Part shown: one piece after another, positions 1-64,000 of the stretch
Layout of the letters: each line of letters opens with the position of its first letter
Numbering within the stretch: position 1 is the first letter of the stretch
Assembly: GCA_023515725.1 (NCBI GenBank)
Contig: JALDTO010000179.1
Coordinates: 266,052-330,051 of the forward strand
Source: Amoeboaphelidium protococcarum X5
Taxonomy: Eukaryota; Fungi; Aphelidiomycota
Length of the DNA stretch: 64,000 nucleotides
Reading direction: 5' to 3'
Notes under the pieces: generated by a model
The model's database searches: none
Told to the model about the DNA's origin: nothing
Seen by the model: the letters and a program-made list of their open reading frames with translations, nothing else
Translations under genes and position numbers: made by a program

Positions 1-1079
1 AGCTAGTCCATCACGAAACTACTACTGCTAGACTCATCAAGTTACTCTTTAAGATAATCCAGCTATTTCCTCAACTCTTAAACCTCCTACTAAGCGGCAT
101 TATACTTGCTCTAAATTTCCTAAAGCTTACTCAACTCCTTCACTTTTCTACTCAATTCCAACTACAAATCATCCTTTACCTATTTTAATTAGATCAATGC
201 AAACTTTAGCTACTTTTAATCAATTTGCAATTTATCATTAACCTCTGAAGATGCAGACTACTCATTCTATTGCATAACTTCCAACTACTGCTGCTATTCC
301 AATTACAGTTCTTCAATTTCCATTTACAAGATTTCAATTCGTTCATCAGCCAGCTCCTTGTCTAGCTGTAAAGATTCATAATCTGATGATAATTGTGTGT
401 ACTAAGCCAAAACTTTCTCATACTTTAACGTCAAATCCCGAATCTTGGCCAGATCTTTACTCCTCAACTCTTCATTTCTCTAAATCAGTAATTTCAGCTA
501 AGTGACACTTCCAACTTATTATTATTATTATTAATGTTGCTGCTGTTACTTCTTTTGCTATTCCTATTACATTGCAACTGATGATGATGACTATTATTAT
601 GCCGCGATATTCTATTTAACCGTGGTACTAGATGGAGCCATAGTTTAGCGCCTAGACGGCCGCCTGCTCAACTCTCCGGCACCATCTTCTGGCTCCTCTC
701 TAATCATCTCATTCTCAGTATTACCAGAACTTGCCTTAACACTGCCAGATTATTAAGAAGCTCCTTTCATTAGTGGCATACTCTAACGCTTATTCTTCAT
801 CTCCTGACTATTGTGACTGCCACTAGAAGCTGGTTTATTAACATCATTGGTTCGAAGCTTAGATTCTAGTTGGAATGATCGCACAAAGAGACCATGATTA
901 TTAGGACATGTAAAATACCATTCACCGTTAACACTTCCGTCATTCTTACCATTAGGCTCAACCAGTTCAATACCGACCCACTCACCAGTACTAAACTTTG
1001 TGCTACCAATAAACTTGATCACACCCTTGCCATAATTTGACAAATCCACAGAATCACCAACCTTGTGCTTCACATTCAT
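1..1079 (-). CDS. DCTN1: Dynactin p150Glued/Nip100 (CAP-Gly domain plus coiled coil); 3' end runs off the window
   Basis: ATG at 1079. CAP-Gly motif WVGIELVEPNGKNDGSV..YFTC..NHGLFVR. The frame continues through TAG at 783 into a Ser/Gln-rich linker and a long coiled coil when TAR=Gln. Confidence 0.85.
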
Positions 1080-1699
1080 TAATATAATTTTATTTAATTT
1101 AAAAAGTAATATGAGGAACTCTCCAACCAATAGTAAAGAAAATAAAGGTTATAACACTGTAAAAGCACAGACAGACTGACTGACGTAGTAGAAAGAATAC
1201 CTTATGAACTGTACTGTAAGTGAGAAGCGTTGAGGAAGACGCGCGATTCTCGGGTGAATTGAAGGAAATTTGATCACGCGCGCGTATTGTTTCAAGTCGG
1301 ACGCCACCGCTGTTGCCCATTGTTTTTACTGATCGTGAACGGCCGTGGTTTCAACAGTGTCAATACATACAGTAGATACTCAAGACAGGATGCTCTGTAT
1401 GTGTAGAATGTAGCCTTGTCATGAAGGTAATTAATTTATTGCATTGACGCTTCTGATTGGTAGTGTCGCTATAAATATCATGCATATCACCGTTGCTATA
1501 ACATCTGCCAGTGTTGCTTTATCCTGACTCTACACCTCTCTTCATTACAGCTAACACGGCAACGTACATCCAATAAATTGTTATACACCTATTGTATAAT
1601 ATTGGTATAATAACTATCTAGAACAATACTCACTCTAACTTTGATTAGACTATATTGAAAGCATAGTGCGTGTTTGCATACAGTACTTTAATCTGGAAA

Positions 1700-3940
1700 A
1701 TGGACTTCATCTTCAATACAATTAAGTTGTAAAATAGCGACACTTACTGTAATGGGGCAGTGTAAAAGCATTTAAGCGATGAGATTCTGGTTGCTTGTCA
1801 GACATCGAATCCCAACATGGCTTACTTGGTCTCAATTAATCCTAGCAATTTCTCGCGTTACTCCGTTGCTTTTCAACAGTCCTTGACCACATAATGGCAA
1901 TTCAAGTCTATTGTGCTGGACTCTACTGATAACATATTCATGCTGATGCAAGGTCCCATTACGTCTGCAAATTAATTGGTTTCAGTGAACAAATTAAACT
2001 CGAATTACAGTCTTGTGTTTGCCTCTTTATTGAGTGGCGATTCCGTTGGTGTTTATGGGGTCAGCTTGTCTATTACGTCGGGTGCAATTACATAGGATGG
2101 AGACTTGCTTTACATTGGGTCTTAGTATAACACGTCGACTGAAAATGGCAATTACGTAAAGCAGCCAGAGGATTCAATGTACGGTATTTTATACAAGAAT
2201 GGCACCTAAGGGCCACGCGAGGTGAGGTATAGTCCTTAAGTGGTGGACTATCTAACTGATGTTGACACTTTTGATGGGAGGACTTTCGCTTTAGTGGGCA
2301 AGTATAATACGTCTGGCGCTGTGTATTTTGTGCATGCTAACCTCTCTTTAATCGGATTCTAATATACTGGTGGTAATGTGGTTGATTCGTCTTACTCCTC
2401 TGTCTATGCCACTCAGTAGTATTTTTATACGGCTGGGCCTCGACTTTCTGTTGACGCTTCATATTATCAGACTTTACTGAGCAGGTTTCATCGGGTAAAC
2501 TTTACACAGGATTTTAGGTTTGGTTCTTTGGTATCTGCCGTCAACCGTAGCTTGTACATCCCGGATTTATTCATGGATGAGTCGAGGGATCTCATCTATG
2601 CTGCCGTTAGCGTTATTGGAGATGAGTATAGAGGATTTGGCTACCTGAAAATGTAGGCGTCCAATTTTTCAGATTATCAGTTTGAAGTCTATACTTCATC
2701 ATACTATGTGCCAGTGTCAATCAATCTGCTGCGTAACGAAAGCGTGATTATGACAGGCTCTGGTCAAGTGAATGGGTCTATTCCTTTCTACTGGGTTGAA
2801 AACTCTACTTATGCCTCTGCCTCTCCGCCGGTTGTTGTTTCGTCTGCACTAGTTACTGCGTCCACATCCACGGTCTCTACGTCAACAACGTCTACCACCA
2901 GCACGCTCACTCCTACTGCAACTACTACTACGTCCACAACAACTCCTAGGACTACCACTACTATTAAGACGTCCACAACAACTACTAGGACTACTCCGTC
3001 TACTACATCCACAAGTACAACCACTCTTACGACTACGACAACTACTCCTAGGACATCTACTACGACCACTACAACTACTACTACTACGACTACTACAACT
3101 AGCACTACTACTACTACGACCACTACGACACCAACTACTACAACGACAACGACAACGACTTCCAGTGCTACGAGACCGACGACTACGACTACTTCATTGG
3201 TAACCAGTAGTATAAATCCGCTGCAAACAACCTCCTCGAGTGTATAAGATCTTTTGACACCTCTGCCATTGTCAATCAAAGCCATCACAACTTCAACTAC
3301 AGCAGATGGCACAGCAACCCTATACTCGTCCACACCTGCTGGTTAGCTTCTTAGTAGCGCTTATTTTGACTCCTAAAGCTCTGCTGCCACGACGAAATCT
3401 GCTGGACCGATGACATTTTCTGAGTCTATGGAATCTCTGAATTTTAGTACCGTCTCTGCTACCAGTTTATAGTCAACTAGTAATTAATTGACAGTATTGG
3501 GTGACAGTGTGACCGTCAGTAGTCAAAAACTTACATAGTAAACAACTCCACAGGGTACGCCTAAAGTGTCTGAATTTATTACATTTGGTATTGGCAACAC
3601 TGTTTTTAATTCTCAAACTGTGGCTGGTGGTGACAGTGGTAATAGCAATACTAACAGCAATAATGTGTCTGGTAATTAGAATTCCGGAGCCGTGTCCTTC
3701 TTCTCTGATACGAACAAATTGGCAGCTGTTGCAGCAGCATTTGTAGTTCTGGTCAGTATTATGATGTACGCGTTGGCCAAGTGTGTAAAGAGGCGTAAGG
3801 CTAGAAAGTGGGCCTAGTAGAACAATTACAATAACACCACCACCACAACCACAACCATGGATATGAACGGGATGACGGCCATGAATGCCACCATCCCACT
3901 GCAGCAGACGACAATGTTATAATACAACCAGCAAAATTGA
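1700..3940 (+). CDS. Type I membrane surface protein, paralog 1: beta-rich N-glycosylated head, Thr/Ser mucin stalk, C-terminal TM helix
   Basis: TGA-free frame from ATG 1700 to TGA 3938-3940, with many NxS/T sequons, poly-Thr at 2860-3240 and TM LAAVAAAFVVLVSIMMYALA followed by KRRK. The true start is probably upstream, in a hydrophobic signal-like exon at about 1390-1510. Confidence 0.75.
2860..3240 (+). repeat. ACN-codon low-complexity repeat (poly-Thr mucin stalk)
   Basis: Runs of act/acg/aca codons inside paralog 1. Confidence 0.9.
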
Positions 3941-4224
3941 TGTAAACTATGATTGTTAAAAAAAGTTATGAGAATAATATAAAAAATTAATGTAATATAA
4001 CTTTCATAACTTTACCAACACCTTCAGTTTCTGTGTGCGATGAGTGCGAACTACCGTCGTTGATTGGCAGCTAATTTTAGATTGGAGGTGGTGCATATAA
4101 TGATAATGCTCTAAATTGACAGCATCACCGCCTTCTTTCCAGTTTAATAACCAACCTTCACACCCTCTTTTTGACATTCAATCGATAATTGATAATCTCT
4201 GGCTATTTTAATTGATTTATTAAT

Positions 4225-6522
4225 ATGCAGGCATCATAAAACTATCATTATCAGAATCTGCAAGTGGCTGGCTCTCCATCGTGTTTCAATGGCGTCTAAA
4301 TGCACTTAAATGACAACATCCTTATCGCTTGTCATGCATATAATCCTTCAAGAGCAATGATAATAACCGTAAATCCTAGCAATTTTACGCGTTATTCTAT
4401 TGCGTATTAAATGGATACAGAATTACAGTTAACCTTCTTGCTACTGGACTCCAGCGATAACATTTACATGTTTCTAAATCCTTAGTAGAATGGCTCTATC
4501 CTAAAGGCTTCTGTCAGAAAGTTGACGTCCAACTTCACATACGTTTATTAATCAACTATTGGTAATGGGGTCACCGATGTATTAACATCCGGAGCTTTCA
4601 CTTCTACTGGTGATCTTATCTTTGGGGGATATACGAGAGGGTTTTTTGCCGGAACATTTGTCGGTGGTTCGTCAGATGCTATCTGTGGTATCTTGTAATA
4701 AAATGGCTTGATGGGAACAAAAAAACAATTTGGCACTTATTATAACGATAAAATCTTGGATATTGAAAGCTTTGATGGGCAGTATTTTGCTTTGGCTGGG
4801 TAGCATTCAGATACTGGCGTTGTCAGATTCTTTCATGCCAACTTAACCCAGATTAGGGAATCCTAACAATTCACTTCGCTGAACTTTGCCTACTTCTCTG
4901 CAGTGCATGCAACGGATTAATATTTCTACTTATCTGGCAGTGCGCGCACGTATAGTTAATCCAAAATTTATGGTTTATTGAATCGTTATCACCGTGGCAA
5001 TTTCTCATATGACGAAACCTTTGAAAGAATTGTGTCAAATAACAATATGGACGTATACGCGCCCGATATATTTGTGGATGAAGAAGCAGATATTCTCTAC
5101 GCAGCGATAGTGAATGTATACTATGGTAATAACTACTTGGGTATTATGAGGTTAATTGTCTCCAATTAGACCGATTTAGACTCCCCCATCTACACAAATT
5201 TGCCTAGTTCGCAGGCAATTTCTATTTAATTGCTGAGGAGTAAAAATGTAGTAATTACTGGCTCTGGGTCGGGAAGTGGGCTGACTCCTTTCTACTGGGC
5301 AGAGAATTACACGTATCCCTCTGCTGCACCATTAAATGGGCCACCCAGTTTGACTACTACAACTACATCGCTGAATACTCGCACTTCATCGTCCACCTCT
5401 AGGATTACAACTTCGATCAAGAGTAGCAGTACTAGCTCTTACAGTACTGTTGTAACTACGTCAACAAGGACTACTACTACTGCTACTTCTACTACTACTA
5501 TTGCTACTACTACTAAGAATTCTACTTCTACTACTACTGCTACTACTACTACTGCTACTACGAGTTCTACTACTGCTATTACGAGTTCTACTACTGCTAT
5601 TACGAGTACTACTACTGCTACCACGAGTACTATCATGAAGACAATTGCTTCATCAACTGCGACATCAAGTGATGCCTTGATAGCAACGACAAGTCGCAGC
5701 ACATCCTCTATATTCACGACTACCGAGATTCTGGAGTCTTCTGCCACCACCACTTCCGTCATAACTTCAAGTTCGAGAGCTACCAGTAGCGCTTCCGGTA
5801 CGTCTGATTAAGCGTCTGTATTGTCAACAAATTCTGTTGGATCATAGTCTAATTCGAAGTAATCAAGTTCTCAGACCACTACTAGCACATTGCATTAGTC
5901 ATAATCAGAGTCTTCAAGTGCGCCATTCGAGTCTACTATCACGTCGATCAAACTTATTAGCTCAACTGCATCTGATCTGATGTAGTCATAATCAGGCAGT
6001 CCAACTTCCACTTTGATTTCATCTACTGACTAATTGACATCAATAGTGATTAATGTTACTCCATCTGTGCAGTCTGGTATCATCATTACTACTAGCAGTT
6101 ATAAGTTGAGTGTGGTGCCTGTTGATGGCTCGAGTTCTATGGCTCTACCATCCTCTGCAGGCTACATTACTTTTAATCCTATTCTGTAGTCCGGCTCAAG
6201 CTTATCGACCAGTGTTGATACTCGTGATAATGGTGGCAATAATAATAATAATAACTCGCTGGTCAACCAAAGCTCCCCTGCTGCCAACTTCTTCGCCGAT
6301 ACTACCAGAATAGTATCTCTAACGGCCGGGTTTATTATTTTGCTAACTATCGCCATAGTTGTAGGCTTCAGAGTAGTTAGGAAACGCAGAGCTAATGCTC
6401 GTGCTAAATTGGCCGTGATTGAGCAGAGTACTTATGAATCTCCTACGGTAATTGCTGCTATGAACGCCACCATCCCTTTGCAGTAAACCACAATGACGCA
6501 GCAATACAGTTCTTATACGTGA
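4225..6522 (+). CDS. Type I membrane surface protein, paralog 2 (tandem duplicate of the previous gene)
   Basis: TGA-free frame from 4225 to TGA 6520-6522. Shares NPSNF.RYS.A, LDS.DNI, PD.F.DE, TGSG...PFYW.EN.TY.SA and tail AMNATIPLQQTTM with paralog 1. TM IVSLTAGFIILLTIAIVVGF. The 5' exon is uncertain (possible acceptor taatatgcag at 4230). Confidence 0.75.
5440..5640 (+). repeat. Thr/Ser low-complexity repeat including a 21-nt tandem unit (acgagttctactactgctatt)
   Basis: TSSTTAI repeated 2-3 times within the stalk. Confidence 0.85.
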
Positions 6523-6685
6523 TAAATTTGATGAAAAATGAATGAATAAAATGCAACAGTATTATCGAATGTTTTAGTTGGGAATTAGAAAATAGTAACT
6601 TGTCTCAACTTCACCTTTTTTACTTGTTATAGTTATTATTGTTGTCTACCGTCTAACGCCTTCGCCTTAGACAAGCACCCGTAGG

Positions 6686-7609
6686 ATGGCGTAAATCTAT
6701 AGAACAATACAAGATTAGATTAACGTAAGGGGACCAACTTATGTGGTGAAATGGAGCGGCAATAATAGACACTGTCTCGCTGGTGGACTGGATAAAGAAA
6801 TCCGTCTATATAATCCGCATTTGGAATCTGATCAGTGTATATAAAGATACAGCGGCCATTAAGCTGCCGTGCATTGTATTGCTATATCACCGCATATCAA
6901 TGAGAGTTTCGTATCTGGCGGTGCGGATGGTAGAGCATTGGTATGGGATGTTCTAAGTGGTAAAGTGATTCAGAAGTTGAGTGCCCATCAACTGCGGATC
7001 AACGACATATGTGTGAATGATGAATTGTCTGTGATGGCCACTGCGTCTTAAGATTCGCTGGTCAAGCTGTGGGATATTCGATAGAAGATGCGCGCATAAG
7101 TTTAAATCTAAGAATTATCTGATGCCACAGATAGTGTAAGTTCTGTATCTATGAGTCGATATATGATCGCTGCAGCCAGTATTGACGGTCACGTTCGTGT
7201 GTATGATATTCGCCGAGGATAGCTGGACGCGTTCTATATAGACGGTGGTGATAATAGTGGAATACCATGCACCAAATGTATTATAAATCAAGATTAGAAC
7301 GCGATTTTGGTCTCATCGTTAGATAATAGTGCTCGATTGATTGATCTGACGAATGGAGATGTTCTCAATCTGTTCACTGGTCATGTTAATCTTGAATACA
7401 AAATTGATAGCTGTTTAATAAATAATGAATCTTAGGTAGTTTGTGGATCTGAAGATGGCCGAATTGTTGTATATGATATGATAGATGGTACTATAACATC
7501 TGAGGTGAAAGTGTCTCAGAGCCAAGTGCTTGCAATTGATGTTAACCAGAAGAATGACCTCATGGTATCCACAGGCACCGGCAGCATAAATCTGATCAAG
7601 ACACTATGA
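6686..7609 (+). CDS. WDR83: WD40 protein WDR83/MORG1-like
   Basis: WD repeats: DKEIRLYNP, IQRYSGH, SGGADGRALVWD, TASQDSLVKLWDIR, ASIDGHVRVYDIR, GHVNLEYKIDSC, CGSEDGRI. Ends at TGA 7607-7609. Confidence 0.8.
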
Positions 7610-7708
7610 TGAAATAGATGATAATTTTGTACATTAGCATTATATGTACAGTTGGCATTCTTATCGCATAAGTATTCAGATAAAGCAAGACACTTACACA
7701 CGTGTGGC

Positions 7709-9928
7709 TCATCTTCTTGGAGGCCATGCACTCTTGAGTTTAGTCTACTGCGTGGATGTCGACTTTTACACCTTGGAGGTTGTATTAGCGGATGATTCTG
7801 TACCTTTACGCTTTCTGGATGTTTACTTGGTGGCGGCTGTTTGCGGCTTGACAGTATTTTTCACACTATCCAATGATCCATCAAAGTTTTCAATATTACC
7901 ACCGCCATCAGACTCCAAGACTATGATATCGTCATTGTCATTAACATTCACAATATCACCACCGCCAATATCGCTATCGTCAATCTCAACCACTGAGCTC
8001 GCTTTTCTCTATCTCTTTTGAGCAGATGTTGAACTAGCTTTACTCTTACCAACACGACTGGATGACGATGCTTTAGCTCTGGATGTAGACGCGCCAACCT
8101 TATCATCATCAGGAAATATCAAGGTATCTTGCATAAACTCTGCATCCATAGCAGTTTGCTCTCTTCCAACATATGGATCATACGCAACATTAGTATTAAA
8201 TTACGTTGGCGCCACCGAGTCGGCTTGAGTTTACGTAGCAGCAACTCCTCCAGCTGTTGCCATCTATGATTACTGTTGAGTCACAATATCTTGTTACTTG
8301 TCGTATTTGGTATCATCCTGAGATAAACTGTACTTTGAATCCTAATCGTACTTGAGTCCCTTCCGAGCTTTCAACTCTTTGAGAACAATGATAATGTCAT
8401 TATCAGTGTTCAACTCCATCTACTTGTTCAGAGTCAGCTCTTTATTAGTGCTATCGATGTTAAGATCCACATATTCTCTGATCGCATCCTTGTCATCCTT
8501 CTAAACAAATTTAGTGATCGACTCGTGCAGACCACTCTCTGGTAACATGGTTAACTCTTGCATGTTAAGGTACTCATTGACTAACTAATCAACCTGCACA
8601 GAGTCTAATTTAATCGCTTCACTCTACTAAATCAACAACTGTTACTACACCTACTGTGTTGTAGTATTCCCACCGAGCTTTGAATTGTACAAACGCCTCT
8701 TGAAAAAGTATACGAGATCTTTAGGATTAGCAACTTTACCCACGTACTATTGACTAAATCTGGCAGTATGGAAAGTGGTAAACTCACCAGTATAGTCAAT
8801 CTTTAAACGGATAAGTGGCAGAGGCGGTTCTACACCAGCTGCATCATCATCCACATTCTGCTCCCTCCATTTGCGTCTAGCTTCTGTCACCATATCATCC
8901 AGAATTGTACAAATGTACTTGTGAATACCTTTCTAATCCAATCTATTTATACCACTATCCTGAAGAACGATGCTCCTCACCACAAATGGTCTTACAGTCT
9001 TCAGAGGAACTTTTTGAATATTAAACTAGTTATTAACGCCAATAGTCAGAATACCAACATGTTTATCAATAGATTCTCCATCACTCAGACTGGTGGCAAT
9101 CGAACTTCCCGGCTACGTGATGTAGAACTGCTACTAATCATTGTACTCCACATCAATGCGGCAATCATGTTCATGTCCCCAGAATACTAAATCTATGAGA
9201 GGATCTATGAAACCCTCCGGCACATAACTGGTGTCAGTATGCTTTACTCGATTCTAATGAAGAACCAAAATATTGAACCATCTACCACCACCACCATCAT
9301 TATCGGACTCACTTTCATGATGTTTAAGCAGCGTCACTTTACCCTCTCTGAAGCATCGGTACAACCGCTCATCACGAACATTACCAAGACCGTAAATGGC
9401 AATCTTTATACCGCCCTTCTTCAGCAATAGGGGACTAATTTCAATCTTGTCTAGAGTTGGCTATTTGCCAAAATAATTCACGTAATTGGCATTGGACAGG
9501 ATATCGATGCTGCTATAACCTTATTGCGATGGATCATCATGATTACCGTGTATGGTAAAGATTGGCATCTGAATATTAATGTCTGGATTCTAAATGTTCA
9601 CCTGGGCAAACTTGTCATGAAAATTCACTGATGGATCGCTAAAGTAGTCGAAAGCTATAGGTCTGCTGCCCATGACGCGACTACGCAGTATCTCCAGAGT
9701 CTTGACAATACACGGCACGGAGGGCCGATTGTCATGAAATAAGTCTCCACCAAGCAAGACGAAATCTACCTGATGCTCAGCCGCAATCTATAAGACTTCA
9801 TTGAACGTGACAAACGAATCATTTCCACGCACGGGATCCTTCTCCATGTATCCAACATGATTATCAGTAGAAATGAGAATTTTGAATTCTTACTGCAACG
9901 GCACTTGACCACTTATTTCTTGATCCAT
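7709..9928 (-). CDS. MRE11: Double-strand break repair nuclease Mre11
   Basis: [63 protein letters not shown]. Confidence 0.97.
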
Positions 9929-10175
9929 AATACTATACGATAATAATAAACGAGTTAAAATTGTGCACCCAGATAGATCTTGAGAATATATGATTAACTA
10001 TCTGTATCCTTGATCCTGATGATTTACAGATGAGAGAAGTGAGAAGAAGAGCGCGAATAGTTTCAATTCAGAATCTTGTTTCATTCCGAAAAGGGATAGA
10101 ACTCCCCTCTGACTCTATCTTATTAGTTAATGGGAATAAGAATTAAAGATGCGGGAAAATATCAAGTATAATCAC

Positions 10176-11879
10176 TCAATCATCATATTTAAGTCGCTAA
10201 AGAGCTTCAGTTCTTCTAATCTCAATGGAAACTTGAGCAATCATGAACGCGTATAAAAAGTACATCAGGATCGCGTACGGATTGTCGACAAACAACTTCT
10301 GCATCAAGTGCGGAATATCTTTGTAATCACGAACACAAAATCCCACAACATTAGCAATGCACATAAAGACAACATTGCATGCATATCCAGCAGCGGTTAA
10401 ATGTCGGTAATATGGCAGGTGGCTTAAATACTTCTGACCCAGTATATTACACAAATATTCAGGAACGATAAAGAGGCAAATCAACCATCCCCATAAGAGC
10501 AGCTTGAACGTGATATCATGCCAGATGGCAACAAATGTAAACACCACCCACATATTGTACAAACGATATTTTGAACCACCGAGAGGAATGTACAAATATC
10601 GAATGATCCACTTGTTGTAAGACTGGTGCCAGTATCTCCAGAAATCTATTCCACTGAATGAGTCGTACATACACCGCACCATGTTCTCAACTGGGTATAT
10701 GCCATCACACAACGCCCAAAATCTAAAGAATCGCCAGATTATTAATAATTTAAGCCAGACAAACATCAAATTGTACACACTGAGAATAGCCACCTGAAGA
10801 CCAGACAAATTCTGCCACGCATTAGCCTTCTGTACAGCGACCACGTACATCATGTGCATCAATGTCTCCATGAGCATAATGACACCAGCGAGACGGAGAC
10901 CATAAACTACTGTTGACTTGAATTCAAGCTTCTTTGATCTTTATGACAATTGAGAGCGATATGTATTAAAAGTAATAATAGGACCAGCGAGATACAAAGG
11001 AATGTATAAACAATACTGAAGGTAATTAACATATGAATACTCTTCAGGCAAACGGCTCCTTTACGCGCGGTACTTGTCACATTTATCACCAGACTACCTG
11101 CACTATACACAAGTCTAATGCTTGGAATCAAGTTTTTGATCACTGCCGTCTGCTGCAGCCTCCAGTTACCATTGGTAATCCATTGCATAAGAAATCATCC
11201 TGAGCACGGTGATATTAAAGGTTACATACCATCTGGACATGAGGCCATTGTTATCATCTAAGGGTGCAAAGCTCTAATGTAAATGAGAGAACTTATATCC
11301 AGAGTGTTAATCATTCAGATAGAGAACTGATATACAATACAACCACACGACAAGAGGCATCAACCATGGTGTCTAAACCGAGGCCAGCGATCTGCATATC
11401 ATGTAGTTTATCGACAAAATAATAAGGATTTTCAACAGACCATTACCATGAAGCACATATAAGAATACTAAAGAAAATACAATCTAGAACAAATGCTGGT
11501 AATTGACAGCGGTAGATTAAAATCTAAGATCAAGAAATCTAGTCCATCTAGACAGTAAGACATGCAACGTCAGACACACGGCAAGTATCGGTATTTTAGT
11601 CCGGAATCCCGAATACTGTAGATCTGAATTATCAATTTATCGCCAGCTACCAAAGATCCAACTATCAGAGAGCAGATGCTAAAATTGGAACCAACTATCG
11701 TTATTCATGGAGCTCACATTCCACATCACAGGAATGGAGATTACATGGATGACTGCAAACAGCATATAGTATAACTTGAACTCTCCAGATAGAAGAAGCG
11801 ATGGCTGATCGCTTGCATATCCATGAGATTTCTTTCTATCAGACATTTATTATTACTAAGATCGCCGAGTATCTGCCAT
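10176..11879 (-). CDS. GUP1: MBOAT O-acyltransferase Gup1/HHAT-like
   Basis: WLKLLIIWRFFRFWALCDG, FWRYWHQSYNKWIIRYLYIPLGG, FTFVAIWHD. ATG 11879 to TGA 10176. Confidence 0.92.
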
Positions 11880-12147
11880 ATTCAATGGAAGTTGCTATTG
11901 CTAATGTTTCCGATCTGCGGGCATATTTCTCAATTGTTTCAAGTGAAGCGACTGGGCGTTTGACGGTGAAGAGAAACAACCCTCTCTCTCACTCTCACTC
12001 TTAGGAGCACGAGGAAACTTTACTCTCAGAATTAACTGTGCGGCGATAAAGTGCACGTCATTTTCGTCTGAACAAAATTCAAATTCTAATATAACAATAA
12101 AAAGAATGAATTAAATGCGCTTTAAGTTATTCAATCTAATGGAAATA

Positions 12148-14316
12148 TCATTGAGTGGAGAACATGAACAGCTCTTTTGAGCCGTGTATCATCTTTGGCA
12201 ACTTGGAAGTGCCAACGATTCTTTCCAGAGCAAGCGCGTCATACTTGGAGTACAATGCAACAACTTTACTATTTCTATCCAGTAGCTCATCCACATCCGC
12301 ATCCGCATTCTTCAAATCCACAAGCATAGATGCAAACTCAGTGTAGAAATGAGCATTAGCCACTGGACCAGAGAACACCAACTGTTTGATGCCGCGAAGA
12401 CGATACCGTCTAAAGTAATGAAATCTCTCAGTCACCACCATGAAATCTCGCTTGCCGTGATAGAAATGCGACCGAGAACGACTAATATCTCCAGCTGAAG
12501 AGTACTCACTTATAGCCACGTACGATAAAGGCTTGGGTGCATCAACGTACTACTCAGCATCAGACTCCAATTTCTCGAACCAGTTCCTCAACTTTAAAAA
12601 TTCTAAATACGTAGGCACAACAATACAGCATCCAAGCCCTTTACCGCCACCAGCCAAATTTAATGATTGCTTGCGCTAATCAGCAACACTCGGTATTATT
12701 GTGTCAATCAAATACTAAAATCTGGAATCTTCAGCATCGATATGAGATGAGACACTACTGACTTTTACAAAAATCTGCTTCAGACCGGGAACTTCAACAT
12801 TAGCCAAACAGCCATCGTACACTTCACGCTTATACTGCACAGAGCCTGCGATATTAAGGCAATACCGATTGCACAAGGCATTCAATTCCGGAAACTAGTG
12901 CCTACTGATAATGATATTCTACCGCACATACTTGGCATTTCCATCCAGATACAGATGCTTCACTCGGGCAAAATCGATATCCTGATTAAAATTCGAAGGC
13001 TTCAAGTTCAAATGCTTGAATACATGTAGCAGGTGGTCCCAGTTCTGCATGGAAACTACATCAGCACCATCCACTACTAGAACTTCGATTGAGGATAGAA
13101 AATCAAAATCGCGATCCTTATCACCCTCCTCCTTGATGATCATTCTCAAACCGAGCGGACTGCAGACCAAGATATCACTACCATAAAAGTCGCTGTACAA
13201 TTTCATTGCTTTCCTCTGCATTTTGATTCCAATACGGAAACAATCATCTATGTTCCCCTCAAATGTTTAAAGATAATCCGCTGGTTTAGCTGAATCAACA
13301 TTGTCCTATTCTGCTGGTAGGGAGAACTCAGTCTAGAATCTCTTCTTGTTCATCACCTACTCAGCTCCGGATAATTGCATAAGACTCTTGATAACCTGCA
13401 ACGCGTCATTCTTAAAAGGCAACACTATGAGAACTTTAGGACGGGAATATCCTTGATCTTTAATCTCTAGATTCTAATCATCAGCCTTTAACTTTTCATT
13501 ATTCTTTATCACTAGATCGCGGGTATGATGCACATGATTAAGTGCATGCAGACAATACTATTCAATAAAAGATTGTCGCTACTAATAAGTCTTGTCAAAT
13601 ATGTGAATATCGCGGTATTCAAGCATATTATGCATCACTGGGGAAGATGCCATTTTCTGATAGGCATCTTACAGTCTCGGCTTGACACTGGTACTAGATT
13701 TACCATAGCGATCATCTGCCTCAAGTTTACTCACTGTAATAATCTGATTATCGATGTGTTACACTTCCTTTATAAAGCGTCTATCCATTCTATTAGCCAT
13801 TTTGTTTTCAAATATCTTCTTCAGTTCAGAGTCCAATCCATAATCAGAGAATTAACCATCATACGCGTTCACGGCAGATTTATCATCAGCGCCATTCTCA
13901 TACTCATCGCTATAATAACTATGTAATTCAACATCTTCATCCTCCCCGCTATCTTAATCTATATAACCGCTGCTTTCAGTATCAGAACTACCATCATCTT
14001 GAGACGAATACTAAGCTATATCAGCGACAGAACTGACACTCTTAGGTGGACTAATCACAGCCAGGAAATCAGCCAAGCGCACCTTCTTCCTCTAATCGGC
14101 AGCGACATGAGTAGTAGTAACAAATTCTTCACCGCCGAGCTTATCGTCATGAGCTTAAGCTTTATATGTGTTATTATAACGCGCATATGCTTCATTGCCA
14201 CGTCTCTTATCCAAATCTTCCTCTTTAATCACAGTGGACACGTCAAGATCAGCTATATCACCCATCTCTGGCAACTGGCCAAACTCTTTGATAAACTTTC
14301 TATCTCTCTTACTCAT
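12148..14316 (-). CDS. UTP25: U3 snoRNA-associated protein Utp25/DIEXF
   Basis: KDQGYSRPKVL, FEGNIDDCFRIG, LYSDFYGSDILVCSPLGLR, MQNWDH, TERFHYFRRYRLRG, LERIVGT. Confidence 0.95.
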
Positions 14317-14549
14317 TTATATATATTTGCTATCACTTAAAAATCGAGCTATTATAATAATATATTATTTCCAAAATATCTGCGTGAATTATTAACTGTA
14401 AAGCAGGACCTCTATCACCAGTTGATGAAAAATGCGAAAAAGGTGAAAATCTCCTTTATACCTTTCACCTCAATCGCCGCACCTTTTATAGAGTTATAAT
14501 AAAATATCTTTTAAGGCGTTCAGCTTTATTTTAGTCAAAATAGAGAGAT

Positions 14550-16751
14550 ATGGGAAAAGGATAGTGGAAGTCTATTCCAGTGCCGCTAGATTGTTCGCTC
14601 ACTGAAGGTGGCCAGGGATTTGGTCTGATTGAATTTGAAGAATTTGAGGATGTATCAATGCTTGGGGAGCGTACTACTATTACAACTGATGTATAGCCTG
14701 ATGACCAACCTGCTGATTAAAGAGTGGCGCCTATTAAAGCTTCCCTCTCAGCTGCTAGTCCTAAACAGAAGAAAATTAAGCGTACCTCTGAGCAGAATAT
14801 TGCGCCCGTGTAGGATTAGACTGATATGGAGTAAATTTATGCTGATATGAAAGACTGGCAAGTTTTTAATGGCAATGATGATAGTGACCAAAATAGACGC
14901 GTTTTATGTGATGAATTACTGCGTGGTCTTCACAAGCTTGGCTTTCTTAAGCCGACTCCTATCCAGCGGGATACTCTGAAAGTTGCTCTACCACCACTGA
15001 GTAAAGATGTTCTAGGTGCCGCTATTACTGGTAGTGGTAAATCGCTGGCTTTTGGTCTTCCTATACTGAACTATTTGTATTAGCAAAGACACTAGAATGC
15101 AGTCGCTGAAGATAAAAACAGTGATTCAGATGGCCTAGTCGCGTTAATACTGACACCCACAAGAGAACTGGCCATGTAGATTCGTGATCACTTTAGAGCA
15201 GTGAGTAACAATGAGATTGATGTCTTGGCCCTGGTTGGCGGAATGTCTACTTAGAAGTAGGAGCGGTTGTTGTTAGAGAGACCGCCCATTGTAGTTGCCA
15301 CTCCCGGTCGATTGAATGAATGGTTGTAGTGTAATCCTTCAGCTTCACTGAATTAGACTGAGCGTGGGGATTTGCGTTCTCGTGAAATATAGCAGTATTT
15401 TGAGATTGCCAAGTCTACGATGCGATTCTTGGTTATTGACGAGGCTGATAGAATGGTGGAACGTGGAAAGTATGAAGATTTGGACGATGTGTTAAAGTAC
15501 TTTTAGCCTATTGATAGTAGATCCAATTCATTACAGGATTGGGAGTAGCTGCCTGATGGTGAATTGGTGGTTAAGCAGTCTGATAATGACAAAGCATCTA
15601 ACGAATCTACTAGCGCATCGTCATCTTCCTAAAAGTAAAGTGATGCTATCGCGGTTGTAATTAAGAGACAGACTTTTGTATTTTCAGCTACATTGACTAC
15701 ATAGGATCAAGTGATGCTTATGAAGAAGAGTAGTGGTGGCAAGAGGAAGGTTAAAGATTCTCCGTTGCAAATCATTTATAAACGCGTCCACTTTGCTGAT
15801 AAGTAACCGGCAATTATTAATCTGACGGCTGAAGATGGTAATATGTCCCGCAAGTTGAAAGAGTGCGTAATCAAGTGTCCATCTCTATTCGACAAGGACT
15901 GTTACCTCTACTATTTCCTTCTGAAGTATGCCATGTTTCCAAAAGTAAAGACTATTATATTTGTCAACAGTATCGATGGTATCCGTCGACTTAATCCAAT
16001 TTTGACTCTATTGCAGATCAAGTGTAATGTTATTCACTCTGGTATGGACCAGAGACGTCGTCTGATTAGCATTGACAAATTCAAGAGAACTTGTGGTGTA
16101 CTGTTGGCATCAGATGTAGCTGCCAGAGGTTTGGATATTCCCAATGTAGATCATGTCATTCACTACCAGGTGCCATAGACTACAGATCTATACGTGCATA
16201 GGAGTGGTAGAACAGCTAGAGCTGCCAACGATGGTCTCAGCTTACTCCTGTGTGGACCAGAGGAAACACCTTAGCTCAAGATGATCAACTGCTTTGTCAA
16301 TGAACAGCAGCGATCAATCGAAGACTTTTCTATTGATCTAAGTACGGTGGCTAAATTGAAGTAGCGCGTCAAATTGGCAGTGGATATTGATAAGGCAAGT
16401 CATTAGATCACCAAATAGAAGCATGACGATGACTGGATCAGGAAAGCTGCAGTAGATTTGGACGTTGAACTGGATGAGGATTATCATGGAGACTTGTTCA
16501 GAGGCGGTCTGGACAGTAATGGTAGCTAAAGTGGCGTTAAGCAACAAGTTAGAAAAGAGAAAGGAATTGCAACGAAGCGTGCTGAATTGAAGCAGTTATT
16601 AAGCCAAAATATTCTTGGTGGAGGTTTGCAGAAGAAGTTTATCGCATCTGGTGGTAAAGTTGATCAACAGCTGATCCTTGAGAACTTGTCCTCTAATAAT
16701 CGCCTTTTATCCAAGAAGAGGGTACGCGCTTTGGATGATTTAGACTCTTGA
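14550..16751 (+). CDS. MAK5: DEAD-box RNA helicase Mak5/DDX24
   Basis: [65 protein letters not shown], and C-terminal W..KAA.DLD. Confidence 0.92.
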
Positions 16752-16920
16752 ATTATCTTCAATAGAGTTAATTAATTAGAATTTCTACTATCTTATATTT
16801 TTTCAATTTGTTATTAAATGCTTAATTGATATATTCTAGGAGCGATCAGTTCTTTTTACTATCGCTATCACTCGCGAGTTCTTACAGTTAAAGAACGAAA
16901 TTTAATATAAAGTAGAGAAA

Positions 16921-18031
16921 ATGGACTTGGTCAGAGATTGGTATTAATGGGCAAGATTAACTCTACAAAGGGCATTATTGCAGTCACTCACTCAGCACAG
17001 CGATAGCCTTCCTAATCATATTGCGTTCATCATGGATGGAAATCGACGGTTCGCCAGACGATCTCAGCGAGACATTAGTGTGGGGCACCAGATTGGCTTC
17101 AGCGCTCTTGAACAAGTATGATTATGATAATTCATTTGCAATTGATCATAATGATGTCATCTTATTGTTATTATAGATTCTGGAAACTTGCTACCATCTT
17201 GGGATTAAAGTCATCACAGTGTACGCGTTCAGTATAGACAATTTCAATCGATCGCAGGAGGAGGTGGACAATTTGATGGACCTATTCCGTGAGAAGTTAA
17301 AATTATTCCGAGATGAAAGGTATATATATATATATATTAGCATTAGCTCTAAGTATTGAAATCTTATATTAATGCTTGCGGTATGATTGAGTGTATAATC
17401 ATCGAACTGCGAGCATTGATAATAGTGTAGTCACCTAGTGCAATAGTATCAGGTGCGGATTCGTGTCGTTGGAGATCTGAACCTGCTTCCTGCTGATGTT
17501 CGCCAAGAAGCTCAAAAAGTGATGGAGTCTACTCGCTCATACAACAGGTAGTTTATTTCGCGTTGTATATATATGGTGAATCAACTCTATATTACTTTTA
17601 TATTTTGTAGAGCACTGCTTAATATTTGCTGTCCTTACACAAGTTCTTTCGATATCAACTAGGCATTTAAAAGAGCAGAGGAGGAGAATTAGTTGATGAT
17701 CAGTCAGCGTGAGAAATCAGTTTTAGATCGAACTGAAGTTGATTTTAAGTCAAAGCTCTTAATGCTGGATGATTGCGATTAGTTCCTACATTATCCATTA
17801 GATTTACTTATACGGACATCTGGAGAGACTAGGCTTAGCGATTTCATGTTGTATGAAGTGACGCGTAATCCTCAGGCCAGGATTGAATTCATTGATGTGA
17901 TGTGGCCAGAGTTTAATTTCTGGCACTTTTTACCAATTTTGATTAGATTCATGTATGACACAAAGTAGTAGAAGTAGAAGGAATAGTATTAGGATTAGAG
18001 GCTACAATTATAAACTTTATTTCATTCATGA
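16921..18031 (+). CDS. RER2: cis-prenyltransferase (dehydrodolichyl diphosphate synthase), 3 introns
   Basis: HIAFIMDGNRRFA, TVYAFSIDNFNRS, DLLIRTSGETRLSDF, WPEF. GT-AG introns at about 17116-17177, 17320-17430 and 17548-17610. Confidence 0.92.
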
Positions 18032-18086
18032 TAATAATTTTTATATCAGTCTTTTCTATAAATTGAGAGTGAGTGTATGTATGAAA

Positions 18087-21000
18087 TCACTTAGATGGAT
18101 ACTTGCAGTACTTGTCTTGAACAGCGACAACACGATAAGTTCCAGATTTATCTAATGGCAAAGAGTACACAGTGCTCGTAATATCAGACAAGGCCTTCTT
18201 CTCCAACACTTTACCACTATGATCATCAGAGAGTCGGACATAGGTAAATCCAAAAGGAGGATATCCCTGGAATTGTAAGTTCATCTCAGTGTGGGATCCT
18301 TCACGTATGATCTATTTACCAGAAGTTGTGATTTTAACTCTTGGAATGGAGTGATAGACATACTATGCATCAACCTGCTTACAGCATATCGGACTAAAAC
18401 TCTTTTCATCTGCACTCTATACTCCCTAACATAGAGATTTCAACCTCAATTGACCATCGCTGGAAAGCTTTGCCGCAATCTGGACCAGATCCTTCTTTCT
18501 CTAAAACTTGTATTACAAAGACTCTAAATCTGATGACTTGGTGTATGGCAAATGACTATCCTTGTGATCTAGCAGTATACTACCATCGGTAGATGAGCCA
18601 TTGCTATGCATCAATTCAAAGTTGAGTTGTAAGTCTTTGTGACCTCGCACGTTAAATTAAATCTCTTGACCAACACAATAATAGTCTTAAGACGACACGC
18701 CTTCAAACTCTGGTTACGTGATGGCATTAAATACAATTTTCTTACCAGCATTATTCCCAGATTAATCCACAGACTAATCCAACGAGCATTGGTTACCATC
18801 AGTCACATCAATAACTTGCAAGTGGTGGATACCTGCGTCGTAAAATAGTGGAATATCCTTAAATAACATTGTATCATCATCCACCACGGCAGATTTCACT
18901 GAATCATCATCAACGGCATACGTAACATTAAAAGGCTTCTAACCAACAAGTTTCAACTCAGGAATACTTGCCGCAGGTAGAGCGCTATTGACACAACAAT
19001 CAATGGTATTAATGTTCTTAAATCGCGCTTCTGGCCTCTTATTGACTTTAAACATTAAAGTTGATCCGCCAACTGTCACGTTCTTGTAATTAGAATCAGA
19101 TATAGTCTAGACAGTGAGAGAAAAATCTCCATTAGACTATAAAGAGCCGGTATCCACTTCAATGGCGCAGTTCTCTTCCAGACACTGTACACGATTAGTA
19201 AACGCTGTTGATTAGTCATTTTTCTTAACAATAGCGTACTAAACTTCAAAAGGGCTTTAGCCACCAAGACTGAGCTTCACTGAAAACTTATCATTCTAAC
19301 AAAGAGCAAATCTCTTCTTTTAAGACAAGTTATCAGATATTTTCACACTTGGTTTGGCGGTGTAGCTAACTTGCAAAATATTACCACCAATAATTGAACC
19401 TTTACAAAGCGCATCTTGAACAGATTTTATGGTATAAATGCCAGCTTTGTCAACAAAAAGAGAAGGTTCTTTTTTATCTTGATGAAACTCAAACTCGCCA
19501 TATTTCATGGGAATGCTGTCTAGAGACAGCTAATACAATACTTCCACTTGAACAGGATACTTATTGGCAAATACCTTCAAAGGAACGCTCCGACCTTCAT
19601 TTTCAATAATGTCCACCTTCATATCTGGTGACGCAAATGAAACTTGAGGATTAGCAGCGAATAATTTAAATTGTGCCGATTCCTAAAGCTAGACTTTACA
19701 TCCATTGCCATCGGTTAACTGATCGAATTCAACCTTGTATGAACCACTTTAATTAATCTTATCATCAAGACGCAATTCATAATCGCTCTAAGCAACTTTG
19801 ACTTCAGTAGATTTATGCAAAACATAGCCATCCTACTATATAGAGTAAGAAACAGTCCAAGGAGATGACCCAGTTAATTTAAGAGGCAGAACAACTTAGG
19901 GATACACCATATCCGCATTTGGACAAAAATACTACTGATGGTGCAAGACTGAAAGTGACGACGCAGCCTTAAATTCATGAGAGAACTCCTGATCTTATAC
20001 CGAAATCCACTCAGGATACATAGCGTCCTTAAATTCAGTGACTCGAATAGTATATTTGCCACTTTACTTTGGCTAAACGATCACATCTTGATCCGGAGAT
20101 ACAATTTTAGTCTGACCGGCTTTGCTCTAGCCATTGGCTTCAATAGCAGTATAATTGACCAAGAGCGGATATTTTCCACCATCTGATACACCAAACTATA
20201 ACTTGAATCCGTAATTACCAGAACACTGAGACTCTGCAATAAGACTTTATTTAACATCTAACTGAGGCTAAACATAAGGCTACAAAACACATACATTTGA
20301 CGAGACTCTACCACTACAGCGGTCATCTTTGTATGAAATTAATTGATAGGAGCCAAACTTATCCAACTGGATAGAATGCTTAGTTCCAGATACCTTAATC
20401 TACTTCGAGTGGACCTTGCCACTATTTAGCGCAGTAAACATATACTCAACGAAAGCAGATTCAACTTTATCCTAAAGCTGTACAGTGGCCTAAACAGTAT
20501 TTCGCAACTTTGTAGGATCATCCGGCTAACTGAGATAAAACTATTACTTAGGACATTCAAGTTGTGCAAAATTGCTCAACTAAACAACAACATCAACTCG
20601 ACTGGCATCGATCCCTTCAGTGTATACCGTTCTATGCTAACCACAATCAACACGAGTAATAAACATCTAGTAAGTGCCAGGTTCCTCAAAGCTCATGTCA
20701 ATATTCGCTTTCTCTCCCGATAGATTATTAAAATGCAAAAACTCACGACGTTACTTGGAATATACGGTGACATTACACTAGACATTTTGAGGACCTTCAA
20801 CGTTCAAAGGTATTTTAGGCGACTATCCTTAACAAACTTTAATTTCGCTGACTGCAAACTAAGCTTCCGGACAGTATTCAATCTTTAATTCTTTATTCTA
20901 CACAACTCCAGATCCTTTGGCGTCTTTGACCCAATTGATCGTATATTTACCAGTTCCATTAATCTACCACCTAAACTCGGCACAATTGCCAAACTTCACC

Positions 21001-21632
21001 TGATTGATATTAATAATATGCTCTCTGCTTCTACCAAGTAGAGATGGAATATCGTCCTCTGTAGAGTAGCTAAACTAAAACGGCGCCACACCACAAATCT
21101 ACAGTTGAGCAAACACCGGGTCATTAAGTTTGGAGTTATGAGATCGACGTATACACCCGATGGACTCAATATTAGTAACGGAGAGCGACGAATGCGGAAC
21201 AACTTGCACAGTCAGACTCCCTTCGATGAATTGGTCATCAGAAGACGCATAACCACCGCCAGCATTAATCCAATCATCGCTGAAACGTGAACGAAAAACG
21301 CGAAGAAATCCGCTGACAGACCGCCTTACTCCAACAGGCGAGCGTGGATGCCAAAGGGCGGTGACCAGTAGCAATGTCACTATCCACACACTCAACCATT
21401 AAGTCTTACTCTTCAGCACCAGCTTTGGAATCTGAGCAATATATAGACATCCCAGACAGAATGAAGAAATCATGCTCCACAATAATAGAAGTGAGAAATC
21501 GCGTATATAATTCAGATCATTAGAATGCAGCATAACCAGCTTCACATGGCCCACAATGTGACTTGTCAAAACAGCCAATAATAGAATGAATGCAGCAGTA
21601 GCAATTTATCTCTTGGCAACACTATCTATCAT
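18087..21632 (-). CDS. POM152: Nuclear pore membrane glycoprotein Pom152
   Basis: N-terminal TM segments, then repeated Ig-like units with G.(S/P)P(W/F).v.Y and D...C motifs. C-terminus FQGYPPFGFTYVR...YRVVAVQDKYCKYP. Confidence 0.8.
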
Positions 21633-21879
21633 AACCTAATACAGTAATTTTATCTTTTTTACCCGAGAAACTAATGTAATACTAAAAGACAGTTTCAAAA
21701 CCAAAGAAGAAACGAGAAAGTGACGCGATGAATCTCAACGAGAGAATTTGAAGGGGACAGCTTCCACCTGTAAGATTCACTCTTTGACTCGCTCGCTGGC
21801 TTTAGAAAATCCGATCATCTCCAGTGTTACGTGTTTACTTCAAGAGCATCCGTTATAAAATCATTAAGCAGTGTTTGGA

Positions 21880-22923
21880 ATGACGGCTAGTAATATTATT
21901 GTCATAGGGACGCGTCAATCTCCGCTGGCTGTGACTTAGACTCAGATGGTTTGTGACGCTATAAAGGAAATATATCCAGGCCATGATGATCTACAAATAG
22001 AAGTTAAGCACATCAAAACTACCGGAGATAACGTACTTGATGTGCCTCTAAATAAAATTGGATAGAAATCTTTATTTACCAAAGAATTGGAGGTGGCTTT
22101 ATTGAATAAATAAGTAGATTTGGTTGTCCACTCTCTGAAGGACGTGTCAACCACTCTGCCAGACGGTCTTCATCTGGGAGCTGTTTTAGAACGGGAAGAT
22201 CCGCGCGATGTGTTGATCTTACGCGCAAATCATCCACTAACAACAGGTAAACTTGAATCTCTTGCCGACCTGCCTGCTGGAACTGTGTTGGGAACTTCAT
22301 CGGTCCGTAGACTTGCTTAGCTGAAGCACATGTTCCCGCAGTTGCAATTTAAAGATATCCGTGGAAATCTAAATACGCGTTTACATAAGTTGGACACTAT
22401 GATGAAAGAGTAGCCTGATGATGGCTAATACGCGTACGATGGTCTTATTCTGGCATATGCAGGAGTTAAACGAATGGGATGGGAGACTAGAATTTCCCTT
22501 GTTCTTGAGAGTGATGCAACCGTGTGTAAATAGCCAGTTTTGTACGCAGTTGGTCAAGGCGCGTTGGCGATAGAGTGTAGAGCGGAAGATATACGTGAAA
22601 AACCGTTTATCCGCACTGTGTGTGAGCAGTTGACGCACAAACCAACTTTGATGCGCTGTACCGCTGAGAGGACCCTGATGCGGCGGTTAGAAGGCGGATG
22701 TTCCGTTCCTATCGGTGTTCATACATCATATGACTCTGCTGATAAGCAGCTGAATCTTTGTGCTGTAGTGTGCTCTGTTGATGGAGGATAACGAATTGAA
22801 GCAGAGATGGTGAGGAAGTGCGATTCACTGGAATAGGCGCACCTGCTCGGAGATGAAGTTGCACAAGACTTACTTGACAAAGGCGCATCCGCTATATTAT
22901 CGTCAGTTCCTAGAAATACATGA
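21880..22923 (+). CDS. HEM3: Porphobilinogen deaminase
   Basis: [65 protein letters not shown]. Confidence 0.97.
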
Positions 22924-23209
22924 ACTTATCACTTTTTGATGTTAATTTGCAATGGATAATTTTATCTCACTACCTTAATCGTAGTTTTGAAGTTGTGAGT
23001 AAGCGGTCTAATTTTTAGAATATCCAGTTGGGAAATTCTAAAGGTTAGATTGTGACAATACAGCGAGCAGGTAACTTCAGTAGACCTGAAATTAACTTAC
23101 AGTAGTTGAGTATAATTTATTGTCTATCCTCAAACCTTTTCCTATCAGTACTCTATCTCTAAGCGACATATAGTCCAAAAACGCAAAGCTCGATAAGTAA
23201 GATCACTAA

Positions 23210-24598
23210 CCAAATAAATTTATTCAAACTACCAGCGATACATCATGCTTCTTGTACACCTGCAATCTCATTCAACATCTTGATGTCACGATTACACATT
23301 TGCGAGAACTCCTAATATGACATTTGAATTGCCAACTTTGCGTGTCCAAAATCAATGAAGAGCAGTTAATCTCCTTTCCACATTATATTACGCGGTGCAA
23401 CGTCACCATGAGCTACGCCATTTTAATGAATTAACTATAATGAATCACGCAACTGCCGATAATGTGCTTAAATGTCAGCGACAGTAGATACACGTTCCAG
23501 GCGCTCTATCATTATAGCCTCAATCCAGCCATCAATCGACAGACGCGCCAACAATCTCGGAATGACAGTACCTTGCAATCTAGATAGCTTCAGATAACAT
23601 TAATGCTCTTAATCGATGGCATATACTTTTAAATGTTCTGGATCCTTGGTGGAGTCAGCCATTTTCAGCACCAATTAATGCGATCTAATTTCGACTTACC
23701 TATTATCATCGGATCTAAATGTAGTATGGATACCACCAAATACAACTGAATAAAGCTCAGAACCGCCAACAACTCGTTCAAAGTATACTTCATGAAGGCC
23801 GACATGCGTCACAACAGAAGTGTCAAAAACTTGATAATCGGGTTACATTGCAGGAGTGGGAGACGCGAAAATGCAATGATCTTTATTTTCGCAGAGATAA
23901 AACATGGCACATACAGCCTCCATCAAAGTGAATGGCGCACTTTAATCACGATGCACGGCGCTACTTACCTCCAAAGTGCTTTACTATCTCCCATCAGATC
24001 CACCACGACGCAGAAAGAAGAACTTATCAGCCGTACAGATTATTCCATATCTGTTATGATTAACAGACATGTAGCCATATTCTTGCCGTAACACCTTTTT
24101 CTTGATCTCCTCTTAATTAGTGAAATCAACAAGATCATCATCCACATCGAAAGCCCACATTGTCTTGATCTCAATTGGCAAGATGCAGCGGCGGCTAGGG
24201 TCGCCCTAATACTACAAAATAAGATCAGGATGGAGTCCTACAGCTGGACCGATATCTTAATGAATCACAGACCCACCCAAGGATTTGGCGATGTCTTCAG
24301 CGATCAAAAATACGCGAAGAATCAAATAATGCTTTACTTATGCCTCACTACCGACACTGACTGTACGCTAGTTAATTCCAATGTAGCAATCCATATCCAA
24401 AAGCGGCTAAATATGAATTCTATACGGAAAAATGACATCTTAGTCAAAGGATTTCCATAATTTCAACTCAATATCATCTAATTCACGAGGATGCCTCGGT
24501 ACAGACAGCTAGGTAGAGGTGCGGTCCTAACTGATCTCTGTGCTAGCGGGTATATGATTTAATAAATCACGTAATAATGTCATTGTTTATGTGATAAA
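23210..24598. repeat. Dispersed inverted duplication, arm A (partner at about 39065-40452)
   Basis: The reverse complement aligns without gaps to 39065-40452. Both CDSs are 1341 nt. Confidence 0.95.
23243..24583 (-). CDS. PD-(D/E)XK nuclease plus protein kinase fusion, copy A (446 aa)
   Basis: Intact frame from ATG 24583 to TGA 23243. HPDLI...PIEIKT...LRQEYGYM..N...YGII.T.DKFFFLRR, then LKMAD, E.QCY.KL..LQGTVIPRL, HGDVAPRNIM, IDFG. Confidence 0.85.
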
Positions 24599-24634
24599 AT
24601 GGTAACAATTCAAAGAGAAAGAAACCGATTTACT

Positions 24635-24700
24635 GACTGACCAATCCTTAGAGGTGATTGGACGCATCGCAGTTGCCAATCGCTGACAATGCGCGTGATT
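24635..24700. promoter_or_regulatory. CCAAT-box cluster upstream of nuclease-kinase copy A
   Basis: gaccaatc, gattgg and gccaatc within about 50 nt, followed by gcgcgt. Confidence 0.4.
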
Positions 24701-26341
24701 ATAAGGGGCCTGCGCTAACATTTTAGCGCTCAAGTTTAGACTAAATCTGCGCTGGTAGATTCTAATCAATATTATCGAAGCCCAGTTCTGAAGATTCAAA
24801 TCAGTCCGACGTATTAATGTCTTCTTTCACGTGCACATGTCTATCCTGCCGGGTTCGCTGGGGTTCACATGTCGTGGACGGTTTCCGTCAGTTACTTTGG
24901 CAAAATTTAGAATCGTTAAGTCAATCTTAAAAGTTAAATCTGATAGTTCAAATTACTTATACGTCTAAAGTGTTATGCTATGGATTTAGACACAGATCGC
25001 ACCTTAAATTATTGGTTCCGTGTTGATGTCTACTCATTGTCACAATTTAACCAGAATCAGAAACGCTTGGTTGATTTGAATTACCATTTGCTCTACACAG
25101 TGCTTCCAAAATACTTAATTTTTTGCCCAACTTTAAGGGAATACCAGACATTTAGAGAAGCCGAGTCGTAATTAAGCACGCTCACCATTAGATCGTACAG
25201 CGCCGCACATTACGCAAGTAAATCACGCGTTTGTGGTATATATACTGCAAATACACCTTTATGTAAGATCCTGTCTCTGGCAGTGAAATGAGCACTCTTA
25301 CTCTGTATCATCAAAGAATCTCAACCACAATGAGGTTCTGATACTAATAGCCATTCGTTTTAACTCATTATCTACTATTAAGGTACTCAGCACCATACAT
25401 ATTCCTTTTTAACCATAACTTCAAACACTTGGCTCGTGTCAGGTACCAATTGGCTCTAGCTCAGATCCAAAGAAAGCAACTCAACTTCAGCGACGTAGAC
25501 AAAAACTTTCAATAAGATTATAATTAAGACTGTGCAGTAAATTCAAAATTAACTAGAATAATATCGCAGGGAATAGCACTGGGCTACTGTTGTCGTCAGA
25601 GCCAAATGGCCCTAAGTGCGCGCTCAAAGAGTAAACCGCGCTCTGCGTATTCCAGGCTGAGACTGGAGAGTAGATATGTGCATGTGCTTTAAGATCAGAA
25701 TACACTAATTTTTTAGTAATGGGAGCTTTATGATGTTCAACCTTACTGCCCACAGTGCTAGACAAAAAGTAACTGGTTCGGCGCACTTTGCAGTTTGGCT
25801 ATGATCAAGCACGACTCAAGGAGAATGACTATGGTCACAACATGAGAGTTCTTAAAAGTCTAGTGTTTTTCAAAACACGTTGAATGTTGCATTTACAAGG
25901 CATTTAGATAATTCAAGTTATTTATGATAGACTTGGAAGTAATCTGTCTTCAGAAGTGACCACCTCACCTAGAGTTTACTGACAGATTCTACAGAGTAGA
26001 ATGTTATAGAACACTAAATAGGCAACGATGAAACACTTGTAAACTACACGATATTTACTAATAAGCATACTGAATTAAATTTTGTAGTTGGTAAAGGTGT
26101 GACATGACTTGCTCAGAGAGCTTACTACTGTTACTAAAGCGCACAGCTATAAGCTAGCCAGCCACTTACAGTAGTTACACTGTACTCGCGTCTAAGTCGC
26201 GCGCTTTCTCTCGCAGTCACCGCGATTGAACAATTCGCTGATTTCATCTTCTGCCAAATATATTATAACGGTAGACGTGTGTCAACTACCGTAATCTTTC
26301 GCCTCAATCATTTAGTGATCAGATTGCTATAACTTGAGTAT

Positions 26342-29300
26342 ATGAATTTCGTTGGAAGTCTTGTGTCTACTGTTAGTGAGTTTTACAAAGACTTGAACCC
26401 TGCCACTTTATCGGGAGCCATAGACATTGTGGTTGTGGAGAGAGCTGATGGCACTCTGGCGTGTTCACCTTTCCATGTCAGATTCGGGAAGATGCAGTTA
26501 TTAAGACCCTTTGAAAAGAGCGTAATATTCTAATTTAATATGCCTGTTCACAAGTGCTGAATTTTTATTGTTATTTTGTTTATTGTAGGTGGAGATGAAA
26601 GTAAATGGCAGTGTGGTCGACATTCCCATGAAGTTGGGTGAAGGTGGAGAGGCGTTCTTTATAAAGGAGACTAATGATGAAGTTCCTGATGCGTATTAGA
26701 CATCGCCACTTGCCCTGACGCCATAGTAATTATCCTCTGGTCATGTGCCTCCATTGTCTGGCTTGGATAATTTGAAATTAGATCCTACGGCTCTGACTCG
26801 GTCTTCGTCTGACCAGCAATTGAATGTCGGCTTCGTGTCTCCTCTGGATGCCAAAAATTTTGATTTTGATAGTGAATAACTGAAGACTGCTGGATCATCT
26901 CGGCTTGGCTCTAATCCTGGCAATCTTAATGTTGGGCACAGTGTGATAAGAGAGCATCCTCTATCCGATTCTGAGGTTTTGATTGGCAGTAGTAGCAGTA
27001 ATAAGGATAGCATAGGTGTGGGATATAATGCTTCCGCGTAGTAATCGGCCATTCCAGCCAAGATGCACATGAGTGATACAGAGATGGATTATCTGGACCT
27101 CGGTGGTGGCGAAAAGTTGAATGCTCAGAATCCCTAATAGTTTACTCAATGGAAATGGGGATTGCTACCGTCCAATGAAAGCTAGTAATATTCCGAGGCA
27201 GTGCCATCTTCCAATGTTAAAATCGCGTCTAAAGCAAAGCCGGAGGATCGAAATTTGTAATCCAGTTAAGAATCTCAATAGGCGGAAAAGAAGCATCTTG
27301 AAGTTAGGAATACTTAAGTTGATAAGGTGGACCAGTTGATTTAAGACTTGCTTAGTGAAAATGAGCGAGGTGGATTAGAGATTTAGTTATCAATGTGCGG
27401 TAAGGCTTGTGCTGATCCTGAGCAATTCTCAAGCAAGTTGATATCTTTTAAGGATTTCAAATCTAATCCCCTGTCTATCTTGCAGGATGAAAACTTGGTT
27501 ATAAAGGTGAATGATGAGTACTTGACTTGGCATGTTCTAGGTCCTGCTCTGGTGTCCAAGCTCTTCTTCAAAGATCATCTGGACCCTGAAGTATTGTAGA
27601 CTCTAGCCCTTATTCCATCACTACTCACCCAAAAGTCTGAACTCGATGCATCTTCCTCAATGGCCACTGGTATTTAGACTGGCGGTAGACTAGAATAGAA
27701 GAGCACCGCTACAAAGAGCTGGTGGTGGTCATCCACTCGGGAAAAGTCTCCTGAAAGACGTGGCTAGATTTCTGATAAATCTACAATTGATGCTACTGAG
27801 TAGCCTCCGCTTTCAGCACCAGTAGGGATCAAAACTCAGGATATTTAGCTGAGTGATACGGCAACGATCAAAAGTCTTGATGCGTCATATAGATAGGGTG
27901 ATGGTTCCGCGATGAATTAAACAACTACTGCAATGTCTGCTCCTGCTTAGAGTAGGCCCCTATCAGCTCCTAATCTGGGTGAGGTGATTTAAGCTTAGTA
28001 GTATAAAGCCAAGTTCTTTAGCAAAACTCTGCGCTTGACGTCTGACCAATTACGATCTCTTAATCTTAACTATGGAGCTAATACTGTATCTTTTAGCGTC
28101 GCATCGTCTTATTCTGGAATCGCCACTTGTACTGCGCGAATATTTCTATGGAAGTATAATGTTTAGATTGTAGTATCAGATATTGACGGTACGATTACAA
28201 AATCTGATGCTCTTGGTCATCTGCTACCAATGCTTCGGATGGATTGGACTCATCCCGGTATTGCTAACCTCTATACTAGCGTTAAAAACAACGGATACGA
28301 GATTCTCTATTTGACTAGTCGAGCCATAGGTCAGGCTGATATCACTCGAGGCTATTTAAAGGGGATAGAGCAAGGATCTTATCAATTGCCAGACGGACCG
28401 GTGATTATGTCTCCTGATAGATTGATTGCGGCTCTGAAGCGAGAGGTTATTGATAGGAGGCCTGAAGAGTTCAAGATTGCCGTTCTCAAGGATATAAAAT
28501 CTCTTTTCAAGTCTAGAAATCCGTTCTATGCTGGCTTTGGTAACAGAGTCACGGATGCAATGTCCTATAGAGCTGTGGATATACCGACATACAGAATTTA
28601 TTCAATCAATAGTCAGGGAGAGATCAAGATGGACTTCTTTGTCGGCTACACGTCCAGTTATGTGAAGTTGAGAGATTTGGTGGATCACATATTTCCTCCG
28701 ATCAGATCCAAGATTCAGAGCATGTCAAAGTCCGCCAGTCTGGATGTCTTGCCTGGAACTCCTAAGAGCAACAGAAGTGCCAGAAGTAAACGATTGGCCG
28801 GACGCTAAGGTTCGAATGCATCAGCTCGTAAACCGTCTTCTATACGCACAGATGCCACCAGCCTGAGACCGATACAGGATTATGATATATTTGGTGAAGA
28901 GTCGGATGAAGCTGATCGTCCTTCTGATGACGGAGAAACTGAATATGAAGCGGGTGATCAAGAGAGTTCTGGATAATCAGTCGATGAAGATGATCTACAT
29001 TCATCTCAAGATTAGGCTAATGAGGCTCTGGAAGATTCAGATTCATTGGAAGCTATTGAAGACGGATATGATGATTTTGTGTACTGGAAGACTCCCTTGT
29101 TGAACGCTGTCGAGTTACCAGCTGAAGTAGTCAATGCATCTAAATCTAAAATACATGATGGTGGCCCCAATGCTCGAACTAGAAAAGAATCTACTTTAAT
29201 TTACACTAATCCTTTAAAAAAGTATTCTGAGTACTCATCTTCATCATCGTCTGAGGATGGTGAAGAAGGAGATGACGATTATGATGATGAAGTGTACGAT

Positions 29301-29375
29301 GAATAGTATGAAGGCGAAGATGAAGATGAGGCTAGTAGTTAGACTGGCTATGCTGCAAAAGGAATTGATAAATGA
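26342..29375 (+). CDS. PAH1: Lipin/phosphatidate phosphatase Pah1, 1 intron (about 26523-26588)
   Basis: N-LIP domain [23 protein letters not shown] motif [22 protein letters not shown]. Confidence 0.97.
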
Positions 29376-29462
29376 ACTGGATTGAGAAGCTAATGTGTAT
29401 ATGCACACTCTGTGATATTTTGGAATTCAATTTATTGATAAAATAAAGTCATAATCATCATT

Positions 29463-30366
29463 TCACTTCTTACGATCCTCTTGTTTAGTGAAGAATGAGG
29501 CCACACTCTTGAGACCTTTACTAGCCTTTTCCAACGACCTCATACCCAACGTCTTTTACTTCTACACATTTTAATATTTATGTAAGTCAATCCATATAAT
29601 TATAGATAGATACTAAATTATAGAAAGAACGTACCTTTGCTGACTTGTCCTTATCTCCGACAGAGCTAGATTGACTACTGTCGGCATTGCTATTTTACCG
29701 GCCATAATTGAAATAATTAATTTAAACTTTAGGTGCAATACCACAAGATTCCTTGATCTATAAACCATCTTTAACAAGACGCAACAAGTCCTCACCAACA
29801 TAATCTTGAAGCATTTCGAGAGCATACATCTTCAGCACATCACTATCACTTGCATCTAAGCCGACAGCTAAATTCTGCAACTATGTCTAATCCTCCGATA
29901 ATGATTACAAATACTTGACAATATTATCGACTTTCGAAGAGAGCCACGTAACAGCTTTATCCAAGTTGAAGCGATAGAATTCCTGGCCATCAAGATCTGA
30001 CACGTCAACCAAATGAGCTAGAAATTATAACGATAGTGCAGAATTTTACAATGATACGGCATCAATGAGCGCAGGTGGACATTCTGTATCGCCCAGTGAC
30101 ATGAATCTAGTCTTCGGGCAGTAGGGGAGTAATAAGAATAGAGGATCCACCTCGAACATTGTCAGAACCGCTCCATTAGATATGCAATAATCAGCAGGAG
30201 TAACCATAACTGACGTCTCATCACCAGCACCAACTTGCACCACTTGAAACCACTTTTCATAATCTGGACTATGCGCAAATACAGCGGGCTCTTTACAATC
30301 TCCAAGTAGACATTATATCACATTAAGTTTATCGCTTATATCTTCAGGTGTAACCAGAAGTCTCAT
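29463..30366 (-). CDS. RNASEH2B: Ribonuclease H2 subunit B, probably 1 intron near 29570-29634
   Basis: SNGAVLTMFEVDPLFLLLPY, FYRFNLDKAVTWL, and C-terminal PIP-like KGLKSVASFF. Confidence 0.75.
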
Positions 30367-30479
30367 TTTATTATAACCAATACTAATTTAGTGCGCCAAA
30401 GAGAGTAGATACTAGTACAGTACAGTCCAAAGAGGTCAAATGTGTATTGGAAAAAGTAATGGAAGATTGAACGATGAAG

Positions 30480-30520
30480 AAGACGCGACAATTGAACGCG
30501 TTCTGAAAGTGAAACAGCTA
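30480..30520. promoter_or_regulatory. RNASEH2B promoter with ACGCGA, ACGCGT (MCB) and TGAAACA
   Basis: acgcga 30483, acgcgt 30496, tgaaaca 30510. Confidence 0.45.
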
Positions 30521-30620
30521 TCATATGGTCTCGATAGACTGAATAAATAGAATGCGATCAGAGTGTACACTTTATTGTATTTTAATAAATTTCCGCGTAG
30601 TTAATAACATTAATACAATC

Positions 30621-30776
30621 ATGTAAAGTGAGGAAGAGTAGGCTCAACGCCCTAGTCCAATATTAACCTTTCATCAGCATATTCCACCACAGGATAAAAC
30701 GAACCTGCGTGATCAAGTACAGTATTGTATAAGGGATTCGTATTAAACACACTCTTCAACTAATGGTCAAGAATGA
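30621..30776 (+). CDS. Putative small protein of about 51 aa, possibly spliced
   Basis: ATG after an A-rich leader and a CGCG/TGAAAC-bearing promoter. MQSEEEQAQRPSPILTFHQHIPPQDK. No homology recognised. Confidence 0.3.
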
Positions 30777-31099
30777 TTCACCATATATTGGAAGCGCCTC
30801 TTCTGAATTACCATTTTTATTAGTCTGACTGACTGACTGATGGAATGAATGTGATATGAAACAGTCCACCCCTCAATAAAACCTTTTGACGCGAAACTGG
30901 GCTGGATTGTTTTCAGCGTTTGAAACATTTCTCTCCTTAAACTGTCGCCTTGTCGTCCAGTTTGAAGCTTTCTTCTTTTCCAATTTCGATCGATTCAACG
31001 AAAGCTAATATTTAAACAGCTTTTTTTAAAATTAAGCTTTATCTCATCATTCTCATTTACTAAAGTTTTTTACTATTCTGTCAAGACATTAGTAGTGAA

Positions 31100-32848
31100 A
31101 TGAATAATCTCTTGAACAATTTGCCGTGGGATGTCAAGTCCACCATTACCAAAGTTAAGAATGCAGTTATGAATTACACTGAGATGGAGGCCAAGGTTCT
31201 GGAGGCCACTAATAATGACCCATGGGGAGCATCTTCCACCCTGTTGTTGGAAATTAGTCGTGGAACATCTAGCTATTAGTACTTTAATGAGATCATGCCT
31301 ATGGTGTACAAGAGGATCCATGAGCCTTAGTAGAATGGTACACCTTAGAAGTGGAGACAGGTTTACAAGAGTTTGCAGCTGATTGATTTCCTGCTGAAGA
31401 ATGGCGATAGACGGGTAATTGATAGCGTGCGTGATCACTGCTATGACTTTAAGGCTCTATCTTAGTCATTCAAGTTTGTGGATGAGAAGGGCAAGGATCA
31501 AGGTATCAATGTGCGTCATCGTGCCAAGGAGATTGTTGAGCTGGTGAATGACACTGAGCGATTGAGTATGGAGAGGGACAAGGCGGCTGCGAATAGGAAT
31601 AAGTACACTGGTGTGGCTGCAGATGAAGTTCGCTCAGGCAGTGGGGGATTCGGTTCAGCTTCAGGAGGTAGTAGATATGGTGGGTTTGGTAGTGACACTT
31701 ATCGCCCATCGACCGGTGTGGCTGAATATGATTCACCAGCATAGGGTGGGAGTTCATCTTATGGAGGTGTTGGTGGCTCTTATGGTAACGATTCTAGTAG
31801 TCGTAAGCAGTCAGATCCAAAGCCGTCCATTCCTATCCCACAAATGTCAAATAATCAATCACAGAGTTATAGCAACCAACCGCAGGTGTCTTCCGAAAGT
31901 GCCGTTGGAGTTTCTTCCAAGTAGCAGCAGTAATAGTAGTAGTAATAATAGTAGACTGTCAATTTACTTGATTTGGATTTTGGTAGTGCCACTTCGTCTG
32001 CTCCTCAATAGTATAATCAGCAAGCGAATAGTACTTTTGGGAATTCAGGCTTGGTACAGTAGACTAGTCGCTCAGTTGTATCCCCTTAAGGTAGTGGAGG
32101 CTTTAACACCCAGCCGGTCAATTAGAGCTTCTCTTAACCATAATTGAATGCTGGATAGTTTTAAAATTTTGGACAACCATAACAGTAGTAGTAGAAGTAG
32201 TAATGGAATGGTACCAGCTCGATCATGTCTTAAAGTTCTTAATCGAGTGGCGGTCTATCTTAGCCGGCCAATGGTGGCATGAGTGGTACAAATCAGATGC
32301 AGATTAATCCCAATGCATCTTCCTCCAACGGTTTTGAGGGCTTTGGAAGTGGATTTATGTAACCACCGAGAGTCACCTCCCCAATGTCTCAGACTTCTTC
32401 TGTTGGAGGTATGGGTTTGGCATCTCAGCCAGCCGCACCCATGTAAACTCAGTCTAGCTTCTCTGGAAATGGCTAGAAAAATTCATTTTCCGCCCCTCCA
32501 GTGATGCCAGTGGCTTCCAACAATGGACTTATGATGGCTGCACAACCATAAAACTCCACTAGTGCCACCCGTCAGCCTTAACAGTAGTAGAATTCCAGTT
32601 TTAATTTGAAGCCGAACGATGTGTGGAATACTAATTTGGTGTCTCTTGACTCACTGGGAAAGTAGAGCAGTTCTCCGTAGACTGGACCTGCGTTGAATGA
32701 GCTGGCTGCATAGAAATAACAAGGTTAGTCGTAGTAGTAGATGTAGTCGTCTTTTGGGTAATTTGGAGGTGCCTTTGGTGGACCGAGCTCAAGTGCTCAG
32801 AATCCTCCATAGAAGAATCAGAATAATTTTGATGATTTGCTGCTATGA
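31100..32848 (+). CDS. ENT3: ENTH-domain epsin-related protein (Ent3/epsinR)
   Basis: KVKNAVMNYTEMEAKVLEATNNDPWGAS, WRQVYKSLQL, GKDQGINVR. Gln-rich tail, LLDLDF clathrin-box-like motif, C-terminal NFDDLLL. Confidence 0.92.
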
Positions 32849-32960
32849 GCTGCTAGGCATGAGTGAAAAGTGCAAATTACTTGGTGATGTGAAGTGGATT
32901 ACATTTATTTTTTGGGATATTATTTCATGTAAGTGGTCGTGGTGTATTTTACAATCTTGT

Positions 32961-34887
32961 TCAACATCCAGATGACTGCTATTGATAGAGTCGAGATGAG
33001 TATGGTTAAAGTTGCTCTGTAGACGCGCCTGAAATCTTCATAAAATCGACAACTTTAGCCAGAGCTTCCATCAGATCACCGGCCGGATACTCAACTTCTT
33101 CCCCTGTGCGTTTAGCCACAGCTTCGCTCTCTAAAATTGAGTCCACCAGCAGTTTCCAATACTTTACAGCTAAATCTTTCTTATTGAGCTATTCGTACAG
33201 TTGAGCAATCTTGGACATTGCCATAAATTCTTGAGATGACAAACTTTCATCCTGTATCGTGGTTTCAGTGCCCAGAGCACCATGAAATATTTCATCTGAT
33301 GGATCAATCATGATCTATTTCATGGTTGAATGGCAGCTCAATGATTTCTTATAGCTTTTCACAGCGTCATCGTATTGATTAGTAACTTCGTAGATATTGG
33401 CCAGAGCAATCCACAATCTTCCGTCATGTGGTCGCAATTTGACAGCCTTCTAAAAGTAATAGATAGAATATACTGGCATCTGTAACATCTCGTACGCTTA
33501 TCCAAGACCGTACCAAGCGCGATAGTCTGATGGACAAATCTGAATCGCTTTCTGGTACGAGTCCAACGCTGCATCAGTATTCCTAGCCTCGATGTACTCA
33601 TGTCCCATTAAAGTATAAGCCGAGGCAGCCTGAAGATCAATAGCTGAACGGTATTAGTTATCAGCTCCGAACAATTTCACAGCTCGATCAAACATCAAAA
33701 TTGCATTGGCGCTGAGTCCTTTCATACTAAAGTAATTACCCAGTACAAAGCATGTCTCAGGCCTTAAACTCTACGGGTCTACATTCTTCACAAGGTGATG
33801 GGCAAGTGTGGACAATGCTGCACTATCATCTTGAACAAAGAGGACGTTAGAGTATGTTTGGGTGATCTCGACGTTGTACGGATCGCTAACCATCAACTCT
33901 CTGAATATTTCACTGGCACTCTCAAAATCTCGCAAGTGATACATGATACTTGCCCTTTTACTTTCAAGCCACTGCGATTGAGGGAACAACTTTTGCAAAT
34001 CAGACAGCATCAATTAAACTTAGTCAACCGAGCCGACTGAAGCAGATTATCCAGGTGAAGGCCCAATCTCTGAAGCGACTTGTACAACAAACGAGATTTT
34101 GTTTACATGCTCCGGCAATTCGCCAATAACACTCTCCACCTACATGCAAATGAGTTAGTTGTGATCATAGAGAACGCCTGTTATAAACATACAATTTTCC
34201 AGTCTTGCATAAACTTGGCCAGCTCAAACCAAGATCCCGAGAACGTTGAATTCATCTATATTGATTTAACGAATGACTCTTTAGCTTTTTAACTCAAAGA
34301 TACACGTGCATAAACAAGGCCTTGAAGATAATACAGATAGCAGTCAGCATGTTTAGAGAGGAGAGTCTTGATTTAATCCAGCAAGGACATGAACTGATTA
34401 GATTGCAAACGATTTCTTTAATACTAACTGGTATCACTAGACTTTGATTATTCAACCTCCCCATTAACGATATCCAGCGAAATTTCCTAGCCAATAATAT
34501 GAAAATACTCGGCATACAGGGCAATAAACTTTATGAAGGATGGTAAGTTGTTATCATTCAAGTTGACACTATTATAACAACGCTTGTAATCTTTCAAATC
34601 AAAATACGACTTGCAGAGTAGATACTTTTGAATGTAACCACCAGCTAGTACCATTTAATTCATTGAATGGCTACTAATCTACTCCCCTACGATTTCTTGA
34701 CTTGTTTACATACTATTTACCAGTTCTGAACTCCTACATTAGAATCAATTCCTTTTCAACTCAGTTAATAAAACACATATAGCTAGTGATCATACCAACA
34801 TGATGCATAGTATAAGCCACGAGATTGGCATTAAAATGCTTCGGCAATAAAAGATTTCACAACCTGAGATTATTGTATTTTCACCAT
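32961..34887 (-). CDS. CDC23: APC/C subunit Cdc23/Apc8 (TPR), intron at about 34734-34795
   Basis: RGLY...[46 protein letters not shown] (Q encoded by TAA). Confidence 0.93.
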
Positions 34888-35039
34888 TACACACACACGC
34901 CCTCTCACACAGAGTAAGATAAAACTGAATTATACTATGGTGCTAAGGAATAAAGTACGGTAAATGAAAGCAAGATAGAGAGAGAGAGAAAGAGATGAAT
35001 GTGAAACCAACGTTTTAGAGAATCAGTGAAGAAAAGGCG

Positions 35040-35100
35040 GTCTTGCGCTGAAACAATGCTGAAGACGCGACGCGACAAACTGTTTCAGCTCGTCCTTCTC
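35040..35100. promoter_or_regulatory. Divergent CDC23/SMC2 promoter with tandem ACGCGA (MCB/SCB-like) and TGAAAC motifs
   Basis: tgaaaca 35049, acgcgacgcga 35065-35075, gtttca 35082. The same motif pair recurs upstream of other genes. Confidence 0.5.
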
Positions 35101-35273
35101 TTTCTCTCTTCGTCCTTCTCCTTACATGCTCTAGTTATATGGTATATATTAGGCCATACTACTCTATAATTAGAATTTGTGTTTGTCTATTTATTGCATA
35201 GTCTTCTTCATTAGTCTGTCTGAGTTGTATAGTATTTAAGGAATTATTGTTTTGAAGAGTTTATCCAGTTGAA

Positions 35274-38200
35274 ATGTACGTTGAGGAGATTATCATTGAT
35301 GGCTTCAAGTCGTATGCTGTGAGAACTACGCTGAAAGATTTTTCTCCCCATTTTAATGCCATCACTGGATTGAATGGTAGTGGCAAGTCTAATGTTCTGG
35401 ATGCTATTTGCTTTGTATTGGGATTGAGTTCGTCTAATCTGCAGCAGGTCAGAGCCTAGTCTTTGAATGATTTGGTGTACAAGAAGGGATAGGCTGGTGT
35501 GGTTCGCGCCAGTGTCAGCATAGTGTTCAAGAATGATAATAAAGACTAGAGTCCTGTGGGATTTGAGAAATGCGACAAGATTACCGTGACCAGATAGATT
35601 GTCATCGGTGGAAAGAATAAGTATATGGTGAATGGAAGTCAGGCTCATTAGAACACTGTATAGAACTTGTTTCAGTCCGTTTAGTTGAACATTAATAATC
35701 CTCACTTTCTCATTATGCAGGGTAGAATTACCAAGGTGCTGAATATGAAGCCTGTAGAGATTCTGAGCCTGATTGAGGAGGCTGCCGGCACCAGGATGTT
35801 TGAAGAGAAGAAGGAGAAGGCATTGAAGACCATTGAGAAGAAGGAGGCCAAGGTTGTCGAGATTAATGAGCTAATGGACAAGGACATTGCTCCAAAGTTG
35901 GACAAGCTGAAGAAGGAGAAGCAGGATTTTTTGAATTTCCAAAAGATTGAGAGTGAGGTTGAACGACTGAGGAGACTTTTGATTGCTTTTGATTTCTATC
36001 AAGCTGATGGTTAGCAAAAGTAATTGACCGAGTAAATAAGTGAAATAAATGATCAACTCTAATAGTATAAGAGTAAAGAGGAGGATTTGGAAGGAGATAT
36101 AAAGTTTGCGCAAGAGAGTATTTAGGAACTGAACTAGCGCAAAGATTAAGAATTGAAGAAGAGCAGTAAATTCAAGGCTTTGTAGGAGACTGTTGCATCT
36201 CTATCAAGTCAATTGACTAGATTATCTGCACAGAAAGATATTGTTTTTAAGTCTATAAAGGATGAGGAGAAGAGTATTGCTGAGTTGATTAAGGCGACTG
36301 ATGCTGGTGAGAAGCAATTAGCTGCTATGGAGAGTAGAGTGATGCAAAGTAAGACTGCACTTGCTTCTGATCAGGATTCTCTGGATGGTGACATTGCAGC
36401 AGTCAAGAAGTAGGAAAATCTCCTGTAGACTCTAACGACAGGAGTAGCTGATTCTGAAGGCTAAGATAATGGGTATGCTGACTAGTTAAATCAGTTAAAG
36501 GTGGGCAAATCTAAGGTTATGGTTGAGGTTGAAGATTGTAAGTAGCGTTTGTAGTATCAAAATAGTCAGCTGGCTACTAAAAAGCCATAGGCAAAGGAGG
36601 CTGAAAAGGCTAACAAGTCTTAGTTGAAGTAGTTGGAAACTCTTAAAGCCGAGCTGAGTAAATTGGAGGCTGAGAGATAGAAAAGTGTTATTGATGAGTC
36701 TTTGGGATAAGATTTGAAGAGCAGAAAGTAGGAAAAGATTCATGAAATCAGAAAGCTGCAGTAGGAGATTGACAATTTATCTGGACAATTGGCCAACTTT
36801 GATTTCAAGTATGCCGACCCTCATTCCAACTTTGATCGAAAGAAGGTGCGCGGTCTCGTTGGACAATTGATTAAATTGTAGAAGGAGAACCTGGAGTTTT
36901 GTACAGCTTTACAAATTTGCGCTGAGGGACGGTTGTACTTTGTCGTTGTTGAAGACAACAAGGTGGCTAGTGACTTATTGAAGAATGGTAAGTTGCAAAA
37001 GAAGCACACCTTTATTCCTCTGAAGTAGATAGTTCCACCAAATATTGCTCCAGAAAGAGTTTAAAGAAGTAAATAGTTAGCTCCCGGTAAGGTTGAATCG
37101 GCTTTGGATCTTTTGCATTTTCAGAAGGATGTTGAGCCTGCTATGAAGTTTGTCTTTGGTGGTACTTTGGTTTGTAAAGACGCAGAGGCTGCTAAATTGG
37201 TCACTTACGACTCCAAGGTCAGACTGCGTACCATCACTGTTGACGGTGATGTCTATGAACCTGGAGCTACTATTACAGGCGGTAGTTCTCCGTCAAGTAA
37301 TAATATTTTAGAGAAGCTGTATCTATTGTCCGCTGCTCAGGATCAATTGGACAAGGTCAAGTTTGAGCTCAAGGATATTAACGACCAGATTGAGTAATTC
37401 TAATAGAAACTGGACTTGTTTAACGGCTTGGATTCTACATGTAAGAGAAAGCAGAATGAATTGAAAAATTTGGACGATTTGATAAAGTCTAGTACTGCTG
37501 GCAGGCTCATCTCGGAAGTTTTAGAGTTGGAGTAGAACACTTAGACTTTAAAGGACTAACTAGCTATTGCTGAAAGTAAAGTTGGTGAACTTGATAAATA
37601 GATCAAGTCTGTTGAGCTGGAAATGAGAGAATTCGATTCTAACAGAGATGGATAGTTGAAGAAGATTGAGAAGACCTTAACATCCGCTAAGAAGGCTTTG
37701 GTCAAGAAGCAGGCGGATTTTAAGCTAAAGAAGACTGAACATGATTCATTGCTTGCCGAGTTTGAATAGATGATGTAGGACAGGAATGAGTCTATGCAGT
37801 CTTTGGAAGAGATGAAGACTTCTCTGGCTAGTTAAGAGTCGGAATTGAAAAAGATGATCTCCGAAATTGAAGCACTAAAGACTGATTATGACACTCACAA
37901 CAAGGAATTGCAGAAGTAATCTAAAGTGTTCTTATAGTTTGACAAAGATATTGCGGCCATGTAAGCGGAAGTGAAGTAGAAGCAGAGTATGATTCAAGAA
38001 CTGCATTTGAATTCAAAGAAGCATAACATTGACCTCGGTAACGCACAGAAGACTTTGGCTGATGCTCAAAATCTCTGCGTCGTTATTGAAAAAGAGCACG
38101 AGTGGGTGGCCGATTAGAAGGGCAACTTTGGTAAACCAAATACTGCATTTGACTTCAGTCGTATGGACGCGAGTGATTGTTCAAAGAAGCTCACCAAATT

Positions 38201-38987
38201 GTAGGCTGAGTATGAAGTTTTGCGAAAGAAGATCAATGTCAAAGTCATGAACATGATCGACCGTGTGGTGTAGAAGGAGCAGTCCCTCAAGCAGATGCTG
38301 GCCACTGTCCGCAAGGACAAGGAGAAAATTGAAGAGACAATTCAGTAGCTTGACCATTACAAGAGAGAGGCTCTGCAAAGAACTTGGCAGAAAGTTAATG
38401 GAGATTTTGGCGCCATTTTTAACGATCTTTTACCTGGCAACACTGCAAAGCTGGATCCTGTCGAGGGCCAGACCATTTACGATGGTCTTGAGGTGAAGGT
38501 GCGACTGGGTAAAGTGTGGAAGTAGAGTCTTACTGAACTCAGCGGTGGCTAGAGATCTCTTGTCGCTCTTTCATTGATTCTGTCATTGTTGTAGTTCAAA
38601 CCAGCTCCAATGTACATTCTTGATGAAATTGATGCTGCCCTGGATTTGTCACACACGCAGAATATTGGACATCTATTCAAGAACAGGTTTAAAGGCTCTC
38701 AATTTATTGTAGTCTCTCTGAAAGAAGGGATGTTTAATAATGCAGACGTGCTGTTTCGCGCCAGATTCCGTGATGGAACTTCTGTTGTCGAACGCTTCAC
38801 TTAGCAAACAGTCACCGGCTCTGAAATACCCGTCGCGTCATCATCGGGTAGTAGAAAAGCAGCTACATCTAAATCTTCAAAGAAGAATGGTGGCGGTGGT
38901 GGTGATGATGACGAAGAAGAAGAGTACTCCGAGTAGAATGAAAATGCAGTTAATTCGAAGCAGCAAAAGAAGACTCGACGTGGATGA
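35274..38987 (+). CDS. SMC2: Condensin subunit SMC2
   Basis: [42 protein letters not shown], hinge, [23 protein letters not shown]. Conserved Gln residues are encoded by TAG. Confidence 0.98.
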
Positions 38988-39064
38988 AATTATCGTTTGA
39001 ACTGAAAAGTTGAAATTTACCGCGTGTGTCTTGTATAGTTTTTCCGTCTTTTATTTATCAGGGA

Positions 39065-40452
39065 TTATCACATTAACAATGACATTGTTACGTGATTTAT
39101 TGAATCATGTACCTGCCAGAACAGTAACCATTAAAAACCGCACCTCTACCTAGTTGTTTGCACCTCAAGATGCGCGTGAATTAGATGATATTGAGTTGAA
39201 ATTATGGGATTCTTTTGATCAGGATGTCATTATACCGTATAGAATTCATATTTAGCCGCTTTTGGATATGGATTGCTACATTGGAATTAATTAGGATACA
39301 GTCTTTGTCGGTAGTGAGGCGGAAATAAAACACTACTTGATTCGTCGCGTATTTTCGATTGCTGAAGACATCGCCATATCCTTGGGTGGGTCTGTGATTC
39401 ATTAAGATATCGGTCCAGCTGTAGGACTCCATCCTGATCTTATTTTTCGGTACAAGGTCGACCCTAGCTGCGGCTGCATCTTGCCAATTGAGATTAAGAC
39501 AATGTGGGCTTTCGATGTGGATGATGATCTTATTGATTTCACTCATTAAGAGGAGATTAAGAATAAGGTGCTGCGGCAAGAATATGGCTACATGTCCGTT
39601 AATCATAACAGATATGGAATAATCTGTACTGCTGATAAGTTCTTCTTTCTGCGTCGTGGTGGGTCTGATGGGAGATAGTAAAGCACTTTGGAGGTAAGTC
39701 GCGCCGTGCATCGTGATTAAAATGCGCCATTCACGTTGATGGAGGCTGTATGTGCCATGTTTTATCTCTGCGAAGATAAAGATCAATGCATTTACGCGTC
39801 TCCCACTCCTGCAATGTAACCCGATTATCAAGTTTTTGACACTTCTGTTGTGACGCATGTCGGCCTTCATGAAGTATACTTTGAACGAGTTGTTGGCGGT
39901 TCTGAGCTTTATTCAGTTGTATTTGGTGGTATCCATACTTCATTTAGATCCGATGATAATAGGTCAATCGAAATTAGATCGCATTAGTTGGTGTTGAAAA
40001 TGGCTGACTCCACCAAGGATCCAGAGCATTTAAAAGTAGGTGCCATCGATTATGAGCATTAATGTTATCTGAAGTTATCTATATTGCAAGGTACTGTCAT
40101 TCCGAGATTGTTGGCGCGTCTGTCGATTGATGGCTGGATTGAGGCAATAATGATAGAGCGCCTGGAACGTGTATCTTCTGTCGCTGACATTTAAGCACAT
40201 TATCGGCAGTTGCGTGATTCATTATAGTCAATTCATTAAAATGGCGTAGCTCATGGTGACGTTGCACCGCGTAATATAATGTGGAAGGGTGATCAACTGC
40301 TCTTCATTGATTTTGGACACGCAAATTTGGCAAGTCAAATGTCATAATAGGAGTTCTAACAAATGTGTAATCGTGACATCAAGATGTTGAATGAGATTGC
40401 AGGTGTACAAGAAGCATGATGTATCGCTGGTAGTTTGAATAAATATATTTGC
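39065..40452. repeat. Dispersed inverted duplication, arm B
   Basis: Reverse complement of about 23210-24598. Confidence 0.95.
39079..40419 (+). CDS. PD-(D/E)XK nuclease plus protein kinase fusion, copy B (446 aa)
   Basis: Intact frame from ATG 39079 to TGA 40417-40419, with the same motifs as copy A. Confidence 0.85.
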
Positions 40453-40755
40453 ATTTTTTAGTCACATACACTTTATTACCTGTTAAACTTGGCGTATTTA
40501 GATTTCCATTTGTCTTGATTTACACTGGAGAACGATGTGAAGAGGTGTAAATATATAACAATGACTTCAGAAAATAGACAGAATGATACATGCAATGAAT
40601 TTGTATGCGTCAATTCTATGGTCCTGCACAGTAGAGTGAGTGACAAGCCGATTCGCATACTATAATTTATCATGAATCTGCCACCTACAGTACAACGAAT
40701 TTATCAATTTCTTTTTTCTATCTTGATCAACTAAACCACAAAATAGATTGCAAAA

Positions 40756-41966
40756 ATGAGTAAAAATCATATCAAAAGTGCTAAAAGTATCTTGTACAGC
40801 CTTGGATAGCTGCAATAACGCGTAAGTTATCGTCTATATGATAAGGAAATTTCATATCATAAAAACAATATGTAGCTTTCCAATACGGACGAAAATACCA
40901 GTCAGGATGTAAAGGATTAGCTGGCAATGTAGATTACGCGTAATCAAGAAATGGCGTTGGATGCGAAATTGGTAATCTAATTCACTTTAATGCAATGCTG
41001 ATAGATTTATTACATTCGTATAATATGTAGATTTAGTGCGAGAAATAGCATAGAAGAGAAATTAAGAAGCTTCTCACGTTTCATTTTCAAAAGCTCACCA
41101 AGAAGCTCTCTGCATTGCGATCAGATCTTGAATAGGACCAAGATATTTAATCTGCTCAAGATCTCAAAGCTAAAATTTCCCATTTAGAAACTGAATTAAT
41201 TCAAGCTAAAATGTCTGATATAGACTGGATTAGTAATCATTCCTGGAATTAGATATAGTCTGGGCTCTCCCGCGGTAAAAGTGTAGATCTCAGCGACAAC
41301 AATACTGACAGTGATGATAGTACTCAAGATGGTGACACTTGCAAGCCACTGATCATTGATGATAATTCTAAAAGGGCACTCTAGCGTTTATAGGATGATA
41401 AGAAGTATAAGAGCTTTGTTTAAGAATTGAAATCAGACTATGAAGCATTTAAAGAGCGCGTCTTTAAAGTCAATAAGCAGCACATGGAGAAACGTAAAGA
41501 AGATGTCGATAATGCTAAAGTTGCGCGCAAGTCCAACAGCTAACCGCGTTAGACTTTTAAGAGACCGCGATTTGATCCTGATGAAATTGACTTTGATGAC
41601 CTGATTGAGGATCCCGCAGTAAAAGCGCTGGAGTAGTAGTAGAAAAAGAAGAAGAATCGTCCTGGGTAATAAGCACGAAAGAGAAGTTATCTAGAGTAGA
41701 TTGGGTCTGCCAAGGGGCGCGATGGAAGACGCTCTCATACAACTGTTGTAGAACGCGACGACAGAAATAAATAATCTCTAATACCTGACCGGAGGGAGAA
41801 GCGAATTGAATCTATTAAGCGTAATCGTGGTGGTGTCAAGTCGAAAGTAAACTCGTAACGATCCAACACATTACATCCGTCATGGGAGGCTAAGAAGAAA
41901 TTGCAACAGGCTGGAATAGTTCCCTCTGCTGGCGTAAAGATTAAGTTTGATAGCGACGGTGAGTGA
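40756..41966 (+). CDS. BUD22: Bud22/SRFBP1 ribosome biogenesis factor, intron 40972-41030
   Basis: KKKKNRPGQQARK and C-terminal LHPSWEAKKK...GVKIKFD. Confidence 0.88.
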
Positions 41967-42436
41967 TGCGCTCCAGTTAATAATACTCTCTCTATCACTC
42001 AGCGGAAAAAATATTCTGAGTTGAAACTTGCACTTTCCTTTAAATCATATAACTGCGTTTTTCTATTGAATTTTTAATACGCTCCCTATGAACGTCAACA
42101 GTATCAATCAATAATGGAATGTGATACCAGTCAGTCAGCCAAGGAGACAGACAGCCTACAAGAAGATCGATCAAACAAATGGCTCAAACAAAGCCATTCG
42201 CGCGCAGACTTTTCTCCGGCAATTCCAGTCACAATGGAAGAAACAAACGCGCGTGCCGATTCTGTTTGCCACAATAGTGACCGTTTCCGCCGACGTTACA
42301 GAGATTTTCAACATCTCCATCCATCGATTTTGCCTTGCTGCCGATTGCTACCCAGTTCAGCTTTTCTTTACTTGTTGTTGTTGTTGAACTTTCTTACATT
42401 GACTCGCTGGTATCCATTAAGTTTCCGATTAGTAAT

Positions 42437-43951
42437 ATGGTCTCCTCTTATAGTTAGTTGTATACGCTGGACCAGCTAAAGACTTAAAACTAATCTAAAG
42501 AGTCTGACAGCATCAGCAGCAGCAGCGATGGTGGAAGTAGTAATTCTTCCGATAATGCTCTGGTACTGATCAACAATCAAGTGTATGATGTGAAAGAGTT
42601 CAGCGAAGTTCATCCTGGTGGTAAAGTTATCCTCTCATACGCCAATGGTCAAGATGCGACAGATCCATTTAATGCTTTCCATCCAGAGTCTGCGCATGAA
42701 GTTTTGGCCAATTTCTACGTTGGCGATCTGCATCCCGATGACGTAACGAAGATTAAGTTGACTGCTGGTGTTGATAGTTCCCAATAACCTTAGTCCTAGT
42801 AGCAATCTACCAAGTTGAGTTTCGCCAAAGCTATCGAGGACTATAGATAACATATTACTCGTCTTGGTTATTTTGAGAGTGATAAATTATTCTACTTGTG
42901 GAAGAATCTTCAGATTTTGGGTGTTGTCTGTTTATCCGTGTTGACTCTGTGTTACAAGCCCGACTCTGTAATTAATGTGGTCGTTAGTGCCATGTTACTT
43001 GGTGTCGCTTGGTAGTAGTCTGGCTGGCTGGCACATGACTATCTGCATCATCAAGTGTATTAGAATCGATCTATCAACAACTTGTTTGGGTACCTGTGGG
43101 GCAATGTATTTCAAGGCTTCAGTGTTGCGTGGTGGAAGAATAAGCATAATACACACCATAGCCATCCTAATGTTCATAATTTTGATCCAGATGTGGACAC
43201 CATGCCGGTACTTGGCTGGTCCAAGTATGCGATTGCTGATTATGTTGAGTAGGTGTCTTGTCAGTAGGCTGAACGCAAGGCAGCAGCTGCATCTGAATAG
43301 TAGCTGGATGGTCAATAGTCTTCATAGACTCGCCCTATTTCAGTGTCCAAGTTGGTCAAGTATCTGCTATACAATCAGGCCACTCTATATTTCATAGTCT
43401 TAACTTTTGCGCGCTTATCCTGGGCTGAATAATCTCTGGAGTATGCTCTGGTCATGAAAAACAATAATACCTCCAAGTGGATTGAACTCGCCACTCTGTC
43501 CTCTCATTGGATGTTGTACTTTTACTTTATTGGCTCCGTGATCAGTACCTGGCCACTAATGGTGCTGTACGTTATTGTCAGTCAATGTACTTGTGGCCTC
43601 CTGCTGGCCTTTGTATTCTCCTTGAATCATAATGGTATGCCTATTTACACGCAGGATGAGAGTTCTGAAATGTCCTTTTATGAACTGCAGATCCAGACTG
43701 GCCGTGATGTCATCCCGACTGTGTTTAGCACCTGGTTCACTGGCGGACTCAACTACCAGATTGAACATCATCTGTTCCCATCTCTGCCTCGTCATCGCCT
43801 ACCCCTAGTGTCTGCAAAGGTGCGTGAACTGTGCCTCCAATACAGTATTCCATATCACGTAACCTCATTCTCAGAGGGTACCAAGGAAATTTTGAACCGA
43901 TTGGATCATGTTAGTTCTGTAGCACAAATGCTTTTGAATGCAGAAGAGTGA
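42437..43951 (+). CDS. Front-end (delta-6-like) fatty acid desaturase with fused cytochrome b5
   Basis: HPGG; WQQSGWLAHDYLHH; WWKNKHNTHH; GGLNYQIEHHLFP. Confidence 0.93.
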
Positions 43952-44067
43952 ATAAATATATATTGGTTATGGAGACTTTGTGAATGTTAAAAGTGAGATT
44001 TTGATTGAATGAAATCTTGAGTCGATTGCGGACTTGGTTGTTTAGTTTTTATATAGCTTTATAATGA

Positions 44068-44763
44068 TCATATATAATACAAAGAGTTTATGATGCCGGC
44101 GAGACTTCGAGTTGAAGGAGAGTAATCTCTCACCGATTAAGTGCATGCACCAGATTAAATGAGCTCAGAGATGGCATCACCCAGAGATGAAGCTTTGGAG
44201 ATATCGCAACACTCACCTAGTTGAGACAATTTCTATGCAAGTTCCTTCTAATGATTGTCCATTAAGGAATCATTAACTTTTACCAGAAGTTTTAGTTTAA
44301 TCATTTGATCTTATGCAGTCGCTTGTGTACTTAACTTTCGCGCAGACGCTGTATTATTCAATAGCATTACCGGACGCCTACCACGTAAGCCTTCAACTAT
44401 TGACCCTGATCCGGCGTGAGTTATAACCAGGTGTGCATTTTGGAAATAGGAGGTTAGACTAGCTGCATACTCAATCCTTGTTATTTTGCATTATCCTCCA
44501 TATAAAGAAGCTGATGGTCGCGACTTGCCGTGCTAGACTAAAAGATGAACAAGCGTATTCTAATCAGTACCACCAGCAGCGATAAACGGATCATCACCAT
44601 CAGCCATCATAGACTATCCCGTAGATTCTACCGGGTGATCATTATCGATATCCGTCTAAATGCATGCAGAGAGACGCACGAGACTCTGTATAAACTAATC
44701 ATCAATCATATCAATAAGCGAATCGAATCGCGTAGTTCCCACAGTTACCAACACCTTAAGCAT
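44068..44763 (-). CDS. ALG13: UDP-GlcNAc transferase subunit Alg13
   Basis: VLVTVGTTRFDSLI, VITHAGSGSIVEGLR, VNDSLMDNHQKELA. Confidence 0.92.
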
Positions 44764-45016
44764 ACCTAATTCAAAGATTAAAAGCTTCCACAATTAACAT
44801 AACACGAGTGTTTAAAAGACAAAGTTCAAACCGCGCTCGTTCGTTCGTTCTTTAACTGAGCAAAGTTTTCATCGTTCAACTCCACTCTGAGCGTTCCTTT
44901 ATCTTTGATTCTCTTTCCTTATAAAGTAACATCGAAGAGCCATTTTTATAACACTATAATAAGAGAGTCTTACTGCATCGCTCTTCTCCAATAAATACAA
45001 GAAATTTAAAATTAAT

Positions 45017-45601
45017 ATGCTGCTAAAGTTTAATAGAGTCTGTGGAGTGGTCAAGAGATTCAAGAGTAAGCAGATTGTGCCAGCAGTCAGCTAAGTACCG
45101 GCACCTGTGCATCATGGAGAAGAAGATTCTATTGTGGTAAAGAGCACCACCTCTGTGCCCACATATAGCGATGATGGATAGAAATTAGCTGCTGATGTAG
45201 TTAACATCAAAGATGACTTGTAGAGTATAATCGCTGATCGAGACATTCAACTTACTAGTGGGGTACCGCCAGAGATGACACGGCGTCGCGTTCAGATTTA
45301 CAAGGCTGCCAAGAGTGTGATGTAGAGTGGCCCGCAGTCTTCGTATTATCGCATCCAGTTTGACCCTGATTAGGATAATACAAAGTGGGATAATAAACTC
45401 ATGGGCTGGTCATCCACGAATGATCCTGTGCAGGCGGTGAATCTGAAGTTTAACGATGTTAATGAAGCTATTCGATTTGCAATGAAGAATGGCTGGGATT
45501 ACGTGGTCAATGAACCGCAGTACCCAAAGTTTACGCCCAAGTCTTATGCAGATAATTTTAAATACCAAGCAGGCCAACTCAGATTTGTAAAAACCAAGTG
45601 A
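45017..45601 (+). CDS. NDUFS4: Complex I subunit NDUFS4
   Basis: SGVP, RRVQIYKAAKSVMQSG, WDNKLMGWSSTNDP, AIRFAMKNGWDY, KSYADNF. Confidence 0.95.
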
Positions 45602-45713
45602 ATATTATTATTATTATCAATCTTACTAGACTATTCTGAATACTCTTTATTACGGTAGATCCTTTTCTCTTTCATCATCTCACGCAAAGTGTGGGTGTGT
45701 GATCTCTTATAAA

Positions 45714-46348
45714 ATGTTGTAATAACGATAGAAATAATAAAAGATTATTGTTGACACTTTTAAATTGGTGACTAATTTGGAGCGTAATGGTCTGAGTAGA
45801 AGTTAATCAGTCAAAGCTGTCAATGTTCTGCTTAACATGGCGGATGATGAAGCATCCAACATAAGGCAGCAGTTGGTCACTAAATAGCAGACTGATCATG
45901 ATTTTGTTGCATACAAAGTTCGCCTCCATGAACTCAAATCAGGTACACATATCCAATTTACATGCTGTATATACTTGAATTCTTGTATTTTCTAAAAGTT
46001 TATGTAGAGTTGGCATCGCTTAGAAAGACAGAGACTGCAGCGTTGTAGTAGTAGACATCCTCCATCTAGAAAGATTTGGACTTGCTCACTTTGAAGTGGA
46101 AAGAGGATTTTAATACTGTCAAATCGGACTTGTAGTTGGATATGAATACACGAAAGTCTGAGATGAAGTAGGAGACGCAAAAGAATGAGATTAGAATCCA
46201 AGATATTCTGCATAGAGTCTAGTTGAATGCTGGTGATCTCAAGACCTCCCTCGAGACGATGAAGCTTGAACTTCTCACCAAGTGGTCCGCTGGTATTGTA
46301 CTCGGAGTCGCTGCCTCTCTAGTATTTGCTCTTAAAGTATGGCATTGA
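45714..46348 (+). CDS. DUF1640/CCDC90-family mitochondrial coiled-coil protein, intron at about 45943-46008
   Basis: VDTFKLVTNLERNGLSRSQ, DLQLDMNTRK, LKTSLETMKL, and a C-terminal TM helix. Confidence 0.75.
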
Positions 46349-46558
46349 TGAATATTATGGTGATTATATAAAGTGTGTTCAGTTTATGTGATAGACAGTT
46401 AATGTTCAGTTTATATGGTACAAGAGAACAATAGTTTTAAATCAAATTCTCTTTAACATCATCATCATCATCACATTCAAAAGTACAAGGACACTCCAGT
46501 TTGATTCTCAGCAAAGATATCCACCAGGTAATAGCAATAATAATAATAACATCATTAC

Positions 46559-49252
46559 TCAATCCTAAGACTCGAATAGAGTCACAAGCTCCTTAACATG
46601 CTTTGCAATTTCATACGCAGCTGCGGCTAATTTCTGCTTACTTGGCTTCACCTGCTATGACTATTATTATTATTCAGAAGTGGAGGTGGCTGACTGTGTC
46701 ATCTGAGCACCCATCTCATTCAGCTTCACATTGCTCGTTGTCAGGGAATCGAGAATATCAGAGCCCTTCTTCTGCTGCTGTGCAGATTGACAATGCTGAT
46801 TCAGCGTTGCACCAGACTCTTTGGTCAGACTTTTCACCACAGTGCCAATATTGTCAATAGACTCTGTAAATTCTGCACCAAAATTAGACTACTTCATGGC
46901 CAGGAGGAGCACTTGGATGTTTTGCACAATCAAATCTGTCTACTGCTCCAAGTACGATCTCAACTCTTCTACAGTAAGCACATTCTTAGCCTAAACTGAC
47001 GGCTTTACGACTCTCTCCATCGTCTTTTCCATATGATTATTATTACCGCTATCACCGCCATTCATGCTGCCAGATGCAGCAGACATTGGAGTCACAACTT
47101 CAGAGTAGGACTCTTCACCATTGGCAGATGGAAGCTACTGTTTTAAGTGAGCATCTGATCCATCAACGAGGACTTTCAACAGGGAGACGGCCTTTCGCAC
47201 AGAATCCACCAGGTTCTTTGCAGCAGATGTGAGAGCATTATAGTTGCTGGATACATCCAATTTTTTCGTGATATCATTGACCAAATTCTTACTAACACTC
47301 ACTAGCTGATTCATGTGATCATTGATGTTGTTATTGATAGTACTCAGCTCCTTGTCAGACTTCGATGACTGCTGGACAACATCCATTATGGCTTTACATG
47401 AGGTGACAATTGATCTCGCGGAAATGGCAAGTCCTTATGCGTCTTTATCTTTACCATAAGTGAGCATATTCTTCAGATCCATCTTGAAGAAGATCAGCAC
47501 CGAGGTGGAGAAGCGTCCTTGATGATCAAAAAGGGACATGTTATTCAGATCCAAAGCATCCAACAGCTCTTCAGACTGCTCCTTCTTAGAAGCACCACTG
47601 TTCTTGCCCTTCTTATAATCGGACAGCTACTTGTTCAAAGCCTCAATCTCATCAGACAGACTCAATAGAGTAGCATCCTTGGTATCAATAGCACTCCGCA
47701 AATTCTCATGCTCCACAGATTTTTTGGCCATTTGCTCATTCGCAGCTGCCACCTTGTCCTTGTGCTCTTTCAACTCCTTCTCTTTAGACAGAAGTTCAGC
47801 TTTCAGAGATTTCACCTACTCTTAGTACGTTGAGATCTCATCTTCCAAATCTTTTTACTTCTGAACGGCATCACTCAAACTACTATCCATCTCCTGGATG
47901 GTCTGCTTGTAAGCAGTGATGTCAGCCTCAAGCTTCTGTAGCTCTTCTGTATTCACAGATAGCTTAGTGATGAGATCCTTGTTCCTCTGCTGCAACTCTT
48001 TTTAATCAGCCTCCAACTTTTGTCTGGTACTTTTCTGCTCCTCAAGCTAAGCATTGGCCTTGTCCAAATTGGTTGACATTTACTTGATCTCTTTTCGCAA
48101 GGAATCAACCATATCACTGCTAGATGATGGTGCTACTGCCGCTTTAGAGTCAACTTATCGACTCTTGTCGCCATAATTATCATCTTCCTTGCTCAGGCTA
48201 CTCAATCGTGGCTTTGCCTGCACATCCAGAGGAAGACTACTGGTCTGCTTTACCATCTCTTTACTACTTTAACCGGAAGACTATTAAACCTTTGTTGAAG
48301 ACGTTACCTTCTGAGAAGAGGATGAAGAGGACTTAAGTGGCACAGTATTACTACTAGGAGACGTGACAGCATCAGTAGCAGGAGATGGGTTGTCAATCAT
48401 TGAGCCCAGATCAGCCATAAGATTATCAAGAGACGTAAAGTTTACCATTCCCGTGACATCCTTCAATCCCTAAGCAGATTTCTTCTCAGAGCTTGGTGCT
48501 TACTTTGGCTTTGAGACGGATGAATCGTTAGACGTGGTGGTCTTTGTCTGATTATTAAACTCCTGGCTCTTCTGCTTTACAAAATCAGGCTTCTTCGGAG
48601 TAGAATCAAGTGATGCAGCTTATGTGGTAGATGGTTATTACAACTTACTAGTGTTATTAGTATTATTACCCATGGATCCCACTTCACTGACGCTATAAGT
48701 AGCAATCGATACATCGCTCTTATAGGCTGCGTCAGATCCACCACCTTGATAACTGTTAGCAGATTGTGGTTCAAGCACCTCCGGATACCTTCTCTCCAAC
48801 TCACTGAAAACATCAGAAGCCAAATCCTTGAAGCGATTCATACTGAGAGTGGCCAACTTCTGCCTGGCCTGATTCCGCTTCTGATGAAAGCTATCATTCA
48901 CTGGCAGAAATTGCACCTTCTCACCATTCTCATTACCGGGGATGAGACGTCGGTTCATCTCATCATAGACATCAGTGGACAGTTCATGGAATTGAGATCC
49001 ATTGAGTCGAGTCAACTTATCTCTTGCCGACTATCGCTAACTAGAAATTCCTGCTTACTCTACATACACACAATATAATTAACTGGAGTTGATAGCCAGT
49101 GACTTTGAACAATACATAAATCAATGTAATATCATACCTTTCAATAAGTGACTACGCAGAAAGTCCTTCAATGCAGAGTGATGTTTAGCTGCACTTTACT
49201 GCAGATCATAATCTTTATTATTATTACTATTACTCTGACTAATACTTGACAT
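46559..49252 (-). CDS. SPA2: Polarity scaffold Spa2/GIT-like, intron 49060-49137
   Basis: Two SHD repeats (ARDKLTRL...QFHELSTDVYDEMNRR; RNQARQKLATL...RFKDLASDVFSELERRYP), a coiled coil, and GIT1_C-like AAYEIAKHVKELV. Confidence 0.9.
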
Positions 49253-49875
49253 TTTCTGATAAATAGTCCGAGTGTTTAAATTTCAACTTAATCGCGGATT
49301 ATATTTATACTAACAGTTACTTGATAATAGATAGAATTAATCCAATGGGGCAATTACAAACAAATCAGATATTAACAAAATGACAGACTAGATGAATTTA
49401 TAATAATAACTAACAATGCTATTGTTGCTGTTGTTGAAATTAAAAAGGAATCAAACGGAATCGTCAAAAGTTGAAACAACGTCGGGCGGTCAAACAACAA
49501 CAACTGTTACAGTTTTTCGTCAGCTTGCAATTTATCGGCAATTCAACGCGGCGCTCTGATTGGTCTCACTGATTGAGATTGAACGTTGGTGTAACACTCG
49601 GAAACTGTGTACCTTTTAATTCTTCATTCAATGTTTGAACTACTGTGGCACTTATTTCAGTCTTTTTTGCAAATTTTTTGGATCTACCATACATTCTTTA
49701 TAAACTATACAAGCAGATGAAGATTTATGAACTTGTCGTATGATCGTCTTCAATTTTCGTCCTCAATTTTCCCGCGTTGAAGCATTACTTTCCGTAAGAG
49801 CTCGATTTGATAGCGCCGCTCTTTTCTTTATACGTTCTGTGCTGTGTTTAGTTCCTAATATACTCTTCTAACGTA

Positions 49876-50910
49876 ATGTTACAAGATCAGTAGAATGTTG
49901 GCGTTTCTTTAATCAGCAGAGTTGTGGAGCTAATTTAGCTGTATGTCGATGTTGTAGTTTTAGATTAGTTACCCGGTAAAGAAGAAGAGTTGGTAAAGTA
50001 AGCAGTGGATGTGCACAGGAGTGTGGAACGTGCCGGTCTGTTCTCTGTCAATGAAGAGGCTCAAGATCTAAGTACTTAATCCATGCTATGTTTGGTGGTG
50101 TATTTTATTGCTGGTTATTCACTCACCTCCTATGGCCATTTATTGTCTACCACAGATGCTTAAATAGATGAACAAGTGCGTAATTAGACGCGTTTGAATG
50201 TTTTGAATGACTCCAAGTCGACTGTTTTACAAGGCTTAGAATGGATATAATCCTATAAGCTAGTGGATGACTTTAGTTTGTAAGATTTATAGCGTTCAAA
50301 GCCAGCAAATGTATCCAGGGAGGATAAAATTGCATAATTTAAGGCTAAAAAGCTGTTGTAATAGTAAGTTAGTGATCTCTCTGCACTCAATACCAGTGTA
50401 GATGAAGAGCATAGACGGGAATTTATACGTACCAAGTGGTTAAAGTATGTGACTATTGAAAGTTGCGCGCTCTTGCAGATGATTGATGATGAAATTTAGC
50501 TCATCAAGCAGAAGATGGAAGATTCTACTGATCGTTTCCAGTAAAAGTAAAGAGATGGTGGTTCAGTGCAGTTCTCAAAGTCTTCAACTCCATAGTCAGG
50601 ACCATTGTTGTCCAGGGAAGGCAAACCATTGCGTCCGTTTGTGATAACTGTCCGTAATGAATTGTAAAAGCAAGTGTTTCGTCCTGGCCACAATCTACCT
50701 ACAATGTCTATCGATCAGTACCTAGAGAATGAAAGAGCACGCGGCAACATCTTGTCTTAGAATGACTCATCATAAGATGCGTAGAAAAGTGAACAAGACG
50801 AAGACATTTTATAGTACGATGAAGCTGCACGTCAGAAGGCTATATCTTGGGATCAGTTCAAAGAAGACAATCCTAAAGGCTGGGGCAATAAGGGAAGCAA
50901 TATTGGATGA
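49876..50910 (+). CDS. TAP42: PP2A regulator Tap42/IGBP1
   Basis: LFSVNEE, REDKIAQFK, GKPLRPFVI, VFRPGHNLPTMSIDQY, WDQFKEDNPKGWGN. Confidence 0.93.
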
Positions 50911-51218
50911 ATATTTCTTCTGTATTTATTAAATCTAATAATGAGTTAATTATAGTGTGAACGTTAACTGGATACAATCGATGAGTGTTTCTCACGTTGT
51001 CGCGTCGATCGATTTCTATCGCGTTTCACTTTCTCTCTCACTGTTCTCATCTGTGGGTGGAATTGTTTTGTTTCCGTTTCACTCGGTCAGTCAGTTTCAT
51101 CTTTTAACTTTCTTCGCCTTCATGTGAAACAATTGTGTTTCTGACGTTATTTCAGTAGTAGTTATAGTATTCTAATTATTTTCTTGATATATTTGTGTAT
51201 TCTAGTATTATCTATATA

Positions 51219-53597
51219 ATGATGAGTTCAAGTCAGAGTATGTCTACGCAGCAGTCTTTATAATAGAATATATGGGGATACATCTTCATTATTCGCAGGG
51301 ATGGATCACATGGAAAAGGACTGGCCATAGATAGTCCAGATTTAGTTTTTGGCAAGAGTGAGAATGCAGACATTCGTATCATGTTGCCTGGAGTTGATGA
51401 TATCCATGCAACTCTCACTGTGAATCAGGATGGGAAGGCGGTGTTGACCAAGAAGGGCAAGTTTGATACATGGCTGGATGGATAACTGGTGGAACAGTCA
51501 GAGATTGTCAAAGATGGCTCTGTATTTAAGATTTGTGAACGTAGTTTCGTATTCTGTTATCCTGAATCAAAGGTGGTTGCACAGAATGCTCCTCAGTCTC
51601 TGCCTAGACGCAACATGGCTCATGCGAAGACTAGTGTTAAGAAGATGAGAAGACCATCCATGACTCTCGGCAGTTATTACTCGACTGTTAAAAAGGATCT
51701 CACTTCCATTCTATCATCTGTCAAGTCTTCATCATCATCTGGTTAACAGCCTTAATAGAAGGACACTAATCCAACAGCTGGAGAACTAAATGTAAAGAAG
51801 AGTGTCAGAATGAGTCAGACGTTATCCTTTGCCGCGAGCTCTTAAAATGATAGATCAACTACTCCTCCTACGGTTGCAGATTTGAAGGTAATAGCGGATA
51901 ATCCAGTTGAGAAATTGTTATTCAGCCCGAAGAAGACACCGAAATCTGATAGAAAGTTGGTCAAAGTTGTAAAGACTCCAGATATTTTGTCTCCTCATAA
52001 GAAGCGCAAGACTCCATCTGGATCTGCAAAAGCTGTAGTTAATCGTACTTAGTCAGCCGGTGGTAGTTTTTAGCACAAACCTCATTCCTGTGCTAGTCCT
52101 CTTGTTCGCAAATTGGTGCCAATCAAGGAGTCTTCATCTATTGACGATACTGATGATTTGCATAATAGTGTCTTTAACAGTCCAGATGCTAATCTAAAAA
52201 TGGTGGATAACGACTCCATAACTTTGAATGATGATGTTGCGGATGCTAGTTTCTTTCCGATGGTTGCTGAAGATTCTAAAAATGAATAGACTAAGTTGGA
52301 CGTGAAAGCTGACAAGACAATGACTTTGTCAGAAATTGCAGAAGAACATGGCGAAGCTGAAGACAGTATCGATCAGTCGAATGAGCCTACTGAGGATACT
52401 GATAATTAGGAAATTCTGCCTGATTCTTTGAGCTCTGCATAATAACCGTAGTCCCCACCACCGGCTTAGACTTCTACCAATTTACCAGACTTGCTAATGT
52501 CTCCTCGTCGTGGGTCTCTTCGTTGTCGTAAGGGTCGAATGTCATTAATTGCTGTTTCAAAAGAGAAGGCAAAGAGTCGTTAATCTGTGATTTAAACGTC
52601 TAACTTGAAGATTGATCTTAAGTTGGCTGTGAAGAAGGAATTGACAGTGAAAGAAAGTCCCCGCGTGGATTCAGTTGTTGAGGATTTTGAAGGGAAGACT
52701 GATTCTGTTTAGATTGTTGAGAAGACTTCCTGTGAGGAGATCAAAGTCACGCAATAGGTTTTGATGACTGACTAAGAGTAAGATGCTACTTCTGATGATG
52801 TTAATGGTGAATGTGATAAAGCTGCGGCAGCAAGTGCTGAAGTGGTGCCAGAAAAGGATATTGATTCCGATCGTCAATCAATATAACCTATTCCTGAATG
52901 TGAGGCTCCCGTCGATGCAGCAGTATAGGGAGATGAGACTGTCGTTGATAGTAACTAGAGCGTTATTGAATCGGTTATTGAAGTGAACTAATCTTCGCAT
53001 GTTGAAGAAGTATGTATTATTGAATAGACCGATGTAAGTGATCAAGCAGTCACAGAAGATAGCGAGAAGTAAAACGTTGATGCCGCTGAAAAGGTTAAAG
53101 AAACTCAATAAGAATAGATTGAATCAAATACTGCTAAAGTTGACTAAGCAGAAGATGTTGATGAAGATAAAAGTCGTGAGTCTTAGCCTTAAGTTGATGA
53201 TCCGGTAGATTAGAAGGATGAAGGCTCCATCGATCCGGAAGATACTGCTAACGCTAAAGAGAATCTACCGGAATAGAATCAGTAGTAGGTTGATGATAAC
53301 ACTGCGGATTAAAATAACGACGAAAAATCTTCTGAGGAGATTAACGAGGAGCCAGTAATAAGAAAGCCTGTGACTAGATCTAGAGCGACCAAGAAGAGTA
53401 AAGCGGACTCTGCAGCGAAGAATTTAAAGTCAGAAGCTACGGCAATTCCGTCCTCTGTAAAGTCCAAGAAGGGAATTTCTGCCACTTCTAAAGCTACCGC
53501 TACCAAGAAGAAACTGTAACGTAAAATTGACTTGAGTTCGGATGCTCCTGTCCGTAGAAGTGCCCGATTACGATCCAATGTCACCTCCAGTCATTGA
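51219..53597 (+). CDS. Protein with an N-terminal Ki-67-like FHA domain and a long disordered basic/acidic tail
   Basis: WGYIFIIRRDGSHG...LVFGKSENADIRIMLPGVDDIHA...LDG...VKDGSVFKICERSF. Many SP/TP sites. TGA at 53595-53597. Confidence 0.75.
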
Positions 53598-53772
53598 TTA
53601 ATATAACGACTGTTTATGAAGATGTCAGAATGAAATTGTAAATATATAAGAATGTGGTTTAGTAATGTAAAAATTCAAATTTATTATGCTTAAACTGCAG
53701 TAAAATATTCAATCTTAAGACTAAAGGAGCATTTTATTATAAAATTGTCTTAGTCCAACTATCAATCTTTAA

Positions 53773-55161
53773 TCATTCAGTCTTTTAAACGATGAGCTAG
53801 TCAGCGTCAACTAACTTCTATTTCTGCACCTTGAGAATACCTTTGGCTGCATTCTTGATAATGACTCTACGCGATAATCCTTGAGCATCAAAGTAAACCA
53901 GCACAAGATCCTGACCAATGCCAACAACTTCCCCTGCAAATTATCCCGCATCATCACCATATCTATGAGTAATCAACTCAATTGTGGCTTTGCCCGACTC
54001 CTCTGTAATTATACGAACACTCTGCTCAACGCCGCTCATCACATTAGAAGCAGCCACCATTGATTGTGCCATAGCGTACCAGAAATCAGTTCTCTATTGA
54101 CCAGCTCTACCCATACCGGTGGCACTCATTAGCATATTACCAAATTGCTCTGAGCTATACACCACAACCTTGGTGAACTGACGAGTAACGTATCCGATAC
54201 TTTTGGTGCCGGAACGCAAGAATTTCACGTAAGATTTCACAATTGGCGATACTATGGTGGCTTTATCGTTTGGTGCAATCTTCTGCTTCAAGTAGTCTTT
54301 AGTAGAGTGCATGGACGTACCCAGATGTTGAGCTGCAGATATCATACCAGAACTCACAGCCATACTACTTTTAACAGCACTATCAGCCATGGATCTGATC
54401 ATGCTCTTCTGCTGGTGCTAATCAGAAGCTGATGTATCAACAGCCTTCTCAGTAAAGTCAATATCCTCCTGGTTCACCTTCTCAGCAATACCCATCACAC
54501 TATCTTTGGCTTCAAATACTACCGGCTCAGTCTTGCTCATCACTGCATGTTTAGCAGTCATCAGCACTCCATTAACAGATTCTGTAATCTACTTGAAAGC
54601 AGAAGAGTCCAAAATCTACTAAATCTAACCACTAATGGTGTCCACAATCGCCAACTGTCCTTTATGTGCAGCCAGCTAATAGCTTGAGTGATGCGCTAGG
54701 AACTGTTCAAACAAGTCAACTGGACTCTATGATTGAGACTAATCTGTCTTTTCATTATCCACCTTTTACTTGTTAGCGCTAGAACCGCTTTAATCATTTG
54801 ATGATGCAGATATCTCAATCTTGAATAGGGCAGATGAAGAATCTGCATTCGGAAAAACGAATCCATTATCACCCTATTTGTACACCTATGATTGCGGTGT
54901 CAGTGGAATACTAAAATCAGTATCAGCTATTCCCAGAAGATGCATCGGTACAGTTTAGTGGTTACCAGAAGATTAAGCAGATTGCTACTATTAAACACTA
55001 TCCAAATTCATTCGCCACACTTGTAAAATACCTTCAGCCACCTTGGCACCATTCTTTGATAGATCCACCACCTTCACATTGTCATAGGATGCAATCATAA
55101 TAGTCGATTACACCTAGATAGGAACAGCATCCTAGAACTCTTCGCTATTAATATTACTCAT
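53773..55161 (-). CDS. Senescence-domain (spartin-associated) protein
   Basis: Amphipathic Ala/Ser/Gly-rich C-terminal region (..YLKQKIAP.., VLGYG-like segment) and N-terminal IPLTP...FVFP. Confidence 0.6.
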
Positions 55162-55674
55162 ATTCTATAAATTGTTTCAGTTATTTTGTTAATAGTAGAA
55201 GGAGGTAGTTAATAGATGTGATATAATGTAAACAAAACAAGGAAACAAAGCGGAAAGATCTTACAGTTGAATTTGAATGAGTGTCTGCTGGCGTTGAAGG
55301 ATTGATTGACGTTTCTCCTGCCTGACTCTGAAACTGACTCGATCGGAACGAATCTTATGCGCTCGTTGATTCATCGATAGTCACACCGCGCGGCTGAACG
55401 TGAAACAAGACTTAAAAGGTTTTGATGAATCTGTAATGATATCGGATGAGTGTGTAATTTCATACCTCCTTATTTTATGCGTACTCCTGGCTATGTGGTT
55501 TGCAATATCAATTATTAAAATGTATAGATCAGTTGTTACTTAGTTATATTTTAAACTAGTTTATTAATTACTTACTATATATCACATTTCACTTCCTATC
55601 TAAACGGAATACAGAGTCGAACGGTACCATCTTATCTCCTTTATGAAGCTTTTTAAAGTCATCTATAACCATTA

Positions 55675-56520
55675 TCATTGCAACATCTCCAGCAATTCCT
55701 AGTACATATGGGCAAACTAAAAGACTTTTGTGTGATAAATGTACGCGTTGACTAATGTGACGTCAAAAAGATGATGGTATATGATGAACTAGTACTTTTT
55801 GCGTAATCTTCTAGCTGTTTTACGTCCAAACTTCATCTGATCATTTTTACCCACGCCAGGCATAGCAGCATTATAAATGTGAACCACATTGGGCTTCCCA
55901 TCACGCCTAATCAAAAAGAACTTCAACCAGCTGTTACAGCTAGGCGTCATTGGGCTTCCCATTACGAATCCGACTCTGTTCCATTTCCCCAAACGCCCAG
56001 AAGATAACCAGTCAGGCATCACCAACTGACGATAGAATGCAGACAGGCTTCTTGTCAAACCAGTTGATGAGCATGAAGCGATTCCAAAACATTTTAAAGA
56101 TATTTCCTTTCAGATGCTTTTTGTAAGGCACCTGCAGGACACTCTTTGGCAAATGACGACGATTGATTCAAACAGTACCAATAAAATCAGTCTGGCGTTG
56201 AGATAACTCGTATGCCAAGTTTACATCAGTGTAAAAATTATCAGTGGCCAGTAGGTGTCCTTAGTCAAGAATTGACTTCACCTCAATGCTCATCAACGTC
56301 CATACAATCTATCCTGGCTTGGACAAACCTTTGGGCACCCAATCACTCGTTCTCGTAGCAGCACCATTATCGAACAGAAACCGATAACAATAGCCATGTG
56401 TGGAAGATGCCAGGCAACACACTTTGAACCCAAACCGTGCAGCTTTCAATACTTTTACTTCAATCTAGGCCCACAAAGTCTGCACTTAATAACATCAAAA
56501 TGCTGTATGGCAATAGCTAT
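55675..56520 (-). pseudogene. Decayed piggyBac (DDE_Tnp_1_7) transposase fragment
   Basis: KAARFGFKVCCLA...GYCYRF, HLLATDNFYTDV.L, FIGTV*INRR, WFDKKPVCILSS, KPNVVHIYNAAMPGVGKNDQ, LFDVTLVNAYI. In-frame TGAs at 56168 and 56012 plus frameshifts. No TIRs found. Confidence 0.85.
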
Positions 56521-56927
56521 TCGGATAAATTTCAATTTTACATTGAACAGTCAGTCTTAGGTTCAGCCATTAAAAGACTCGCATTTCTACAATTTAACAC
56601 TGTCTAGCATTTATATGATACGGATATCAATATTTCTATACTTCCAGGCCTGTATAAGACATAAAATTATCATAGTATCAACTAAACTCGGCCGATTGTA
56701 ACACTTGTTTGTTAGAAATCGCACAGCATTACGGTAGAAACGGATAAGATGGTTCTCTCCTCTCGTCGCCTCTAAAAACCACAGAGGGAAAGAGAAGAGG
56801 AGCGAGAGCCGTTCGTTCCTTTCGCGCCTACATTGAATCAGGATTTTACACTTTGCAATTACTACTACGGACATTGTACTCTTCTCCATATATATAAAAC
56901 CTTTTATTAGATTGACAATTATATAAA

Positions 56928-57379
56928 ATGAGTTGGTTTGCACCTGCATCAAAGACTTTGTGTGAATTGCGCTTACACCTCTGCCAGACATCTGCTGGTT
57001 CTCAAGGACTTCGGTATGGCTATTAGAAATATATTTATATTGATTGTTATAATTAAACTAGATGGTGATGATAATACATCTTGTATGTGTGTAAATTTAA
57101 TTTGTAGAGAGTTTATTATGAAAAATTACGTTCCAATGAAGAAGGCTGTCGGTCCTCAGTTTCCAATCTTGGTTAGGGAAGCTAGTGGATGCGAAGCGCG
57201 TGCTATTGCTAGATATGGTAACTTTTTGAATTCTCGATTTTTCTATATTGAAATATTTAACCACATAACAATAATAAAAGTGTGTAGATTATGGAGTGGA
57301 AAAGAAAATCTCTTTGGACAATCTCAAGTCTTCAGAGATTCAAGACAAGTTGAAGCAGTTGATCTAGTAATAATAGTGA
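56928..57379 (+). CDS. NDUFA2: Complex I subunit NDUFA2 (B8), 2 introns
   Basis: ELRLHLCQTSAGSQGLR|EFI.KNY..MKK...FPILVREASG..ARAIARY|DYGVEK. Introns at about 57014-57107 and 57218-57288. Confidence 0.92.
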
Positions 57380-57432
57380 AATGATTGCTTAGTGGATTTT
57401 ATTTACATCACATTATATTTTAAGCTCTTAGA

Positions 57433-58538
57433 TCATTGCCGCGTGATGAGCGTATGTTACTTGACTATTTTCTCTAGATTTTTCATACTTTCAGCAGGAT
57501 CTGATTTAGTGTTTAGTGGTCGAATCTCTTCTATGGATGTCTAACATCTGCAGCAGGTCAATCCATCTCGTTGCGCTTCATAAAGACACGCGTAACAGAA
57601 CGAGTGACCGCACTTGACACTAACATACGCGTTCACAATAACATACTTTCTACTACTAATCTATGACAGATCAGCGATGGAGGTGGTGTTTCCAGTCTTG
57701 TGCTCATGACGTATAACACAGAATCCACACAGATCAGACGGTAGCTACTTCAACTATTTAAGCTATAATGTGGACAATCTATCGCTCTAACTCTGTCGAA
57801 ATATTCCAATAATTGATCTGATTCTACCAACGTTTATCAGGGGAAGTATAAAGGTGGCAAACTCGCCCAAACTGGTCCAAACCATCAATCTGTTCACATA
57901 CTCAAGATCAAGAGCACGTGCGGCATCTATATCACTCTTATACATCACGATACCCAGGCATCTATGTACCAGCGATCTGTATATTCCATTGCGCAAGAAG
58001 AGTATAAAGTTAAGTAAATGACAAAGATCTAACAACTTCTCCGCCCTATTCCACCATGTCCACACTATCCGCTGCCATTCATCACGAGCATAATCGCTCC
58101 AACCTTCGCTCTGAATATACAATTGGATACGCTCCCTAATCCACGGTAGAATGGATAAATAGATGGCGTACCATCGCAAAGTGCCCGGTGACAGAAATGA
58201 TCCATCCGCACGTCTAACTGGTTCAACGTTCTGCATCGCATCTCCCCATCGGGCACCGGATTTGAACAAGTAGCTTAATAGAGCACCTCTTACCAGCAAT
58301 GTAATTTCTGGTGTAAACTTGTACAGTGCACGATTCTACATACCACTTTACAAACTTGGCATTGCTTTATATTTACATTACGTTTAATAAGATCGAAACT
58401 TACTAAATAGGATAATTGCTTAAACTCTCCGACAAATAAATCTTAAATCTCTCTGTCCAACTACAGTCCCTCCAATTAACTGACACGATCTGCAAAGTGA
58501 GCATTCTCCTCCTTGTTCCAGTCTCTAAGCATTTACAT
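57433..58538 (-). CDS. PEX2: Peroxin Pex2 (RING), intron at about 58337-58403
   Basis: RVSQLEGLQLDREI, GDAMQN, LLNFILFLRNGIYRSL, EYVNRLMVW..LGEF..FILPLIN, RING C..C...CGHSFCYAC...C.RC. Confidence 0.9.
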
Positions 58539-58684
58539 TATGATGATGATGATGCTGATGATTCTTTGATAGATCGCTAACCAAGATAAAACACGAGCGC
58601 AACTCATTAGAAGAAGTAAACGAATCAAAGTAACTAAACAAGATAAATTATGCATGAAATCGGATGTTAAATCAACAATCAAAT

Positions 58685-61564
58685 TCATCTTCTTCCACCG
58701 CGCCTTGAACGAGCAGTGGCTATCCTCCTACCACCAGTTGAAGACGGGCCTTGCGCTCCGGCTGTTGATGATGACGACGACTGACCAACAGCAAATAATT
58801 GCGGCTAAGATCCTGAATTATTCAAACCTCCACTATTGAACTGGAAAGGTGACGTGGAACTTCCACCATTAGCTGTATTCAACTAGTTCCCACTACCGAA
58901 AGTGAAAGCAGCAGAAGAGCCGCTGCTATTTAAATCACCCACCGGATTGTTAACAAACGTATTACTAGTTCCAAACTATGGCACAACTCCGGGTTGCTGT
59001 GACTATCCTAATGGATTATTTATAGGAGCAGAAGAACCAAAACTACCAGCAGAAGCATTCAATTATTACGGCGCGCCAGTGTTAAAAGAAAACGGCGATG
59101 ATCCATTCGGTTGCGTGACATTAGCCAGAGGTTGAGCACTTTAGGCCCCAAATGAGAATCCGGTAGAAGCTGTTTAAGGTGCAGCACTTCCAAAAACAGG
59201 TAAATTGCTCGCTGACTAATTAGCATTGGTACTTGCACCAAAAGTAAACGGTGATTGACCACTGGTATTCTCTTGAGCAGGTGCAGCAGTATTGCTGGAA
59301 GACGCCTATCCAAATCCAAACACCGGTTTAACTTGCTCTGCGCCATTGCTTGTGACACCATTAGGCTAAGTACTGCTACTACCAAAGCTAAATCCATTTT
59401 AAGAAATAGCTGGAGTATGATTAAGAGTTGACTAACCAAAGCTAAACGTAGGCTATGCCGAAGTAGATGCAGACTTTTATTCTCCATTGGCAGGTGTTAC
59501 TCCGGCTATACCTTGCCCAAACACGCCAACATTACCTGATGCAGATGTCCCGTTAGCTTTACTTTTATCATCCGACGATCCGAAAGAAAATTAAAATCCA
59601 GTAGATAATGGAGCAGTGGTAGTCAGACTTTAACCAAATTTCACAGGCGCAGTTGGCTCCTGATTAACAGATTATGAAGCCCCAAATTAAAATCCAGATT
59701 AAGTGCCTGCAGTAGAACTTTACCCGAAAATAAAACCTGACTATTTAGGCTCTTCTTACTACGATGATTTGGCTGTCACAGCAGTAGTAGTAGAGCTAGC
59801 CGGGGTGTTAGAAGCACCAGCGCCAAAGGTAAAAGATGGCTTTTAAGCCGGAGCAGCCTCAGTTTTCCCGGTAGAACCCAAAGAGAATCCACCAGTTTAA
59901 AGCGCGTCAGTATTGACTCCAGCACCAAATTTAAAACCAAAGGGCTCCGCTTTAGCACTTTCAGTCTGTTTTATAGCTTCTCCATCTTATTAAGAGCTGG
60001 CAACTTTCGAATCTATTGTCTACTGCTGAGTATTAGCGATCTATGGCGTTGCTGACTGACCAGCTTGTGCATCATTATCCATCATTTCATCATCGTTCGT
60101 GGGTTCATTATTCCCCGATTAAGGCTTCTATGCAATGCTGCCATTAGTCGCCTATTCGGGTGCCTTTTACTCAGCTTAAGCCGCGGTTCCAAAAGAGAAG
60201 CCAGAAGACAATTGTGATGAAGACTTACTACCGGCAGCATCCTTGGCATCCGCGGATATAACCAACTTTCCATTTTCCTACCCTTTATTAGATATTTCAG
60301 GCTTCTGTTCAGGTTATGCAGGGGTAAAGCTAAAGGGTGGCAATTAATGAGTCTTCTACTCTGACGGTTGAGACTTCTTTTCATCTTTCACTTCACTAGA
60401 GGCTGCACCGAATGAAAATGAAGAAGAGCTATTGGAATCAATGGGCAAAGTCAACTTTGTAGAATCAGCAGTAGATTACTTTGCAGAACCAAAGGCAAAT
60501 GTTGGCTTTGTCTCTTGACTTTAGACTTCCCCATTCCCGATATAATTCACAGCTGAACCAGACTCTTTAGAAGTACTCTCACTAACAACGCTTTAGATTA
60601 CAGACGTATCTGGTAATACTTTAGTCTCCTAACGAACGGCCACTTCAGTCTTTGACGGAGGAATGTAAAACTAAACAGCATTACTAACTTTGAATTCAAC
60701 GGCAGGTTTCTAAGACTATTATTATAGTTATACCATCGGCAAAGCAGGCTCCGTAGAGTCTTATAACGCCTCCTTTACGATCTAATTGGCAGCCTTATTC
60801 CAATCGCGTTTGTATACAAAACCATTAACATCTGAGGCATCGAGCGAGTACTTGCTTCGTCTCTATTTCTACTACTCTAGCATGGCAGACGCGTACTTAC
60901 TCCTACCATCTTTACGCAAGAATGGTGAAGGAGCAACAAACAGATCCTTCTTACCAGCGTCTTCTGCTTAGTTAATTTCTACGGTACCATGTTAAGACTT
61001 CAAGTATCGTTCTGATTGTACGTAATCTTCCTACTTACGCTTCAGCGACACCGAACACGATGGCATTTAATCCTCAAACTAAAGCAGCGGCATTTTAATC
61101 TCATTCAACTACATCAACTCTTGTTCACCAATACCATCATCACCAGCTACACCGATATCTTCATCTTCAAACTTTTAGCGCTAACCTTTCGACTAATCAC
61201 CGCGCCGTTTCACTAGAGACGGACTTTCTTCAACTGAACCGCCCAACTACCTCATAGTGGAACTTCTTCTCATAGAAATAGCAGGATCTTAATGTGTACC
61301 ACGCTTCACCACCATAGACTTATTCGACTAAGCAGAATAAGGTGTAGAGCGATTGGATCTCAGACCAGAATTCTTGATGAGTTATTGCTACTACTACTAA
61401 TGCAACTAATGGTGATGGGGTCGACTGGGAGTTCTGGTAGTGGAAATCAACTATCTCGATGTCTTTCTCTATATAATCTTATTAATATCATCATCAGCAG
61501 ATATACCAAGCAAGGACTTGATAGGCTTAGTAAGTGAATCGAATATCGAGCCAATTAGAGTCAT
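58685..61564 (-). CDS. FG-repeat nuclear basket nucleoporin (Nup1/Nup124/Nup153-like)
   Basis: Many FxFG repeats (FSFG, FQFG, FTFG) and a basic C-terminus RRIATARSRRGGRR typical of Nup1/Nup153. Confidence 0.85.
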
Positions 61565-61861
61565 ATTCTCTGAGTGCTGGGTAAATGCGAGTTTGTAAAA
61601 AACTGCAAGTGCTTTCTTGTGAGGGAAAAAATTGGGAAGATTTTTGGTATTCTCGGACGACCCGGGCCGGGGACGGACAAAGAGCAAAGAAAGTTGATAA
61701 ATATCGCGTCGGTTTCAGCGACCAATTGTTGTTGGTCGGGTGATGGCGAAGAAGCAACAATCAGCGTTCGTTATTGTTAGCGTGCTAAGTGGAACCGTCT
61801 TTATTGTATTTGTATCGCAGTAAATTTGTCTCGCTTAAGTTTAGAGAAATAAGTAATTAAT

Positions 61862-62539
61862 ATGAGTAGTAATAGAGAACTGATTACTTAGAAGCTTGAG
61901 AATATGCTTGCCGAGTTGGAGGGGAAAGAATTCGACAAGGATAGCATAGCGGCAGTTGTCGTGGACATTACCACTGTGAAGCGACTGTGTTAACAGCTTC
62001 AGGATCTTAATAATGGCGAATTTGATTTTCAACTTAAGAAATAGACTTAGAAAGATTTGGTTGGGTATTAATAAAGAACTAGCGAAGTAGGTAAACGGTT
62101 GGATCAAGTTAAGCGCTAGATCGAGAAAGACAGATTGGAAATGGAAAGATCAGAGCTTCTGCAACCTCCACAAAATGGCGATTACAGGTATGGTTAGTAA
62201 CAATAATAGTAATAATCAGCGTCTTCGGTGCAGTAGAGCTACCAACAGTCTCCTGGCGAATTGAATTAGAGAATCCAAGACTCGGTCAATCGGTCAATGG
62301 TGATGGTGGATCAGTACATAGAGATGGGTAACGCGAGTTTGGATAGGATAAGGTAGCAAGGATTTACGCTTAAAAATGCTCAAAGGAAAGTCTATGACGT
62401 GGCCAATCAGTTAGGCGTGAGTAATGAGACTATACGGTGGATGGAACGACGGACAACAGAAGACAAATGGATATTCTGGGGTGGTGTGCTGATTACGAGT
62501 ATTATCGTTTTCATCGTACTCTATTACGTGGTCTTTTGA
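61862..62539 (+). CDS. BOS1: Qb-SNARE Bos1/membrin
   Basis: QGFTLKNAQRKVYDVANQLGVSNETIRWMERRTTEDKWIFWGG plus a C-terminal TM helix. Confidence 0.9.
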
Positions 62540-62827
62540 TCTATATATACATGTTTACATAAGTGTATCTGTGGGAAAATACGTTTTTCCCATTTTCCGA
62601 TCTGTGGGTTGCTTACTCTTCCAGGGAACGCGCTGACGGTTGTGCAGCCTCCGTTAATTACCGTTTGTGTGGCACAGCATCATCAATTACGCAGGTGGCG
62701 CAATTTTCGCATCCCAGCTATTTATCTTCTTTACCATTTAAATACCCGCATTCATAAACAGTATCTCTTTTATTATATCTAATACTACCCTGCTTGATTA
62801 ATTTACTGTTATCGTATCTTATCAGCC

Positions 62828-63283
62828 ATGGAATCCACTTTGAAGACTGCTCCAAACAAGCGTGTGAAATTCCTGAAAGATTACATCAATCTGCCAACGT
62901 CTGCATACGCTGCATCGAAGCTGCCTCTTCGCGCCACATTGTCATCCACGTCATAGTCTTATCCGGTGTATGATATAGATGAAGCTAGGTTTAATTACAC
63001 TGCAGCTGCTTCTGGCCTCTTTCATAATGTAAGATCTGTCCGATATGGGAGATGTTTGCCGAAAATTGGTAAATCCTCGTCCTTCCCATTGCATGATCGG
63101 ATAACGTCTTCGCAGTCAACTGAACCTGTGGCGCACGCTGAGGTATAATAGACAAGAATTGCTGTTGCCAAAGATATGGTGAGCCAATCGATGGATGCTA
63201 ATCAAAGCAATTCAACTGTTGCCTCGTGGTAGCTCACAGAGAGCGAAGAGTATATGACCGTGCTGAACCTGCCATTCTACTGA
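62828..63283 (+). CDS. Hypothetical protein (151 aa) with an N-terminal RVxF motif
   Basis: ATG 62828 to TGA 63281. MESTLKTAPNKRVKF. No recognised family. Confidence 0.5.
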
Positions 63284-63448
63284 CCGAATGATCATTCGGC
63301 TTTTGAAAGACATTACAAAGCATCAACAGTTACAGTCAACAATACGCGGAATAGCCAGTTATCAAGTACACATAGAGTATAAAATTATTATAATATTCTA
63401 ATATAAATAAAAGTACTCCAAGTAAGCTTTCAACTTTTTATTGTGATT

Positions 63449-64000
63449 TCATTACATGAGAACATTTTCAATTTTCACTGTGGGAAATGGATCTTTATTA
63501 CTCAGCACCAGAATCTACTTCTCATGAGAAATGTATCCTTTCACCATGTTCTTGTAAATCAGATTGGCAACAACGCATTCAATCTCAATGCTTGATAACT
63601 TGAATTGAGGCTCAAAGAGCGACAAGGCAATCGCTACGTGATCCAGTGGCATTCTATTGCTCTTGTCATTAGCAATGTATACTCTCTTCAACATATTTCT
63701 CCAACATACAAGCATTGCACGTTCCAACACCAGATAAGATTTACTGCTCAGCCTGACAATCTACATCACCGGCTAGGATCCAGCACCGGAGGCGAAAATA
63801 GACTTTAACTTGGGCACATTACCACTCTTTATAATCACGGCAAGAGCCACATGCTCATCACAGAGTCGGCTTAATTCTTCAACTTTATCACACGAGAAAT
63901 GAGGCTTTGTAAGCAACAAGGATCCATTAATCAACTAGAGTGGAATCAGTTGCTCAAGAACGGCATGCTATACCTTTGGGCAATTTTACAGGCGAGAGAC
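63449..64000 (-). CDS. PCID2: PCI-domain protein PCID2/Csn12/Thp1; 5' end outside the window
   Basis: IECVVANLIYKNMVKGYISHEKQILVLSNKDPFP. Confidence 0.85.

Follow-up and report, generated by a model that had tools for sequence, protein, structure and literature searches.

Two closely related genes were found in the window, i.e., the whole stretch of 64,000 nucleotides of the Amoeboaphelidium protococcarum genome that was analyzed. As the preliminary description of this DNA had stated, both are open over 446 codons when TAA and TAG are translated as glutamine (translation table 6). Each encodes a predicted nuclease domain followed by a predicted kinase domain, and the similarity between them is confined to a shared block:

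39079..40419, plus strand: copy A, intronless ORF for a 446-aa nuclease-kinase (table 6)
23243..24583, minus strand: copy B, 446-aa paralogue of copy A (table 6)
39065..40451, plus strand: block in common with copy B; it starts 14 nt upstream of the ATG of copy A and extends slightly beyond AATAAA (40438-40443)
23211..24597, minus strand: matching block around copy B, with AATAAA at 23224-23219

The two copies are 89% identical in amino acids and 93% in nucleotides, lie 14.5 kb apart and point away from each other. Under the standard code, 17 and 23 stops fall inside the two ORFs, and none is left when TAA and TAG are read as Gln. This reading is supported by CAG/TAA and CAA/TAA exchanges between A and B at codons 48 and 406, by the presence of TAR codons in every neighboring gene and by the assignment of TAR to Gln published for A. 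protococcarum (PMC6299283). The probability of 446 codons without TGA by chance is about 3e-4 per start; beyond this estimate, the homology of the predicted proteins settles that the ORFs are real. In copy B, an additional in-frame ATG is present upstream at 24721, outside the block shared with A. The motifs quoted for these ORFs in the preliminary description (HPDLI, PIEIKT, LKMAD, LQGTVIPRL, HGDVAPRNIM and IDFG) were all found. The gene had also been called hidden, with only antisense ORFs visible in its place. The antisense ORFs are ordinary shadows, of which there are many under table 6, and the gene was hidden from the ORF track of that first analysis only, as the exact proteins of both A and B are already in NCBI nr. 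The named close homologues are all hypothetical proteins of A. protococcarum; thus, the gene was already annotated, with no function assigned. The GC content of the copies is 0.41 and TAR makes up 0.61-0.77 of their Gln codons (0.50-0.63 in the neighbors). Recent horizontal transfer was rejected because both values resemble those of the neighboring genes.

The first half of the protein was assigned to the PD-(D/E)XK nucleases in accordance with the preliminary description:

39079..39798, plus strand: predicted PD-(D/E)XK nuclease domain of copy A, about residues 1-240 (from fold and conservation)
plus strand: nuclease residues of copy A, namely E80, P119-D120 (39433-39438), E138-x-K140 (39490-39498) and Q167xxxY171 (39577-39591)

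Modeling of this half alone gave a pLDDT of 93.7, and that of the whole protein A a pLDDT of 90.6 with a pTM of 0.88. The best structural match of the N-terminal half was the restriction endonuclease BpuSI (Z 11.0, rmsd 3.5, 147 residues aligned); DrdV (Z 9.3, rmsd 2.7, 131 aligned) and the Vibrio vulnificus HsdR 3h1t (Z 8.0, rmsd 2.9, 119 aligned) were also found, along with two mitoribosomal chains (Z 9.4 and 8.8). Foldseek again placed BpuSI first, with a weak E-value of 7e-3, and a PDB sequence search matched the kinase part only and no nuclease. In order to evaluate conservation, a profile of ten copies was used, which retrieved 1,537 representatives at E ≤ 1e-3 and 270 at ≤ 1e-10. The resulting alignment (A5) contains 116 rows, namely 105 of the 148 listed new matches and 11 earlier proteins; short or partial proteins were left out. 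E80, D120, E138 and K140 are intact in both A and B, and these positions and the QxxxY motif are each kept in 105-113 of the 116 rows (D120 in 113, E138 in 112, K140 in 105, Q167 in 112, Y171 in 113). The N-terminal half is therefore predicted to be a type I/IIG-like PD-(D/E)XK nuclease with candidate activity. The fold is common to type IIG and type I restriction endonucleases (Z 8.0-11.0 for BpuSI, DrdV and HsdR); unlike these enzymes, A and B include no methyltransferase, helicase or specificity subunit, and protection would have to come from the kinase.

The C-terminal half was likewise attributed, as previously described, to a minimal kinase with intact catalytic motifs:

39847..40401, plus strand: predicted minimal RIO-like kinase domain of copy A, about residues 257-441 (from fold, Pfam and conservation)
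kinase residues of copy A: K307, E326, H392-G-D394, N399 and D411-F-G, followed by a single helix

The closest structures were Rio2 (Z 15.6) and Rio1 (Z 14.8), the Pfam families RIO1 and APH both scored above the cut-off, and the model terminates one helix past DFG. K307, E326, H392, D394, N399 and D411 are each kept in 113-116 of the 116 rows; K307, E326 and D394 are present in all of them and D411 in 114. These data allow us to predict a minimal RIO-like kinase with candidate activity. The nuclease motif is broken and the kinase intact in 15 of the 116 proteins, and the reverse is found in 4. This asymmetry has the direction that an antidote model predicts, and it is confounded by a kinase-biased search, by tolerated variants of the nuclease motif and by the incompleteness of some of the proteins.

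The absence of a signal peptide, a transmembrane segment and a Crinkler ubiquitin-like header, also noted earlier, was consistent across several lines of evidence. No hydrophobic N-terminus was found in A or B using a simple hydropathy scan, which is not equivalent to SignalP (maximum 19-residue hydropathy 1.0-1.2). A Pfam scan returned no Crinkler header, and the model of A opens directly with the nuclease domain. The distance from the SMC2 stop to the ATG of copy A is only 91 nt, so there is no room for a header exon upstream. At the same time, the aphelid profile aligned collinearly over 371 columns with that of seven Crinkler-headed proteins (hhalign probability 99.95, E 1.1e-38), and the Pfam Crinkler header was found in 7 of 35 matches selected for their long N-termini. 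The earlier assignment to a Crinkler-type module is borne out by this profile match, according to which A and B have the known REase+kinase module of Crinkler (CRN/CR) proteins without the ubiquitin-like or helical header. The pairing of REase and kinase makes up about one sixth of CR C-termini (Zhang et al. 2016, via the review PMC5289972), and the wide distribution of nuclease-kinase pairs and their role in conflicts have already been published (PMC12693581, PMC5289972). A header-degenerate Crinkler-like selfish gene in fish provides a precedent for a selfish headerless gene (PMC12957317). The module itself is thus known. No publication on the family in aphelids was found among the matches listed; note that the set of Zhang et al. 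2016 may include headerless members.

The 148 listed profile matches comprise 63 headerless two-domain proteins, 28 proteins with an extension of at least 40 aa, 18 unclear cases and 39 partial sequences, and some of the 63 headerless calls possibly reflect incomplete gene models. Judging from these annotations, the headerless form is common and widespread and not peculiar to A. protococcarum. In a 42-row tree, A and B are placed in a clade of headerless proteins, separate from the six rows with a Crinkler header (SH-aLRT 99). The family tree contains many independent lineage-specific expansions, and the named A. protococcarum members fall into at least five divergent lineages; a single clade was rejected (AU p 4e-8). 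Ten of the top matches that were identified comprise three proteins of A. protococcarum, one of the liverwort Calypogeia fissa, one of the chytrid Borealophlyctis nickersoniae and five from metagenomes. The nearest named relative outside A. protococcarum is a liverwort protein; P0027, which is among the closest relatives outside the aphelid, is located on a 66.6-Mb contig of C. fissa. Eleven metagenome loci carry the nuclease-kinase module and some of them adjoin fungal-looking genes. The closest look-alikes belong to an unnamed fungal family of 420-490 aa annotated as "protein kinase domain-containing" (Basidiomycota and Ascomycota), which has named members in the chytrid and the liverwort, shares 20-39% identity with A/B and has no function attached in the libraries searched. 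In the Atlas, fungal clusters of 456-494 aa scored 0.99 and a Crinkler cluster 0.94. The top viral fold match was a DUF5898 protein of Pandoravirus (E 1.8e-10, TM 0.51); these uncharacterized proteins share the fold of A over the whole length at 12% identity. Motif scans with narrow patterns, which do not prove absence, revealed no relative among 82 candidates in viral contigs or among 17 in prokaryotic genomes. In addition, the A. protococcarum member P0044 has an N-terminal extension of 70 aa, and the relatives P0055 and L002 (L002:671-1621) carry coiled-coil-like headers that recall the N-terminus of Spok.

The resemblance to Spok, the meiotic driver named in the preliminary description, was found to be partial. 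The part that stands is the architecture: Spok proteins of Podospora and Fusarium and A/B have a nuclease first and a kinase second in a single chain. Both have the PD-(D/E)XK core with QxxxY, HsdR among the structural matches and an ELK-like kinase. The best match of the SPOK3 nuclease is the HsdR of V. vulnificus, with a QxxxY motif, and its kinase was described as ELK-like (Vogan et al.). Both are also multicopy, undergo gene conversion and show similarity reaching into the UTRs. The part that does not stand is membership in Spok itself. A and B are 446 aa long and Spok proteins about 700 or more; Spok has an N-terminal coiled coil, whereas in the model of A a helix of 5 residues and an extended arm are found at the N-terminus. 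Unlike Spok, A and B have no Starship or other transposon nearby and occur outside Ascomycota. Furthermore, the cysteine cluster that precedes the kinase in Spok (C-x3-C-x13-C-x5-H-x7-H), which is needed by SPOK3 for resistance (Vogan et al.), is absent from A and B and was found in 0 of the 116 proteins using a strict or a loose pattern. Any antidote mechanism of A/B therefore cannot equal that of Spok. Clusters bearing Pfam SPOK2_N scored 0.95 in the Atlas with the whole protein and 0.91 with the N-terminal half. The Pfam scan reported no SPOK2_N, no sequence search returned a Spok, and a word-based search with a deep alignment added only ordinary kinases. Kinship with Spok is thus a lead, drawn from the Atlas and the shared motifs and not from a direct comparison with a Spok sequence. 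Because the Crinkler header was not found and the Spok coiled coil and cysteine cluster are missing, A and B were filed under neither family.

Prediction of the complex of A with itself gave a homodimer score of 0.71, while the best of three controls reached 0.00; the runs agreed in at least 55% of contacts with a pLDDT of at least 74. Among solved structures, the mark used was passed by 21 of 30 homodimers and by none of 23 monomers; the corresponding figures for eukaryotic proteins were 17 of 29 and 0 of 30. Of the 7 eukaryotic homodimers for which no older relative had been solved, only one passed it, so the result for A may reflect memory of restriction-enzyme dimers. With this reservation, A is predicted to form a homodimer via the nuclease domain. 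The interface consists of 33 residues from the stretches 2-22, 67-100, 109-114 and 126-130, a location next to E80 and directly ahead of the PD motif. Most of them belong to one segment:

39277..39468, plus strand: hypervariable segment, residues 67-130, with most of the predicted homodimer interface

Ten of these 33 positions are occupied by different residues in A and B. In subfamily 1, 18 of the 33 interface positions are variable compared with 99 of 409 elsewhere (p 3e-4); within residues 1-132, the enrichment is not significant (p 0.06, and p 0.10 for unconserved columns). In subfamily 2, 22 of the 33 interface positions and 33 of 99 other N-terminal positions are variable (p 8e-4). These tests were post hoc, with no control for solvent exposure, and exposed surfaces vary anyway. 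The interface pN/pS is about 0.9 on 16 changes, which does not indicate positive selection. A conserved obligate interface should vary less, so the variability suggests copy-specific self-recognition or a surface whose binding target changes.

The neighbors of both copies are housekeeping genes, namely HEM3, lipin, RNase H2B, epsin, a TPR gene, SMC2 and BUD22. The shared block corresponds to a transcription unit and contains no intron; for this reason retroposition was considered, and it is unproven, as target duplications and poly(A) were not seen at either block. Terminal repeats were not seen either. An Rfam search of 22900-41100 gave no match. In one public assembly, the same contig carries five copies, whose locus tags form one group of two and one group of three, separated by five tags. 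Since B and A are likewise separated by five genes in the window, this contig probably represents the equivalent locus after tandem expansions. Tandem copy number thus varies, as estimated from annotated proteins and contigs, and with A, B and further paralogues the family differs from a single-copy housekeeping kinase.

In the runs X1, X5 and X6, a few of those available, copies are present at both loci in all contigs that bridge them, and no joint skips a whole copy among the 15 of 17 joints listed, nor in 3 of 3. Two versions of the left edge of copy A are bridged by contigs of X1, and two of its right edge by contigs of X6; in X5 and X6 the upstream flank of B is joined to a different N-terminal cassette. 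The summed contig depth over the gene core in X1 was 411-484, compared with 66-90 for single contigs, which fits several collapsed copies and is not a copy count. Contigs of X10 cover the ORF from 39075 to 40438 with 4-13% differences and skip two GT..AG introns in the next gene; a member of the family is therefore probably transcribed. The RNA nature of X9 and X10 was deduced from such joints only, and the lack of X10 cover at 40474-40661 was given no evidential weight. Further paralogues, which switch to divergent sequence at 39365 and 39994, are indicated by loose ends in X6 and X10; one of them matches an odd linker in P0003.

The seven full-length subfamily-1 proteins are mosaic (neighbor-incompatibility permutation p 0.0018). 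Differences between A and B amount to 13.6% in codons 1-132 and 3-4.5% elsewhere, and dS is 0.6 in codons 1-35 and 0 in codons 241-300. The N-terminal excess is thus also synonymous, which suggests old cassettes that escape homogenization. Positive selection was not found, since dN/dS between A and B is 0.36 overall and 0.26-0.40 by segment. Three subfamily-2 proteins (P0008, P0013 and P0014), encoded outside the window, are 84-86% identical, and 29-43 of their 63-74 differences fall within the first 120 residues. Their locus tags adjoin an orthologue of Pch2/TRIP13 (E 1.8e-88) in all three places, and these neighboring Pch2 proteins (P0016, P0017 and P0020) are 96-99% identical. A protein of 843 aa (P0018) fuses a subfamily-2 protein with Pch2 and is probably an annotation read-through. 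The large number of copies, the mosaic paralogues and the change that is faster than in the neighboring Pch2 are signs of evolution of a conflict type, as far as these sequences allow us to judge. The spreading proposed in the preliminary description is borne out in part, by the varying copy number and the mosaicism. The filled loci in the bridging contigs, the absence of marks of mobility and a dN/dS below 1 speak against active spread.

The best explanation found is that A and B encode a self-neutralized nuclease toxin acting between aphelid nuclei or spores, i.e., a single-gene poison-antidote system; we consider this reading to be evenly poised between right and wrong. The product would be a single cytosolic or nuclear protein, in which the predicted restriction-type nuclease likely damages DNA and the predicted kinase likely holds its own nuclease off in producing cells, possibly within the dimer. 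Such a role of the kinase can be assumed from Spok: killing requires the catalytic lysine and is exerted through DNA in both E. coli and yeast, and resistance requires the aspartate of the kinase. Any nucleus or spore in the cytoplasm of a carrier that does not have the same variant itself would inherit the toxin without a matching antidote. A dimer surface that varies among copies would restrict protection to the matching copy, and this surface would be rearranged by gene conversion. The arena would likely be the multinucleate plasmodium before its cleavage into uninucleate spores, and meiosis would not be needed. In Amoeboaphelidium, several amoebae can fuse into one plasmodium that is later cleaved into uninucleate spores (PMC3975115), and in Fusarium a Spok benefits from killing the nuclei of rivals once hyphae have fused (bioRxiv 10.64898/2026.10.04.756499), so an arena for conflict exists without meiosis; sex itself is unproven in aphelids (PMC3975115, PMC6299283). 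The absence of empty sites, of positive selection and of the Spok cysteine cluster argues against the toxin. Spok2, for its part, is near fixation. Note also that Spok drives, and A/B, known here from sequence, are candidates for drive.

The main rival, which we regard as unlikely, is a headerless anti-host effector that would be released into the algal cell, where the nuclease would attack host DNA and the kinase would tune it, as proposed for CRN8. Multicopy and fast-varying families are typical of effectors, and the A/B family is both. Moreover, A. protococcarum is an intracellular parasitoid, and the module equals that of Crinkler-headed proteins, as the hhalign match and the 7 headers among 35 long-N-terminus matches indicate. 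The kinase of CRN8 was described as a regulator of an outward-facing toxin and not as an antidote (PMC5289972). Against an effector, there is no header, no signal peptide and no room for a header exon, A and B belong to the headerless clade, and the nearest named relative outside the species comes from a non-parasite, the liverwort. In addition, the words Crinkler and nuclease do not occur in a dual-transcriptome paper on A. protococcarum.

A cell-autonomous defense or non-self response, in which the kinase would hold the nuclease until a virus, a mobile element or a foreign nucleus upsets the balance and DNA degradation and cell death follow, seems to us quite improbable. The restriction-enzyme fold, the full-length fold match in Pandoravirus, the stable loci embedded among housekeeping genes and the five or more divergent lineages kept in one species would agree with it, and some CR proteins were suggested to target invasive intracellular DNA (Zhang et al., via PMC5289972). 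However, the model shows no sensor domain, there is no known trigger, and a self/non-self conflict would account at least equally well for the copy-to-copy variation of a self-pairing surface. A domesticated or neutral multigene family, i.e., a kinase-regulated nuclease of DNA metabolism or a relaxed family with mosaics as a by-product of conversion, is very unlikely in our view. Purifying selection, the loci common to several samples, the native codon use and the neighbors SMC2 and Pch2 would favor it; varying tandem copy number, divergence faster than that of Pch2 and many independent expansions stand against it.

The self-neutralized toxin may be taken one step further, to a minimal and ancient Spok-type killer in which the conversion-shuffled dimer surface would serve as a password and non-matching nuclei or spores would be eliminated in the fused plasmodium without meiosis. 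We hold this extension to be conceivable and on balance doubtful. If it is true, the headerless nuclease-kinase genes of fungi, chytrids and a liverwort, which number in the hundreds, would form an unrecognized reservoir of selfish killers that reaches back to the sister group of fungi. How one Spok protein acts as both poison and antidote and why Spok paralogues give no mutual protection are stated open questions (Vogan et al.; PMC12693581). A and B could make these questions testable in E. coli or yeast, being much smaller than Spok, with a high-confidence model, a natural series of variants and a defined surface (residues 67-130). Should A or B kill, the range of single-gene killers would reach beyond Ascomycota, into the sister lineage of fungi and into a plasmodial life cycle; should they not, a functionally unannotated nuclease family of conflict type would be present in a parasite of mass-cultured algae.

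Some other features of the window were observed. Loose ends and altered joints were found at 25440-25700 upstream of copy B in X1, X5 and X6, where a 12-nt inverted pair (25446-25457/25598-25609) is located; a small repeat or an inversion polymorphism is possible. A contig of 1,070 nt from the RNA-like X9 (24955-26024) falls between copy B and lipin, in a gap of 1.9 kb in which no convincing ORF and no Rfam family were found. Loose ends and back-joints at 31910-31960 in several runs fall in the CAG/TAG-rich poly-Gln of the epsin gene and are probably a repeat artifact. Finally, two tandem paralogous ORFs of 746 and 765 aa (1700-6522) encode proteins whose N-terminal part is rich in beta structure and which also have a long Thr/Ser stalk and a hydrophobic segment at the C-terminus; they resemble surface or adhesion proteins.
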